DNA of 60,181 nt, the filler included. It is 5 parts of 5 records of this genome, joined end to end, with 100 filler letters (N's around TTAATTAATTAA, not from the genome) between each part and the next. Parts side by side here need not be neighbours in the genome. Positions count along the whole stretch, not along the records: positions 1 to 15,346 come from SRR31147125_24719; 4 more parts are not named here. The stretch is one strand, 5' to 3'. The position numbers and the translations under genes were made by a program. Positions 1 through 60,181 of the stretch are shown one piece after another; position 1 is the first letter of the stretch; each line of letters starts with the position of its first letter. Under the pieces are notes generated by a model. It was not told the DNA's origin. It searched no databases and saw nothing but the letters and a program-made list of their open reading frames with translations.

Positions 1-74
1 GGTTTTTGCGAACTTTTATTGACACTAGCCTGAAATTTCTCGTATTCAGCCTTGGTAATCGTGACGGTTTCCAT
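1..74 (-). CDS. tnpC: Probable IS66 transposase TnpC N-terminus (partial)
   Basis: Hand translation METVTITKAEYEKFQ..., downstream of tnpB and preceded by TGGTATAAT. Confidence 0.5.
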   Translation of the reverse strand, partial: METVTITKAEYEKFQASVNKSSQK

Positions 75-152
75 ACATAAATTATACCATATTTCAAGCT
101 GAAACAACAGAAAAACACAGCTTGAAATCAGGCGGTTTTTTGCTTTTTTAGG

Positions 153-509
153 CTATCCGAGAACCATGCTTTTACATGGTTTTACTGCCTTTGGCTGTGC
201 AATCGATAGCCCTTCCATGAGACATCTGTACTGCTGTTGTGTGATATGTTTTGCTTGCTCGGTTGACCTCGGCCATTGGAAGCTGCCGCGCTCCAGGCGT
301 TTGTACAACAGAACGAATCCGTCACCTTCCCAATAAAGCACTTTGATTCTGTCACACCGTCTGCCACAGAACAAAAACAAACTGTTTCCGAACGGATCCA
401 GCTCGAAGTTCTTTTGCACGATTAGTGCCAGCCCATCTATTGACTTTCTTAAATCCGTATATCCGCAGGCAATGTAGATGTGTTCTGCGCCGGTAAAATC
501 GCTTAGCAT
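153..509 (-). CDS. tnpB: IS66 accessory protein TnpB
   Basis: Motifs GYTDLRKSIDGL, LFLFCGRRCDRIKVLYWEGDGFVLLYKRLERG and FQWP. Confidence 0.95.
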   Translation of the reverse strand: MLSDFTGAEHIYIACGYTDLRKSIDGLALIVQKNFELDPFGNSLFLFCGRRCDRIKVLYWEGDGFVLLYKRLERGSFQWPRSTEQAKHITQQQYRCLMEGLSIAQPKAVKPCKSMVLG

Positions 510-634
510 ATCTTGGAGAGCGCTCGGAGCGCTGTTTCAATGGTTTCGGCGTCTGCACCATTGCGGATTCGTATTTCAGCACCTCCGAATTGCACGGTGA
601 CTGAGGCATCTGAACTCCGGCGAATTGGTTGCTT
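503..634 (-). pseudogene. tnpA: IS66 TnpA C-terminal fragment
   Basis: Frame reads ...SVTVQFGGAEIRIRNGADAETIETALRALSKIC* and overlaps the tnpB ATG. An in-frame TGA lies just upstream, so the 5' part is missing. Confidence 0.6.
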
Positions 635-755
635 ACGTCACAACCTGCTCACTATTTCCAACAATAACACTTTATTTCCTTTTGTGGGAATGCTTAAACT
701 TGAGCTCGTTAAGATTGTCCAATGAGTAGATCATGCCATTTCCCTAAGTCTTTAA

Positions 756-1930
756 CTACTCATGCCTTAAAGCAGATATCGGTTGTAACTTTGAAGCCTT
801 ATTTGCGGGACTAACACCAAAAGCTACTCCCACACCCAATGCAAACAATACCGACGTTCCCATCATGGAAATTGATATTGTAAACGATAAACCATAAGAA
901 GCCCCGATTATTCCCAAAATTGATACTATACCAACTGAAAGTAAAACACCAATTAAAGCCCCAAATAAACACAACATAACTGATTCAAAAAGAAATTGCA
1001 TCAGAATACTAAATCGACTTGCTCCAATTGCTTTTCTAATGCCAATTTCACGCGTACGTTCTGATACAGTTACCAACATGATATTCATAATCCCTATACC
1101 ACCAACAACCAGTGATATTGTAGCTATACCCCCAAATAAAATCTTCAATATGATTAGTACCTGATTTACAGTATCAACATTGGAAGTTTGATTATAAACT
1201 GAGAAAGCTTCTTCGTCTCCATAAAAATAGTTATTAAGTATATGCTCCATTTCATTGATCGCATTGTCCATATGCTCTGCGGAACAAGCAGAAGCCGCAA
1301 TGTAAGTAATTTGTCCTTGTTGAAATAGGTCACAAAAATATGTATATGGAATAAATGTGTCGCCGGCAAACAAAATACCTAAGTCTTTTTCCAACACACC
1401 TATGACTTTTAATTTCTGACCATTAATTATGACTTGATTTCCCAAAGCCTTTTCAGCCACTCCAAAAGTTTTTCCGCTACCGAAAATCTTAATACAATGA
1501 CATTCGAATTGTTTTGTACATCAACCCTTTTAATATTTCTACCACAAGCCAGTCTTTGCTTCAATATTCTACCAAATCCTGATGTTACCCCTGAAACTGT
1601 TGTTGTTTCACTAAAATTATTATAATGAATATCCGTTCCAGCCATTTCAGTGGTTGAGATATCGGCTATATAAGTACTATGGGCTTTAAAATCTTCAAGC
1701 TCGTTTAATGAGATTGGATAAGATAAATTCTTTATTGATGCCGAAAAAAAATTTGTTCCAATCGCGTCAAGCTCTGTTAAGACTCCTCTTGTAACGCCAT
1801 CAACAAGCGAAAGCAGAACTGTGATTGTTACAACCCCTATAACAATACCAATCATGGTCAGCAATGACCGCATTTTGTTACCTATAATGGACTTCCATGC
1901 CATTTTTAGTACTTGAGTTATCATTATCAC
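756..1930 (-). CDS. MacB/FtsX-family ABC permease (frameshift near 1430-1475 joins ORFs 1427-1930 and 756-1460)
   Basis: N-terminal NKMRSLLTMIGIVIGV; C-terminal GGIGIMNIMLVTVSERTREIGIRKAIGA and LQPISALRHE. Confidence 0.9.
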
Positions 1931-2628
1931 ATAGCCTCCAGAATTTGTCCATCAAATATAGCGACTGTTCGTTTAGCTCGTGAGGCAATATTGGTATCAT
2001 GTGTAATCAAAACCACGGTACGCCCTGATTGATTAATCTCATGAAATAGCGCCATTATCTCTGCACCAGTTTTAGAGTCCAAATTACCGGTAGGCTCATC
2101 AGCAAGAATAAGTGAAGGCTTCGTTACCAGCGCCCGAGCGATCGCCACCCGTTGTTGCTGTCCCCCTGAAAGTTCACTAGGTTTATGATGCATTCGATTC
2201 TCAAGTCCAACACGTTTAATAACTTCAGCCACCCGATTAACACGTTCTTTCTCGCGGACTTTTTGGTATATTAACGGTAACTCAATATTTTCCCAAGCAG
2301 TCATTTTATCGATTAGATTAAATCCTTGAAAAATGAATCCTATTGTTTGATTTCTTAGCCTAGCCAGCTCATATTCTGAAAAGTCTACCACAGGAACGCC
2401 ATCCAATACATATTCCCCTTCATCATACATATCCAAGCATCCTATGATATTCATAAGTGTAGACTTCCCGCTCCCGGACGGACCAATTATACCCACAAAT
2501 TCTCCATGTTCAATAAAAATATCAATTTTATCAAGTGCTCGAACTTGCTCATCCCCAATTTTAAATATTTTAGATATCCCTTGCATAGCGACTAAAGGAA
2601 GTGTTGTGTCCCCCTCATTATTCCCCAT
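1927..2628 (-). CDS. MacB/LolD-type ABC ATP-binding protein
   Basis: [23 protein letters not shown] and [11 protein letters not shown]. The GGAGG spacing favours a start at 2628 (alternative 2634). Confidence 0.92.
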
Positions 2629-4093
2629 TTCCATTCTCCTCCGTTTCCGGTAATAGCACAATATTTTCATAAAGAACAATATCACCCGTAACTAGCCCTG
2701 AAACAATCTGTACATAATAATCGTTTGCGATCCCTGTAACGATGTTCTTACGTATTTTATCTTGACCTGTTAAATCTCCAGATGGAGTAACATATACATA
2801 TTCACCGTCACCATCCTCCAAAACCAATTCTAAAGGTAAAATGACGCCTTTGTTTACACTGTCAATTGTGAAGGAAACCTTACCGTTCATACCAACAAGA
2901 AATCTTTTATTATCTGAAAGACTCAGTGTAATAACAAATGTTGTTATCCCATCTGTAACATTACCTAGATGGTTAATATCCGTAACTACCGCATTGAACT
3001 TTTCATTAGGAAATGTGTTTAACTCAATTTTCGCCTCTTGTCCGATAGATATTAGTGCAATATCTTTTTCGCCTAAGCTCGCTTCAAATTGACATGCGCT
3101 ATTGTTAATTAGTGTGAAAATAGGTGTATAAATACTTTCTTGCCCTACTACGTCTCCATTTGATACGTTTACCTCACTAATAATACCGGCTTGTTCAGCA
3201 ATTATATTAGGCGATACAATTAATTCATTTATTAGAACTAGCTTTCCGTTTAATCGATTATATTCCTCTACTAAATCATTGTATGTCTCTTTGATCTGTG
3301 CCTTCTTCCAAGTAATAAGCTTGTCACCAACAGATACCTTATCATTTATCTTTACATGTATTTTTTTAATATTGCTGTAATCTCCACGAATCGTTATAGG
3401 TGCGTTAATCTGCAATGTGCCCTCTCCTATTTTCTTATCATCCTTGAATATTTCAACATTTTCACCTACAAGTAATGAATCATCAAATATCTCAACGACA
3501 TAACTACCTGACATTACCATGTCGATAATACCATCAGCACTATTACCGTCTTTTAGTTTTACCTTAACATGAGACCCCATTGCAAAAGTCGTATCACTCA
3601 TCACTTCTACGCGCATCTTTCCATCTAAAGCAATGACGATCAGTGCTTCATTATCTTTACTTTGCGATATTGACTTTATCCTCCCGCTAACTTCTGCATA
3701 CGTAGTTTTCTCACTTTTGGTGGAATCCATTGATACAATCGTTTGCTCTAACTCTTTTATATTGGCGACACACTTTTTCTGTAGCTCTTTTAAAGCAACT
3801 ACATCAAGTGTCGCGAGCACATCACCCTCAGATATTGCCGTCCCTCTTTTAACCGTAACTTTATCAATTTGCACACCACTTAAAACAGATATATTCTGTA
3901 TATCACCACCAATCAATGCTCCTTTACCTGATACATTCTTTTCTAGCTTGTCTTCATCTACAACATAACTTTGATAGGTCGCTTTCGATTTTTCCATAAC
4001 CGTTATATTATTAACAACAACAATAGCAATTGCTATTATGATTAAGATGACTATAGTTAATACAATTCGTTTTCGCGCTTTAGTTTTTTTCAT
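2618..4093 (-). CDS. HlyD/MacA-like membrane fusion (efflux adaptor) protein
   Basis: N-terminal TM anchor, lipoyl-like hairpins (VKRGTAISEGDVLA, VSNGDVV) and a C-terminal TGIAND...SGL motif. It precedes the MacB-type ATPase and permease. Confidence 0.85.
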   Translation of the reverse strand: MKKTKARKRIVLTIVILIIIAIAIVVVNNITVMEKSKATYQSYVVDEDKLEKNVSGKGALIGGDIQNISVLSGVQIDKVTVKRGTAISEGDVLATLDVVALKELQKKCVANIKELEQTIVSMDSTKSEKTTYAEVSGRIKSISQSKDNEALIVIALDGKMRVEVMSDTTFAMGSHVKVKLKDGNSADGIIDMVMSGSYVVEIFDDSLLVGENVEIFKDDKKIGEGTLQINAPITIRGDYSNIKKIHVKINDKVSVGDKLITWKKAQIKETYNDLVEEYNRLNGKLVLINELIVSPNIIAEQAGIISEVNVSNGDVVGQESIYTPIFTLINNSACQFEASLGEKDIALISIGQEAKIELNTFPNEKFNAVVTDINHLGNVTDGITTFVITLSLSDNKRFLVGMNGKVSFTIDSVNKGVILPLELVLEDGDGEYVYVTPSGDLTGQDKIRKNIVTGIANDYYVQIVSGLVTGDIVLYENIVLLPETEENGNGE

Positions 4094-4318
4094 TTTAATT
4101 CCCCCTACAAATTAGTTTTAACATTTTTGTTTGTCATTTGTTTTGCAAATCATTTACGCCATCCGAATTTTGTTTTATTACTTGAAACTGCATTTATATT
4201 TCTTAGAGCTACTTAATTCACTTTTCGACCTTGAAAATATATGCCACTTCTTCTATCATTCTTCTGTAGTATTTTTCACATAATTCACCAATATGTAATC
4301 CTTTCTATTAGTTCTTTA

Positions 4319-6207
4319 TTATATAACGTAATCATCTTGTAATTGTTCATCTTGATAATACTGTGCTTGAGCGTTCCACAATTCATGATATTTGCCAGAT
4401 GCATCTAACAACAACTCTGTGTGAGTTCCATGCTGAATAATCTTACCCTTATCAAAAACCAAAATTTCATCACAAAAGCGACATGAGCAAAGTCTATGAG
4501 ATACAAAAATGGCTGTTTTTCCATTTGCAAATTTTTTAAAATCAGAATATAGATTATATTCTGATATAGGATCAAGTGCAGCTGTGGGTTCATCTAAAAT
4601 CATAATCGGAGCATTTTTGTATAAAGCCCTTGCAAAAGCAATTTTTTGAGCTTCACCACCAGATATTTCTTCACCAAATGCATCAAAATCTTTATAGAGA
4701 TTTGTGTTCATTCCATTTTTCATCATAGCATATCTGTCTCCAAACCCAGTCTTCTTAACTATGTCTTCCAAGCTAGAAGAATTATAATTTACTTGGCCAG
4801 AAATATTTTGACCTAGGGAAAATGAGAATAATGAAAAATCTTGAAACACAACAGATATTAATTTTATAAAATCTTTAAATTTCAGCTTTGCAACATCCAA
4901 ATTATCAATAAGAACCTGCCCTATTGAAGGGTTATATAACCGGCATATTAGCTTTACAAATGTTGTTTTCCCAGAGCCGTTTTCTCCGACAATTGCATAC
5001 TTTTTCCTTCATCTAATTTAATGGAAATTCCATTGAGCGTATATGTATTATTGGATGGGTACTTGTAATAAACATCTTTAAATTCAATATTATACGATGA
5101 TACAAGGCATTTTTCCCCTTCTTTATTATCATCTTGAGCTAAGTTTAAATAATCAAAAGTATCTTGTAAGTACTCAGTATTTTTTACTAATCTACCTATT
5201 ACAGCACACATTTCAGTTACACTTAGAATAAATTGCTTTGAAACGCCGGTATACTGAATAAAATTACCAATTCCGAAGGCACCAAAATATGTTTTAATAC
5301 CAACAAACATATAGATAATGATATCAACAATTGTTAATAATGTAACCCTAATCTTTCCGTAATGGTTATGTAACTTCGAAATTTTTTCAATGTATACTGG
5401 TTTAATTGTCCATTTGTTTATTTCTTCCATAATTTTATCTATTTGTCGATATATGCGTATATCCATTGCTCCAAAGTTGTCCTTGAGACTTCTTCGAAAA
5501 TAATTAAGCAGTCGATTAGATTCTGGTAGTTTACGCCATTCATCACACTCTTTTTTGAATTCCCTATTGCTACATGTAAGTGATCCGAAAATACATAATC
5601 CAATTATTGTTAGCACACCAATATGTAAAAACGGCGAGTTAAGACTAACATTCGCTACGGAATTTGAAGGAAGCATTTTAATGAACATACCAATACCAAG
5701 AATGATTGACAATACAATCGAGCAAAATGAAGTAACTCCCGAATGAAGTGTATAAAATAGCATACCTAATCCTGCGCTAGTTGCATTTTGATTTGTTTTG
5801 ATTTTATTTTTTAGTAGTCTTACTTCTGAACTTTCTAATAAATTAAACGGCATTTTATTGTTAACTTCATTAAAAAATATTTCAAGCCGCGCATTCCATT
5901 GATTAGCATGAACTTCAAGTCTATTTGCAGAAAACTCTCGAATAAAGGATAAGATAAGTTCAGAAATCAAAACTATTATCACAGCTTCTATAATTTTCTG
6001 CAAATCTTTACTTGACGTTAAAATATTAATAACTTGTGCTGAAAAATAAAGCGCAACAAAAGGAATAATCGCTGTGGCAATGGCATTTATTACGTTCCAC
6101 AAAACATATGCTTTATCCAATTCCCAAATAATTTTATAACCTTTGCCAATCAACGCAAGTCCTTTTTTATTTTCTTTGCTGAATTTACCATCACTCACAA
6201 CTTCCAA
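4319..6207 (-). CDS. ABC exporter, fused TMD-NBD subunit B (frameshift near 5000 at the Walker A region)
   Basis: TM domain in ORF 4954-6207; ISGGEAQK, ILDEPTAALD and FVSHR in ORF 4319-4900. Confidence 0.88.
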
Positions 6208-6226
6208 TCCTCCGCTTATGGATTTC

Positions 6227-8020
6227 TTATATTAGTTCAGCATTGCTTTCGGCATGATAATAATGACCTTGAATACTAAATAATTCAGAGTACTTTCCAT
6301 TTTGTTTTATTAATTCATTATGACTTCCTGTTTCAATTATTTCTCCGTTCTCCATATAGAGAATTTCATCACAAAATCTTGTTGAAGCTAGACGATGAGA
6401 TATAAATATCGATGTTTTGTCCAATGTCATACTATTATACTTCAAATACATATTTTTTTCGGCAATTGGATCAAGCGAAGCTGTTGGTTCATCCAATATG
6501 AGGACTGGCGCATCTTTATACAAAGCGCGCGTTAATATTAATTTTTGTTTTTCTCCTCCAGATAGTTCTATTGCATTAGGAAACACCTCTTGTACCAACA
6601 GAGTCTTTGCCCCAGCAGGCAACGAAGCTAACTTATCTGATAATCCTGCCTGTTTGATACATGCTGCAAGTTTAAGTTCGTTAATGTTATCACAAGCAAT
6701 ATTTTTTTCAATTGATAAGGGAAGTAAATGAAACTTTTGAAATACAACAGAAAATAATCGATAATAATCATCACGGTTGTATTCAAAAACAGAATGCCCG
6801 TCTATTAGAATTTCCCCTTTAGTAGGAACGTACATTCCGCATATTAGCTTTACCAAAGTTGTTTTTCCGGCTCCATTCAATCCAACAATAGCCATTTTTT
6901 TGCCAGCATGGATAGTAAGGTTTATATTCTTCAGCGTTGGTTCATCCGCTCCCGGATAAGAATACTCAACATTGCGAAATTCAATGGTGGGTTTCTCTGA
7001 AGAAATTGTCACACCTATATTTCTATTAAGTTTATCTTCAATTTCCAAATATTTTCTTAGATCTCTTATCTGATAATTTCCACGAGTAAGAGCGGAAAAG
7101 TTGTTTAACAAGTCACCTAATATATTAACAAATTGACTAATTGCTGCAAAGTACAAAATGAAACCTGCAACACTTATTTCTCCATTAATAGTAAATGATA
7201 TTAAATACCAATACGCTAATCCGTCACGAGCAAGTATTACAATCAAGTCGATAAAAACAGAAAGAATTTTTCTCCTAGCTAGCTTGTTAAATAAACTAAA
7301 ATGTTCTTTGAAAAACATTTTAGATAGATCAGAAATCCATTTACCCAAACCATAAATACGAATATCTTTGCCGAATCGAAAGTTCTCGGAGATTCTTGAT
7401 AAATAATCAAGTTTTCGAGAAACAGCAACGCGTTCATCCTTTGTTTTGTTTTCATAATGATTTGAGTATAAGATAGTTAAATATTGAAGCCCTGCCGCTA
7501 TCAAAAGCCCCGCAATAATTAATGGATTTAGTATAAAGATTAATGAGCCAAATAATGCAAATTTCAATAATGCTATTAGTAACTGAGCAAAACTATTAGG
7601 GACGTGGATTGCTTCTGTATGATTATTTGAAACAGCTGCATCTGCACGCTCAGCCATAATTTTGGTTCTAGGATCTTCTAAATGCGCATAATCAATATCT
7701 AAATTTTTCTTATATAGCAGTGATAAATAATGCAAGACGAGCTTGTGCTCAGAGACATATTTCTTTGAATCAAGCTTATTAGAGATTATACTAAGAATCC
7801 ATCTTATAAGGAGAAATCCTGCAATAATTAATATCACTTGTAAAAGTGCAGTATTCGCCGATTCAAATTCCCTTACAATCGCAGCAGGCATAACAAGATC
7901 TATTACGGCAAGCAATAGTGTCACAGGAATACTAAGAACAGCAGCGATCGCCAACGTTTTGTCCACTTCCCATATATTTTTAAATACAAATCTTATATTG
8001 CTCGTAAATTTGAACTTCAT
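6227..8020 (-). CDS. ABC exporter, fused TMD-NBD subunit A (no N-terminal C39 peptidase)
   Basis: GLNGAGKT, LSGGEKQK, ILDEPTASLD and FISHR, after a multi-TM N-terminal domain. Confidence 0.93.
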   Translation of the reverse strand: MKFKFTSNIRFVFKNIWEVDKTLAIAAVLSIPVTLLLAVIDLVMPAAIVREFESANTALLQVILIIAGFLLIRWILSIISNKLDSKKYVSEHKLVLHYLSLLYKKNLDIDYAHLEDPRTKIMAERADAAVSNNHTEAIHVPNSFAQLLIALLKFALFGSLIFILNPLIIAGLLIAAGLQYLTILYSNHYENKTKDERVAVSRKLDYLSRISENFRFGKDIRIYGLGKWISDLSKMFFKEHFSLFNKLARRKILSVFIDLIVILARDGLAYWYLISFTINGEISVAGFILYFAAISQFVNILGDLLNNFSALTRGNYQIRDLRKYLEIEDKLNRNIGVTISSEKPTIEFRNVEYSYPGADEPTLKNINLTIHAGKKMAIVGLNGAGKTTLVKLICGMYVPTKGEILIDGHSVFEYNRDDYYRLFSVVFQKFHLLPLSIEKNIACDNINELKLAACIKQAGLSDKLASLPAGAKTLLVQEVFPNAIELSGGEKQKLILTRALYKDAPVLILDEPTASLDPIAEKNMYLKYNSMTLDKTSIFISHRLASTRFCDEILYMENGEIIETGSHNELIKQNGKYSELFSIQGHYYHAESNAELI

Positions 8021-8065
8021 TTTCTACAATCACCAATCTATAATCAAATATTTCTAAAACCTTGA

Positions 8066-8581
8066 TTATTCACATATATATTGTGTACCAATATTACCGA
8101 GGCTCTCAAATCCGGCATTCTTAAACGTTTCCTTATCGCTCACACTATATACATAATTCCCATTATGCGCCATTACATAAAACTCTGAATACTCCGATTC
8201 GTATTCGTCAAATACAGAAACAGCGTCCTCTTCAGAAAGCCCATAGCATATGTCAATGTAATGATTCCCTTTGCTTGCGTATATTCTCTCTGCTAAAATC
8301 GTTGTATTTAGCGCCTCGTCATATTCGGAAATTTCATACCCTTTATCTTTTAAATTTTGTATTAGCTCAGTTTTTTGCGGAACAATTTGATTAATATCAA
8401 ACATATCCTCATTTACTTCCCCTTTTTCGTCCACAAGATTTGCAACATTTATTTCAAAGTTAGCAATACCATAGTTACGTGTAATATTCAAATGCTTGGT
8501 TTCTGCTTGGCAAGATGAGCAGAACAATATTCCTGCAAAAAAAGCTGATATAACAATTGATCGTATATTTTCTCGCTTCAT
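8066..8581 (-). CDS. Putative lipoprotein or secreted protein (possible immunity)
   Basis: Basic N-terminus, hydrophobic stretch and Cys (LFCSSC), with a GAGGGAG RBS. It lies between the precursors and the exporters. Confidence 0.65.
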   Translation of the reverse strand: MKRENIRSIVISAFFAGILFCSSCQAETKHLNITRNYGIANFEINVANLVDEKGEVNEDMFDINQIVPQKTELIQNLKDKGYEISEYDEALNTTILAERIYASKGNHYIDICYGLSEEDAVSVFDEYESEYSEFYVMAHNGNYVYSVSDKETFKNAGFESLGNIGTQYICE

Positions 8582-8689
8582 AATATCTCCCTCTTTTGAA
8601 AGCTAGATCACAATCCAAGCGTTCCGATATTCAACGCAGAACGCCTGAATTGTTTACTATGTAAAACATGACGTTTGGCAACTTTGGTG

Positions 8690-8839
8690 TTAACTGCAGC
8701 CGCGGTTTGTTATAGGACAAGTATTTACTCTTATTACCCCAGGACAGTTTCCCGTACAATTAGTGTTTTCATCAAAGAGCATGGCAGTATCCAACCTTTC
8801 GAGTACAATCTTTTTCAAAAAATAGAATTTCTTTTTCAT
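8690..8839 (-). CDS. RiPP precursor peptide 6 (49 aa)
   Basis: MKKKFYFLKKIVLERLDTAMLFDENTNCTGNCPGVIRVNTCPITNRGCS*, with RBS AAAGGAGG. Confidence 0.9.
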   Translation of the reverse strand: MKKKFYFLKKIVLERLDTAMLFDENTNCTGNCPGVIRVNTCPITNRGCS

Positions 8840-8880
8840 TTTGCAAAGCCTCCTTTCTATAAATTATAATGTGAAATCTA

Positions 8881-9009
8881 CTAACATCCAATATTTGTTA
8901 CGGGACAAATATTAACGTCCTTTATTGGGCAGCCACAATTTTGGTTTTCAGCATATACCTCGAAGCATAACAAGGATTCATCGACTGCTTTTTTTGAACA
9001 CTGAAACAT
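8881..9009 (-). CDS. RiPP precursor peptide 5 (42 aa)
   Basis: MFQCSKKAVDESLLCFEVYAENQNCGCPIKDVNICPVTNIGC*, with RBS AAAGGAG. Confidence 0.88.
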   Translation of the reverse strand: MFQCSKKAVDESLLCFEVYAENQNCGCPIKDVNICPVTNIGC

Positions 9010-9032
9010 ATCCGCATCTCCTTTCTGCCAAC

Positions 9033-9176
9033 CTAATTACATATGCCTGTGTTGTTACAAACCTTGTTAGATCCCGGACAATTTGCAGTATTCGTACAAG
9101 TATTTGTTTCGGCATATAAGGTGACACTTTGTTTGCTTTCTATTATTTTCTTTTTCCGAAATACATATTTGAACAT
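9033..9176 (-). CDS. RiPP precursor peptide 4 (47 aa)
   Basis: MFKYVFRKKKIIESKQSVTLYAETNTCTNTANCPGSNKVCNNTGICN*, with RBS GGGAGG. Confidence 0.9.
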   Translation of the reverse strand: MFKYVFRKKKIIESKQSVTLYAETNTCTNTANCPGSNKVCNNTGICN

Positions 9177-9195
9177 TTTTATTCCTCCCAACTTC

Positions 9196-9363
9196 TTAGC
9201 ACCCTACATTTTGGGAAACGCAATATGCCGTGTTTGTTGCTCCATTTCCAGCAGAACACTTGGTATTAGTTGATGTGCACGGCGTGTTTTGCACGACCTC
9301 AGCGTAAAGACTTAAATCCATTAGATTTTCTTTTACTTTTTTCACAAACGTTATTGTTTTCAA
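9196..9363 (-). CDS. RiPP precursor peptide 3 (55 aa, TTG start)
   Basis: MKTITFVKKVKENLMDLSLYAEVVQNTPCTSTNTKCSAGNGATNTAYCVSQNVGC*, with RBS AGGAGG. Confidence 0.9.
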   Translation of the reverse strand: MKTITFVKKVKENLMDLSLYAEVVQNTPCTSTNTKCSAGNGATNTAYCVSQNVGC

Positions 9364-9382
9364 AATAAATTGCCTCCTAACT

Positions 9383-9517
9383 TTAGCATAAGTTCGTTAC
9401 CGGACAAGCAATATTCTCCCCTGGTACAGGATTGCAACCGCAATCAGTATTTTCCCCATACAAACTTATATGAGCGAGATTTTCATTTATATTTTTTTTA
9501 TTAAACGTAACATTCAT
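9383..9517 (-). CDS. RiPP precursor peptide 2 (44 aa)
   Basis: MNVTFNKKNINENLAHISLYGENTDCGCNPVPGENIACPVTNLC*, with RBS GGAGG. The true start lies inside track ORF 9383-9631. Confidence 0.9.
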   Translation of the reverse strand: MNVTFNKKNINENLAHISLYGENTDCGCNPVPGENIACPVTNLC

Positions 9518-9660
9518 AATACATAGCCTCCAAAAAAGCACCTTATTTGTTCTTAACGTAACTTCACACAATTTCGAAAGCATAAAGGAGAAAAAAACAT
9601 AATGTTGCTCATTACTCCAATACGCTTTCAAAATCGATACTAGACGTTTTTACGTTTGGA

Positions 9661-9798
9661 TCAACCACCGCAAACGCCATCAATAGGGCTGTTGCACACA
9701 CCATAGTCATTACAGTGTAAGTTTGTATTACTCTCTCCATAAAGTACGGCGTTCTTCATACTTTCCATAACAAACTTCTTAACAAATACCAATTTCAT
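9661..9798 (-). CDS. RiPP precursor peptide 1 (45 aa)
   Basis: MKLVFVKKFVMESMKNAVLYGESNTNLHCNDYGVCNSPIDGVCGG*, with RBS AAAGGAG. Confidence 0.9.
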   Translation of the reverse strand: MKLVFVKKFVMESMKNAVLYGESNTNLHCNDYGVCNSPIDGVCGG

Positions 9799-9884
9799 AG
9801 TTTACTCTCCTTTCTTTATTAATTATATTGTGGTAAATGAGTGTTTTCTGCGAAATCTGCAGCTTTCGCCTCCACAATAAAAAT

Positions 9885-10447
9885 CTACATTTCGTTTATA
9901 ATAGTCATAGCAAAAATATGAGTTTCTGGATTTTCTGGTAATACAATTTCTTTAACGCCATTATTCATTAAGATAATATTATGATAAATATTTAATTTGC
10001 AAAATCCATTACTCTGTACTCGAACTGCTATTTGGCATGTATCGTTTTTTTCACAATCGTATAATGATGTAATATTTTCAGACATTGAATAAAAACAAAG
10101 CGTATGATTATGTATACAGTCATCTTTGTCAGTACAAACAACTTTGTCTTTATAAATGCCAAATTCATTAAACCCTAGAATGGCAAGGGCATTGCAATGA
10201 ATATCTGGAAAAACTATTTGTTGCCCTCTGCAAATAATATTGTCCAATTCACTTTTCTGACCATACACCCTATAACGGATGCCCCCAATATATCGCTCTA
10301 TTAAAACCTCTGCGAATCGCGGATCACTAATACAACTACCGGCAACACCAACTTGATCTATCATTGTGTCATCTATTAGTTCGTTATCACCCATCATCTT
10401 ATGAGAAAAGTAGCTACTTATATCAACGGGATAATATTTTTTTTCAT
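9885..10447 (-). CDS. Hypothetical cluster protein (about 187 aa; likely start 10447 with a frameshift in an A8 run)
   Basis: GGAGG plus an ATG overlapping the upstream TGA. One extra A gives MKKKYYPVDISSYFSHK in frame with ORF 9885-10397. Motifs DNIICRGQQI and LPENPETHIFAMT. Confidence 0.7.
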
Positions 10448-11415
10448 ATTATCCTCCTGGATGCCGAATCCATCAAATTGAACAAGTTCTCATACCATCT
10501 ACTAATATATGGTCTTATTGATTCTGCCTGTAACGCAAGTGCATTGTGACTCCTCTCACTCGGAGCAATATCGCATTTAATACCAAATGTACGTATTAGG
10601 TTTAATCCTTTTAATAAAGCACTTGTACAGTCTATTTGAACTCCTGCCATGTTTTGCAACCAGTCTTCACGCTGAAAAGATTTTATAACTTCTGTAAGTA
10701 AAGTGGCAAATTGCAAAGGTAGCTTGTCCCGTGTTTTAGCAATATCAATTAGCTCATTCATAAACCTATACAACGATATGTTAGATTCTGTTAAACGTTC
10801 AGTCATATCCTTGCATCTATTACAATATTGTTTTAACATGTTTTGATTTTGGTTGTTTTTCTCACTGCGAGAAAATACTATCATATTTAGATCATCTTCC
10901 TTATCATTATAGCCTTTCTTATATGCTTCAACAAAATCTGCAAAATGCATTTTATAATGCTTATATATCGCAGAAACAGTCGTTTGATGTTCAATAACAT
11001 CAAATTCCTTTTTTATTTGATCAAATCCAAAAATCAAAATATAATGTGTTGTGAAACTTTTCTGAGTTTTCTTCATGGTATCAGGATCAGATGCAACTGC
11101 TTCAATTACCTTACACATAACCAAAGATCCCATTAATAAATAGTCTATTATTACTCTAATAATGTTTGAATCGTAAATGTTGGTAATTTGTGTTATAATT
11201 CCGGCTTCTATTTCCAATTCCTGTCGTGTTTTATGTTCAAACTGTGTGACACAAAAACCATCATGCCAATATCTAAAATAGCAACCTAAGTTTAAAATAT
11301 AAGCGAATTCGCTACCACCAAGAGCAGAAAAGGCTGGAATATAACCATATTCAAAGCAACTTCCTAATGCAAACTGGTTAAATGGTTGTACTTGGTGAAC
11401 TATACTATCCGCCAT
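10444..11415 (-). CDS. BtrH N-terminal-like / papain (C39)-like fold protein, putative acyltransferase or peptidase
   Basis: N-terminal QPFN...SCF Cys motif and THYILIFGFD His motif. Confidence 0.55.
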   Translation of the reverse strand: MADSIVHQVQPFNQFALGSCFEYGYIPAFSALGGSEFAYILNLGCYFRYWHDGFCVTQFEHKTRQELEIEAGIITQITNIYDSNIIRVIIDYLLMGSLVMCKVIEAVASDPDTMKKTQKSFTTHYILIFGFDQIKKEFDVIEHQTTVSAIYKHYKMHFADFVEAYKKGYNDKEDDLNMIVFSRSEKNNQNQNMLKQYCNRCKDMTERLTESNISLYRFMNELIDIAKTRDKLPLQFATLLTEVIKSFQREDWLQNMAGVQIDCTSALLKGLNLIRTFGIKCDIAPSERSHNALALQAESIRPYISRWYENLFNLMDSASRRII

Positions 11416-11436
11416 AATACTTCTCCTTTGAATGCG

Positions 11437-11658
11437 TTATTCAAGCTCCATTAATTTTTTTGCAAGTTGCTTAATCTTAGCTTTTGGAACTCCGATAATT
11501 GCACCAAAATCGTCTTCAATTATCTCTCTTAATGTATAGTTCAGCGCTTCTGAAAATCTTGGATGGCGAGTTATTGTTGGTAATGCTTGTGAAATCATTT
11601 TAACCGCCTGTTCATTGTTCATTACCTCAGAAAGTGACGAATTCATTGTAATCTTCAT
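11437..11658 (-). CDS. Small hypothetical protein (73 aa)
   Basis: AAAGGAG RBS and co-oriented within the operon. Confidence 0.7.
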   Translation of the reverse strand: MKITMNSSLSEVMNNEQAVKMISQALPTITRHPRFSEALNYTLREIIEDDFGAIIGVPKAKIKQLAKKLMELE

Positions 11659-11753
11659 TTAAATATCTCCTTTATAATAATATTATTTCATCAGTCTTTA
11701 TAATTGTAATTATATTGATGATGAAACATTAGTTGCTTTTGGAAAGAAGTACT

Positions 11754-13566
11754 TCATGCACTTGCATCTTGATTGTCTAAATCACATTCACTGGCTTCTG
11801 ATGTGCAATAAAAATTAACTATGCTTTCGAAAATTACAGAATCATCACGCTTATCACCAGATACAACTACTGGAATACCAAGTTCTTTCATTAACCTCGA
11901 CTTGATAATTTCAATTTCGCTATCTGTTAATAACCTTTTCGAAACGTCTATAACGTAATCTTTCTCTGTATGAAATGCATAGAGTGCTAGTAAAAATACT
12001 TTTGCACCACACAAGCTCTCAATTGCAGTTATTGCTTTTTTTATGTATTCCAGTTCATCTGATTCATTAATGGATAAAACAACTCCATCTGGTAGAATAC
12101 CGTATAAAAAGGCAAACTGATTAATGTTTATATGACCTAAGTTATAGGTTGCATGAGGTAAAAACCCGGATTGACCACCAACTAAAATTAAATCTTTTTC
12201 TTTCACATCAATCTTATGTATTTGGTAATTAAATGCCTCAATTATTTCAGTTCCTGTCTTTTGACTTAAAACACTATCATATCCTAATGGAAGCATCGCA
12301 TCACAGCCAAGCAAGCTCGCATTAGGTTCTGTACCAAGAACACCCAGGTCAACACCATTTTCTATCAATACACGTTTAATCTGCATTTGCAACGTAAATT
12401 TTCCTTGCTTCTTATTTGTACCAAGAACACATAAAATGGGTGTTTTAATTTGATATAACCGCCCCTGCTTTTCCTTTATTGAATAATTATCAGCATACTC
12501 CAGCGTTAATCCACACTCGTTAAATCTTTGAGCATATTCATCTACCAAAACACTATCAAAGCAATAAACGTTTTTTTTGTATTTAAGGCATTCCAACATA
12601 AGCTCTTTTTTAATGTCCTTGCCAACTAACATACTTAATTCACGAAGATGTCCGATAATCAAAGTATCAAATGAATTCCAATCACATTTATCTATATTTT
12701 TTACTGTAAAATGTTTTTTACCACTAAAGCTCTGAAGAGCACGCCCTACGTTTGTTGAATATTTAACATCATAAATATCAATTAAATCAACCCTTAACAT
12801 ATCAGCATAATTGATCAGCGAATAAACCTCTTTATTTAGGGGGAATACCGCTGCTTTTGTTTCTAAAACCATGTTTCTTTTTATATCTGTTGTCACTTTA
12901 TATTCATTATTAAAAATCTTCATGGCCTCAACTTTTGTATGAAACTCTCGGTTTTGTTCTAATAAGGCAAGCGATACATACGAAGCAGCAAAGCTATTCC
13001 CTTGTTCTGCCGTAAATCCCTTTTGATTATTTGATGCTACAACCTGCATACCGCTTTTTGCATATAAATCTAAAGTGCCTCCGTAGTTCACAGAAAATTC
13101 GTGCTTAGTTTTTATAAACGGATTACCAGAAACTCCAATTACAAATGAGAAAGCTGCCGGGTATGAAATAGCACCACAATTGTCAAAAGCAGCAACAATA
13201 ATCATTCCTTTTTTCATATAGCTTTTGACATACATTAAGTAAATCTCTGCTGAATCCCCGTACACCAAAGCTCATTTGTATAATTTTGCAGCTTATATTT
13301 TCATAGACATAATATAATGCAGACAAAATACCATCAATATTACTCATGGTAACGCTTGTAAATGCTTTAAAAACAGCATAATTGCCAGAGTGACCTTTTT
13401 GCACAATTGATAATACTGCTGCCCCGTGACCAATCTCATCTTTATCATTATACGTTAATACCCACTCATTACCATTGAACGTATAAACATCAACGCTTGA
13501 ACTTAAATGTTGTAAATCATATCCCGAATCTAAGAGAATCAAATCATAATTCTTTTTACAACTCAT
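11754..13566 (-). CDS. S8 subtilase fused to a DUF1611/TIGR04066-like P-loop domain (frameshift at T-run 13209-13214)
   Basis: Catalytic triad LLDSG, GHGAAV and GNSFAAS, with AAFDN and SYPA. C-terminal CVLGTNKKQGKFTLQ. Removing one A restores KLYEKGMIIVAAFDN. Confidence 0.8.
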
Positions 13567-13605
13567 AATAAACCACCTTTTTTCGCAGCTAAAAAGTTAA
13601 ATTTG

Positions 13606-13848
13606 TTACGCTTTTAACGGTAATATAACTTTATCCAAAAAGTCCAGCAACGTATATTCGTTTATATTCACAGAATACGCATCATCAGGTATCCAAACAT
13701 CAAACTCTTTTTCTACTTCTATAAAAAAAGAAACTAGTGAGAGCGAATCAAGTATCACGTCTTTAATCTGAAGCATTTCATTGAACGACTCTAAATAAAC
13801 ACCAATATTATCCAACACTATTTCAATCTTCACTACATCTTCTCGCAT
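13606..13848 (-). CDS. Acyl-carrier-protein-like (phosphopantetheine-binding) protein
   Basis: 80 aa and acidic, with an LDSL serine motif followed by FFIEVEKEFDVWIPDD. Confidence 0.85.
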   Translation of the reverse strand: MREDVVKIEIVLDNIGVYLESFNEMLQIKDVILDSLSLVSFFIEVEKEFDVWIPDDAYSVNINEYTLLDFLDKVILPLKA

Positions 13849-13858
13849 ATTCTATACC

Positions 13859-15171
13859 TCACATAGTTTTAAAAAGTTCTGGCTTATGTTTATATAGCGA
13901 TATAAACTCATTCTCACATTGATCACAATTAGGGAATCCTTCAGATGCCACATGATGTATTGGACATAGCACTCCAAAGCAGTTTGCATATAAAGCACAT
14001 TCCTCACATTTCGTTTCTTTCTTTACTGGCGGCGCAGCCGGATATCTCCATTTTGAGTAATTTTTGATATCTTCAACGAAATCTCCGTTTCCATCAATTT
14101 CTCCAATCTTGTTATAATCAGAATTCAAATTTACCGTACAGCGCATAACATTTCCATTTGGATCAATCGTATAGGTTCCACATTTTGCAGCATAGCATAT
14201 TTGATTTTCAAAGTAAGGATGATGCCCGTTTAACTTCAGCGTCGTATCTAAGGCATCTAATTTTTCAAGTATTGGATTTTTTGAGTGCTTAGTATCATGA
14301 ATTAAAGTATCCGAAATTTTTTCTATTGTCGTGCCCCCCCAATCTCCAACTGCCTTAAAAAGAAACTCGAACCTGTTATCTCCTCCAAAGTTCTCCTCAA
14401 GTTCTCTAACTTGATTATCTAGATCGGCTAAGGTGTCACTCGTTAAATTAGTTCGTACTAATATCTTAAATAGTTTTGACTTGCAATTATTCTTTATATC
14501 TAGTAAATTTTTTAGAATAGCATCATAAGTAGGTCCTCCCCCGACAAGAGGTCTTGTTTTATTATGAAACATTGCGCGTCCATCAAGCGTAATTTGATAA
14601 TGTGTTACTCGGTATTCTCTAAATAATTTTTTAAAAGTTTCATAATTCAACAAATATCCATTTGTTGTTATATTTGAGGAGTAGTTTTTGCGATAAGCCC
14701 GAGCTAAAGACATAAGCCTATTACTCAGCTTTTCAATAACTTTCAAGCATAGTAATGGCTCTCCGCCAAACCAACTAACATGGAGCGCTTTTTCTCTTTG
14801 TAGTTTTTCTTCGCAAAATTTACTATCCTATCAATTACTTCATCGGTCATTATGCCAGGCACCTTTTCTTCATAACAATAAGGGCAACGGAAATTACACA
14901 TCATTGTTGGCAAAATAATTAAATCAAGAATACCATCGTCTATAATAGACATATATTTCAAGAAAGCTCCTTTGTCCTCATCAAAATCGGAATCATTAAC
15001 AATGCCTTGTTCTTTCATGAAGCATAAGGTGTCTTCCTTAAGAGTATTAGGATCAGTAGTTTCGTATAGGTGCTTACTTAAACGCGTAAATGAACCTACT
15101 AAAGTATTAAAAATCAAAACTTCTTTGTCAACGTATGCTTTGTAATTGTATTTAGACCATTTAAATTGCAA
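13859..15171 (-). CDS. Radical SAM/SPASM peptide maturase with an N-terminal RRE-like extension (frameshift near 14775-14810)
   Basis: CNFRCPYC. The second frame supplies SWFGGEPLL, TTNGYLL and QITLDG, then SPASM cysteines CYAA...GNVMRC and CEECALYANCFGVLCP. Confidence 0.92.
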
Positions 15172-15270
15172 ATCATTACTCCTTTATTGCTTGCGCTATT
15201 CTAGATATTTTTAGTTTACTTATCTTTATTTGTATTTATTATTAATTATTCTTATTATTGTTGTGTTTAT

Positions 15271-15299
15271 ACTATATCAGGTTATTTTGTTTTTATCAA
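15271..15299 (-). promoter_or_regulatory. Putative sigma70/SigA promoter of the RiPP operon
   Basis: TTGATA-17 nt-TATAGT with an extended -10 TG, about 100 nt upstream of the rSAM start. Confidence 0.5.
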
Positions 15300-15346
15300 C
15301 TATTTTTTGTTATTTTTTATCTACGTTGTCAATTGATCTGTTACAC

Positions 15347-15446
15347 NNNNNNNNNNNNNNNNNNNNNNNNNNNNNNNNNNNNNNNNNNNNTTAATTAATT
15401 AANNNNNNNNNNNNNNNNNNNNNNNNNNNNNNNNNNNNNNNNNNNN
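15347..15446. other. Artificial contig linker
   Basis: N44-TTAATTAATTAA-N44, which has stops in all six frames. Confidence 0.98.
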
Positions 15447-15968
15447 AGTGGGAATCATGTTGAACCTTACTCAACATATCAGGATGAGCTACGATACTTT
15501 ATTAATGAAACTCAAAAAAGGGGAGGAAAGCCTGTCTTGGTAACTTCAACGAATCGACGAAGATTTAATGATGGAGGCAAAATTGTAAATACTCTAGAAG
15601 AATATCCTGATGCTATGCGCCAATTGGCTGCAAAGGAAGGAATTCCACTGATTGATTTAAATGCAATGAGCAAAGATTTATATGAAGCTTTAGGGGTTGA
15701 GAATTCAAAGAAAGCTTTTGTGCATTATCCTGCAAATACATATCCAAACCAGGATAAGCCATTAGCCGACAATACACATTTTAACCCTTATGGGGCTTAT
15801 GAGTTGGCAAAATGTGTTGTTCAGGAGATATTGGAAAAACAAGTTGATTTCAGCAGCTATGTTGTTGACGATTTTGGAATGTACAATCCTTCAAATCCCG
15901 ATTCCTATGAAAACTTTTTCTGGCCTGAAAGCCCATCAATTGAGTTGGTGAAACCTGATGGAAATTAG
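15447..15968 (+). CDS. GDSL/SGNH rhamnogalacturonan acetylesterase (CE12-like), 5'-truncated
   Basis: Frame open from the contig edge; PVLVTS, PLIDLN and DNTHFNPYGAYELA (DxxH). Confidence 0.85.
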   Translation, partial: SGNHVEPYSTYQDELRYFINETQKRGGKPVLVTSTNRRRFNDGGKIVNTLEEYPDAMRQLAAKEGIPLIDLNAMSKDLYEALGVENSKKAFVHYPANTYPNQDKPLADNTHFNPYGAYELAKCVVQEILEKQVDFSSYVVDDFGMYNPSNPDSYENFFWPESPSIELVKPDGN

Positions 15969-15990
15969 AATAATTTAAAACAACTATTTG

Positions 15991-18832
15991 ATGATAAAAA
16001 TAATTACACTCTTACTTTTTAACTTTTTGTAATATTCCAAAGAATGAAGATTCTTTCATTATTTCTTCGAAAACAAAAATGGCTGATTTGGTAGTGTCAG
16101 AAGATGAAGATATGGTTGTTCAAACTGCAGCTAGTTTATTTTCTGAGGATGTTGTTGCCATTAGCAATCGCACGATTAACATCGTTTCAAAAAGTAAATC
16201 TGAATTTCAAATCGTAGTTGGGACAGTGGGGGTTTCCAAAAACTTTGACCAAAAATGTGATCATTACGGGATTGATCTTGATCGGCTAAAGAAAAGTTGG
16301 GAAAGGTATATCCTGAAGTCTGTAAAAAGTCAGGATGGAGATGGGAATGTGCTTTTGGTTGTAGGGAGCAATCCCCGGGGAACAGCTTTTGGTTTAATGA
16401 AACTTAGTGAAATGATTGGTGTTTCACCGTGGGTGTGGTGGGCTGATGTGCTGCCCGAAAAGCAGGAAACAATTAGTCTACCTATTGATTTAGAGATCGA
16501 AGATTCACCTAAAGTAAAGTTTCGTGGTATTTTCTTGAATGATGAAGACTGGGGACTACAACCATGGGCTGCAAAAACCTATGAACCCGAAACGGGTGAT
16601 ATTGGACCAAAAACCTACGGAAAAATATTCGAGTTGCTTCTTCGTTTAAAGGCAAATATGATATGGCCAGCCATGCACGATTGCACAAGAGCCTTTTTTA
16701 CCTATCCAGATAACATTAAAATGGCAGACAAATATGGGATATGGGTAGGATCATCGCATTGCGAACCGATGCTTCGGAACAATGTTGATGAATGGAAAAA
16801 ATGGGATCCAACTATCGGTAAACGTGGAAAATGGAATTTTGATGAAAATCCGGATCAAATTACAGAATATTGGAAGCAACGTGTAGAAACAACTGCATCG
16901 TATGACGGTATATATACGGTTGGTATGCGTGGAATACATGATGGAGGCATGCCGGGAGGGAATAATATTGACGATAAAGTTAAAATCCTTAGTAGGGTAT
17001 TGAAAACCCAGCGGAGTTTACTTGCCAATATTGTTGAAAAAGAGATAACTACGATCCCTCAGATTTTTTGTCCATATAAAGAAGTTCTTAAGTTGTATAA
17101 AGCTGGTGCTGAAATTCCAGAGGATATAACTATGATGTGGGCAGATGATAATAACGGTTATATTCGCCAGCTTTCAAATGAAGATGAAAGAATGCGAAAG
17201 GGTGGAGCAGGAGTTTATTATCATATTTCATATTGGGGCAGACCGCATGATTATTTATGGTTGGAGTCTATTCCGGTTTCCCTTATTTGGGAAGAAATGT
17301 ACAAAGCCTATCAAACTGATGCAAAAAATGTATGGATAGTAAATGTCGGTGATATTAAGTCGAACGAAATTGGAATGAATTTTTTCCTTGAAATGGCATG
17401 GGATCCAGAACAATTTTCATCTGAAACATTAGGATCTTACTATACCCGGTTCTCAAAAGTACAGTTTGGGAACAAATATGCTGAAGAAATAGGAGGAATA
17501 CTTCGTAAATATTTTCAACTTGCTTTTTCACGAAAGCCCGAACATTTAGGATGGAATGGGGTATATCCAAATACTGCAATCCATGATCCTGAACTTTCAT
17601 TATTTTGTAACGGTGATGAAGTGCAACAACGAATAGATGCTTATGATCAATTGGAAAAACAGGTGAGCGAGTTGTCTGAAAGTTTGCCGGAGAATCTGAG
17701 GGATGCTTTTTATCAACTTGTGGCTTATAAAGTTATTGGAGCATCAAATATGAATAAAAAGATTATGTACGCTTACAAAAGCCGGGTTTATGCTAATCAA
17801 GGACGGACGAGCTCTAATCTATATGCCCAAAAGTCAAAAACAGCTTTTGAGAAAATCAAGCGGATTACAACTTTTTATAATGATTCATTAGCCAGCGGAA
17901 AGTGGAAATATATGATGACCTATAATCCACGTGAATTGCCGGTATTTGCTGAATCACCAACCGGAAGTTATACCCCAACCCAGAAGGTTTCAGGAGGAAT
18001 TATTCCAGAAGGATTTTCATCCCCGCCTGATTCAAATGGTGCATGTTTACCAGTTTTTAATTCATTTGCAGATTGTAGCTATTTCATTGATGTTTTTAAT
18101 AAAGGAAATGAACCGTTGAAATGGGAAGCTGAGAGTTCTGACGAATGGATAAAACTTTCAAAAAAAGGAGGTAAAACTGACATGCAGGAAAGGGTATGGA
18201 TTTCTATAAATTGGAATGAGCTATCTCAAATGGATACGGTTCAGTCTAAAATCATTTTCAAGCTTAAAGGAAATGAATTCCCTGTATATGTTAAGGCTGT
18301 TAAGTCTTCATATTCTGCTACTAGTGAAACAGTGAGTTTTGAGAACAACGGCCTAATCTCAATTCAAGCTGAAGACTATACCAAACTAGATAATAAAATT
18401 GAAAAAGAATGGAAAATAATTCAGGGGCTGGGTCTGCATGACGATGCTATTGGTGCATTTCCTGCAACTGCAAAAGACTGGAATCAAGATGTTTCCGAAG
18501 ATTACCCTGTCTTAATTTATGATTTTATATCGACTTCAACTGGAGAGGCAAGTTTAAGTTTTTACTGTCTGCCTAATCATCCGATAAATGATGATTATGA
18601 ACTCCGTTTTGAAGTTGTTCTTGACGATGGGGAACCAATTATTATTAATGCTGCTTTAGAAGATGAAATGGATGAACACAATACAGAGTGGCAACAGAAT
18701 GTTCTCCAATCTTTTGTTACTAGACAAATGAAAACAGTTGTTAAAGAAAAAGGGAAACACCATCTCAAAATAAAGATGATAGACCCAGGAGTTGTTCTGG
18801 ATAAAATTGAAATTAAATTTCTTGAAAATTAA
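15991..18832 (+). CDS. Glycoside hydrolase family 115 (alpha-glucuronidase-like); signal peptide start 15991 is frameshifted relative to ORF 16079
   Basis: GVSPWVWWAD, RGIFLNDEDWG, LLLRLKANMIWPAMH, SHCEPM and GMRGIHD. Confidence 0.9.
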
Positions 18833-18907
18833 AGGTTTATGTTTGGAAAGACAGAAACAATTAATAAAATTTGAAAACACAAACCATTTTTCTCAAATTC
18901 TACTTCT

Positions 18908-20983
18908 ATGAAAAAAATACTTTTTACGGTTTCATTATTACTCATTATTGGAATTAGTTTTGGACAAACGTCTGAACAATTTTTTCCGGCTAAAGATCTT
19001 ACAACAGTTGGCGCTTATTATTACCCAGAGCATTGGGATGAATCTCAGTGGGATCGGGATCTTAAAAAAATTGCTGAAATGGGATTTGAGTTTACTCATT
19101 TTGCTGAATTTGCCTGGGCACAGCTAGAACCAGAAAAAGGGATGTATGATTTTAAATGGCTGGATAAAGCCGTTGAATTGGCAGACAAGCATGGATTGAA
19201 GGTGATTATGTGTACATCAACAGCAACTCCTCCTGTATGGTTGGTTCGCGAACGTCCGGATGTTTTGGTTATGCGCGAAGATGGAACTCAGTATGATCAC
19301 GGGTCAAGGCAACATGCTTCTTTCTCGAATGAGTTTTATCGCGAATATTCGCAAAAAATGATTGCTGAATTGGCAAAGCATTATGGTAATGATAAACGGA
19401 TTATTGGCTGGCAGCTTGACAATGAACCTCACTCAAATGTAGATTACGGCAAGGATGCCTTACTGCGGTTTCAAACTTGGTTGAAAGATAAATACCAAAC
19501 TATTGATGCTTTAAACAAAGCTTGGGGAACAAATTTTTGGAGTGTTGTCTACAGTGATTTTTCAGAGATAAACATCCCTCAGCACAAGCAATGGGGAATG
19601 AACCTATATCAACGTTTGGATCATAGTCGTTTTTGTGATCACGAAACTGCCTCATTTTTGGATGAACAGGCTATAACCATTCGGAAATATGCCAGCGAGA
19701 AGCAATGGGTTACAACCAACTATATTCCAATGTATGATGCAAGGTTTATCGGAGCAAGCAACGAACTTGACTTCATAACTTATACCCGATATATGGTTTA
19801 CGGGGAACACAAAGGAATTGGACGAAAAGGCTATCGGGTTGGAGAGTATTCAAGAATAGCAATGGCCAATGACTATTTCCGCCCGCTAAGTCCTTTGTAT
19901 GGTGTAATGGAGTTACAGCCCGGTCAAGTTAACTGGGGGACAGTCAATTCACAACCGCTGCCAGGTGCTATTCGTCTTTGGTTATGGCATGTGTTTGCCG
20001 GAGGTAGTAAATTTACCTGTACTTATCGTTTCCGTGCTCCAATCTATGGATATGAGCAGTATCATTATGGTATCGTTGGTCCTGACGGGGTTACACCAAC
20101 TCCCGGTGGATTGGAATACCAGAAGTTTATTGATGAGATTAATGTATTGAGGAAAGAATCATCATTAGGCTTAGTTCCTCAAGAATACCAAAAAAGGAAA
20201 ACAGCCATTTTATATGATCCCGATAATACCATTGCCATTAACCAAAATAAGCAGAATCAAATTTGGGATACTGATCAGCATGTACTTAAATACTATAAAG
20301 CTTTGAAAGCTTTTGGTGCACCAGTTGACTTTATTCGTGATTCAGTTGACTTTAGTACTTATCCTGTTCTTGTATTGCCAGCTTATCAGCAGATGAGCAT
20401 GAAACTGGTTGAGAAACTAACGAAGTATGTAAATGAAGGTGGGCATTTGGTCATGTCATGTCGCACAGGGCATCAGAATGAGTTGGGGCACCTTTGGGAA
20501 GCAAAACATGCTGAGCCTCTGTATAGTTTGATTGGTGGCGAAATTGAGTTCTACGACCTCTTAAGGGAATATGCTTCAGATACAATTGTCATGGATGGTG
20601 AAAAGCATGCGTGGACAAGCTGGGGTGATGTTTTGAAACCTGAAAAAGGAACAGAAAGCTGGGCAACTTATTCGGGTGATTTTTATGCTGGGAAACCATC
20701 AGTTACATTTAATCAAGTTGAAAAGGGTACAGTGACTTATGTTGGTGCAGACAGCAATTCTGGTGAGCTTGAATATTCAGTTTTAAAAAAGTTGTATAAA
20801 CGTTTGGGAATTGATATTGAAGATTATCCTAAAGGTATAACTGTTGAGTATCGTGATGGCTTTGGTATTGCGATGAATTATTCTGATAAAGCTTATGAGA
20901 TAGAACTTCCTGCTAATTCTGAAATATTAGTAGGAAATAAAAATATTCCTACTGCAGGGGTATTAGTTTGGAAAATAAAATAA
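18908..20983 (+). CDS. GH42 beta-galactosidase
   Basis: YYPEHW, AEFAWAQLEP, TATPPVW, WQLDNEP and MELQPGQVNW. Confidence 0.93.
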   Translation: MKKILFTVSLLLIIGISFGQTSEQFFPAKDLTTVGAYYYPEHWDESQWDRDLKKIAEMGFEFTHFAEFAWAQLEPEKGMYDFKWLDKAVELADKHGLKVIMCTSTATPPVWLVRERPDVLVMREDGTQYDHGSRQHASFSNEFYREYSQKMIAELAKHYGNDKRIIGWQLDNEPHSNVDYGKDALLRFQTWLKDKYQTIDALNKAWGTNFWSVVYSDFSEINIPQHKQWGMNLYQRLDHSRFCDHETASFLDEQAITIRKYASEKQWVTTNYIPMYDARFIGASNELDFITYTRYMVYGEHKGIGRKGYRVGEYSRIAMANDYFRPLSPLYGVMELQPGQVNWGTVNSQPLPGAIRLWLWHVFAGGSKFTCTYRFRAPIYGYEQYHYGIVGPDGVTPTPGGLEYQKFIDEINVLRKESSLGLVPQEYQKRKTAILYDPDNTIAINQNKQNQIWDTDQHVLKYYKALKAFGAPVDFIRDSVDFSTYPVLVLPAYQQMSMKLVEKLTKYVNEGGHLVMSCRTGHQNELGHLWEAKHAEPLYSLIGGEIEFYDLLREYASDTIVMDGEKHAWTSWGDVLKPEKGTESWATYSGDFYAGKPSVTFNQVEKGTVTYVGADSNSGELEYSVLKKLYKRLGIDIEDYPKGITVEYRDGFGIAMNYSDKAYEIELPANSEILVGNKNIPTAGVLVWKIK

Positions 20984-20997
20984 GAAACCATGTAATA

Positions 20998-21043
20998 AGG
21001 TAGCGCGAATGAAGATTATTATTACCCTTCATTTGCGCTACCT
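20998..21043. terminator. Hairpin terminator between convergent genes
   Basis: AGGTAGCGCGAATGAAG...CTTCATTTGCGCTACCT inverted repeat. Confidence 0.75.
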
Positions 21044-21110
21044 ACAACTATTATTCAAGAAAATGGGTTTTTGTGACAATCAAAAATGTCAACCCTATAG
21101 TAGATAATAT

Positions 21111-22571
21111 TTACTTAAAAATATACGGAGCAATTGGTTCTTTACTCTTAATCTTAGGTGCTTGAAAAACTCCAACTTCATGATCACTCTGTTGTTCTCT
21201 CCATTGCTCCATTTTTGAACGAAAGTCTTCAATTATTTCTTGGTAATTGGGATCAAATGCTAAATTCTGTAATTCATTTGAATCTTTAAGGATATCATAT
21301 AATTCTTCAGCTGAGCGATTATGATACCTCCACAATACAGATGCTGCATGTTCATCTTTAAATGATTCATTAACCCATGTACTCCAATATTCACGGCCTC
21401 CATCATGATCTGTAGCTTTGTTCATATGCGTGTTGTACAAATTATCTGGCTCCAGATTTAAGATATATTTATAGCGCTTGGAACGGATCATTCTCATTGG
21501 AGACATGTTCATCGTCCCATCACCAGTATGGCTGGCAAAAACAACATCATGCAAGTTATTTGTTTTGCCCTGTAATAAGGGGAGTAAACTTTTTCCATCA
21601 ATTTCGCTTGCACTATCTGAAGCATCTCCTCCAGCCATTTCAATTGCTGTCGGTAACAAATCTATTAGAGAGACTAATGCATTTGTTTCTTCACCTCCTG
21701 TAGCCACTTCAGGGCATTTTATTATCAATGGTACTCGTATTCCATAATCATATAAGTTCCACTTCCCAAAGGCCCATTGTGGTCCCTGATCAGCAGTAAA
21801 AATTACAATTGTGTTTTTTTGCAGATCATACTTCTCCAGACTTTTTAAAAGCATTCCTACATTTCCATCCATTTTGCTGATATCAGTATAGTAACGTGCC
21901 CTCGACTTCCTAGTTTCGTCAGTATCAATATGAATCGATGGGATATCAACTTTAGTATAATCATATTCAGCTTTTTCAGGCCATATCACATGAGGGCTAT
22001 GATCGTTTACGACCAGCATAAAAGGCTGCTCTGCTTTCGATGCATTTGATAACCAATCATCAACTGGTCCCATTTTAAGGTCAGTCCATAGAACACCTTT
22101 CCCTTCATAACCAAGTTCCGGCATGTTGGTATTATGTATCAACTCAAATGGATAAGAACTCATGGGACCAATATGAAGTTTCCCAGCAAAACCAACCTGA
22201 TAACCCAGGGATTGAAAAAAAACCGGAAGTGTTTTTACGCCTTCAAAAACACCGGTATGATTAGCATGAGCCCCATTTTTGAACGGATATAAACCTGTAT
22301 GTATGGATGCTCGTGAAGGAGAACAAGTTGGTGAACTTGCAAAAGCATTTGAAAATAAAATAGATTCTTGAGCTAACCGATCAAGATTTGGTGTTTTAAC
22401 CACTTGGTTTCCATAAGGACCAATGTCATTTGCACCTAAATCATCTGCAACAAAAATTACAATATTTGGCTTAGTGCCTTTACCAACTGGTTCTGATTTT
22501 GAAGTTAAAGGTAAGATTAAAGCGGATACAATCTGAATTGAGATTAATGCTTTAGATAGTTTCATTTTCAT
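21111..22571 (-). CDS. Sulfatase (S1, formylglycine-dependent)
   Basis: PNIVIFVADDLG, CSPSRASIHTG and GKLH. Confidence 0.93.
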   Translation of the reverse strand: MKMKLSKALISIQIVSALILPLTSKSEPVGKGTKPNIVIFVADDLGANDIGPYGNQVVKTPNLDRLAQESILFSNAFASSPTCSPSRASIHTGLYPFKNGAHANHTGVFEGVKTLPVFFQSLGYQVGFAGKLHIGPMSSYPFELIHNTNMPELGYEGKGVLWTDLKMGPVDDWLSNASKAEQPFMLVVNDHSPHVIWPEKAEYDYTKVDIPSIHIDTDETRKSRARYYTDISKMDGNVGMLLKSLEKYDLQKNTIVIFTADQGPQWAFGKWNLYDYGIRVPLIIKCPEVATGGEETNALVSLIDLLPTAIEMAGGDASDSASEIDGKSLLPLLQGKTNNLHDVVFASHTGDGTMNMSPMRMIRSKRYKYILNLEPDNLYNTHMNKATDHDGGREYWSTWVNESFKDEHAASVLWRYHNRSAEELYDILKDSNELQNLAFDPNYQEIIEDFRSKMEQWREQQSDHEVGVFQAPKIKSKEPIAPYIFK

Positions 22572-22712
22572 GTGTTTTAGAATTCAGTATAGACGTGTTG
22601 GGAACAGGTTGTCTTCATCACAATTCTTTTTAAAAACATTCTATTAATGAATATTTACCAAGTAATATGCGAAAATTAATGGAAGGTATTAAAAAAACTA
22701 CAATTGACAGAA

Positions 22713-24406
22713 TCAGTGTTTTTCCCTCATTATGCCCAATATTTCCTCCCAAGGCTCAACAAAATGATTATCAGCCCAATTGTCCCACATTTTAGACATT
22801 TCATCAACTAATTCTGGAAATTCGTATGCAATATCATTCATTTCTGATCTATCCTCGACAATGTTATACAATTCCCATTGATTTAGTTTGACACTCTTCC
22901 ACTTCATAACTAATTTGTATTTCCCTAACCGAACAGCTTTATTTCCTTCATGCTCCCAAAAAATTGGTTCATTATGAATTGGTTCATTTCCCCCTTTAAT
23001 TACTGACACCATACTTTCCCCTTGAATTGGATGAATTATATTACCATTATATTCTAAAGGATAATCTGCTTTGGCTAAATCAATAAAAGTTGCCATAATA
23101 TCAGGTATAAATCCATATTGTTCAACAAACGTTCCATTTTCATCATCAGGAATACCGCTAGGCCAATGAACAATACAAGGAGAAGAGATTCCTCCTTCGT
23201 GTACCCAGTGTTTATATTCACGTAAAGGAGTGTTGGAAGTATTTGCCCATCCACCTCCATAAGTTAAGAAATAGCCTTTTTTTGTCTCTAAAATATCTGC
23301 TGCCCCACCTCCAAACTCACCGCCTTCTTCACAAGCTCCGTTGTCATCAATAAACACAATTATTGTATTATCTAAAATTTGTTGTTCTTCCAGATATGAA
23401 ATCAACTTTCCAATATTCTGATCCATGCGATCAACTTGAGCAGCATAAATGGACATTCTTAATGCCATCTCCTTTTTTTGCGTTTCATCTAAACTATCCC
23501 ACTCTCGAAAATCTCTTGGAGGTAACTCACAATCATCATTCACCAAGCCAATTTGTTTCATCTTTTCATACCGTCTTAGTCTTATCTCATCCCACCCACA
23601 GCTATAAGTATCTCTGTATTTATCAACATCTTCTTTCATTGCATTTAATGGCCAATGAGGCGAAGTAAAAGCCAAATAGAGAAAAAATGGATTGTCTGGT
23701 TTTGTGCTTTTGCATCATCAATAAATTGAATCGCATTCGTTGTAAAAGCATCTGTAGTATAGTAGTTTTTATCTGTAATTGTAATCGTATCATTATTGAG
23801 TGTAATCCCTCGTGGATATTTCGGTTCAAAATAATTACTTGCACCATCAAGTATCCCATAATAGCGGTCGAATCCACGTTGTAAAGGCCATTGTCTTGTG
23901 AATTGCATACCCAAGTGCCACTTCCCCGTCATCAATGTTGTATACCCAGCTTCTTTTAAGACTTCAGCAATTGTGAGACATTGATTATTTAATGCTCCCC
24001 GGTATCCGGGCAATCCGCAGTCATGTCCGGAAAAATCTTCTGAAGGGTTTGTCATATGCCCAATTCCGGTTTGATGTGGGTATAAGCCAGTCATAAGTGA
24101 TGCTCTTGTAGGACAACAACGTGCATTATTATAGAATTGGGAAAACCGAATTCCATTATTGGCAAGCTTATCTAGATTAGGTGTACTAATTTCGCCACCA
24201 TAACATCCAATATCTGAGAATCCCATATCATCTGACATAATCAAAATAATATTTGGACGTTCCAGATTTCTGTGATTTTCTTTTTCATTCGCACATGAAT
24301 GAAAGATTATAAAGAAAAATGCTGCTAGTATTAGTCTATAACTCAAGTTCATATTCATTAATTTTCCCAATACTGATTTTCTATGATTCATTTTAATCAA
24401 TAACAA
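22713..24406 (-). CDS. Arylsulfatase (S1, AtsA-like), frameshift near 23685; start probably downstream of 24406
   Basis: PNIILIMSDDMG, CCPTRASLMTG and GKWHLG; the second ORF has AFTSPHWPL and FWEHEGN. Confidence 0.9.
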
Positions 24407-24455
24407 TCGTTATACTTTATTGAGGCCATCCATCAAGGACAGCCTCAAATTAGAA

Positions 24456-25927
24456 TTAATATCCAATGTTTTGAACTAAATTTTCATTAGCATCAATCTC
24501 AGGCTGAGGAATAGGAAATAAACGATGAAAAGGTTTAGCTAAAGTCTTTCCTCTATCCAAGGCGTTTTGAATAAATCTGTCATGTCTGAGTAAATCTTCT
24601 CTTCTTTTTGCTTCATTAAAAAACTCCCATTTTCTCTCATCAAGTATTTTATTTATAAAGGTAGCTTGGTCAGGAATGTCAGTAAGTGTATAATCAGGTA
24701 GTCCAGCTCTATTTCTTACCGTATTTAATAAGTCTAGTACTTCTTGCGAAACAGATCCCGTAGACATTACCAATCCTTCTGCTTTAATTAACAAAATCTC
24801 AGCATATCTAACCAAAGGGACATCTTGCCCCCTATTTCTGGAGCTGCAGCAGTCTCATCAATAGAATACTTAAAACTTCTTGGGTGATTATATTTATTAC
24901 CTGTTGGTCCTTCATTAGGGTCAAGCAAATTTACAAATACCCCACTTCTTGTATAATATTCGGTAATAATCAACTCACTCCTTTTATCGTTTGCATCAAA
25001 CGTATTATAAAAAGGAATAGGAATAGTTGATTGTGTTGCCGCATTTACCACGTCAGTAGGATAATCTCCTGGTAGCATATTTCTAATTATACCGTTTCCT
25101 ACAGAATTTGAAGTACCTAGATAAGGGAAAACAAATATCAGTTCTTTATTTCCTTCATTATCTAATGAGAAAATATCGGCATAATTGGGTAATAATTGGT
25201 ACTCCCCTAAATTCATTACATCCTGTGCAGTTTTTGCTGCATCTCCCCATTTCTTTCTGTTTAACTGGTACTGAGCCAACACACCTAAAGCTGCGCCTCT
25301 TGTAGCTCTTCCATATTCGGTCTCTGGTCTGGTTGTTGGCAACATAGGAGCAGCAACGGTCAATTCAGAAATAATAAAATCCTCAATTTCTTGATTTGGA
25401 GTATTCGTAGGGAAAAGATCCATTGTCGTTTCGGTAACAAGTGGAACGCTCCCAAACCATCCTTGAAGGAATCGATAAGCCGAGGCTCTAATAAACTTAG
25501 CCTCACCAAGATACTCAGACTTAAGTTCGTCGCTCAATACCGGATTGTTTGGAATCTCTGTAATCAATATGTTAGCATCTCTGATGCTTTTATAGCCATC
25601 TGTCCAAAAACCACCAATAATTTGAGTATGACCTGGATCAAAGTTAAATTCCTGATATTTATTCGTAACATTGTTAAAAAACCACGCTTCATAATTAAAA
25701 AACATATCGGTAGTCATTTCTTCTATATGAATCCGATTTGCACCACCTTGATCCAAATACCTAAAATGACCCCATGCAGAAGCTAAAAGTGCCTCAATAC
25801 CTTCTTGTGTATCCAGAAAAGCCCCTGAAAATTCTGAAGCAGGTTCAATATCCAGTGGTTCTTCGCAGCTCACTACAAAACCGCCCAGTAAAAAAGTATA
25901 AACTAAATATTTATATAATAATTTCAT
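24456..25927 (-). CDS. susD: SusD/RagB lipoprotein (frameshift near 24825-24830)
   Basis: Lipobox VVSC and GEAKFIRA; C-terminal RYAEILLIKAE, ERKWEF and FPIPQPEID...LVQN. Confidence 0.9.
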
Positions 25928-25939
25928 CTTTCTATTTTT

Positions 25940-28900
25940 TTAAAATCCTACATTAATTCCAATTTGATACATCCTGGAAGACGGATAAGCATTACGATCT
26001 AAACGTATGCCTGACTGTCCCAGTGAATTGACATCTGGATCATATCCAGGATAATCTGTTATTACAAAAAGATTTTGCCCTCCAATAAATATATCGAGCG
26101 ACTTCAAAAAGCTATTATTATACAAAGGAACGGCATATGATAACTGCACATTTTTTAAACGAATAAAAGAAGCATCTGCCACTGAAAAGCTGTTGGATAC
26201 TGTTCCCCCATAGCTCGCTGGATTTATTCCTGATGGCCATGTATTAGTAGGATTATCAGGTGTCCATCTATTAAGAAATGGATCTGCTAAGCGGTTTCTA
26301 TAAGTATCGTTTGGATATAGTGCATCATGTAAAGTATAATTTACCATCTCCACCCCCATAGAACCATCAATAAATATATTTAACTTTAAATTATTATAAC
26401 TCAATGAATTGTTTAAGCCAAAAGTAAAATCTGGATATGGGCTACCCAAAACAACTCGATCTTTAGCATCAATTATATCATCATTATTAGCATCATACCA
26501 TATTGGATTTCCGTGCACTATATCTGGTTGTGCAGCAATAGGCGCTTGCCCTTCTTGAAAAATTCCTATGACCTTGGTACCATAAAAAGAATACAAAGCT
26601 TCACCTGGACGGATAAGGTAATCATGATCTGAAGAACCTCGTATGATTTCCGGCAGTTCACCTAAACTTACTACCTCATTTTTTGTAGTCGTAATATTAA
26701 AATCGGTAGTCCATTTTAGATCACCTGCAAGATTAACAGAACTTATCATAAACTCTAGTCCTGAATTATCAACTTGACCAACGTTGCTCGCTAGTATTGA
26801 GAAACCTGAAGTACTTGGAATAGGTAAATTAAGTAGTAAATCTTTATTTGACTTTTTGTAATAATCAATACTTCCTTTTATTCTAGAATTTAAAAACCCA
26901 AAGTCAAAACCAACATTAAACTGTTCCGAAGTTTCCCATTTCAAATCAGGGTTTGGTATTCTGGATGGAGAAATACCAGATACTTGTTCTCCGCCAATTA
27001 CTGCAGTAGGTCCTCCAGAATATGTAGCTAATGCACGAGCAATACCTATATTATCGTTACCTAGTTGCCCCCAACCTACTCTTAATTTTAATTCGGAAAG
27101 CACAGACGAATCCTTTAGAAATGATTCGTTATTTATTTTCCATGCCCCTGAAAAAGAAGGGAAATAGCCATATCTATTATTCGCTCCAAAATTAGAAGAT
27201 CCATCAGCTCTTATTGAAGCTGTTAATAAATACTTATCATCAAAACCATAATTAATTCTTCCTAAATAAGATAACAATCTTCGCTCTGAAGAGTAGCTAC
27301 CAACTGTATTTGTAGATTGTGTTCCAATACCTAAATCATTGGTCTCTATAATATCAGACGCAAAGCCTTGGGTTCCTGCAGAAAACGTTCTGTTTTTAAA
27401 AGACTGGTATGTACTACCTGCCATTGCTGTTACGGTATGCTTATTTGCTAAAGTTTTACTGTAGGTTAAAATACCTTCAACTAAGGTATTTGCCAATTCT
27501 CCTCCAATAATAGTGGCAATACCTCCTGCATTGGCACCTTGTAAGGAAATTCTATTTGAATAAATATCTCTTCGCTTTGAAGCTCTATCAGACCCCAAAG
27601 ATACTTTAGCCTTTAAATCTGATGTAATACTGTATTCTCCAAAAAGATTAACCAAAGTACGATTATCTACATCTTTAAGGGATTGCCCATGAATTTTCGC
27701 ATAGGGATTTCCTAATGTTATTCCAACTATTCCATCAGTCTGAGGATTAAAAATACTACCATCATCATTGAAGATTGGAAAAATTGGCGCATTATTTAGC
27801 GCCGTATTTACAGCATCAGCTTGTTCGTTAAGTGCAAAACCATTTACTGGAACCTGTTGATTCTTTTCTAAGGATGTGTTTAATTTCATTCCAAAAGTGA
27901 AATTTTCACCAATCTCTTGTTCAATATTTAATCGAGCCTGATATCGTTCATATCCAGTATTTTTTATAATCCCTTTTTGATCATAGTAACCTAGTGAAGC
28001 GTAATAATTAGTATTACCAGACTCTCCAGATAAGGATAAATTATGCGACTGCGTAGAACCCATTTCTAATATTTCATCTTGCCAATCAGTTCCCGCTCCA
28101 ACAGAACTAATAAAACTGTTATCAAACGGAGCTGAATTACCTCGAGCTAATTCCAATTCGTTCATCACATCAATATATTCTGATGTGCTTAATACATCCA
28201 CCTTACTTCTAACTTCAGAAATTGCATAACTTGCGTTATAACTAAACTTAGGAGCACCACTTGCGCCACTTTTTGTAGTTATGATTACAACCCCATTTGC
28301 TCCTCTCGAACCATATATTGCTGAAGCAGAAGCATCCTTAAGAATTTCAATAGATTTTATATCAGCTGGATTTATGGAATTCAACGGATTAGCTTCAGGT
28401 AAATTACCATCAAAACCACTGGTGAAACTTCCGGCAGCAGCAGCAACATTGTTAATAGGGAATCCATCTACAACATATAAAGGCTCTTGACCTGCAGTAA
28501 TAGAACCCGTTCCTCTAATTCTAACAGAAACACCTCCTCCTGGTGCATGGCTCGATTGTGTAATCTGTACACCTGCAGCTCTACCCTGAAGCATTTGATC
28601 TGTCGACGTAGGGTTAACTTGATTTAAATCATCTTCGTTAAGTGAAACAACAGAACCTGTCAAATCACTTTTCTTAACCGAACCGTAGCCAATAGCAACG
28701 ACTTCTTCCAATCCAATTGCATCTTCTTCCATCCTTATATTAATGGAAGATTTATCGGCTACAGTAATCTCTTGAGTAGCCATACCAACGAAAGAGAAAA
28801 CTAAAACAGCATCAGGTGGAATATCTGAAAGTGTATAATTACCATCAAAATCAGATATTATTCCCTGTGTAGTTCCTTTTACAACTATAGTAACTCCGGG

Positions 28901-29338
28901 AAGAGGAGCACCGGAAGAATCTGTTACTTTACCCGTAATTGTTTTTTCCTGAGTAGAAAAATCCTGATTCTTTAATCGCTCTTTTTTAGTTAATACAATC
29001 TGACGATTAATAATTTCATAACTAATGTTCGTTCTTCGAAATAAGTTATCCATTATTTCTTCAATGGTTTTGTTTTCTAATTGAAGATTAACACTACGGG
29101 TAAGGTCAATTTCTTCATTTTTATACATGAAAAAATAATCGCTTTGTTTTTCAATTTCCAGCAAAACATCACGAACCTTTCCATTTTTGAATGTTAGTGA
29201 CAATTTTGATTGCTGTGAATAAACACTGGCACTCAAATGCATAAAGCTTATTAGCAAAATCAGAAAGGTTAGTTTCATAATACGTAACCATTTTTCCAGA
29301 GTATAATATACCCTGTCGTTAAACCATTTTTTTTTCAT
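25940..29338 (-). CDS. susC: SusC/RagA TonB-dependent transducer with N-terminal STN extension
   Basis: LEEVVAIGYG, SIEILKDASASAIYGSRGANGVVIITTK, NPDLKWE and a C-terminal Phe. Confidence 0.95.
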   Translation of the reverse strand: MKKKWFNDRVYYTLEKWLRIMKLTFLILLISFMHLSASVYSQQSKLSLTFKNGKVRDVLLEIEKQSDYFFMYKNEEIDLTRSVNLQLENKTIEEIMDNLFRRTNISYEIINRQIVLTKKERLKNQDFSTQEKTITGKVTDSSGAPLPGVTIVVKGTTQGIISDFDGNYTLSDIPPDAVLVFSFVGMATQEITVADKSSINIRMEEDAIGLEEVVAIGYGSVKKSDLTGSVVSLNEDDLNQVNPTSTDQMLQGRAAGVQITQSSHAPGGGVSVRIRGTGSITAGQEPLYVVDGFPINNVAAAAGSFTSGFDGNLPEANPLNSINPADIKSIEILKDASASAIYGSRGANGVVIITTKSGASGAPKFSYNASYAISEVRSKVDVLSTSEYIDVMNELELARGNSAPFDNSFISSVGAGTDWQDEILEMGSTQSHNLSLSGESGNTNYYASLGYYDQKGIIKNTGYERYQARLNIEQEIGENFTFGMKLNTSLEKNQQVPVNGFALNEQADAVNTALNNAPIFPIFNDDGSIFNPQTDGIVGITLGNPYAKIHGQSLKDVDNRTLVNLFGEYSITSDLKAKVSLGSDRASKRRDIYSNRISLQGANAGGIATIIGGELANTLVEGILTYSKTLANKHTVTAMAGSTYQSFKNRTFSAGTQGFASDIIETNDLGIGTQSTNTVGSYSSERRLLSYLGRINYGFDDKYLLTASIRADGSSNFGANNRYGYFPSFSGAWKINNESFLKDSSVLSELKLRVGWGQLGNDNIGIARALATYSGGPTAVIGGEQVSGISPSRIPNPDLKWETSEQFNVGFDFGFLNSRIKGSIDYYKKSNKDLLLNLPIPSTSGFSILASNVGQVDNSGLEFMISSVNLAGDLKWTTDFNITTTKNEVVSLGELPEIIRGSSDHDYLIRPGEALYSFYGTKVIGIFQEGQAPIAAQPDIVHGNPIWYDANNDDIIDAKDRVVLGSPYPDFTFGLNNSLSYNNLKLNIFIDGSMGVEMVNYTLHDALYPNDTYRNRLADPFLNRWTPDNPTNTWPSGINPASYGGTVSNSFSVADASFIRLKNVQLSYAVPLYNNSFLKSLDIFIGGQNLFVITDYPGYDPDVNSLGQSGIRLDRNAYPSSRMYQIGINVGF

Positions 29339-29419
29339 AAATTTGTGAATGTAAAGGTTATACAATAATCCCTCTTAGGGGTTAAAAACCATGATTCATG
29401 TTTTCGGCATGAATTTTAC

Positions 29420-29452
29420 AAAAGGAAAGTGTTAGCTGCACTTTCCTTTTTT
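29420..29452 (-). terminator. Hairpin between fecR and susC
   Basis: AAAGGAAAGTG-ttagctg-CACTTTCCTTTT. Confidence 0.6.
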
Positions 29453-30411
29453 TATGGTTTGGTAATCAAAACTTTGTTTTCAATTATTTTATATTTTATT
29501 TGATTTGTTTTTGACAAAAGATTCAACATCTCTTTAAGGCTTTCAGTCTTTATAGTCAGAGTATAAGTTTCATCCAAATTGATTGTTTCATCCAGAATGA
29601 TTTTCACACCATACCACCGTTCCATCTTTTTAACAACATCACTAAATGGAGCATCTTCAAAACGTAAAATATTCTCTTTCCATGAAGAATATAGATCGGT
29701 GTTTACCCTCCTCTTGTTTATTCTACTGGTATTCTGGTCATAAGTAACTTGCTCTCCTGGGCTTATGACTACCCAGTTTTTGCTGGATGAAGCTTTTGCA
29801 TGTACTGAACCTTCTTCAAGCGTCACTTGATATTCAGATTCGCCACGATAAGCACACACATTAAAACGTGTCCCTAAAACACGAATATCCAACTGGTTCG
29901 CATTAACAACAAATGGTTGATGTTTATTTTTGGCAACATCAAAAAAAGCTTCCCCATTAACAAATACTTTCCGCTGTTTTTTACAGAAAATTGCAGGATA
30001 TCTTAGACTTGTACCAGAGTTAAGCCAAACCTTAGTTCCATCATACAATGTGATTGTAGATTTTTCTCCAACAGGAACCTGTATTTCATTATAAGCAACT
30101 GCTGTCCTAAAACTCGAATTGACAAAGTGTAAGCTTAATCCACCAATAAAAAAAGCTAAGATAAAAACCGCAACATATTTTAAAATTGTTTGATTTAGCA
30201 AGAGCTCATTAACTCGTGATTCCTTTTTAAAGAACTTTAGAGAATAGTTTGGAGCAATTGATTTCATTCCTGATAAAACCCACAATTGTTTTAGCTCCTC
30301 ATATTGCTTCCTGTTTTTTTGTGAACTTTCTATCCAATCCAGAATTTCAGTAAATTCCTTTTCGGATAAATGATCTCCTTTTATGTATTGAATTATTTTT
30401 CTCTTGTCCAT
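29452..30411 (-). CDS. fecR: FecR-family anti-sigma factor
   Basis: TM helix, LYDGTKVWLNSG, GEAFFDVAKN and VLGTRFNV. Confidence 0.92.
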   Translation of the reverse strand: MDKRKIIQYIKGDHLSEKEFTEILDWIESSQKNRKQYEELKQLWVLSGMKSIAPNYSLKFFKKESRVNELLLNQTILKYVAVFILAFFIGGLSLHFVNSSFRTAVAYNEIQVPVGEKSTITLYDGTKVWLNSGTSLRYPAIFCKKQRKVFVNGEAFFDVAKNKHQPFVVNANQLDIRVLGTRFNVCAYRGESEYQVTLEEGSVHAKASSSKNWVVISPGEQVTYDQNTSRINKRRVNTDLYSSWKENILRFEDAPFSDVVKKMERWYGVKIILDETINLDETYTLTIKTESLKEMLNLLSKTNQIKYKIIENKVLITKP

Positions 30412-30476
30412 TTTAAGACTGTTTGATAGTATAACCTAAACTGCCTTATTTACCCTAATGGTCAAGATTAAATATT

Positions 30477-31058
30477 TTAGAGAAATAAGATATTGAATAA
30501 AGGAAGGTAATCACGCAACTCTTCACGAAGTAGTTTAAGAGCTTTCGAAATATGAGCCTCAACAGTTTTAATACTAATGTCTAACTCGTCAGCTATTTCT
30601 CTGTTTTTTTTGTCCTCAAACCGACTTTTCTCAAAAACAATTTTCACGGATGGCGATAGTTTAGCAAGAGCCAAATCTATTTTTGCTTGCAGTTCTTCAA
30701 ATAAAAAATTGTTGGTATTAAACTCCTTTAAAGAATGGTAATTTATTTCAGACTGACGATCCTTTATATAGTCTGTATAACGTTGCTTTGAACGTTCTTT
30801 ACTAATGTGTTTTAACGATTTATTTTTCACAACTGTGAAAAGCCAAGCCTGTAAATTAGTATCCTCCAGAAGCATCTTGCGATTATTCCAAAGTTCAGTA
30901 AACGCTTCCTGAGCAATACTTTCAGAGGATTCCCTGTCATGTAAATATTGATTAGAAAAATAAGATAGTTTTGGAAAGAAAAAGCCATACAACTCTTCAA
31001 ATGAGTTTTTATCTTCTAATTGAATTCGTTGTACTATTTCTTTTCCGGTAAATTTCAC
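30477..31058 (-). CDS. ECF sigma-70 factor (Bacteroidota PUL type)
   Basis: Region 2 QEAFTELW; region 4 SRFEDKKNREIADELDISIKTVEAHISKAL. Confidence 0.93.
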   Translation of the reverse strand: MKFTGKEIVQRIQLEDKNSFEELYGFFFPKLSYFSNQYLHDRESSESIAQEAFTELWNNRKMLLEDTNLQAWLFTVVKNKSLKHISKERSKQRYTDYIKDRQSEINYHSLKEFNTNNFLFEELQAKIDLALAKLSPSVKIVFEKSRFEDKKNREIADELDISIKTVEAHISKALKLLREELRDYLPLFNILFL

Positions 31059-31130
31059 AAGGTTTAAGCTTCAAAGTTTGATGAGATTTATGCGTCATCA
31101 AAAATAGGTACATTTTTTTAAAATAACAAA

Positions 31131-31160
31131 TAGGCTGTTCCCCAATTGAGAAACAGCCTA
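31131..31160 (-). terminator. Intrinsic terminator-like hairpin
   Basis: TAGGCTGTT...AACAGCCTA inverted repeat, followed by a T-rich tract on the minus strand. Confidence 0.6.
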
Positions 31161-31213
31161 TCCTTTATTTAATAACCAGAGTTTTAAATCTTGCCTCAGT
31201 TTCAACTAATTTT

Positions 31214-31313
31214 NNNNNNNNNNNNNNNNNNNNNNNNNNNNNNNNNNNNNNNNNNNNTTAATTAATTAANNNNNNNNNNNNNNNNNNNNNNNNNNNNNNN
31301 NNNNNNNNNNNNN
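31214..31313. other. Artificial contig linker
   Basis: N44-TTAATTAATTAA-N44. Confidence 0.98.
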
Positions 31314-31802
31314 ACCACCATACAGATAGCTGGCAAAGTAAAGAGCAATGTAATTTAGCATCATTGTAGATATTATCTCGCTTATGCCTCTATACGATTT
31401 GAGAGCTCCAGCGATTGCTCCCCAAAGAGCTCCGCCAATAATACCCAAAGTCATACCAATTAGTGCCAACAAAAAACCATTAATCGTAGGAAACGTCGTT
31501 ACAAATGCTACACAAAATAGTGAGCCCATTAACAGCTGACCATCTGCTCCGATAGAGAATACACCGCTACGATAGGCAAATGTAATAGCCAGTCCTGTAA
31601 ATATTAATGGCGTTGTCTGTACTAATACCTCTGTAATTCGATATGTAGATCCTAGTGCACCTTCCAGCATATAGCCATATGCTATGATAGGGCTATTACC
31701 TGTGATTTTGATTATCACACAGCCTACCAATAAAGATAGAAATATCGAAAGAATAGATACCAAAAACTTAGGATTTAATATGGTTTTTTCAAGCACTTTC
31801 AT
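31314..31802 (-). CDS. Nucleoside-type (CUT2/Nup) ABC permease, 3'-truncated
   Basis: TPLIFTGLA, GVFSIGADGQ and SEIISTMMLNYIA. Confidence 0.88.
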
Positions 31803-33329
31803 GTTTATTACCTCCCATCATACTAGATATATGATTAATATTTGGTGATTTTCCTGACACCTCTCCCATAATCTCTCCCTCGAACATTACAATTATTCTA
31901 TCAGCTACTTTGATTACTTCATCCAAATCAGCTGATACGACAACAACAGCACATCCCTTGTTCCTCGCTCGGATAAGTCTACGATGCACGAAATTAGTTG
32001 CTCCTATATCCAGTCCGCGTGTGGGATGCATAGCGACTATGATCTCTGGCTCTGCTTCTAGCTCTCGTGATAGTATCACCTTTTGCTGGTTTCCACCAGA
32101 TAAATTCTGCGCAAGATCATTGCCATCTGAACAACGAATATCATATTTACTTATCATACGCTCAGTATGTTCCTTTAAGCAGTCTTGTAACAAATATGCA
32201 CCATTTGCTACAGAGAATGCAGACTTGTGCATGTCTTTGATTAGAATATTATCCTGAATACTCATCTCGCCAATCAGTCCTTGCTTGTTCCTATCCTCAG
32301 GTATATGAACAATACCATTGCGAATGAAATTAATTGGGCTGTAGTTTCTTACCTTTTCCCCTTGAGTATACATTCTCCAGTATCCGGTGTCAGTAGTCCA
32401 GTGATCAATCCCACTAGTTGGCTTTGCCCATTGCCATCTACACCAGCAATACCTAATATCTCGCCACGACGCACACGGAGATTGATATTTTTTATCTCTT
32501 TGTTATCTCTAGGTACGTGCAGTGATACATCATTAATCTTGAGTATAGGAGTTTCCATAGACTCTAGCTTTTCGTAGGATACGGTTCGCACCTTTTCTCC
32601 TACCATCAAATCTGCTAGCTCTTCCTCTGTTATGCTATTTGTATATACTGTGCCTACAGAATGTCCTCGGCGCAGTACAGATACACGTTGAGATATTTCC
32701 ATCACTTCTCTCAGTTTATGTGAGATAAAGATTACTGACTTGTTCTTTGATATTAATTGGTTTATTATGCTAAAGAGTCCAGCTACTTCCTCATCGGTGA
32801 GCACAGCAGTAGGCTCATCTAGGATAAAAAGCTCTGCGTCATTGTACAGCGCCTTTATTATCTCTACCTTCTGTTGTTCTCCTACTGACAGCTGAGAAAT
32901 GCCTGCATGTATATCAACTTGTAGTCCATACTCTTGTTGCAGCTCGCTGATTTTTTTTGCGGTATCTTCTTTATTTAGAAACACACCTTTGCTCGTTTTG
33001 CTGCACAGTATAATATTTTCTAGTACTGTCATGGCCTCCACCAGCATAAAATGCTGGTGCACCATGGCTATCCCCTCTGCCTTGGCAGCTTGAGGGGTAT
33101 CAAAGGTATGTTCCTTACCATGATAATATATTGTTCCATCAGTAGGCTCATATAGTCCTGAAATGATATTCATCAATGTGCTTTTACCAGCACCATTTTC
33201 ACCTAGTAGTACATGAACCTCACCGTATTCAATATCCAAATCAACTTCAGACAAAGCATAAAAGCTATCAAATTTCTTTGAGATACCACGCAATTGCAAT
33301 AAATAATCTTTTTTATTCATATATAACAC
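31789..33329 (-). CDS. Nucleoside/sugar ABC ATPase with two NBDs (frameshift near 32355)
   Basis: GENGAGKS, HQHFML, ILDEPT, IAGVDGNGQ, LSGGNQQK and PTRGLDIGA. Confidence 0.9.
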
Positions 33330-33346
33330 CTACATCCTTTATGCTC

Positions 33347-34351
33347 TTACTCGACTAATGATGCGATATCTAGCTCACCGCTGTTTATATCTGCAACGAC
33401 CTTCTCTACAATTTCAATCTTTTCAGCATCAAATAACTCGTTGAATGTTCCAAGGCTAACAGTACCGCCTTCTTCGAATCCATAAGTACTAAATCCACCT
33501 TCAAATGTTCCATCAAGTACAGACTTTGCTATATTGTAGATGATTTGCTCATTACTCTGAATAATACTACATAGTGTAATTTCCGGTGATTCGCTTAACA
33601 AATCTGATGGTTGTGCTATAAAGTAACAGCTATCAACACTTTCAGCAGCTTCGCGAACTCCCACATCTACGCCACTTGCAAAACTAAACAAAACATCCAC
33701 ATTGTTAGAACCAATCAATGATAAACCGATCTCCTTGCCAAGTGCAACATCTGTCCATGAGCCAGACATTACTGACTTTAACTCCATTTCTTCATCAATA
33801 TACTTAGCACCCGCTGCCATACCAGCAGAAGCCTCTAGAATCTGTGGAGTCTCTTCACCACCTACGTAGCCGATTACCTTTGTTTCACTTTGAAGTGCTG
33901 CAATTACACCAGCCACAAATCCAACTTGTAGATTGTTATGTGAAACAGATGCAAAGTTTTCTGTACCATATGATCCATCAATAATGGCAAATGATATATC
34001 TGAATAGTCTTCTGATACAGTTAAGAATGCATCTGAAAGGTTCCAGTCAGGAGAAATAATTAAGTCTACTCCCATTTCTGCAAATTGACGTGTAGTTGAT
34101 TCAAAGTCTACTAAATCAAGATTTTCTACTTCATATACCTTAGCATTTAGCTCCTCCGCTGTATATGTGATACCTGCATAGCAAGACGATCCCCATCCTC
34201 CATCAATAAATGGTGTTGCCGCAATATATGCAATCTGAATCTCTGGTGTAGCTTCATCGCTACTATTTGTCTCTGTTTCTGTAGTGCTGCATCCTACAAG
34301 TCCCATAAGTACTGTCATTATTGACATAAGTAATAATAGTGTTCTTTTCAT
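33347..34351 (-). CDS. BMP-family (PnrA/TmpC-like) substrate-binding lipoprotein
   Basis: Lipobox LVGC, DGGWG, IGYVGG and GSWTDVALGKE. Confidence 0.88.
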   Translation of the reverse strand: MKRTLLLLMSIMTVLMGLVGCSTTETETNSSDEATPEIQIAYIAATPFIDGGWGSSCYAGITYTAEELNAKVYEVENLDLVDFESTTRQFAEMGVDLIISPDWNLSDAFLTVSEDYSDISFAIIDGSYGTENFASVSHNNLQVGFVAGVIAALQSETKVIGYVGGEETPQILEASAGMAAGAKYIDEEMELKSVMSGSWTDVALGKEIGLSLIGSNNVDVLFSFASGVDVGVREAAESVDSCYFIAQPSDLLSESPEITLCSIIQSNEQIIYNIAKSVLDGTFEGGFSTYGFEEGGTVSLGTFNELFDAEKIEIVEKVVADINSGELDIASLVE

Positions 34352-34440
34352 TTCTTTCCTTCGCTTTCTGAGCTACTGTTATAGCTCGCCAAATTTATTT
34401 TAAAGTCTACTTGATGTGACTTTATTTGCATTAACTCTGT

Positions 34441-35810
34441 CTATACATTTTCATTAAGTGGTTTACTAATAAATTGCTCATGATACTTTCGTCGAATCAT
34501 CCAATCATCAGCTTGCTTTTGAACTTCATCAATTAGCTGAATCTCACATACTTTAGTTGGCATTTTATTCTTGAGTATAGTATCACCTTGAACGATTACA
34601 GTATCTACATTGCTTCCTTGTGCTGAAAAAACTATATTCCATTCTAAGTTTGTGCTACCATCTTCATTCCAAAATATTGGCTGTAAGTTTGGCTTGTTGA
34701 TATCTACAATGATCATATCTGCACTTTTGCCTTCTTCAAGAGAGCCTATTTCATCCTCCATACCCAATGCCTTTGCACCTTGGATTGTAGCCATTCGTAT
34801 CATTTCTTTAGCAGAGAATATGGTAGGATCAGTATGGGCAGCCTTTTGTATCAAAGACCCAAATTTCATTTCTTGAAATAAATCCATGCTATTATTGCAT
34901 GTTGGTCAAATCCAGATCCCAACCCTACATTGACGCCTTTTTGTTTCATAAGTGGGCTACGCGCTATGCCGCAAGCTAGCTTGGCAGCAGCAGTAGGACA
35001 ATGACCTACGCTAGTACCTGTATCTGCCATAATAGCAATATCATCGTCACTAACCCATACACAGTGAGCCAACACAGTTTTTTCACCGAGTATTCCATAG
35101 TCATTCATTACTCCTACCGTTGTTTTACCAAACTGCTTAATAACTGTTTGTTCTTCTTCTTCCTGTTCACATGCATGCGTATGCAATCGTATCCCATTAT
35201 CAATGGCGAATCGCATAGAATCACGAAACATTTTGGGGCTGCAATAGAATATATTTTCTAATCCCATCCACACCTTTATGCGGCCATTGCAGCTATTGTG
35301 GTGCGTCTTATATAGCATTATGTTTTGATCTAGTGTGTCAAAAAAATCATAGGGTTCATTATCTGCTGTATATGGTGCTAGATGTGCACGAATGCCCAAC
35401 TCTCCAGCTGCCTTTGCACACATATGCATTTCCCTGTACATATCCATAATGCAGGTTGTACCATTACGCAATGCCTCTAGATAAGAAAGTTTGGAAGCAT
35501 AATATGCATCTTGTTCGTTAATTGATCGATGCTCTAAATCATAATGGGGTAACCATTCCCACATTTTCATATTCTCCGCAACGCCTCTGAATAGACTAGA
35601 ATGTGTGTGAATATCAATTAGACCAGGCATTACCAGGTATTTTCCCTCTAGATCAATAATCTCGTCTACATCATCAGGCATTATCAGGTGATCAGTATCT
35701 TCGATTTGACACAGAATACCATCCTTGTAGATGATTGAGCCATTGCGGATAATATCATCTGTTGCATTAACAGTGAAAATTATTGCATTTGTAATTACTT
35801 TATATCCCAT
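34441..35810 (-). CDS. Amidohydrolase, MTA/SAH-deaminase/AtzA-like (frameshift near 34900-34920)
   Basis: PGLIDIHTH, HTHACE, AHCVW, HCP and MATIQGAKALG...GSLEEGKSAD. Confidence 0.88.
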
Positions 35811-35831
35811 AATAAACTCCTTGTTAGATAC

Positions 35832-35877
35832 AAAAAAGGAGTTTGCACTATAAATAGTTACAAACTCCCTCTTTGGA
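35832..35877 (-). promoter_or_regulatory. Leader terminator overlapped by an ANTAR-like hexaloop hairpin
   Basis: TCC-AAAGAG-GGA overlaps the 5' arm of GGAGTTTG...CAAACTCC-TTTTTT. Confidence 0.6.
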
Positions 35878-35908
35878 ATCTTTAATTAATATTTTGTTAA
35901 TTATATAC

Positions 35909-35943
35909 AAAAAAACAGCATTATCCTACTAGGAATAATACCG
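35909..35943 (-). terminator. First leader terminator of the amidohydrolase operon
   Basis: CGGTATTATTCCT-agt-AGGATAATGCTG-TTTTTTT. Confidence 0.65.
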
Positions 35944-36015
35944 GCTATCTTGACCACGTATTTTACGAAACACCAATCATGAGTGAATCAAATACATTAT
36001 TAACTTATGAATCAA

Positions 36016-36044
36016 AGTATACATTACAAAAAAAATTATGTCAA
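36016..36044 (-). promoter_or_regulatory. Sigma70 promoter
   Basis: TTGACA-17 nt-TATACT. Confidence 0.7.
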
Positions 36045-36060
36045 TACTTTTTTTATTTTT

Positions 36061-37812
36061 TTATAATAGTTCGTTTTTTTCAAACGCAATAGTACAACAA
36101 GCCCCTTTATTGTTGTATTCATCTATCGTACCATTAAGTTCATTTTTTACAATACTACGAATCAAGTAAGTCCCCAAACCTCTCCCTTTTTCGGGTTGAT
36201 TATCTGATTGGATATTTTGTATTCCTACACCATTATCTTTGTACTTTAGTGTAATATGCTGATCGGTACTTTGGATTATTATACTGATTATTAGCTCAAA
36301 TGCCATGCTGTGTTTAGTACTGTTACTTATTAGCTCATTGAGAATCAATGCAATAGATGATGACTTGGCGTGTGATATATTAATAATATGATCTATCTCT
36401 ATATTGATTTGTGCATGCTCGCGATAAATATCACATATTCTATCTATTACGTCACCTAAGTTCAACACCTGCCCGCTCCCCCTGTTTTGACACAACAAAT
36501 CATGCACTGTAGCTATGCTCATAGTACGATGCTCTAGCTGTGTGAAAGCGCTATTGATAGTTTGCGTATTAAGTGTGTTTATATCGCGAAGCAGATTCTT
36601 TTTTTGCAGGTGCATAAGGCTGATAATCAACTGAAGATTGTTTTTTATACGATGATGGCTCTCTTGCAGGAGAGTAGACTGGCTAAACAATTGTGTGTTT
36701 TGAATAATCACTGTAATTTCTCTAGTAAGTAGTCGAATGTACTGTAAGTCAACGTCTGATACTACATGGAACTGCTGGAATGCGATTTCTAATATAGCTG
36801 ATGACTTGTCGCCTACCTGCATAGGAAAGGCTGTCAGCGTAGATATATCCATTTCTAGTAGTTGAGCGTTTTCGCGACATGATGTAATGTAGATTTCGTT
36901 TTCATCAGCAATTTGATCAAGTATATCTGTGCTAAGAGAGGAAAGTGTATTGTGATTGCTTACTCTTGTATATGAATTAGCACCATTTGACTTAATATAT
37001 ATACTACTGCTAACATTACCAAAACGAGACTCAACGGCTTGGTTAATTTGATTGAGTGCTGTATCCTGACTATATTCATTTAGTATGTATTTTACTCCTA
37101 TGTCATAGATATTTAGTATAGCACTATCATGCAACTGGCTATCACTTTTTGTTTCAGATATTTCTTTTGCCATCATGGCACTGTATATCTTTTGTGGGTT
37201 TTCTAGTGCTTGTACAATTGACATATAGTACAAGCCTTGATAACCTCTATAAACATAGATTTCATCAGATATTTTCAGAGTTTCTTCCCACATTGATGTC
37301 AAGTATATAATGGAACAGTTTTTACGTTTCAGTTCATTCAGCAATTGCTTTACTACGGGTATGTTTATTGGGCTAAAATGCCCTAACAAATGATTAATTA
37401 CTAGAACTTTGGGACGAAAAATAATAGCTCTCAATATCTCGACAACTTTTCTATCTTCTTTTGAGAGCGTGGATATATTTGCATGAATACTAATTCCCAA
37501 GTTATGCTTTTCTATTAGGCTAATTAGCTTAGCAGATATTTTTTCCCTTCGTGTATATCTTGCAGTAGAGGCAACTATGATATTCTCTAACACAGTCATG
37601 TTACCAAATGTTTTATTATCATCATCAATTATACATATCTGTGATATTTCACGAATACTCCTGTTATTAATATAGCAATTAATATAGCAATCTGATTTAT
37701 CAAGAAAAGATTGTTGAATGTTTTGTATGAGCGTGATGTTTGATGCTAAAAATGTGCATATTCTACCACTAGTAATATACAAATCGGGAATTTTTTTAGA
37801 AATGGATTTCAT
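36061..37812 (-). CDS. Soluble histidine kinase: degenerate ABC-NBD, GAF-like, HisKA_2 and HATPase domains
   Basis: ESHHRIKNNLQ, LNELISNSTKH, DNGVG and GLG. The N-terminal ~190 aa aligns by eye to sugar ABC ATPase NBD1. Confidence 0.85.
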   Translation of the reverse strand: MKSISKKIPDLYITSGRICTFLASNITLIQNIQQSFLDKSDCYINCYINNRSIREISQICIIDDDNKTFGNMTVLENIIVASTARYTRREKISAKLISLIEKHNLGISIHANISTLSKEDRKVVEILRAIIFRPKVLVINHLLGHFSPINIPVVKQLLNELKRKNCSIIYLTSMWEETLKISDEIYVYRGYQGLYYMSIVQALENPQKIYSAMMAKEISETKSDSQLHDSAILNIYDIGVKYILNEYSQDTALNQINQAVESRFGNVSSSIYIKSNGANSYTRVSNHNTLSSLSTDILDQIADENEIYITSCRENAQLLEMDISTLTAFPMQVGDKSSAILEIAFQQFHVVSDVDLQYIRLLTREITVIIQNTQLFSQSTLLQESHHRIKNNLQLIISLMHLQKKNLLRDINTLNTQTINSAFTQLEHRTMSIATVHDLLCQNRGSGQVLNLGDVIDRICDIYREHAQINIEIDHIINISHAKSSSIALILNELISNSTKHSMAFELIISIIIQSTDQHITLKYKDNGVGIQNIQSDNQPEKGRGLGTYLIRSIVKNELNGTIDEYNNKGACCTIAFEKNELL

Positions 37813-37824
37813 GTGTACCTTACC

Positions 37825-38412
37825 TTATAGCATTTGACTAGAGTCTATAATCTTTTGAGCCACTTCTACTAGCTTTGTGTTTGTATCTCTGCTCTTCTTT
37901 TGGATTATTTTCATTGCATCACTTTCCTTCACTCCGAAATTATCCATTAGAATCCCCTTAGCCTTTTCTACTGTTTTGCGATGTGCCAATGCAATTTTCG
38001 CGGTAATTGCAACATGCTTGGCATTTTTATAATCTGCTGCTCTATTGAGTGCTACCTCTACCATTGCGATCAGTTGGTTTTCATTTACCGGCTTCACCAA
38101 GTATCCAAATGCACCTATGTCATTAATCATTTTAACGAGTTGAGAGCTATAATGCGCTGTAATGAATACACACGGCACTATCATACTTTTGGGCAATTCC
38201 TCCATAACATCTATGCCGCTAAGTCCTGGCATATTGATATCCATAAGTACTAAATCCGGCTTCAGTTCTTGTATTTTTTTCAATGCGATTTTCCCATTCC
38301 TTGCAGTACCAATAACACTATAACCTGCATCTTCTAACATCATTTGATAAGTCATTAGTATCATACTCTCATCTTCAGCAATAAATATATTTTTATTCTT
38401 ATTATTTATCAT
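37825..38412 (-). CDS. ANTAR-domain response regulator (EutV/NasT/PdtaR-like)
   Basis: REC motifs IAEDE, LMDINMP and YLVKP; ANTAR motif RKTVEKAKGILM...AMKIIQKKSRD. Confidence 0.93.
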   Translation of the reverse strand: MINNKNKNIFIAEDESMILMTYQMMLEDAGYSVIGTARNGKIALKKIQELKPDLVLMDINMPGLSGIDVMEELPKSMIVPCVFITAHYSSQLVKMINDIGAFGYLVKPVNENQLIAMVEVALNRAADYKNAKHVAITAKIALAHRKTVEKAKGILMDNFGVKESDAMKIIQKKSRDTNTKLVEVAQKIIDSSQML

Positions 38413-38454
38413 CTCACATCTTTCACTTTATCATTCAAAATACAAATTACTATA

Positions 38455-38494
38455 CAGAAATGCCGCTCCCCAATAAAGGAACGGCATCTTTGCC
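38455..38494 (-). promoter_or_regulatory. ANTAR-type hairpin overlapping a leader terminator
   Basis: GGC-AAAGAT-GCC overlaps the 5' arm of ATGCCGTTCC...GGAGCGGCAT-TTCT. Confidence 0.7.
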
Positions 38495-38513
38495 ATATAT
38501 TTTTATTGTCTTA

Positions 38514-38542
38514 ATCATACATTCAATCTATCACTTTGTCAA
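38514..38542 (-). promoter_or_regulatory. Sigma70 promoter of the regulator/kinase operon
   Basis: TTGACA-17 nt-TATGAT. Confidence 0.7.
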
Positions 38543-38559
38543 GAACGCACGATTTGAGT

Positions 38560-38667
38560 TTACATAAGTGAACTTCTTATTATATCTATCCTTGGAACTT
38601 CATTTTTAAATAAACCAAAGTTATCAAACTCTCCTGCTTTAATCATAAAATTCATTTGATTAAAGCT
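38560..38667 (-). CDS. 3' end of an unidentified gene (partial)
   Basis: Open frame ...SFNQMNFMIKAGEFDNFGLFKNEVPRIDIIRSSLM* running from the contig edge. Confidence 0.4.
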   Translation of the reverse strand, partial: SFNQMNFMIKAGEFDNFGLFKNEVPRIDIIRSSLM

Positions 38668-38767
38668 NNNNNNNNNNNNNNNNNNNNNNNNNNNNNNNNN
38701 NNNNNNNNNNNTTAATTAATTAANNNNNNNNNNNNNNNNNNNNNNNNNNNNNNNNNNNNNNNNNNNN
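38668..38767. other. Artificial contig linker
   Basis: N44-TTAATTAATTAA-N44. Confidence 0.98.
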
Positions 38768-38830
38768 AAATCCCATTTCCGCGATAGCTTGTTTAATTTT
38801 CTCGGAGATATACATGTCTTCAAATCTCAT
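38768..38830 (-). CDS. DEAD-box RNA helicase N-terminus (partial)
   Basis: MRFEDMYISEKIKQAIAEMGF matches the start of the Q motif; AGGA RBS. Confidence 0.7.
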
Positions 38831-39070
38831 AGTTTATAAATCACATCCTAATTAAATTTTTCGCACTGTATATAACACGAGTAAAATAATGCTTTCTCTA
38901 TAAAATACATAATTACCAGATTATTCTCTGAATAACGAAGGTAGTTATTGTTGGTTTGTTACTTAACTACCATATTTATCTCAATTAATTTTCTTTAATA
39001 TTTATAAACTAACTTTAGATAAACGCACATATAAGAGTAATTACTCATATTACTACAACACAATTTAATT

Positions 39071-39099
39071 ATAATACCACATAAAACTAATTGTGTCAA
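39071..39099 (-). promoter_or_regulatory. Sigma70 promoter, probably of the DEAD-box helicase
   Basis: TTGACA-17 nt-TATTAT with an extended -10 TG. Confidence 0.55.
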
Positions 39100-39497
39100 T
39101 AGCCGAACACGAAAAAACATTCAATTTCAAAAAAGAAACAGTAACACAAAAGCTTTGTTTTATATCCGGAAGAAAAAAGAAAACATTTCATTTTTAATAC
39201 TTTAGTAGTATTTTATAATTTTTAACTTAAACGATACTTTAAATGCCCAGTTCTCAAAGTGAATAAATTCAAAAAACTACCATATATAGTGAGTTGAACA
39301 AAACAAGAGAATTTTAACAAGAGAATTAAATTTTGCCAATTATATAAAGACACGAATATTGATATGTGTAATATTTTTTTTAAGATGTAGAATATATATA
39401 GGATAGAAATAAATTATCAAAAACATTGTTCTGAAAACGTATATAATGTTGACTTTTAAACTATTATGTAGTATATTTTTGATGAGGAGGGGAGTAT

Positions 39498-41380
39498 ATG
39501 AAAAAAATAAAGAAGGTAAAACCTGAAAGGATTAAGAAGCAAAAACAACAGAAAAAGCAAAAAAAGTAAAAACTGTGATGAAATTGACTCATAAGCTTGC
39601 CTTAGGTTTTATTATCATTATTGTCTCATTAATTAGCTTAGTAATAATATTTAATAAATCAAATAAAATTTTTCTAAATGAGATGAATGAGATAAAGGGG
39701 AAAGCGGCAGTAATTAGTTCGAACAATGAAAAACTTTTAACAGTACAGTTACTAGAGAAGCAGATATCCGTAGAATTTTTGAAACCAGCACTACTTCTGA
39801 ATCAAGGAGTTAATGAGTATGAGGTGGAGAAATATTATAAAGAAGCTAATAAAGCTTTAGATGACCTATTAACTACTTTTGCCACGATTGATAATTCACC
39901 AAAACCTAAGGAACTTTCTGATGAGATAAGTACTGGATTGATGGGATTAAAAGAGAGTAGGTTAAAAGAGTTAAGTTTGCTTTTATCATTGACAGAAGCA
40001 CTTACTAGAGGTGATAAACAAGAAGTGACTGATAAAATTCAGAATGATTTACATGAGCAGCAGGCTAAATCAAAGGAGTTTTTAGAGCAAGGGATACTTT
40101 ATAACCATAAATCTTTAAGTTTTTTAATAGATCCATTCCTAAAAACATCTCAATTGCTAAATACTGTATCAATTAATGAAATTAATGATTTATCAGATGA
40201 GGTTGCAGTACATTTACATAAATTGAATAGGCAAAATTTTGCTATAATAATAGGTATAATAATAATGATGGTAGTTCTTTCAGTATTTATGATTAAGATG
40301 ACAAATCATTTGATGTCGACTTTAATAGCGACTACCGAAAAGCTAGCAACACTGAACTTAATTCTTGATCAACCGAAGAAGGCAGTTAAAAGTCGAGAAT
40401 TATTAAAAGTTAGAGAAGCTTTTGGAAAAATGACAAGTGCCTTCATTGATACAATTACTGAGGTTGAGAATGCTTCGAATTATATGAAGAGTGAGTCTGG
40501 CAAAATTTCTGACACAATACTTAGAAATAGTTCTGCTTCAGAGGAGATTTCTGCTAGTATTACCCAGATAACTGGAAGTATAAATGAATCTGTTAATAAA
40601 TTAAAAGATATGATAGGTAAAACAGGTGAGATATCATTTTCTTCAAAAGATATGCTAAAGAACTTCAATGAAATTAAAACTGAAAATGAAGATATGCTGA
40701 AACAAGCTTTAACTGAAAAGGAAAGCATTAAGAGTGCAACAGAGAAAATAAATGCAGTAAGCCATGAAATAGAGGGTAACATAGCTGAAGTTGAAAGTCT
40801 AAAAAGTTTATCTGTAGAGATACAGGAGTCTTTAAATAAAATCTATAGTGTAACAGACCAAACCAATTTACTGGCTCTAAATGCAGCTATAGAAGCGGCA
40901 AGGGCAGGGGAAGCAGGAAAAGGATTTGCAGTTGTTGCTGATGAAATTAGAAAACTAGCTGGAAATTCAAAGGATATGGCAGAGGAGATTGAAAATAAGA
41001 TCAGTGATATCTCAGGTAAGATAGACGCCACAGTGACAAAATCTAACAACAGTAGAGATAAAGTAACAGGAATGGTACAAGAGATAGATAGAATGGAAAG
41101 TACTTTCTCTAAAGTAATGGATTTGTTATCAAATGTAATTAGTTCATTAGAAAATATGTATGAAAAAACGGAAGAACAAACAGCTGAAATTAATGAGTTA
41201 AACCATAGCGCAGATGAGATAAAAGTGTCATTTGAGGATATATCAACTAGCATTGAGGAAATTAATTATGCAATGAATGACACGAGTTCATCGATTAATA
41301 ACTTAGTAGGTGTAGCAGAAACTCTTTCTCAAACATCGGAAGAAGTTAATGAATCAATTAATAAATTCAAAACGAATTAA
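39498..41380 (+). CDS. Methyl-accepting chemotaxis protein (likely start 39498, frameshifted in an A-run before ORF 39575)
   Basis: Two TM helices and [45 protein letters not shown] precedes 39498. Confidence 0.92.
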
Positions 41381-41407
41381 TAAGTGAAAACGCCATTGAA
41401 GATTATA

Positions 41408-41455
41408 AGGGCACTGAAAAAGGGCATATGAAGTTATGCCCTTTTTTAGTGCCCT
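41408..41455. terminator. Terminator hairpin between convergent MCP and IclR genes
   Basis: AGGGCACTGAAAAGGGCATA...TATGCCCTTTTTTAGTGCCCT. Confidence 0.75.
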
Positions 41456-41513
41456 CTAATATTATAGGTTTTTTTAATCGTGGTTGACTTTAATTATTAA
41501 TTTATAATAATAA

Positions 41514-42302
41514 TCAAAAATGAGCTAACGCTAATGCTTTTTTAAAACCAAGTTCTTTAGAAAGTTCTGCTGCTTGTTCTTTTAATGAATGAGAGAAGTC
41601 GGAAAACATGTCAAAGCTAAGATTTAGTTTTGGTGTTGAGATACTTAAGGAGTACTTAACCTCTCCTCTGTGGTTGAACACTGGCGCCGCTATACAGGTA
41701 ACTCCCATTTGGTTTTCCTCGTCATCAATCGCATAACCTTTTTCTTTAATTTTCTCAATCTCTTTTAACATCTCTTCTTTATCAGTAATAGTATTGTCTG
41801 TGAGCTTGACAAAATCATATGTAGACCAAAGCTTGTCGAAATTATCCTCTGGCATAAAAGCAAGCATAGTTTTTCCTACAGCTGTACAGTATAAAGGCAT
41901 ACTTTTACCTATATAAGAGTTAATAGTAAATTGACTTCTTTTAGGTTTTAACTTATCAATATAAACGACTTGATTTCCTTCTATTGTACCTAACGTTATA
42001 GTCTCATCTGTTTTGGAAAGTAGAGTTTTTAAGTGCGGTTTAGCCACACTAACAATATCTAAGTCTTGTAATCTTTTTAATCCTAAGTTTAAAATACTTA
42101 AATTAACAAGATATTTTTGGTTTTCAGGATTTTGAGAAAGGTAACCTAAGTATACTAATGTACCTGCAATCCTATGTACTGTGCTTTTGTGTATCTTCAT
42201 CTCTTCTGAAAGTTCTTTGATACTAAGGCCATCACTATGATCACTGAGAATTTCGAGCATAGTAAACGACTTGATAACTGATTGAATATAATTATCCGCC
42301 AT
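41514..42302 (-). CDS. IclR-family transcriptional regulator
   Basis: HTH IHKSTVHRIAGTL, PLYCTAVGK and GYAIDDEE...CIAAPVF. Probable start MADNY at 42302. Confidence 0.93.
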   Translation of the reverse strand: MADNYIQSVIKSFTMLEILSDHSDGLSIKELSEEMKIHKSTVHRIAGTLVYLGYLSQNPENQKYLVNLSILNLGLKRLQDLDIVSVAKPHLKTLLSKTDETITLGTIEGNQVVYIDKLKPKRSQFTINSYIGKSMPLYCTAVGKTMLAFMPEDNFDKLWSTYDFVKLTDNTITDKEEMLKEIEKIKEKGYAIDDEENQMGVTCIAAPVFNHRGEVKYSLSISTPKLNLSFDMFSDFSHSLKEQAAELSKELGFKKALALAHF

Positions 42303-42321
42303 AATAGACACCACCCTAATT

Positions 42322-42340
42322 TGTTTCGTATTATGAAACA
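42322..42340. promoter_or_regulatory. Palindromic operator 1 (putative IclR site)
   Basis: TGTTTCGTATTATGAAACA. Confidence 0.65.
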
Positions 42341-42485
42341 TTGTTTTTTATTAATTTTATTATACTTTATTTTTCATAAGATTACAATAGCTGATTTTAA
42401 CCTAAAAACAGCGACTTCGTACTATAATTGTTCTGAAAGAGAATAAAATAACTTTATTTAGAACGAAAAATAATGGTTAAAAAGT

Positions 42486-42554
42486 TTGACAAAGGTGAAT
42501 AAAGGTGGTATTAATATATCGAGTAAAACAAAACATCGTTTCATAATATGAAAC
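42486..42554 (+). promoter_or_regulatory. iol operon promoter and palindromic operator 2
   Basis: TTGACA-17 nt-TATTAA, and the palindrome GTTTCATAATATGAAAC at 42538-42554. Confidence 0.65.
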
Positions 42555-42576
42555 TAAAGTGAAAGAGGAAGGTGAT

Positions 42577-43377
42577 TTGGTGCTAGTAAAACAAGACGGA
42601 GATTTTAATTATGGGTATAACTCAATAACCGAAGAATCGGGAAAACATAGCAACATGTTAATGGATATCGGCATTCTTAAGTTAAAGGCTGGAGAGACTG
42701 AAACGATTCTTCAGGAAACGAAGGAAGTAGCTGCACTTATTATAACAGGTGAAATAATATACGAATGGAATGGGAATTCGCACGAAGTTAAAAGAGATTC
42801 TTGTTTTGATGAAGGACCAACTTGCTTACATGTTTCTAAAAATACTGAGATTAAGATTACTGCAAAAGCTGAAACAGAGTTAGTGATACAAAAGACAACT
42901 AATGATAAAGAGTTTGATGCAGTGTTACATACACCGGAAGACTGCGTAACAAATATTTTCGGAGAACACACAATGAACGGTGTAGCAAAGAGATGGGTAA
43001 GAGACATATTTAATTTAGATAATGCACCAAATTCTAATATGGTAATGGGAGAGGTAATTAACCAAGCTGGAAAATGGTCAAGTTTTCCACCTCATGGACA
43101 CCCTCAACCAGAAGTATATTTCTATAAATTTACTAAGCCACAAGGTTTTGGATGTTCATTTATAGGAGACGAAGCGTTTAAGGTAACTACTAATGATTCT
43201 TCATGTATTCCTGGAGGACCTACACATCCTCAAGTAGCAGCACCTGGTTATGGGATGTACTACTGTTGGATGATTAGACACCTTGATAATGATCCATGGG
43301 CTAAGACGAGAAATAATGATCCAGAACACGAATGGTTAAATGATGAGAATGCAGTCATCTGGCCAGATAAAAAATAA
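42577..43377 (+). CDS. iolB: 5-deoxy-glucuronate isomerase
   Basis: KduI/IolB cupin motifs GKWSSFPPHGHPQPEVYFY and HPQVAAPGYGMYYCW; first gene of the iol operon. Confidence 0.9.
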   Translation: MVLVKQDGDFNYGYNSITEESGKHSNMLMDIGILKLKAGETETILQETKEVAALIITGEIIYEWNGNSHEVKRDSCFDEGPTCLHVSKNTEIKITAKAETELVIQKTTNDKEFDAVLHTPEDCVTNIFGEHTMNGVAKRWVRDIFNLDNAPNSNMVMGEVINQAGKWSSFPPHGHPQPEVYFYKFTKPQGFGCSFIGDEAFKVTTNDSSCIPGGPTHPQVAAPGYGMYYCWMIRHLDNDPWAKTRNNDPEHEWLNDENAVIWPDKK

Positions 43378-43503
43378 AACTGCTAGATTAGCAAGATGCT
43401 AATAATATAGTCGGATTAAAGTTCTGTGTTATTGTTTGAGAGTGTAAAGAAATTTATTAAAAAATTTAATTCATAAAAAAGGTAGCGAAGTTAAGGAGGT
43501 AGT

Positions 43504-45423
43504 ATGAAAACGATTAGATTAACTGTTGCTCAAGCTCTTGTTAGATTCCTTAACAATCAATATGTAGAGTTTGATGGCAAAGAGAGCAAATTTGTAAAAG
43601 GAATTTTTACAATATTTGGTCATGGCAATGTTGTTGGACTTGGTCAGGCTCTTGAAGAAAGCGGAGAGCTACTAATTCATCAAAGTAGAAACGAACAGGG
43701 AATGGCACATGCGGCTATGGGATTTGCTAAACAAAGCAATCGAAAACAAATCTATGCATGTACATCATCTGTAGGACCAGGTGCGGCAAACATGGTAACT
43801 GCTGCTGCTACTGCCAGTGCGAATAGAATACCAGTGTTATTCCTTCCAGGAGATACATTTGCAACTAGACAGCCAGATCCAGTATTACAACAACTAGAGC
43901 AATTTCATGATCTAAGCATTACAACAAATGATGCTTTTAGAGCTGTTAGTAAATATTGGGATAGAATTAACAGACCAGAACAATTAATGTCAGCAATGAT
44001 AAATGCTATGAGAGTACTTACAGATCCAGCTGATACAGGAGCAGTTACAATTGCATTACCTCAAGATGTACAAGGAGAAGCTTTTGATTATCCTGAATAC
44101 TTCTTTAAAAAGAGAGTGCATAGAATAGAAAGAAGATATCCTGTAAAAGAAGCAGTAAAAGAAGCAGTTGAATTAATTAAAACAAAGAAAAAACCAATAC
44201 TTATCTGTGGTGGTGGAGTTAAATACTCTGAAGCAAATGAGGCATTTAAAGCTTTCGCAGAAAAGCACAATATTCCATTTGGCGAAACTCAAGCTGGTAA
44301 AAGTGCCGTAGTTTGGGATCACGAATTAAACTTAGGTGGAATGGGAACAACTGGAAATCTTGCAGCAAACATAATTGCTCAGGAAGCTGATTGTGTAATA
44401 GGTGTAGGAACTAGATATACTGACTTTACAACAGCATCCAAATGGTTATTCCAAGGTTCGGCAGTTGAATATGTGAATATAAATGTAGCAGAGTTTGATG
44501 CATATAAATTAGATGCAGTTAAAGTAACTGCTGATGCAAAAGAGGGGCTAGAAGCTATTTCAGCAGCACTTGGTGATTACAAATCAGCATATGTAAATGA
44601 GATAAAAGAAGCTAAACAAAAATGGGCGGAAGAATTAGAAAGATTATTTACTCTTAAATATACTGATGATAACTTTAAGCCTGAAATAGAAGGCCACCTT
44701 GATCATGTATTACAAGAGTTCAAAGATCAAACTGGTTCTTGTTTGACTCAAACAAGAGTATTAGGATTGTTAGATGAACACTTAGATGATACTGCAATAA
44801 CGGTAGGATCTTCAGGAAGTTTACCTGGAGATATGCAAAGAGTATGGAGGCCGAAAGCTGTAAACACTTATCACATGGAGTATGGATACTCTTGTATGGG
44901 ATATGAAGTAAATGCAGCACTTGGAGTAAAAATGGCAAAACCTGAACAAGAAGTTTACTGTTTCGTAGGAGATGGGTCATACATGATGCTTCACTCAGAA
45001 TTACCTACTTCTATCCAAGAGGGTAAAAAAATAAATGTTGTATTATTAGATAATATGTCGTTCGGATGTATTAACAACCTTCAAATGGGAAGTGGAATGG
45101 GGAGTTTCGGTACTGAATTTAGAAAAAGAACAGAATCAGGACTTAATGGAAATTTAGTTTCCGTAGATTTTGCTAAAAATGCAGAAGCATATGGATGTGT
45201 AACATATTCAGTTAAAACTGAAGAGGAATTAGTAGCAGCAATAGAAGACTCTAAGAAACAGACAGTATCAACATTAATCGATATTAAAGTACTTCCTAAA
45301 ACAATGACTCACGGGTATGAAGCATGGTGGAGATATGGAAGTGCGGAAGTAGCTGAAAAAGAAGAAATTGTTGAATTAACAAACGAAGACAAAAAAGAGC
45401 TTGCTAAAGCAAGACATTATTAA
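43504..45423 (+). CDS. iolD: 3D-(3,5/4)-trihydroxycyclohexane-1,2-dione acylhydrolase (TPP-dependent)
   Basis: [48 protein letters not shown] and GDGS. Confidence 0.96.
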
Positions 45424-45443
45424 ACTCAGGAGGTATTTAACAA

Positions 45444-46346
45444 ATGGCTATGGATAAAAACAAAGTAAAATTAGGAATTGCACCAATTGCTTGGACAAAT
45501 GATGATTTACCTGAATTAGGATCTGAAAATACGTTTGAACAATGTGTTAGTGAAATGGCATTAGCAGGATTTACTGGAAGTGAAGTTGGTAATAAATATC
45601 CAAAAGATCCAGCAGTTCTTAAACCTATGCTTGACATTAGAGGAGTAGAAATCTGTAATGCATGGTTCAGTACATTCTTTGCTATCGGGCAAGAAGAGGA
45701 AACTATAGAAGGTTTTAAAAAACATAGAGATTTCTTACATGCTATGGGAGCAAAAGTTATAGGTTGTTCGGAACAAAGTCATAGTATCCAAGGTTTAGCA
45801 AAATCTATCTTCGATGAAAAACCAGTGTTTACTGATGAAGAGTGGGATAGATTAGCAGCTGGATACAATAAATTAGCCAAATTAGCTGAAGAAAAAGGAA
45901 TGAAAGTATCTCTTCACCACCATATGGGAACAGGAGTTCAAACACCTGCTGAGGTTGATAAATTTATGGAAATGACAAATGATGATGTATATCTACTATT
46001 TGATTCAGGACATATGTGGTACTCAGAAGGAACTCAAGAATCAGTTGAAGATATTTTGAAAAAATATGTTAATAGAATTGCACATGTACACTTAAAAGAC
46101 TGTAGAGCTGATGTTGTTGCAGAAGTTAAAGCAAACAAGTCAAGCTTCCTTGAAGGTGTAAAAAATGGAGCATTTACAATACCTGGAGATGGAGTAATCA
46201 ATTTCAAGCCACTATTCAAAATATTAGAGGATGCTGAATATGAAGGATGGATGGTTGTAGAAGCAGAGCAAGATCCAGCAAAAGCTAATCCATTTGAATA
46301 TGCAAAAAAAGCCAGAAAATTTATTTCAGAAGAAACTGGATTATAG
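45444..46346 (+). CDS. iolE: Myo-inosose-2 dehydratase
   Basis: [23 protein letters not shown] and VVEAEQDP. Confidence 0.96.
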
Positions 46347-46435
46347 TAAACTTATATACTAGAATTAATTAGTGTCCTTTAAAAAGTAGAGTAATTGAAA
46401 TTTAATTTGAAGATAAAAGAGGGTGACTTAGAATT

Positions 46436-47884
46436 ATGAAATATGGATTAATCAATAACTATGTCGGAGGTAAGTTTGTAGACTCTGAAACGGAAAAATT
46501 AGACATCTACTCTCCTGTAGATGGAAGCATAATTGCTCAAACGGTAATGTCAGGAGAAAAAGAATTAAATGAAGCTGTTGAAGTAGCTAAAAAAGCACAA
46601 GTAGCTTGGGGAGCTTTAACACATAAGAAAAGATCGCAAGTTCTTTACAACTACAGAAATTTATTAATGAAATATAGAGATGAATTAGGAGAGATTAATC
46701 ATATTGAAAATGGAAAAGATTTAGGAAATGCATTAGCAGGAATTGATAAAGCAATCGAATTAACTGAATTTGCATGCTCTATTCCACAACTTATTTCTGG
46801 ACCAATCCAAGAAGTAAGTACAGGTGTTGAGTGTAGAATTGATAGAAGACCTTTAGGGGTTGTTGCTTCAATAACTCCATTTAACTTCCCTGTAATGGTA
46901 CCACACTGGACAGTACCAAATGCAATTGCTTTAGGAAATGCAATCATCGTAAAACCATCAGAAGTAACTCCCATCTGTGCATCTAAAATGGCTGAGATGT
47001 GGAAAGAAGCTGGATTACCTGATGGAATACTAAACGTTGTTAACGGAGGAAAAGATGTAGTAGAAGCTATTTGTGACAACCCTGATATCAAAGCTGTATC
47101 ATTTGTTGGATCAACTCCAGTAGCAGATATCGTTTATAAAAGATCATCTGCAGCAAGTAAAAGAGTACTTGCTCTTGGAGGAGCTAAAAATCATATGGTA
47201 GTAATGCCTGATGCCACTGAAGATGCAACAGTTAGAGATCTAATGGCTTCTGCATTTGGAATGTCAGGACAAAGATGTATGGCAGCGTCAGTACTTATAG
47301 AGGTTGGAAATGTACAAAACATCATTGACAAACTAGTAGAACAAGCAAAAGCCATGGAACCTGGTGTAGATTTACCTCCATTAATCAATCCGGCAGCAAT
47401 AGAAAAAATTACTAATTATGTAGATAAATCAAAAGCTGAAGGAGCAACTATTCTTGTAGATGGTAGAGATAATGTTGATTCATCAAAAGCTGGTTATAAC
47501 TTTGGACCATCAATCATTGACTTTAGAAATGGTGGAACAATGGGAGCCGAAGAGATTTTCGGCCCAACACTTGAAATTGTACATGCAGAAACTTTAGAAG
47601 AAGCATTAACAATTCAAAATGCTTCTCCATATGGGAATGCAGGAGCAATATTTACACAAAATGGTAGATATGCATCTGAAGCGCTTGCAGGACTTCAAGC
47701 GGGAATGTTAGGTGTAAATATCGGAGTTCCTGTACCAAGAGAACCATTCTCATTTGGTGGAATAAAAGATTCAAAATTTGGTGTAGGAGATATTACAGGA
47801 GTTTCTTCAATTGACTTCTGGACATATGAAAGAAAAACTACAACAAAATGGAATGTAGAGAAAAAAGGTGACTGGATGAGTTAG
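46436..47884 (+). CDS. iolA: CoA-acylating (methyl)malonate-semialdehyde dehydrogenase
   Basis: ITPFNFP, SFVGSTP, GGAKNH, GQRCMA, EEIFGP and GVNIGVPVPREPFSFGG. Confidence 0.92.
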   Translation: MKYGLINNYVGGKFVDSETEKLDIYSPVDGSIIAQTVMSGEKELNEAVEVAKKAQVAWGALTHKKRSQVLYNYRNLLMKYRDELGEINHIENGKDLGNALAGIDKAIELTEFACSIPQLISGPIQEVSTGVECRIDRRPLGVVASITPFNFPVMVPHWTVPNAIALGNAIIVKPSEVTPICASKMAEMWKEAGLPDGILNVVNGGKDVVEAICDNPDIKAVSFVGSTPVADIVYKRSSAASKRVLALGGAKNHMVVMPDATEDATVRDLMASAFGMSGQRCMAASVLIEVGNVQNIIDKLVEQAKAMEPGVDLPPLINPAAIEKITNYVDKSKAEGATILVDGRDNVDSSKAGYNFGPSIIDFRNGGTMGAEEIFGPTLEIVHAETLEEALTIQNASPYGNAGAIFTQNGRYASEALAGLQAGMLGVNIGVPVPREPFSFGGIKDSKFGVGDITGVSSIDFWTYERKTTTKWNVEKKGDWMS

Positions 47885-47964
47885 ACACTATTCTTAATTG
47901 AGTGTATGAGATATACTAATAAACTTAGTTATTTTAATGAGCGTAGCTGCTTAATTATTATAAC

Positions 47965-48010
47965 CCTTCTGTTAGGGGCGGTATATAGCCCCGCCCCAAC
48001 AAAAAAAGGA
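47965..48010 (+). terminator. Hairpin after iolA
   Basis: GGGGCGG...CCGCCCC GC-rich stem. Confidence 0.45.
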
Positions 48011-48146
48011 TTGAAAAAACTAAAAAATTATATTTAGTTAAAAATACATTACTTCATCAAACTAAAAAAAGCTTTTTACAATTGGATGCTTAGGAAATGT
48101 ATAAAATTAACCGAAATTTATTAATTGATTTTAAGGAGGAAATGGA

Positions 48147-49202
48147 ATGTATAAAGGTCCTTTACACGAAATGGCAGCAACAACGCCTACCCAATATTGG
48201 ATGGATTCGTGCTCAATTGAAGCACTAAAATATGCAATAGAAAGAGGTGCGGTTGGAGCAACAACAAATCCTGTTATTGTAAAAAACGTTCTTAAAGAAG
48301 AGCTTGATAATTATAAAGATTTAATCAAAAAAACAGTTGCAGATATGCCAGAAGCAACAGAAGATGAGATTGCCTGGGCGATCATCGAGCATATGGCAGT
48401 AGAAGGAGCAAAATTATTAGAACCTGTATTTGATCCAGCAACTGGAAAAGGTAGAATCTCAATCCAGACAAATACAAAATATCATAGAAGTACCAAATTA
48501 TTAGTTGATCAAGCAGTAAAGTTTGATAAATTAGGTCCAAATATGCAAGTAAAAATGCCTGTTACATCAGCAGGAATTGAAGCTTTTGAAGAAGCAACAT
48601 ACAGAGGAGTTAGTGTTAACGCAACTGTAAGTTTCACTTGCCCTCAAGCATTACAGGTAGCAGAAGCAGTAGAAAGAGGATTGAAAAGAAGAGAAGCTGA
48701 AGGTTTAGATAACTCAAAAATTAATCCTGTATGCACAATTATGGTTGGTAGAACAGATGACTGGATAAAAGAAGTGGCAAACAGAGATGGAATAATTGTC
48801 AATCCAGATTATTTAGAGTGGTGTGGAGTTGCAGTATTCAAAAATGCTTATAAGATCTATAAGGAAAAAGGATACAAAACTAAACTTTTAGCCGCGGCAT
48901 ATAGAAATCACTATCACTGGTCGGAGTTTATTGGAGGAGATGTACTTGAGACAATTCCTTATAAATGGCAAAAAAGATTTAATAAATCAGATGTTACAGT
49001 AGAAAATAGAATGGATACAGTAGTAGATCCTAAAATTGTAGAGGAGCTAAGAGAAAAGTTCCCTGACTTTAGAAAAGCTTATGATGCAGACGGAATGACA
49101 CCTGAAGAGTTTGATACTTATGGTGTTGTTGTTAAGACACTAAAAGGTTTTTATGCTGGATATGACGAGTTAGTAACTATTATTAGAAATTTCATCGTTT
49201 AG
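48147..49202 (+). CDS. Transaldolase-family protein
   Basis: WMDS, GATTNPV, QVKMP (Schiff-base Lys), VNATVSF and MVGR. Confidence 0.88.
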   Translation: MYKGPLHEMAATTPTQYWMDSCSIEALKYAIERGAVGATTNPVIVKNVLKEELDNYKDLIKKTVADMPEATEDEIAWAIIEHMAVEGAKLLEPVFDPATGKGRISIQTNTKYHRSTKLLVDQAVKFDKLGPNMQVKMPVTSAGIEAFEEATYRGVSVNATVSFTCPQALQVAEAVERGLKRREAEGLDNSKINPVCTIMVGRTDDWIKEVANRDGIIVNPDYLEWCGVAVFKNAYKIYKEKGYKTKLLAAAYRNHYHWSEFIGGDVLETIPYKWQKRFNKSDVTVENRMDTVVDPKIVEELREKFPDFRKAYDADGMTPEEFDTYGVVVKTLKGFYAGYDELVTIIRNFIV

Positions 49203-49311
49203 TAAAAACTAGTTTAAGATAATGTACTTTGTTGAATGAACAATTAAATAAAATTTCACTTTTTGGACTGCACGACAGTTCATATAATATATATAAGGAG
49301 GAAAGTTTATT

Positions 49312-50262
49312 ATGAAAAGAAGTTTGAGAAGTATTATTTTGGTGTCATTATTAATGGTGATTTTAGGTAACTCTGCATTTGCATTGTTTGGATTCGGTAA
49401 GAAGAAAAACAAAAAGATTAAAATTGGGGTAACAATTGCGAACTTTGATGACACGTTCCTAACGTATATGATGGATGGAATGAAAGATTATGCAAAAGCA
49501 AATGAAGCAGAAATTGAAATTGAATTTACTGATGCAAAAGAAGATATGGCAAAACAAATGGATCAGATTGAAAACTTCTTAGTTCAAGGTAAAAACGCAA
49601 TTATCGTTGTACCAGTTGATACTAGTGCAGCTGGACCAATTATTTCAAATGTAACTAAAGAAGATATTCCTTTAGTATTTGTAAACAGAAACCCAGGAAA
49701 ATTACCTGAAGGAGCATACTATGTAGGATCTGAAGAGATCGTTGCAGGTAGATTACAAATGGAATTTTTAGTAAAAGAATTAGGTGAAAAAGCAAATGTG
49801 GCTATCTTAATGGGTAAACTTGATAACGAAGGTGCTTTAAAAAGAACTGAAGGTAATGAGTTAATTGCAAAAAATTATCCAGGAATTAAAATATTAGATA
49901 AACAAACTGGATTATGGCAAAGAAATGAAGGTATGATGAAAACTGAAGATTGGTTAAACAGATTCGGTAATGATTTAGACGCAATTCTTGCTAACAATGA
50001 TGATATGGCTCTTGGAGCAATTCAAGCATTAAAAGATTCAAAAAGAATGGATATAATTGTACTTGGTGTAGATGCTACTCCAGATGCAAGAGCTTCTGTT
50101 AAAGCTGGAGAAATGAATGCAACTGTATTCCAAGATGCTGCTGGACAAGGTGGAGGATCAGTTGAAATTGCATTTAAAGCTGCAAAAGGTGAAAAAGTTG
50201 ACCAAGAAACTTGGATTCCATTTAAATTAGTAACACCTGAAAATGTTGCTGAATTTGAATAA
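49312..50262 (+). CDS. Sugar (probably inositol) ABC substrate-binding protein
   Basis: RbsB-like motifs FDDTF, VFVNR, ANNDDMALGA, GVDAT and TVFQD. Confidence 0.9.
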   Translation: MKRSLRSIILVSLLMVILGNSAFALFGFGKKKNKKIKIGVTIANFDDTFLTYMMDGMKDYAKANEAEIEIEFTDAKEDMAKQMDQIENFLVQGKNAIIVVPVDTSAAGPIISNVTKEDIPLVFVNRNPGKLPEGAYYVGSEEIVAGRLQMEFLVKELGEKANVAILMGKLDNEGALKRTEGNELIAKNYPGIKILDKQTGLWQRNEGMMKTEDWLNRFGNDLDAILANNDDMALGAIQALKDSKRMDIIVLGVDATPDARASVKAGEMNATVFQDAAGQGGGSVEIAFKAAKGEKVDQETWIPFKLVTPENVAEFE

Positions 50263-50370
50263 TCTGAATTTAAAAAACTGAGTAATATGTGATAAATTAA
50301 GTAGATTTGTAATTTTGGAGGGGCTTAAATGCTCCTCCGAAAGATAGTAAAAAATGATAGGGGGAAGCCC

Positions 50371-51870
50371 ATGAGCTATGAATATTTATTAGAAACAAGA
50401 GGTATAGTAAAAACTTTCCCTGGTGTTAGAGCTCTTGACGGAGTGTCTTTAAAGATTAGAGCTGGAGCCGTACATTCTCTTATGGGAGAAAACGGAGCTG
50501 GAAAATCTACTCTGATGAAGGTGTTAAATGGAATCTATCATCCAACAGAGGGTACAATTCTTTATAAAGATGAAGAAAAAATATTCAATGGACCTTTAGA
50601 TTCAATTTACACTGGAATAGCGATGATACATCAGGAACTATCTCCAATACCACATAGAACAGTAATGGAGAATGTATGGTTAGGAAGAGAGCCCTTAAAA
50701 GGACCTTTTAAATTAGTTGATCATAAAAAAATGGCACAGGATACGCAGGATTTATTTGATGATTTAGAGGTAAAAGGTATTGATCCAAAAGAGATGATGG
50801 GTAACTTAACTGTTGCCAAAATGCAAATGGTTGAAATCGCAAAAGCAATCTCATATAATTCAGAAGTTGTAATAATGGATGAACCTACGTCATCATTAAC
50901 GGAAAAAGAAGTTACCGATTTATTTAAAATAATAAGAAAATTACGTGATGATAATAAAGCTGTGATCTATATTTCACATAAAATGGATGAGATATTTGAA
51001 ATATCAGATGACATTAGTGTACTTAGAGATGGCCAACATATTGGATCATATAGTGCATCAGAATTAACCACGGACTCGCTTATTGCTCTAATGGTTGGTA
51101 GAGAATTAGATGATATGTTCCCAAAAGTTGATTGTAAAATTGGTGAAGTGAAATTAAAAGTTGAGAATTTAAGCAGCGGTAAAGTATTTCAAAATGTTTC
51201 ATTTGAAGTTCGAAAAGGTGAAATCTTAGGATTTGCTGGATTGGTTGGAGCTGGAAGAACTGAAGTAATGGAAGCATTATTTGGAATGAGAACAAAAACT
51301 TCTGGTGATGTTTACATTGACAATGAAAAAGTTAATATTCAAACACCTGAAGATGCTATCAAAGCAAGAATAGCGATGCTTACAGAAGATAGAAGAAAAT
51401 CAGGAATTATACCAATGCTTGATATCAAAGACAACACTGTTTTGGCACATATAGATAACTACAGAAATGTATTCGGAAAATTCTTAAATCATAAACAGAT
51501 TAAAAAAGATTGTGAAGAATATAAAGAAAAAATAAGAATAAAAACTCCTAACTTAGAACAAAAGATAATGAATCTAAGTGGAGGAAATCAGCAAAAAGTA
51601 CTTGTAGCAAGATGGTTGTTAACTGATCCTGATATCTTGATTTTAGATGAACCAACACGTGGAATAGATGTTGGAGCAAAATCAGAGATTCATACCTTGG
51701 TAACAAATCTAGCTGCACAAGGAAAAGCTGTTATACTTATCTCATCCGAGTTACCTGAGGTAATGGGTATGAGTGATAGAATTGCAGTAATGCATAGTGG
51801 GCACTTGACTGGAATATTGGATAGAGCTGAAGCAACTCAAGAAAAAATAATGAAACTAGCAACGGGATAG
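50371..51870 (+). CDS. Sugar ABC ATPase (RbsA/MglA-like)
   Basis: GENGAGKS, MDEPT, LSGGNQQK and DEPTRGIDVGAK. Probable start MSYEY. Confidence 0.93.
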   Translation: MSYEYLLETRGIVKTFPGVRALDGVSLKIRAGAVHSLMGENGAGKSTLMKVLNGIYHPTEGTILYKDEEKIFNGPLDSIYTGIAMIHQELSPIPHRTVMENVWLGREPLKGPFKLVDHKKMAQDTQDLFDDLEVKGIDPKEMMGNLTVAKMQMVEIAKAISYNSEVVIMDEPTSSLTEKEVTDLFKIIRKLRDDNKAVIYISHKMDEIFEISDDISVLRDGQHIGSYSASELTTDSLIALMVGRELDDMFPKVDCKIGEVKLKVENLSSGKVFQNVSFEVRKGEILGFAGLVGAGRTEVMEALFGMRTKTSGDVYIDNEKVNIQTPEDAIKARIAMLTEDRRKSGIIPMLDIKDNTVLAHIDNYRNVFGKFLNHKQIKKDCEEYKEKIRIKTPNLEQKIMNLSGGNQQKVLVARWLLTDPDILILDEPTRGIDVGAKSEIHTLVTNLAAQGKAVILISSELPEVMGMSDRIAVMHSGHLTGILDRAEATQEKIMKLATG

Positions 51871-51930
51871 AATAACCTAGATAATTAGGTTAAGTATCAA
51901 AGTGTATAGCACTTGAAAGGTGGAATGTTA

Positions 51931-52903
51931 ATGGATAGCAACAAATCAAAAAAACTTAAAAGTTTCATAGGAAAGTATGGAATATATTTAGTTTTAGTTT
52001 TAATGATATTAATAATGTCGGTATTATCGCCGGTATTCTTATCAACTAGAAACTTATTAAACGTTATTAGGCAGGTATCTGTAATTGGACTTATTTCTTT
52101 GGGTGTAACACTTGTTATTATTTCAAAAGGTATTGACCTGTCAAGTGGATCAGTTCTAGCACTATCAGCAGTAGTAGCTGCGAGTTTGGCACAAAAAAGT
52201 GATTGGGCTGCTAAGATGTATCCGAACTTACCAGATCTTCCATTATTTGTTCCTATTATGGCAGCTGTAATAGTTGGAACATTAGTTGGAATGATGAATG
52301 GTAGTTTTATAGCACTAACAGGAATACCTGCATTTATCGCAACATTAGGTTCTTACGTATCTATAAGAGGACTTGCGCTATTATATTCAGATGGTAGACC
52401 AATTAGTTCTCTAAACGAATCTTATCAATTTATTGGTCAAGGTTATATAGCCGGAATACCTTTTCCTGTTATTATCTTCCTAGTGATGGCTCTTGTCACG
52501 TGGGTTATGCTTAATCATACTAAATTTGGTAAAAGTATCTATGCTGTTGGTGGAAATATTACAGCAGCAGAAGTATCAGGAATAAATGTAAAGAAAACAT
52601 TAATTAAAATTTATGCTTATGCAGGTATGCTTGCAGGGCTATCAGCAGTAGTTTTAACTGCCCGTGTTAATACAGGTCAACCAGGAATGGGTGTTGGGTA
52701 TGAGCTAGATGCTATCGCAGCAACAACAATTGGTGGTACAAGTCACTCTGGAGGTATTGGAACAATTCAAGGTGCTGTTGTAGGAGCACTAATATTAGGA
52801 GTATTAAATAATGGTCTTAACTTATTAGGTGTATCTGCATACTGGCAACAAATACTAAAAGGTGCAATAATCGTAGGAGCAGTTATAATTGATATGAGAA
52901 AAA
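51931..52903 (+). CDS. Sugar ABC permease (RbsC-like), truncated at the contig end
   Basis: GIDLSSGS, PAFIATLG and GYELDAIAA. Confidence 0.92.
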
Positions 52904-53003
52904 NNNNNNNNNNNNNNNNNNNNNNNNNNNNNNNNNNNNNNNNNNNNTTAATTAATTAANNNNNNNNNNNNNNNNNNNNNNNNNNNNNNNNNNNNNNNNN
53001 NNN
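52904..53003. other. Artificial contig linker
   Basis: N44-TTAATTAATTAA-N44. Confidence 0.98.
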
Positions 53004-53196
53004 TCGCTCCGCATGCCATCGCTAACAACGGGGAAGAATCTATTAGAAGATTCTTTAGATTATACGCACTTAAAAAGCTATTATTGATTATGAAGAAAAC
53101 CAGCATAAAAACGACGATCGACAGAGCACTAAAATATTTTAACGCACCTTGTTCTTTTATTTTATTCAGTCTGAAACCTGTTTTGTTCTTTTCCAT
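53004..53196 (-). CDS. Second sugar ABC permease, N-terminal part (truncated)
   Basis: TM helix followed by FLSAYNLKNLL; downstream of the ATPase. Confidence 0.75.
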
Positions 53197-53207
53197 TATT
53201 CGACTCC

Positions 53208-54734
53208 TCACATCATCAGTTTGACTATAGAAACTTTATCTGGTTTATCATCCACACTTGCATCAAACTCACCTCTGATAATACCATCACGCATAATAAT
53301 CACCCTATTGGCTAAGCCAATGCTCTCATCCAAAGTATCTGCAAGCAGGATAACAGATTTCCCTCTGCTCACCATCATGCGAATTAATGAATATATCTCT
53401 TCTTTTGCGCCTACGTCAACTCCACGTGTCGGATGGTTTAATATTAAAACGTCTGCTTCGCTTGCAATCGCACGAGCAAATACGACTTTCTGAGCATTGC
53501 CGCCGCTAAGTTGAATGAGGTCTTCAGAATAGCCGCTGGTCTTGATTCGAAGCTTCGATATCCATTCCTTTGCCTGATTTACTATGGATTTTTTAGAAAC
53601 CATCGGACCTTTCTTTAATCTTTTGTAATTGGATAATGCTATATTATCCGCTACACTTAAAATCCCAACAACACCTTCTTCATTCCTCTCTTTGGGAACC
53701 ATTAAAATACCTTTATTCAAAGCAGCATGCGGGCTTGAAAATGAAATTACTTTCTTATTTGATTTAATATTGCCGGATGTCGGCTTTACATCACCGCATA
53801 GAACATTACATAAGCTCTCTTTTCCAGACCCAACCACGCCGCAAAAGCTTAGAATCTCTTTCTTGTGGAGTTTAAACGAGCAATGTTTGAATTCTCCGTG
53901 AAGCCCCAAGTCCTCCGCTTCCAAAACTACCTCTTCCTCAGGTTCACTCTGATCTTTCAGCTGGTAATATTCATGAGTAGAAACACGTCCGACCATCATT
54001 TCATAAAGTTTTGATTCGTCAGCATTTGATGTTGACATATTGCCAACGTTCTTACCGTCTTTTAGTACATATACTTTATCGGATATCTCGAGTACTTCGT
54101 CAAGACGATGTGAAACGAACACGATCCCGTGACCCGCTGCCTTCAATTTCCTTATTTCTTCAAAAAGTTTCTCAACCTCATTTGAATTCAAAACCGATGT
54201 AGGCTCGTCAAAAAGGATGAGACATTGTTTATGTCCCGAGGTATTTGCTAAATTAATGACCTTTGTGATTTCAACCATCTGCCGTGTGGCAAAATCCAAA
54301 TCGCTGAGTTTCTTCTCGGCCTTAATATGTTCAAGACCTGTATTCTCAAGAACTTCAGATGCTTCTTTGTACATCTTCTTCCAATTTATGAAGCCGAATT
54401 TTCTAAAACGGTTTTCCTGACCGAAAAAGATATTCTGACCAACAGTTAAGCTGGTAATCAACGATTGCTCTTGAAACACCATACCCAAACCAAGTGCGTT
54501 TCCCTCTCTAGGTGAATGCGGAGAGTACGCTTTGTCTCGGATAAACATTTTCCCTTCTGTCTGCTTTTGAAAACCGATCATTATTTTAAGCAGTGTGGAT
54601 TTCCCGGCGCCATTCTCGCCAATCAGAGCAACGACTTCACCATGATTAACTTCAAAGGAAACATCACTTAAAGCGGTTGTACCTTGGAAAACCTTTGTTA
54701 TATTCTGAGCTTTAAAAAGAACGTCTTTTGACAT
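53208..54734 (-). CDS. Sugar ABC ATPase
   Basis: GENGAGKS, FDEPT, LSGGNAQK and PTRGVDVGAK. Confidence 0.93.
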   Translation of the reverse strand: MSKDVLFKAQNITKVFQGTTALSDVSFEVNHGEVVALIGENGAGKSTLLKIMIGFQKQTEGKMFIRDKAYSPHSPREGNALGLGMVFQEQSLITSLTVGQNIFFGQENRFRKFGFINWKKMYKEASEVLENTGLEHIKAEKKLSDLDFATRQMVEITKVINLANTSGHKQCLILFDEPTSVLNSNEVEKLFEEIRKLKAAGHGIVFVSHRLDEVLEISDKVYVLKDGKNVGNMSTSNADESKLYEMMVGRVSTHEYYQLKDQSEPEEEVVLEAEDLGLHGEFKHCSFKLHKKEILSFCGVVGSGKESLCNVLCGDVKPTSGNIKSNKKVISFSSPHAALNKGILMVPKERNEEGVVGILSVADNIALSNYKRLKKGPMVSKKSIVNQAKEWISKLRIKTSGYSEDLIQLSGGNAQKVVFARAIASEADVLILNHPTRGVDVGAKEEIYSLIRMMVSRGKSVILLADTLDESIGLANRVIIMRDGIIRGEFDASVDDKPDKVSIVKLMM

Positions 54735-54749
54735 CTACTGAACCCCCCG

Positions 54750-55769
54750 TTATTTACTTATATGGTTCGACTTATGTCTCACCGTCAACGCCACAGCAAC
54801 AAGAATGATAATTCCCTGTATACCGCTCTGAATATATGGATTGATTCCTAATAATATAAGTCCATTGTTCAGTACAGTAATGATCAGCGTACCCACAAGC
54901 GTATTAATTACGCCTCCTTTGCCGCCGGAAAGGGATGAACCACCAACAATAACCGCAGTAAGGGCGGGGAACATCGTCCCTTTTCCTATCATGATTTCGC
55001 CATGGCCTAAACGAATCGATCCTAAAATTCCGCCGATAGCTAGACATAGACCACAAAAAGCAAATACAAGTATTTTTACTCTATTGATATTTACACCTGA
55101 CATTCTGGTAACGGCTTCATTAGTACCAATAGCGTAAACATAACGACCAAACGGTGTGTATTTCTGCAAAATATACGCAATAAGAAAAACAAATAGTGCA
55201 ACCCAAGTAATAAACGGAATACCCAAGAAGTCTGCCTGCGCCAAGGATGAAAACAGCGGATCTTCAATTGTTGGCGGAATACCTCCGTAGGATAATATCC
55301 CGATACCAGTTGCAATACTGGACATTCCGAAAGACACCATAAATGTTGGGAGCTTCGCTTTTACGTGAATTGTTCCAATTATCGTACCTGATAAAAGCCC
55401 CATCATCAAAACAATAATGACACCTATTATACCAAGGTTTAAAGTATTTTGGTTATTTAACACCAATATTGAAAAAACTGAACCGGTCATCCCAACAACA
55501 CCGTCTATGGAAAGATCGATACTGCCGATAAGAATGACAAACGTCAATCCCAAAGCAATAATGAGCGGTATGGCCAGCTGATTTAATATAGATACTACAT
55601 TACTCAGGGTTGGGAAGCTTGTGCTGGCTGCTATAGAAAAGAATATAATCAGTGCCAAAAGCACAAAAACTGGTGCCCAGCGCATTATTATTAATGAGCG
55701 TTGCTCAGCTTTGATTTTTTGAGCAAACTCTTCATTTATCGTTAATGAATTCCTATTATTCTGTGGCAT
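54750..55769 (-). CDS. Sugar ABC permease
   Basis: GSIDLS, FGRYVYAIG and GGSSLSGGKG. Confidence 0.92.
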   Translation of the reverse strand: MPQNNRNSLTINEEFAQKIKAEQRSLIIMRWAPVFVLLALIIFFSIAASTSFPTLSNVVSILNQLAIPLIIALGLTFVILIGSIDLSIDGVVGMTGSVFSILVLNNQNTLNLGIIGVIIVLMMGLLSGTIIGTIHVKAKLPTFMVSFGMSSIATGIGILSYGGIPPTIEDPLFSSLAQADFLGIPFITWVALFVFLIAYILQKYTPFGRYVYAIGTNEAVTRMSGVNINRVKILVFAFCGLCLAIGGILGSIRLGHGEIMIGKGTMFPALTAVIVGGSSLSGGKGGVINTLVGTLIITVLNNGLILLGINPYIQSGIQGIIILVAVALTVRHKSNHISK

Positions 55770-55848
55770 TTTTTATTTCTCCCAATCTAATGATACGTTG
55801 ACATATTGTTTGTCCCAAAAGGAGGATGTCTTCTGTGTTTTGTTTGAA

Positions 55849-55877
55849 GCAGAAAGCCGTAAGAAACGGCTTTCTGC
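55849..55877 (-). terminator. Stem-loop after the binding-protein gene
   Basis: GCAGAAAGCCGT-aagaa-ACGGCTTTCTGC. Confidence 0.7.
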
Positions 55878-55902
55878 ATACAAACTTTTGTTTACTGACT
55901 TT

Positions 55903-57084
55903 CTATTCACCAGTATAAATCATATCAAACGGTTTAGAGAAGTCAAAGTTCGGCTTGTTGTTGATATACTCATCTTCGTAAGCAGCAACTGTGTCTGCTG
56001 AGATCATCAAGCCTTTTGTGTTGAACTCACGGAATTCCGGAGCAAGTTCAGGAACATTGATTTCGCCACGCCATGCATCGTAGGCAAGCGCTAATGAATA
56101 ACCAGCCTGGAGCCATCCATTTGAACCAACTGTAGCAACCATTTCACCGGTCTTAACGTAGTTTACAGCATCATCAATACCGTCAACGCCTACAACTTTA
56201 ACTGTTTTATCAAGCCCAGCATTTTTCAGAGCCTGAACAACACCAAGAGCCATGCTGTCATTTGCGCACCATATGCCATCAATGTCATCATACTTAGACA
56301 ACCAGGTTTCTACGATACCCAGAGCCTTCTTCGTATCCCAGTCGCCTGCTTGTTCTGCTAGCAGTTCAATATTCGGGTACTCTTCAAGCGCCATCTGAAG
56401 ACCTTTGAAACGGTCAGATGCGGAAGTGTTGCCCAGCATGCCCTGCACAGCAAGAATTTTGCCTTCGCCAGGAGTATCAAAGCTGTCAAACATTGCAGCT
56501 GCGATATCATAACCTGATTTTACATTGTCGGGTGTATGATGTGCAATCCAGTAGTTGTAATCCAAAGGACTGATGTCATCTGGTTTACTCCAAACGGTTA
56601 CAAGATATACACCAGCGTCTTCGCAAATATCAGCTATAGTCGGTGTGATTGCCGAATCGTTTGGGTCAAGGTAAATGATTGCATTGCCGCCAGATTTAGC
56701 AATAAACGCCTTTACGTCATTCGCCTGCTTTTCACTGGAGCTGTCACATACTAATGTCTGAAGTTCGGCTTCCTGTCCGATCGAATTAAGGTAATCAACG
56801 AACATCTGAGCGCCTTCAATTTCAGTTACCTGGTACGGATTTGTCAGAGAACGGATAGATATACCGACATAAAGCTTTGTGCTCTTGTAGGAATCATCCT
56901 CCGCCGGCTGGTCCTGGTCCGCAGTATCTGTAGCTTCGCTCGTCTGCATATCGTCGGCCGTTGCTTCCGTCGGTTGTGTAGTTTCTTCTGTCTGATCAGC
57001 ATTATCCTGCGGTGTACACGCCGCAAAAACAACAGCTATCATTAGAAGAACAAGTACTAAGGATATTAACTTCTTCATTTGCAT
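55903..57084 (-). CDS. Sugar ABC substrate-binding lipoprotein
   Basis: Lipobox FAAC, an acidic linker, ANDSMALG and VVGVDG; GGAGG RBS. Confidence 0.92.
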   Translation of the reverse strand: MQMKKLISLVLVLLMIAVVFAACTPQDNADQTEETTQPTEATADDMQTSEATDTADQDQPAEDDSYKSTKLYVGISIRSLTNPYQVTEIEGAQMFVDYLNSIGQEAELQTLVCDSSSEKQANDVKAFIAKSGGNAIIYLDPNDSAITPTIADICEDAGVYLVTVWSKPDDISPLDYNYWIAHHTPDNVKSGYDIAAAMFDSFDTPGEGKILAVQGMLGNTSASDRFKGLQMALEEYPNIELLAEQAGDWDTKKALGIVETWLSKYDDIDGIWCANDSMALGVVQALKNAGLDKTVKVVGVDGIDDAVNYVKTGEMVATVGSNGWLQAGYSLALAYDAWRGEINVPELAPEFREFNTKGLMISADTVAAYEDEYINNKPNFDFSKPFDMIYTGE

Positions 57085-57133
57085 TTTCCTCCTTTTATTT
57101 CTTTGGGTTCTACCCAAACTTAAATATTCCAAA

Positions 57134-58645
57134 TCATTTTAACTTAGGATAAAAAGGTTTTAACGCTTGATAAAAGCCTTCGAAAAGCTGCTTTGATTTA
57201 TCATACGTATCTTGAACCTCTGGGTTGGGTGTATATTCCTTATTAATGTCAATAAACTTTTCGATTGCGCTGAAGTCTTTATATATCCCAACTCCGACAG
57301 CGCCAGTTACTGCGGCGCCCATGCTGGTTGCTTCCTCGACCATCGATGGAGTTCTTATTGGCAAATTATAGATATCAGACATCATCTGACACCACGTCTC
57401 TCCTTTTGCCCCTCCGCCGATAACAACCATATCGTTGATCTTTTCATATTTTTTAAATACATCAAGTATGATGTTTAAGTTATAAGTAATGCCTTCCATG
57501 ACTGAGCGAAGAAGGTCTTCACGTTTGTTCTCCATTTTGATACCGACAAATGCTCCTTTAGCATCTGAGTTCCATCTCGGAGAGCGCTCCCCCAGAAGAT
57601 ACGGCAAAAAGATAATGCCTTTTGCTCCCGGAGGAGACATTTCAATCTCTTCATTAATTACATCATACGGGTCTTTGCCAAGCTCTTTTGCCGTTTGCGT
57701 CTCCAGGCGGCACACTTCTTTTTTCAGCCAGCTATAAGAACCGCCTGCCGATTGCATGGTTCCGCAAGGAGTTACCATCCCTGGTACAATATGAACCCAG
57801 TTGAATGTACGCATTTCATCATCAAATATCGGTTTGTTAGCGCCGATGCTTATCCAGGCAGAAGACCCGACATAGCTATATGACTGTCCCTCTGCAATAA
57901 CACCTGCACCTAACGCCGCGCATAATCCGTCTCCGCCACCCATAACAACAGGCGTTCCCTCTGCCAGACCTGTTTCCATCGCCGCTTTTTGGGTAACCCC
58001 GCCGGGTGAAAATGTTGATTCTACTAATTCAGGAAGCTTTGAGCCGTCAATACCTACCGTATCTATAATCTCCTCTGACCACGACACTTGGTTTATGTCC
58101 AGCGCTGCCATGCCAGTTGCGTCGGTAAACTCACTGTAGAGTTTACCCGTAAGTTTGAATACTATATAGTCTTTCGCATTAACAGCTTTATACGTGTTTT
58201 CGTAAATTTCGGGTTCATTATTCTTGACCCATAGCAGCTTCTGCAATCCATAAGAAGCGCTGTTTCGGTGACCTGTAATATTATAAAACCGTTCTTGAGA
58301 TATTAATTCATTTATTTTCTCCGCTTCAGCCTGTGCCCTTTGATCTGCCCAGATAATCGCATTCCTTAGCGGCTCACCGTTTTTATCAAGGCAGAGGCAC
58401 CCCATCATTTGTCCCGAAAAACTAACTGAAGCAATTTCGCTGCTGTCTATATCCTCAACTATTTTTTGTGTAGTTTCACAAACAGCTTTCCACCATACCT
58501 GCGCATCTTGTTCAACCCAATATGAATTAAAGTAGTTTGTTTTATAAGGATAAACAATACTCTTTACCAATGAGCCATCAATATTGAATAGCGTCGCTTT
58601 ATTTCCTGAAGTACCAAGGTCATGCGCAAGTATGAATTTTTTCAT
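57134..58645 (-). CDS. xylB: FGGY carbohydrate kinase, xylulokinase-like
   Basis: HDLGTSGNKA, SGQMMG, WADQR, GGGDG, LPYLLGERSP and GGGAK. The true substrate is not certain. Confidence 0.8.
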   Translation of the reverse strand: MKKFILAHDLGTSGNKATLFNIDGSLVKSIVYPYKTNYFNSYWVEQDAQVWWKAVCETTQKIVEDIDSSEIASVSFSGQMMGCLCLDKNGEPLRNAIIWADQRAQAEAEKINELISQERFYNITGHRNSASYGLQKLLWVKNNEPEIYENTYKAVNAKDYIVFKLTGKLYSEFTDATGMAALDINQVSWSEEIIDTVGIDGSKLPELVESTFSPGGVTQKAAMETGLAEGTPVVMGGGDGLCAALGAGVIAEGQSYSYVGSSAWISIGANKPIFDDEMRTFNWVHIVPGMVTPCGTMQSAGGSYSWLKKEVCRLETQTAKELGKDPYDVINEEIEMSPPGAKGIIFLPYLLGERSPRWNSDAKGAFVGIKMENKREDLLRSVMEGITYNLNIILDVFKKYEKINDMVVIGGGAKGETWCQMMSDIYNLPIRTPSMVEEATSMGAAVTGAVGVGIYKDFSAIEKFIDINKEYTPNPEVQDTYDKSKQLFEGFYQALKPFYPKLK

Positions 58646-58674
58646 TTAATTCTCCGATGTATAGTTATGTTCAT

Positions 58675-58906
58675 TGTTATCGGTAACATCTGTGTATAAA
58701 AAAATTTGTTCATTAGATGTGTACTAATATTACTCACTATCGTGGTTTGTTTACCGGTAACAATATGTTATCGGTAACATTATAATATTAAGTAAATAAT
58801 ATTGTCAAGTGCTTTTGATCATTTTTTTATAGTATACCAGATAATATTGGTAGGGTTTTTATGTATGTTTAACATAAACTTCTAGTTTTTATGTTTACCG
58901 GTAACA
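58675..58906. promoter_or_regulatory. Four LacI-type operator palindromes around the kinase promoter
   Basis: TGTTATCGGTAACA at 58675 and 58766; GTTTACCGGTAACA at 58749 and 58893; TTGACA on the minus strand near 58803-58808. Confidence 0.8.
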
Positions 58907-58940
58907 AATAATCAGGATTAATTTATCGATAATCATCTTG

Positions 58941-59962
58941 TCAAGTGCCTTTGATAAATTTTTCAGAACCTCTGGCAACTAAATGTGCTTTCATTATTAT
59001 ATTATGTATGTGTGCATAATCATTCTTTATGTGCGAGACCAGAAGGTGCATAGCGTTGCGTCCCATTTGAATAGCATCTTTCTCCACAATAGTGATATTA
59101 CTTTTCAAGATTCCCAGTAATTCAATTTTGTCATATCCAATAAAGGCAATATCTTCCGGTATTTTTATATCTTTTTCAAACAAAAACTTTAGGCACCCCA
59201 TCGTTAACATATTATTGGCTGCTACAAAAGCGGTAACTCGGCGCTCTGATTCTACTATTTGTTTGGTTATCTTATATGCGCTTTCTTGAGTAAAATCATC
59301 AAAAACTATGTTATTTGGTTCATAAGGTATATTCATGTTCTTAAAAGCCAGTTTATAACCGTTTACCCTGTTTATTGCGAGTTTTAACCTTTTATTGCCG
59401 CCGAGTATTACAATATCACGATGGCCATTTTTTAAAAGAAGGTGGGTTGCATCATAGATAGCCTTTGTATCATCAAAGTAAACCCCGTTAAAATCGCTGT
59501 CCATAATTTTTCTGTCCACTAGCACAATCGGGATGTTCATTTTCTTAAATTCATTTATATACTGCTTATCGTATTCTTCCTGGCCTGTTACCGGAGTAAT
59601 AATAAGACCTTGGATTCGGTGTTCACTTAAAATCCTTAAAACTTTTTTTCTTTCATAATATTTTCATCAGTGTTAAAAAGCATCACCGTTAAATTATTCT
59701 TGTCTGCAATCTCTGTAACACCTTCAAATATCTCTACAAAAAATGGGTTCATTAACTCAGGAACAACCAAACCGATTATGCCGGTTTTATTTTTAGACAA
59801 TCCTCTGGCAAAGGCACTTGGAGTATAGTTAAGTTCTTCAATTACCTGGTTAACCTTTTCACGTGTTGATTCACTGACTTTCTTCGAATGGTTTATTACA
59901 CGAGATACAGTCGTATGAGAAACCCCAGCAATGTTTGCGATATCCCTAATTGTAACTGCCAT
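58941..59962 (-). CDS. LacI-family transcriptional regulator (frameshift at T-run near 59645)
   Basis: VTIRDIANIAGVSHTTVSRVIN, NYTPSAFARGL, IPIVLVDR and IPEDIAFIGYD. Confidence 0.93.
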
Positions 59963-59986
59963 ATTATCTTTCCTTTAAATAATCTT

Positions 59987-60032
59987 TGTTATCGGTAACA
60001 TTTATTATACGTTTATTCGATTTTAATGTCAA
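59987..60032 (-). promoter_or_regulatory. Consensus promoter and autoregulatory operator of the LacI gene
   Basis: TTGACA-17 nt-TATAAT (60032-60004), closely followed by TGTTACCGATAACA (60000-59987). Confidence 0.8.
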
Positions 60033-60181
60033 GAATCCGTACTCAAAGTTCGATGGTTTTGTTTTTCGCCAACCTGATTTATATTTTGTACAAAAAACTC
60101 ATCAGACAAAATAATTCCAGTAAAAAACTTAGTTCTTGTACAGTCAAATATATGATTTCGTAAACGGATTTCATTTTAAAA

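Follow-up and report, generated by a model that had tools for sequence, protein, structure and literature searches.

The clostridial Cys-rich peptide system comprises the radical SAM enzyme (rSAM) CcpM (TIGR04068), TIGR04066, TIGR04069 and a TIGR04065 precursor, and is exemplified by a Clostridium tagluense plasmid locus (L113). It is uncharacterised in the literature that was searched, where it appears only in genome-mining lists, and we know of no established function for TIGR04066-type DUF1611 proteins. NxxC (NxxcA/NxxcB) and PapB-type ranthipeptide clusters are simple, with a precursor, an rSAM and a transporter. In the maturation of quinohemoprotein amine dehydrogenase, QhpE removes the leader and works with the rSAM QhpD. 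AziU3/AziU2, of azinomycin, act by eliminating sulfate, with an amino acid bound to a carrier as substrate. NxxcB is described as joining Cys to an upstream Asn at its beta-carbon (beta-thioether) at NxxC motifs (PMC9389541, PMC13361665). For lipolanthines, goadvionins, lipoavitides and selidamides, PMC13647313 describes leader removal followed by N-terminal acylation by GNAT acyltransferases. The acyl donors of CtaG, BtrH, AsbE and CcbD are all carrier-bound as described in PMC12865890, which presents AziU3/U2 as an aziridine-forming enzyme and not as a ligase.

Here, we analysed a gene cluster in a window of 60,181 nucleotides (the whole stretch of DNA under study), which is a pseudo-molecule with contig joints at 15347-15446 and three further places. 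The features were as follows:

15347..15446, no strand, contig joint (N44, 12-base all-frame stop linker, N44)
15271..15299, minus strand, promoter-like site (TTGATA-17-TATAGT, TG extension, 10/12)
13859..15171 (14743-15171 and 13859-14746), minus strand, radical SAM/SPASM peptide maturase (family match, relatives' alignment)
13606..13848, minus strand, acyl-carrier-protein-like protein, 80 aa, with DSL serine (ACP models)
11754..13566 (13183-13566 and 11754-13268), minus strand, fusion of S8 subtilase and DUF1611 (TIGR04066-like) P-loop domain
11437..11658, minus strand, conserved 73-aa protein (syntenic in L095-L097, 39-46% identity)
10444..11415, minus strand, predicted CtaG/CcbD/BtrH-type papain-like ligase, 323 aa (profile and fold evidence)
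9885..10397, minus strand, conserved 170-aa protein (syntenic in L095-L097)
9661..9798, minus strand, precursor 1, 45 aa (small ORF, leader motif)
9383..9517, minus strand, precursor 2, 44 aa from ATG at 9517 (small ORF, leader motif)
9196..9363, minus strand, precursor 3, 55 aa (small ORF, leader motif)
9033..9176, minus strand, precursor 4, 47 aa from ATG at 9176 (small ORF, leader motif)
8881..9009, minus strand, precursor 5, 42 aa (small ORF, leader motif)
8690..8839, minus strand, precursor 6, 49 aa (small ORF, leader motif)
8066..8581, minus strand, 171-aa putative membrane-anchored protein/lipoprotein (N-terminal hydrophobic Cys-containing stretch)
6227..8020, minus strand, ABC exporter, fused permease and ATPase, 597 aa (family match)
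4319..6207 (4954-6207 and 4319-4900), minus strand, second ABC exporter (frameshift in A5 run, ~5001-5005)
2618..4093, minus strand, HlyD-type membrane fusion protein, MFP (family match)
1927..2685, minus strand, MacB-type ABC ATPase (family match)
756..1930 (1427-1930 and 756-1460), minus strand, MacB/FtsX permease (frameshift in A5 run, ~1469-1473)

All the genes named by the first-pass annotation were found co-oriented, as it had claimed, and lie on the minus strand from 15171 to 756. The promoter that it placed near 15285 coincides with the top-scoring minus-strand site (15299-15271); this site is a consensus match only, because the total number of promoter-like sites (68) equals the expectation from shuffles (68.9 ± 7.5). 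Its description of the cluster as apparently complete was not borne out, since a contig joint lies upstream and four genes are split. The joint is the upstream limit of knowable sequence, with only about 175 bp between the rSAM start and the upstream contig end. Beside the cluster, at 153-509, lies an IS66 gene. The contigs of the pseudo-molecule may be of mixed origin, and the host of the cluster is thus uncertain.

The cluster has its rSAM, its DUF1611-type protein and its Cys-rich precursors in common with the CcpM system, as well as a small protein of ACP shape and an ABC exporter. In the cluster, unlike the CcpM system, DUF1611 is fused to S8, and a CtaG-like ligase and the 73-aa and 170-aa proteins are added. 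The DUF1611 half matched TIGR04066 from end to end with 72.6 bits (cut-off 200), and a sub-cut-off match was likewise obtained in 13/13 close homologues. The ACP-like protein scored 16.8 bits against TIGR04069 (cut-off 70) and was matched better by ordinary ACP models, with E-values of 1e-5 to 1e-3, all under cut-off. An intact close relative of the rSAM (P0001) scored only 83 bits against CcpM (cut-off 500), and none of the eight precursors scanned matched an NCBIfam model. The proposed divergent relationship to the TIGR04065-69 system was thus only partly supported: the full-length alignment to TIGR04066 stood, but all scores were far under the cut-offs, and the link is distant and depends on the DUF1611 half.

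The gene cluster is real and conserved in other genomes. Lack of synteny in other genomes had been set beforehand as a possible refutation; the full tailoring set was found in the same order in three metagenome contigs (L095, L096 and L097), which places the cluster beyond chance. There, the rSAM, ACP and S8-DUF1611 genes kept their order with 52-62% identity, and the 73-aa, 323-aa and 170-aa genes accompanied them. In L096, four precursors with LY[GAD]E leaders, a lipoprotein homologue in the equivalent position and the ABC pair are present as well. Among 24 loci with S8-DUF1611, the fusion was adjoined by an rSAM in 17 and by an ACP in 17, and a CtaG-like protein was detected in only nine, five of which were already in the alignment of the profile. 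A plasmid of Bacillus albus has a DUF692 protein in place of the rSAM; adjoining it are a PP-binding protein, two precursors bearing ..TLYMGE leaders, an S8-DUF1611 fusion and, with E 5e-14, a CtaG-like protein.

In the assembly, frameshifts break four genes, and each break falls in an A5-A6 run (about 14789-14793, 13209-13214, 5001-5005 and 1469-1473). The rSAM is thereby divided into ORFs of 142 and 295 aa in an A5 run, and the S8-DUF1611 gene is broken in an A6 run. If these were true mutations, the cluster would be a decaying, non-functional remnant in its host. Such decay would fit the loss of four of about 13 larger genes, two key enzymes among them, the IS66 gene beside the cluster, and a 170-aa gene that is apparently split in L095 too. 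We regard it as improbable, as every one of the breaks shifts the frame by a single base in an A5-A6 run and neither further stops nor deletions are present, and the gene pieces align end to end with unbroken relatives at 52-62% identity, their orthologues giving same-frame matches. Moreover, other contigs of the window carry the same kind of split genes (sulfatase, SusD and amidohydrolase), as expected of a draft prone to homopolymer errors. The four frameshifts are therefore most likely homopolymer sequencing errors of the draft assembly.

The six precursor ORFs, each preceded by a Shine-Dalgarno-like stretch as read by eye, share a leader of about 21-24 residues that ends in LY[GA]E or a variant. 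The cores have 21-33 residues with 3-4 Cys and are rich in Asn and Thr. Asn stood at position -3 of 12 of the 23 Cys in the six cores, a number reached in 0/5000 shuffles (mean 4.2), although this enrichment is possibly inflated by a few inherited positions because the cores are homologous and the shuffles ignore relatedness. When four L096 cores were added, the count was 18/39.

Alignment of the rSAM with intact relatives of 433-444 aa, the closest with 59% identity, indicated that the CX3CX2C motif and seven C-terminal SPASM Cys are invariant. The best NCBIfam models for P0001 were Clo7bot (171.5 bits, cut-off 600), TIGR04463 (161 bits, cut-off 525) and CefB (148 bits, cut-off 600), and we know of no chemistry for these three. 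Those that scored best among the characterised families were thioether formers, with PapB at 116.8 bits (cut-off 340), the SCIFF maturase at 66.9 and QhpD at 61.8. The rSAM reached no NCBIfam family cut-off. The earlier reading of the locus as a RiPP-type cluster was supported, and no characterised family covers it.

In the first step of the proposed pathway, the SPASM rSAM would bind the six precursors and most likely bond each Cys sulfur to a carbon atom in a residue close by. The NxxC spacing recurs and suggests that these bonds are beta-thioethers from Cys to Asn, as made by NxxcB; the likeness to NxxcB lies in this spacing of the cores and not in an alignment of the enzymes. Like NxxC and PapB-type ranthipeptides, the cluster combines a SPASM rSAM with Cys-containing cores, but ranthipeptide clusters lack an ACP, S8-DUF1611 and ligase, all three of which are present here. 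Alternatively, the cross-links could be sactionines (Cys to C-alpha), gamma-thioethers, or C-C or C-O links. The sub-cut-off scores of the rSAM, with Clo7bot, TIGR04463 and CefB as best matches, leave room for such bonds, as does a mild enrichment of Asn/Asp at +4 of Cys (14 versus 8.4 expected, p 0.022, ten cores), and similar SPASM sequences are described as forming different bonds (PMC10288494). We consider these bonds somewhat unlikely, in view of the 3-4 Cys per core with strong NxxC spacing and the best scores of thioether formers among characterised families.

The intact S8-DUF1611 homologues are 586-595 aa long with the P-loop present. The S8 Asp, His and Ser and the oxyanion Asn were invariant in 13/13 homologues, and PDB profile matches of the fusion were subtilisins and 2g0t. 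No N-terminal signal sequence was seen in the translated S8 sequence, consistent with a cytoplasmic enzyme. In 13/13 homologues, the S8 domain matched QhpE best among the NCBIfam models (73-77 bits, cut-off 165). The resemblance to QhpD/QhpE lies in the pairing of a thioether-forming SPASM rSAM with a cytoplasmic subtilisin-like protease; the substrate of that system is an enzyme subunit whereas that of the cluster would be a secreted peptide, and it has no ACP, DUF1611 or ligase. As a second step, the S8 domain may cut off the leader at the junction marked by the conserved LY[GA]E, since conservation covers its catalytic residues and the motif accompanies the cassette, not the maturase.

The 323-aa protein, for which a BtrH/papain-like nature had been guessed, is by profile and predicted fold a CtaG/CcbD/BtrH-type papain-like ligase of the carrier-protein-dependent type. 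Its family profile matched 301 proteins, at least 47 of which exceeded 600 aa among the 150 matches listed. The long relatives were NRPS/PKS proteins in 13/13 cases scanned, and in 11 of these megasynthases a PP-binding domain directly preceded the matched C-terminal region. Cys20 and His124 were the only invariant residues across 56 ligase-family sequences. The structure model (pLDDT 96) gave full-length matches to AziU3 (Z 17.0, 283 aligned), CcbD in complex with PCP (Z 15.1, 284 aligned) and CtaG (Z 14.0, 277 aligned), whereas single-domain papain-like structures reached Z ≤11.6. The protein thus resembles the CtaG/BtrH/AsbE/CcbD ligases in its invariant Cys and His, in the full-length match at Z 14-15 and in a carrier protein encoded nearby; it differs in sequence (10-12% identity with CtaG/CcbD-type ligases) and in context, which is a ribosomal peptide instead of a non-ribosomal or aminoglycoside pathway. 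The sole PDB profile matches of the adjoining 170-aa protein were to AziU2 through a short motif of 34 residues, and are not significant (E 0.58-0.64); on this weak evidence, the protein may be a ligase partner like AziU2. Family and PDB searches gave no match for the 73-aa protein.

In a third step, a holo-ACP-type carrier, the DUF1611 P-loop domain and the Cys-His ligase could acylate or aminoacylate an amine with a group that the ACP carries as a thioester; this step draws on the known chemistry of the families and on gene association. The acceptor would most likely be the new core N-terminus, which is the sole obvious amine because Lys is absent from most cores. Family searches found no adenylating enzyme, acyl-ACP synthetase or phosphopantetheinyl transferase among the cluster genes; no loading enzyme of a known kind is thus present, and the DUF1611 domain would be the only candidate for carrier loading. 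The proposed order, leader removal and then N-terminal acylation, is that of the N-acylated RiPP lipopeptides, but these use a GNAT, which the cluster lacks, its candidate transferase being the papain-like ligase with its own ACP.

It seems unlikely that this cassette does not acylate the peptide but makes a separate small molecule, performs AziU3/AziU2-like carrier chemistry without acyl transfer, or employs the ACP as a docking or chaperone subunit of the protease. AziU3 indeed tops the structural matches of the 323-aa protein and AziU2 (E 0.58) is the only PDB match of its neighbour, while presumably no obvious substrate for their chemistry exists in the cluster. The absence of a loading enzyme of a known kind also fits these variants, as does the 'ACP-related' protein of L113, which by eye has no DS[LIM] serine motif. 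This serine is, however, kept in the cluster ACP and in 13/13 ACP homologues, the Cys-His pair is invariant among the 56 ligase homologues, and ligase relatives are fused right after PP-binding domains in 11/13 scanned megasynthases. In addition, the cassette keeps precursors and leader motif though the maturase switches from rSAM to DUF692.

Taken with moderate confidence, the locus is a RiPP cluster for small cross-linked Cys-rich peptides, with the pathway as proposed and the frameshifts as sequencing errors. The likely products would be thioether-bridged peptides, cut from the leader by S8 and possibly acylated from the ACP, and may represent a new peptide class. Unusually, the cross-linking enzyme is accompanied by a carrier protein and by a protease-like ligase that is otherwise found in non-ribosomal antibiotic pathways.

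In a final step, export of the product or protection of the producer would fall to the ABC pair together with the MFP/MacB pump; the first ABC exporter has a 47% identical homologue in L096. The 171-aa protein gave only a weak Pfam match (DUF7829), and could be a candidate immunity protein.

The peptide gene cluster on the first contig is a genuine, conserved and uncharacterised RiPP-type cluster, of a catalogued but unstudied kind, and it carries an unexpected carrier-protein ligase module. Gene calling and family scans recovered every gene listed in the first-pass annotation, all co-oriented on the minus strand, and placed a transposon gene at the edge of the set.

756-15171, minus strand: co-oriented gene set, from the radical SAM (rSAM)/SPASM gene (two ORFs) through the MacB permease gene
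153-509, minus strand: IS66 Orf2 (TnpB_IS66), adjoins the MacB permease on its downstream side and lies at the cluster's 3′ edge

An 80-aa ACP-like protein, a HlyD-type adaptor and a MacB-type ATPase were also identified in the set, and the 171-aa protein has a hydrophobic, Cys-containing N-terminus. The family scans gave no family above threshold for the 73-aa and 323-aa proteins and none at all for the 170-aa protein. Four genes, those for the rSAM/SPASM enzyme, the S8-DUF1611 fusion, the second ABC exporter and the MacB permease, were each split into two ORFs. Every break is located at a run of five or six A residues (A5-A6), and the same genes are single frames in relatives, both window pieces matching one frame. 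Genes on other contigs of the window, encoding a sulfatase, a SusD-type protein and an amidohydrolase, were split as well.

22713-24406, next contig: split sulfatase, break at model positions 169/170
22713-25927 and 25940-29365, next contig: split SusD-type protein beside a 1141-aa ORF, plus the split sulfatase
34441-35810: split amidohydrolase, break at model positions 249/259

As the sulfatase and the amidohydrolase are split at consecutive model positions, the frameshifts are not special to the cluster. Since all breaks lie at A-runs, the relatives are intact and genes of other contigs are split too, the frameshifts are most probably homopolymer errors of a draft-quality assembly. At the break of the MacB permease (1440-1480, minus strand), an imperfect tandem repeat of about 20-21 nt that adjoins an A5 run was seen by eye; it encodes twice a similar 7-residue stretch.

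The contigs are joined by linkers that each consist of N44, a 12-base all-frame stop linker and a second N44.

15347-15446: contig joint
31214-31313: contig joint
38668-38767: contig joint
52904-53003: contig joint

At least five contigs are strung together in the window, perhaps in arbitrary order. Because of the joint at 15347-15446, the cluster ends at a contig end approximately 175 bp upstream of the rSAM start, and the completeness that had been ascribed to it cannot be read from the window sequence. The promoter proposed in this region corresponds to the top minus-strand match, at 15299-15271, but such sites are as common in the window as in shuffled sequences (68 observed vs 68.9 ± 7.5). 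As assembled, the cluster is thus disrupted by what are probably sequencing errors, and the contig end cuts it off. The GC content was 0.30-0.35 in the cluster vs 0.37-0.42 on the next contig. SusD is typical of Bacteroidota, and the nearest relatives of the cluster carry the labels Ruminococcus or Eubacterium. Possibly, the pseudo-molecule combines DNA of more than one organism, or the cluster contig is of foreign origin.

The conservation of the cluster was investigated in other contigs. About a dozen proteins are 52-59% identical to the window rSAM; below them, there is a gap down to 40% or less. The S8-DUF1611 fusion belongs to a sizeable family of 586-600-aa proteins with 287 matches, the best 120 of which are 31-69% identical. 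Eight pairs of an rSAM and a fusion protein agree in the length of the longest contig, a hint that the two genes are linked. A metagenome scan yielded 17 loci. In three of them (L095, L096 and L097; fusion 57-62% identical), the rSAM, ACP, S8-DUF1611, 73-aa, 323-aa and 170-aa genes occur in the window order, so the synteny on which the first-pass annotation had made its reading depend was found. L096 also contains, after these genes, four precursors that share the window leader, a homologue of the 171-aa protein and the pair of ABC genes. The genes upstream of the rSAM are unrelated in L095, and in L096 they are two divergent genes, response regulator- and kinase-like by eye. Therefore, the operon probably begins at the rSAM gene, as in the window. 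In L095 (9508-12039) and L096 (8220-10748), a gene for a fused ABC ATPase-permease of 842-843 aa separates the fusion gene from the 73-aa gene; it is missing from the window, which has the MFP/MacB set downstream instead. An extra precursor gene lies between the ACP and S8-DUF1611 genes in L095 (7510-7635), L097 (1252-1374) and L100, another close relative (2226-2354), whereas the corresponding gap in the window is only about 40 bp.

Among 24 fusion loci, the rSAM profile was found in 17, the ACP in 17 and the 323-aa homologue in nine; several of the loci without them are truncated. Because some of these loci had contributed to the ACP and 323-aa profiles, the independent detections number five and four, respectively. 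The 73-aa and 170-aa proteins are confined to the close subfamily. In a family-level genome sample, six of 401 genomes encode an S8-DUF1611 protein (28-39% identity). None was found among the 401 genomes of either of two phylum-level samples, which are the same genomes; one sample had a record titled Bacteroides uniformis as its centre and the other a Faecalibacterium genome, and the genome of the former may belong to the phylum of the latter. A scan of genome contigs with the rSAM alignment gave relatives of at most 36% identity among the matches listed, and tblastn found no ACP, S8-DUF1611 or 323-aa gene in 80 listed loci of rSAM relatives. The nearest isolate-genome rSAM relatives among the matches listed (33-35% identity) are in a Streptococcus mitis locus (L002, 9541-11188), where the gene adjoins a small ORF with N-x-x-C in its C-terminal part and then an ABC transporter.

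The two window pieces of the rSAM together carry the CX3CX2C motif and the seven Cys residues of a SPASM rSAM enzyme; C96/C100/C103 and C327, C346, C390, C393, C399, C404 and C417 are invariant in 11 close homologues. The SPASM domain model TIGR04085 scored 29.3 bits against a cut-off of 27, and no full-length family model of NCBIfam reached its curated cut-off with the rSAM, the ACP or the fusion. With the intact close relative P0001, the rSAM models gave 171.5 bits for Clo7bot (cut-off 600), 161.3 for TIGR04463 (525), 147.6 for CefB (600), 132.6 for FlmE/OhkG (500) and 116.8 for PapB (340). CcpM (TIGR04068, cut-off 500), outscored on P0001 by six other rSAM models, gave 83.2 bits with P0001 and 19.1 and 34.6 bits with the window pieces.

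The putative substrates are six small ORFs, each preceded by a Shine-Dalgarno-like stretch seen by eye. All six have a common leader of 21-24 residues, at the end of which stands LY[GA]E or a similar motif. The cores behind it are 21-33 residues long, contain 3-4 Cys and are rich in Asn and Thr; most of them have no Lys. None of eight precursors (six from the window, two from relatives) matched NCBIfam, including TIGR04065 (CLI_3235), at E values up to 10. Asn occupies position -3 of 12 of the 23 Cys in the six window cores, a number reached by none of 5000 shuffles (mean 4.2), although this statistic overstates independence because the cores are homologous; with the four L096 cores included, the count was 18 of 39. 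NxxcB is reported to link the Cys of NxxC to the beta-carbon of the Asn of the motif and to accept Asp, Gln and Ala in place of this Asn (PMC9389541, PMC13361665). That six different cores share one leader suggests that the cluster encodes a small natural library of bridged peptides.

Alignment of the ACP with its homologues showed DS[LIM] at the same position in 13 of 13, as expected for a predicted phosphopantetheine carrier. The window ACP scored 16.8 bits with TIGR04069 (cut-off 70) and 20-25.5 bits with ordinary ACP models, also under cut-off. As to the fusion protein, the D11, H45 and S193 triad and N131 of the oxyanion hole of its S8 subtilase half are invariant in 13 homologues, and the window pieces carry the catalytic motifs. 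The PDB profile matches of this half were intracellular subtilisins (E 3.5e-8), and its nearest NCBIfam family was QhpE (73-77 bits, cut-off 165). The DUF1611 half passed Pfam DUF1611_C (44.2 bits vs 25). DgcN is a DUF1611 protein that acts as an acetyl-CoA-dependent N-acetyltransferase; the DgcN models did not match the window fusion or its close homologues.

The 323-aa protein had been called BtrH-like. It gave no match to Pfam BtrH_N, and alone it matched the C39-clan family Guanylate_cyc_2 weakly (E 0.0044). Likewise, a profile-profile comparison of four family sequences with four BtrH_N-like neighbours of distant loci gave no match (probability 0.4%); this result was superseded by a library-wide search, in which a profile of the window protein and three homologues was run against 1.84 billion representatives and retrieved 301 proteins. 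Among the best 150 of these, 47 exceed 600 aa and are matched at their C-terminal end. All 13 of the 47 that were scanned are NRPS/PKS-type proteins, with a PP-binding domain just before the matched region in 11 and BtrH_N in the matched region in seven. Homology to BtrH_N is thus reached via the family profile, which matches proteins that pass or approach BtrH_N.

In an alignment of 56 sequences, Cys20 and His124 were the only invariant columns; D132 and E142 are candidates for the acidic third residue of a Cys-His-Asp triad, and Cys20 lies at a helix start. An AlphaFold model from this alignment (pLDDT 96), which superseded an earlier AF2 model from four sequences (pLDDT 62), predicted an alpha/beta domain to about residue 183 and then five helices over 193-322. 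In structural searches with Foldseek and VIA-align, the model was matched over its full length by AziU3 (Z 17.0), by CcbD (Z 15.1, a complex with a PCP domain included) and by CtaG (Z 14.0), and single-domain papain-like proteins matched at Z 11.6 or less. According to the available text of PMC12865890, CtaG has a Cys-His-Asp triad and carries out ping-pong transfer from carrier-bound thioesters, with BtrH, AsbE, MllDE and CcbD named as relatives; the modelled layout of the 323-aa protein is as described there for CtaG-type ligases. The profile matches to NRPS/PKS C-termini, the invariant Cys-His pair and the full-length CcbD and CtaG fold matches uphold the BtrH-like assignment, and the protein is best described as a CtaG/BtrH-type carrier-protein-dependent ligase. 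Its acyl donor is predicted to be bound to the ACP of the same operon, as gene context and the fusion of relatives behind PP-binding domains in 11 of the 13 scanned proteins would suggest. For the neighbouring 170-aa protein, the only PDB profile match was AziU2, the partner of AziU3, over a 34-residue motif at a non-significant E of 0.58, and complex prediction of the 323-aa and 170-aa proteins returned no verdict on an interaction (score 0.00). In the ESM Atlas, the 170-aa and 73-aa proteins matched only clusters without names, and PDB profiles gave nothing under E 0.35 for the 73-aa protein.

A second setting of the same genes was found on Bacillus megaplasmids. Fusion proteins 29% identical to that of the window are encoded in B. 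albus, B. mycoides and two further isolates (six records), and the gene order was read in one record, the B. albus plasmid locus L112.

L112, 2180-9085: ABC transporter, PP-binding protein, two 44-aa precursors, S8-DUF1611 fusion, DUF692 protein, 247-aa protein, 326-aa protein

Here, a DUF692 protein follows the fusion instead of the rSAM enzyme, the precursor leader ends in ..TLYMGE before a Cys-Gly-rich core, and the CtaG-like 326-aa protein matches the ligase profile at E 5e-14. This gene content indicates that the protease-DUF1611 fusion, its ACP and ligase partners and the LY..E junction move as a unit, whereas the main maturase differs from one setting to the other. Since the motif and the cassette stay together across maturases, LY..E may be the recognition site of the protease or of the cassette, and the cassette may serve to finish the peptide.

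Gene content, conservation, catalytic residues and fold are the observations on which we propose a pathway. The rSAM enzyme would make thioethers, most likely Cys-Asn at NxxC, and the S8 domain would cut after LY[GA]E. Next, the ligase would transfer an acyl or aminoacyl group from the ACP to the N-terminus that this cut creates on the core, the ACP being loaded by the DUF1611 P-loop module, a role assigned by elimination because no other enzyme of the cassette binds nucleotides. Export of the product or protection of the producer would fall to the ABC and MacB systems. It is very likely that this is a RiPP cluster in which the roles are broadly of this kind. Thioether chemistry by the rSAM enzyme is predicted and appears somewhat favoured, with the Cys-Asn bond proposed from the NxxC motif. 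Peptide acylation through the ACP and the ligase is a tentative prediction. More speculative still, and rather doubtful, is a hybrid RiPP class in which a dedicated cytoplasmic S8 protease frees NxxC-thioether cores and a CtaG/BtrH-type ligase then acylates or extends them, with a dedicated holo-ACP as the donor; DUF1611 would then be a new kind of carrier-loading enzyme, and the ACP, S8-DUF1611, ligase and LY[GA]E-type signal would form a portable finishing module for unrelated maturases (rSAM in rumen/gut Firmicutes-type contigs, DUF692 on Bacillus megaplasmids).

The RiPP acylations named in the accessible part of a 2026 account are all by GNAT enzymes (PMC13647313), and CtaG-type ligases were presented in 2026, in the available text, as catalysts of ribosome-independent peptide assembly (PMC12865890). 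A ligase and a serine-bearing ACP syntenic with rSAM or DUF692 maturases and precursors point to a bridge between thiotemplated and ribosomal routes. The literature searched, which excluded most subscription journals, contained no description of the ligase/ACP/maturase/precursor combination and mentioned the TIGR04065-69 identifiers only in genome-mining lists. There, DUF1611 appeared only in unrelated contexts and BtrH with RiPP only in taxonomic ones; searches for ranthipeptide, ACP and radical SAM gave nothing on such a system, and those for OhkG, FlmE and Clo7bot nothing useful. If true, the pathway would provide the first testable role for DUF1611/TIGR04066 proteins, and experiments are feasible because the cassette is on plasmids of cultured Bacillus isolates.

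The first-pass annotation had regarded the cluster as a divergent relative of the clostridial TIGR04065-69 Cys-rich peptide system and had named the TIGRFAM models as a check. TIGR04066, TIGR04068 and TIGR04069 remained under cut-off, and TIGR04065 did not match the precursors. The DUF1611 half matches TIGR04066 over its whole length (2-357 of 361 model positions), though at 72.6 bits against a cut-off of 200, and 13 of 13 close homologues match it, all under cut-off. The canonical ccpM locus on a Clostridium tagluense plasmid (L113) differs from the present cluster in having a stand-alone TIGR04066 protein and neither an S8 protease nor a ligase. By eye, its "ACP-related" proteins have no Asp-Ser-Leu-type motif, in contrast to the DS[LIM] of all 13 ACPs of the present family. 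Given the sub-cut-off scores and the lack of the serine motif, S8 protease and ligase in L113, the relationship is real but remote, resting on the DUF1611 module. At 571-9768 in L113, an "ACP-related" gene is paired with a 67-aa Cys-rich ORF, and this pair occurs repeatedly. Next to the ccpM locus are a LytTR regulator and genes for quorum sensing of the agr type, and transposases flank the locus.

Follow-up and report, generated by a model that had tools for sequence, protein, structure and literature searches.

Clo7bot peptides come in tandem sets, and clusters with several precursors of radical-SAM-modified, Cys-rich peptides are an already known kind. In the QhpC/QhpD/QhpE system, which matures quinohemoprotein amine dehydrogenase, a radical SAM (rSAM)/SPASM thioether enzyme is found together with a small subtilisin-like leader protease. 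In freyrasin, the acceptor Asp lies downstream of Cys, in a C-x3-D motif. Published reports describe Cys-to-Asp links in freyrasin (PMC8326336), a Cys23-Asn20 beta-thioether formed by NxxcB, which tolerates Asp (PMC8326336, PMC9389541), and ranthionine links installed by CrpC (PMC13692751). The SacP23 cluster of Paenibacillus polymyxa, an example of the CLI_3235 type, is described as containing genes for an rSAM/SPASM enzyme, an ACP-related protein, a TIGR04066-like protein and a subtilisin-like protease (PMC10731318). The CLI_3235/CcpM system is represented by models for the precursor (TIGR04065), the rSAM enzyme (TIGR04068), TIGR04066 and the ACP-related protein (TIGR04069). Here, a locus is described whose accessory set appears, from sequence comparison, to be a distant sister of the CLI_3235/CcpM system, and in which six small ORFs are likely to be genuine precursors of a multi-precursor, radical-SAM-dependent RiPP system with an unnamed peptide family.

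Results

The window, that is, the whole stretch of 60,181 nucleotides analysed, was found to consist of five contigs stitched together, the first of which (contig A) is entirely taken up by the peptide cluster. Horizontal transfer of an adjoining Bacteroidota-like locus had been considered and was dropped after the contig-join linkers turned up.

15347-15446, no strand: contig-join linker made up of 44 N, 12 bases and 44 N, closing the cluster-bearing contig

Six minus-strand ORFs of 42-55 aa were located at 8690-9798, where the first-pass annotation had placed them, accompanied by two predicted RNA hairpins.

9661-9798, minus strand: precursor 1, 45 aa, ATG start; leader end LYGE; core with 3 Cys
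9569-9636, minus strand: strong RNA hairpin in the 143 nt that separate precursor 1 from precursor 2 (z -4.21, 0 of 200 shuffles fold as well)
9383-9517, minus strand: precursor 2, 44 aa, ATG start; leader end LYGE; core with 4 Cys and a CP-x-TN-type C-terminus
9196-9363, minus strand: precursor 3, 55 aa, TTG start; leader end LYAE; Asn/Thr/Ser-rich core with 4 Cys
9033-9176, minus strand: precursor 4, 47 aa from ATG 9176; leader end LYAE; core with 7 Asn and 4 Cys
8881-9009, minus strand: precursor 5, 42 aa; leader end VYAE; core with 4 Cys, CPVTN-x-GC type
8690-8839, minus strand: precursor 6, 49 aa; leader end LFDE; core with 4 Cys, CPITN-x-GC type
8610-8653, minus strand: RNA hairpin directly after the last precursor, with no U tail (z -3.19, 0 of 200 shuffles fold as well)

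A Shine-Dalgarno sequence (AGGAG, GGAGG, AGGAGG or GGGAGG) precedes each of the six starts by 7-9 nt. The leaders, of about 22 aa, follow the consensus F-x-K-K-x-V-x-E-x(6)-L-Y-x-E, and their endings read in the translations as previously claimed. The earlier remark that five of the genes were absent from the ORF track and one was mis-started is consistent with a 60-aa floor on the ORF listing: the ORF finder gives precursor 2 as an 82-aa ORF (9383-9631, from TTG 9631) and precursor 4 as a 52-aa ORF from TTG 9191, and under such a floor just the 82-aa ORF would appear. Asn and Cys make up 19.6% and 15.5% of the six cores, respectively, and precursor 1 ends in a DGVCG-type motif common to three peptides of an R. 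flavefaciens MAG. Promoter and terminator consensus scans gave sites no commoner than in shuffles, and a search of contig A against Rfam found no family.

An HMM was trained on 17 homologous peptides, all from other loci and none from the window, and run against stop-to-stop ORFs of 25-150 aa. Among the 1122 window ORFs it found exactly these six, with E-values of 1.3e-11 to 3e-7, the seventh best being 0.028. Between strains, substitutions were rarer in the ORFs than in the spacers (35/1314 versus 28/587, p 0.026; in a second comparison 13/1314 versus 17/587, p 0.004), with zero indels in the ORFs. The alternative that the six frames are open by chance, or encode leaderless peptides that are not modified and have no relation to the neighbouring enzymes, would agree with their short length and with the lack of matches to database families: Pfam gave nothing usable for the six peptides and 23 family members, and a word-indexed search of proteins, with an alignment of the six peptides as query, returned no scoring match and no protein cluster. 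Recognition by an independent profile, conservation of the arrays within syntenic clusters, the Shine-Dalgarno sequences and the depletion of substitutions nevertheless leave this explanation with almost no credibility, and favour genuine precursors.

Relatives' loci were located by scanning genome contigs with an rSAM alignment; a scan with a single rSAM piece gave none. Arrays of the leader family were present in all six other loci with 39% or more rSAM identity to the reference, with 9, 9, 9, 4, 5 and 3 genes in L001, L002, L024, L003, L025 and L026, respectively; among more distant rSAM loci, a peptide match at E < 0.01 was obtained in only 5 of 96. In whole genomes G001-G003, all 22 matches fall inside arrays. 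Searched against 1.84 billion representatives, the profile returned 44 matches at E <= 0.001, 43 of which are peptides of 35-85 aa with the same leader and core classes; the other, the 729-aa repeat protein P0150, was rejected as unrelated, its repeat adding up weak matches. The system is rare, occurring in 2 of 161 genus genomes and 1 of 401 family genomes searched, and its carriers are rumen and gut Ruminococcus-type bacteria, mainly rumen Ruminococcus. The sole source name attached to ten protein clusters looked up was 'hypothetical protein', and a literature search found no paper on the peptide family; supplements of rSAM-RiPP compendia may list the cluster type. The leader/core peptide family is rare, unnamed and without a curated model.

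Several proposals of the first-pass annotation can be judged against these data. Its reading of a conserved leader joined to diverse cores as a RiPP precursor pattern gains support from the arrays in the six loci, and the expected co-occurrence of leaders with maturases is borne out by these loci and by the matches in G001-G003. Processing of six peptides by one maturase set fits the single rSAM/SPASM gene on contig A. As to cores described as variable with 3-4 Cys, the Cys counts hold (3, 4, 4, 4, 4 and 4 in precursors 1 to 6) but free variability does not, as core classes recur across species.

The array is part of a conserved gene order, which runs from the rSAM gene through those for an ACP-like protein, a subtilisin-TIGR04066 fusion, a 73-aa protein, a putative BtrH/CtaG-like papain-fold enzyme and a ~184-aa protein to the precursors, a secreted protein and ABC exporters. 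Identities to L002 by tblastn were 58/50% for rSAM, 57/53% for the protease fusion, 37% for the BtrH-like protein, 35% for the 182-aa protein, 48% for the 156-aa protein and 42% for the ABC protein.

13859-15171, minus strand: radical SAM/SPASM maturase, in two ORFs (14743-15171 and 13859-14746); frameshift at an A5 run near 14789-14793
13606-13848, minus strand: acyl-carrier-protein-like gene, 80 aa, D-S-L-S motif; below 100 aa and easy to miss
11754-13566, minus strand: fusion of a subtilisin-like (QhpE-like) protease and a TIGR04066/DUF1611 P-loop domain, in two ORFs; frameshift at an A6 run near 13209-13214
11437-11658, minus strand: conserved 73-aa protein of no known family
10444-11415, minus strand: putative BtrH_N/DUF4872/CtaG-like papain-fold enzyme, 323 aa; Cys20, His124 and Asp139 invariant
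9885-10447, minus strand: conserved protein of ~184 aa, no family assigned; frame lost in an A8 run near 10437-10444
8066-8581, minus strand: 171-aa protein with an N-terminal hydrophobic signal/anchor segment, conserved beside the array
6227-8020 and 4319-6207, minus strand: two MsbA-type ABC half-transporters with no C39 peptidase domain; the second split near 5001-5005 (A5 run)
2618-4093, minus strand: HlyD/MacA-like adaptor
1927-2685, minus strand: MacB-type ATPase
756-1930, minus strand: MacB permease, split near an A5 run at 1469-1473

The rSAM translations contain the CX3CX2C motif (CNFRCPYC), a GGEPLL motif and the C-terminal Cys motifs of SPASM proteins. The SPASM model TIGR04085 scored 29.3 bits (cut-off 27), and an intact 440-aa homologue, P0001, which is 58/50% identical to the two window pieces, scored 59.9 against 29.5 for Pfam Radical_SAM. 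Motif and SPASM score together identify a putative radical SAM/SPASM peptide maturase in the general sense. Its best NCBIfam neighbours are the Clo7bot, TIGR04463, CefB and PapB maturases, and among solved structures it comes closest to CteB (E 4e-20); literature on OhkG, FlmE and CefB yielded nothing relevant. TIGR04334 (Clo7bot) gave 88.2 and 49.5 bits on the window pieces and 171.5 on P0001, against a cut-off of 600, and TIGR03974 (SCIFF maturase) gave 66.9 on P0001 against 425, the peptides having no SCIFF match. The PapB, TIGR04463 and SCIFF models all matched at E 1e-18 to 1e-47, below their cut-offs. Since the enzyme falls far below every curated family cut-off, membership of a family does not reveal which reaction it catalyses.

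The accessory proteins are likewise distant from described families. The protease fusion shows DSG, GHG and GNSFA motifs, and the QhpE-like subtilisin model scored 35.5 and 30.2 bits on the window pieces and 73.1 on the intact L002 protein, against 165. For the 323-aa protein, whose C20, H124 and D139 are unchanged across 4 sequences, atlas look-alikes carrying BtrH_N/DUF4872/Peptidase_C39_2 scored 0.97; Pfam BtrH_N matched at E 0.0028, below cut-off, and the best Foldseek hits were to CtaG (E 6e-6), with a TM of just 0.24 and a model pLDDT of 60.9. The ATG of the ~184-aa gene at 10447 overlaps the upstream stop (ATGA) and is preceded by AGGAGG; the AlphaFold2 model of this protein, with a pLDDT of 52.8, was too poor as a search query. 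A word-indexed protein search with the 170-aa protein gave no scoring match. The 597-aa ABC protein covers positions 142-709 of the 710-position NHLP exporter model and, because the alignment starts at 142, lacks the peptidase part. The locus differs from the double-glycine leader/C39 exporter type: its leaders end in L-Y-x-E and its transporter has no C39 domain.

The accessory set corresponds to that published for the P. polymyxa CLI_3235 cluster, and the first-pass annotation had proposed scoring the precursors against TIGR04065. They fall outside that family: at E <= 10, none of the 6 window peptides and none of 23 family members matched TIGR04065 or any other NCBIfam model. Scores for the partners are also low, with 34.6 and 19.1 bits on the window pieces and 83.2 on the intact homologue for TIGR04068 (CcpM; cut-off 500), 72.6 against 200 for TIGR04066 and 16.8 against 70 for TIGR04069 (ACP-related), the latter two marking distant homologues in the cluster. 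Membership of the small ORFs in the CLI_3235 bacteriocin family is thus very improbable.

The cores share a spacing rule. Asn or Asp stands at -3 or -4 of 19 of the 23 Cys in the window and of 139 of the 169 Cys in 47 cores, against a shuffle mean of 61.4; 0 of 2000 shuffles reached the observed value, a significance that shuffles overstate, the peptides being related. At -3, the N-x-x-C arrangement, the counts are 14/23 and 91/169. The presence of Asn/Asp three or four residues ahead of most Cys suggests many small NxxC-type thioether rings. Real precursors might instead carry alpha-carbon thioethers (sactipeptides), disulfides or other Cys chemistry, not Asn/Asp-directed beta-thioethers. Alpha-, beta- and gamma-thioether rSAM/SPASM enzymes are indistinguishable by sequence, all matches of this rSAM to curated families are far below cut-off, and the CLI_3235 peptide cluster with the same accessory set has been termed a sactipeptide by prediction only (PMC10731318). 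By contrast, the [N/D] enrichment extends throughout all core classes and the upstream spacing of the acceptor equals that of NxxcA, so that such other chemistry, if a serious possibility, is rather unlikely, and Asn/Asp-directed beta-thioethers are preferred.

Five indels or frame disruptions affect the cluster on contig A, in the rSAM, the protease fusion, one ABC gene, the MacB permease and the ~184-aa gene. If these A-run indels are real, no maturation of the peptides is possible in the window's cluster, with rSAM and protease out of frame; the locus would be decaying and non-functional, and the six ORFs relics. The number of disruptions, two key enzymes among those hit, speaks for decay. 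Every one of the five, however, sits in an A5-A8 homopolymer run, and comparable splits interrupt genes on the other contigs of the window: a sulfatase (profile positions 1-169 and 170-299), a SusD protein (N- and C-halves) and an amidohydrolase (1-249 and 259-344). Both points make assembly error more probable than decay. The six precursor ORFs are, moreover, all intact, with profile scores like those of relatives, and the catalytic motifs of the rSAM are all preserved. Decay is accordingly improbable, and the break in the 'broken' rSAM was most likely introduced during assembly.

Discussion

A pathway can be proposed in which the shared leader would be bound by the N-terminal domain of the single rSAM/SPASM enzyme, which would cross-link each core Cys to a nearby acceptor, most likely the Asn/Asp 3 or 4 residues upstream. 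The outcome would be 3-4 small thioether rings per peptide, of the kind found in NxxcA. The leader would then be cut off near its conserved Glu by the subtilisin domain of the subtilisin-TIGR04066 fusion, and both MsbA-type ABC half-transporters would export the products. Self-protection may come from the HlyD/MacB set and from the secreted 171-aa protein, which is a candidate for an immunity or accessory role.

The ACP-like protein, the DUF1611 P-loop domain and the BtrH/CtaG-like enzyme appear, from their place in the shared gene order, to be conserved partners of this pathway. More speculatively, and with considerable doubt, two chemistries might be combined: one in which the rSAM closes a series of small [N/D]-x-x-(x)-C thioether rings, and a carrier-protein-dependent amide decoration. 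The ACP-like protein, possibly loaded by DUF1611, would deliver an acyl or aminoacyl group, and the BtrH/CtaG-like enzyme would accept it and attach it to the peptide. If true, the superfamily of systems with rSAM, ACP-like and subtilisin-TIGR04066 components, CLI_3235 included, would be a RiPP/carrier-protein hybrid pathway. The ACP-like/DUF1611/BtrH-CtaG-like trio may in any case explain the role of the equally uncharacterised CLI_3235/CcpM systems. The sequence rule, Asn/Asp three or four residues ahead of nearly every Cys, is clear and testable, and such peptides could shape competition or signalling among rumen and gut Ruminococcus-type bacteria.

The CLI_3235/CcpM system resembles this one, at the level of distant homologues, in its rSAM/SPASM enzyme, ACP-related protein, TIGR04066/DUF1611 component, subtilisin-like protease, Cys-rich precursors and ABC exporter. 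It differs in that the window's parts are far below its family cut-offs and the precursors do not match its precursor model, in the fusion of protease and TIGR04066 domain seen here, and in precursor number (3-9 in window-type loci versus one reported for SacP23); the window system also adds the BtrH/CtaG-like enzyme and two unknown small proteins. Clo7bot (TIGR04334), the top-scoring curated family for the rSAM (on P0001), likewise has tandem Cys-rich precursors, whereas the rSAM here is far under its cut-off and the peptides match no NCBIfam peptide model. Freyrasin/PapB, SCIFF CteA/CteB and CrpA/CrpC (TIGR04463) belong to the same thioether-forming SPASM enzyme superfamily, but the window-type rSAM falls short of all their curated cut-offs; SCIFF consists of one conserved peptide, and CrpA is a large repeat protein. 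In the Qhp system, as here, an rSAM/SPASM enzyme is paired with a subtilisin-like protease, and QhpE is the best model for the protease domain; the protease nevertheless scores below the QhpE cut-off, and the substrates here would be short secreted peptides rather than an enzyme subunit. By core motif, the likeness is to NxxcA/NxxcB, a beta-thioether ranthipeptide system of Streptococcus orisratti in which the acceptor Asn precedes the donor Cys by three residues and Asp is also accepted; NxxcA has one cross-link, against 3-4 Cys per window core, and leader, accessory genes and host all differ.

An array of six precursor genes

Six ORFs of 45, 44, 55, 47, 42 and 49 amino acids follow one another on the minus strand at 8690-9798. 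Both the list of ORFs and the sequence of the reverse strand confirmed the first-pass annotation, which had proposed six ORFs of 42-55 aa there, each with its own ribosome binding site. AGGAG, GGAGG, AGGAGG or GGGAGG stands 7-9 nt ahead of all six starts. For two precursors the ORF finder chose TTG codons further upstream, at 9631 (82 aa) and 9191 (52 aa); ATG codons at 9517 and 9176, each preceded by a Shine-Dalgarno site, agree with the family alignment. M1, K-K, E12, E22 and two Cys were invariant among the six. Leaders of precursors 1 to 6, numbered from 9798 downward, end in LYGE, LYGE, LYAE, LYAE, VYAE and LFDE, and the cores (19.6% Asn, 15.5% Cys) contain 3-4 Cys each; the first-pass description of the array was right in every detail checked.

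A leader profile had been proposed as a check. A profile of 17 homologous peptides, all taken from loci elsewhere, was searched against 1122 stop-to-stop ORFs of 25-150 aa from the window. It picked exactly the six precursors (E 1.3e-11 to 3e-7), with the seventh-ranked ORF at 0.028. Judging from their sequences, the six ORFs as a family are more than chance. A strain comparison revealed fewer differences in precursor ORFs than in spacers, 35/1314 versus 28/587 (p 0.026), and a second one, also of close strains, did the same, 13/1314 versus 17/587 (p 0.004); no indels were found within precursor ORFs between closely related strains. The precursor array is real and well supported, and its family is rare and uncharacterised. 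Two RNA hairpins of unusual stability, one within the array and one behind it, could be processing or stabilising elements:

9569-9636, minus strand: hairpin RNA between precursors 1 and 2 (z -4.2), without U tail
8610-8653, minus strand: hairpin RNA after precursor 6 (z -3.2), without U tail

Gene content of the cluster and integrity of the assembly

The cluster fills the first contig (1-15346), which stops 175 nt upstream of the radical SAM (rSAM) gene start, and all its genes lie on the minus strand:

13859-15171, minus strand: rSAM/SPASM maturase with CX3CX2C, GGEPLL and SPASM Cys motifs all present
13606-13848, minus strand: ACP-like protein of 80 aa with a D-S-L-S motif (ACP models, E 1e-5)
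11754-13566, minus strand: subtilisin (QhpE-like) fused to TIGR04066/DUF1611
11437-11658, minus strand: conserved 73-aa protein without known family
10444-11415, minus strand: 323-aa protein, BtrH_N/DUF4872/Peptidase_C39_2-like (atlas score 0.97)
9885-10447, minus strand: protein of about 184 aa without family
8690-9798, minus strand: the six precursors, between the ~184-aa and 171-aa genes
8066-8581, minus strand: 171-aa protein with a hydrophobic N-terminal segment
downstream of the 171-aa gene, minus strand: two MsbA-type ABC proteins without peptidase domain
downstream of the ABC pair, minus strand: HlyD adaptor, then MacB ATPase and permease

The ACP-like protein scored under the cut-off of TIGR04069 (E 0.007). 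Its gene and that of the 73-aa protein are easily overlooked; homologues occupy the same positions in Ruminococcus MAG clusters. Cys20, His124 and Asp139 are invariant in the 323-aa protein, whose homologue in L002, a Ruminococcus flavefaciens MAG locus, matched Pfam BtrH_N at E 0.0028, under the cut-off; the best Foldseek matches were CtaG, AziU3/U2 and CcbD (E 6e-6 to 6e-3, TM ~0.24, from a weak model of pLDDT 60.9). The ATG of the ~184-aa gene overlaps the preceding stop (ATGA) behind AGGAGG (10437-10447), and an A8 run costs this gene its reading frame, so that the ORF finder start falls 50 nt late.

Frame was lost in five genes of this contig: the rSAM, the protease fusion, one ABC gene, the MacB permease and the ~184-aa gene. 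These losses could be taken for real decay of the cluster, which is improbable; all five breaks fall in A5-A8 runs, and we read them as homopolymer errors of the assembly. On other contigs, neighbouring ORFs carry successive Pfam profile positions of a sulfatase (1-169 and 170-299) and of an amidohydrolase (1-249 and 259-344), and two adjacent ORFs carry the halves of SusD, matching N- and C-terminal SusD models. Split genes outside the cluster point to assembly-wide indel errors. Split overlapping ORFs were located at 22713-24406, 24456-25927, 31266-33329 and 34441-35810, the ABC region at 31266-33329 displaying overlapping ORFs alone.

Four linkers (44 N, 12 bases, 44 N; 15347-15446, 31214-31313, 38668-38767 and 52904-53003) interrupt the window, which therefore consists of five contigs joined end to end; gene neighbourhood across these points carries no meaning. 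The adjacent SusC/SusD, sulfatase and GH115 locus, devoid of Shine-Dalgarno sites, is on another contig, and therefore no gene-transfer inference is possible. The contig at 15447-31213 is a polysaccharide locus of Bacteroidota style (SusC/SusD, ECF sigma, GH115, GH42, sulfatases) and lacks such sites; strong AGGAGG sites occur on other contigs (1-15346, 43504-52903). The bin behind this record may mix contigs of different taxa.

Relatives and distribution

The rSAM piece retrieved 133 proteins at E <= 1e-5, of which 12 were 52-59% identical and the next at most 39%; the best of them bears the name of a Ruminococcus flavefaciens MAG protein. With the rSAM alignment as query, 23 loci came from genomes and 80, the best 80 of 488, from metagenomes. 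A leader-plus-core profile of 50 sequences, searched against the 25,492 small ORFs in these 103 loci and the window, gave matches at E < 0.01 in all six loci with an rSAM at least 39% identical to P0001, the intact 440-aa homologue (L001, L002 and L024, 9 each; L003, 4, at a contig end; L025, 5; L026, 3), and in only five of the other 96 (L006, L031, L032, L034, L041), metagenome loci again being the best 80 of 488.

By tblastn, L002 has the gene order of the window (rSAM 58/50% identical, BtrH-like 37%, 182-aa 35%, 156-aa 48%, ABC 42%) and an intact protease fusion of 586 aa (57/53%). The rSAM and protease-fusion pair recurred in the distant loci L006, L007, L031 and L052. The ACP-like protein of the window retrieved an ACP-like ORF from 18 of the 103 loci, including all six close ones, directly behind the rSAM gene wherever coordinates were compared. 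The searches showed that a conserved leader family goes with a single rSAM subclade and an unvarying set of accessory genes.

In three whole genomes with the family (G001-G003), 22 of 22 profile matches lay inside arrays. These peptides are rare: 161 genomes of the genus included two carriers, and 401 genomes drawn from the taxonomic family of G001 included one. Among 1.84 billion representatives, a 23-peptide profile matched 44 proteins at E <= 0.001, 43 of them peptides of 35-85 aa with the same leader; the other, a 729-aa repeat protein, was discarded as unrelated. The sole name among ten matches looked up was 'hypothetical protein [Ruminococcus sp.]'.

L003 is a 6.2-kb contig with a Ruminococcus-type cluster (rSAM 49% and protease fusion 52% identical, four precursors); its record is titled Holosporales MAG, a label that looks doubtful for this contig. 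In L025 (1252-1374, 4965-6200) and L026 (163-300, 2226-2828) precursors occupy two or three cluster places and not one array; such scattered places in some relatives are behind the ACP-like gene and ahead of the rSAM gene. L006, L007, L031, L032, L034 and L041 (rSAM 30-35%) encode short peptides with a K-K ... L-Y/F-x-E leader and Gly/Cys-rich cores with CC-P motifs. Sequence likeness suggests a wider leader superfamily beyond the close loci.

Core classes and proposed chemistry

The six cores had been viewed as a library. They do differ, but the classes are shared between species and do not vary freely, so the notion of a free library was not sustained. Precursor 1 and three L002 peptides have a DGVCG-type end; precursors 2, 5 and 6, with many others, carry N-x-x-C-x-C close to the beginning and finish in a motif of the C-P-x-T-N-x-x-C type; precursors 3 and 4 belong to a class with 4-5 Cys and abundant Asn, Ser and Thr. 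At least three more classes exist in the family, none of them in the window.

Asn or Asp precedes 19 of the 23 window Cys by 3 or 4 residues. Across 47 cores 139 of 169 Cys follow this rule, where shuffling within cores gives 61.4 on average (0 of 2000 shuffles as high); these cores are related, so independence is overstated, and the rule nonetheless spans classes. The spacing is that of NxxcA, in which, according to PMC8326336 and PMC9389541, Cys23 and the C-beta of Asn20 are linked, with Asp tolerated as well.

Guided by the leader, the rSAM would form thioethers in the cores. Among curated families it stands nearest to peptide maturases, including the thioether-forming PapB, TIGR04463 and SCIFF enzymes, and its closest solved structure is CteB; CrpC, a TIGR04463 member, installs ranthionine links (PMC13692751). 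Because the Asn/Asp spacing equals that of NxxcA, 3-4 small beta-thioether rings per peptide are the favoured, if tentative, product; the alternatives are alpha-thioethers or a different Cys chemistry. By family roles, the subtilisin domain would remove the leader and the ABC proteins would export the products.

Comparison with known systems

Literature on ranthipeptides, related rSAM families, NxxC and DUF1611 yielded no paper on this peptide family, although unnamed compendium entries are possible; the Hungate1000 bacteriocin survey reportedly detected ranthipeptides via TIGR03973 only. Membership tests placed the cluster outside the Clo7bot, PapB, SCIFF and double-glycine systems. Scoring against TIGR04065, the family put forward in the first-pass annotation, and against all other NCBIfam and Pfam models gave no match for the window peptides. 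The CLI_3235/CcpM cluster of P. polymyxa, as described in PMC10731318, comprises an rSAM/SPASM enzyme, an ACP-related protein, a TIGR04066 protein and a subtilisin. The window cluster has the same accessory set, yet all its parts score far under the cut-offs of that system; on these comparisons it is best regarded as a distant sister of CLI_3235/CcpM and not as a member.
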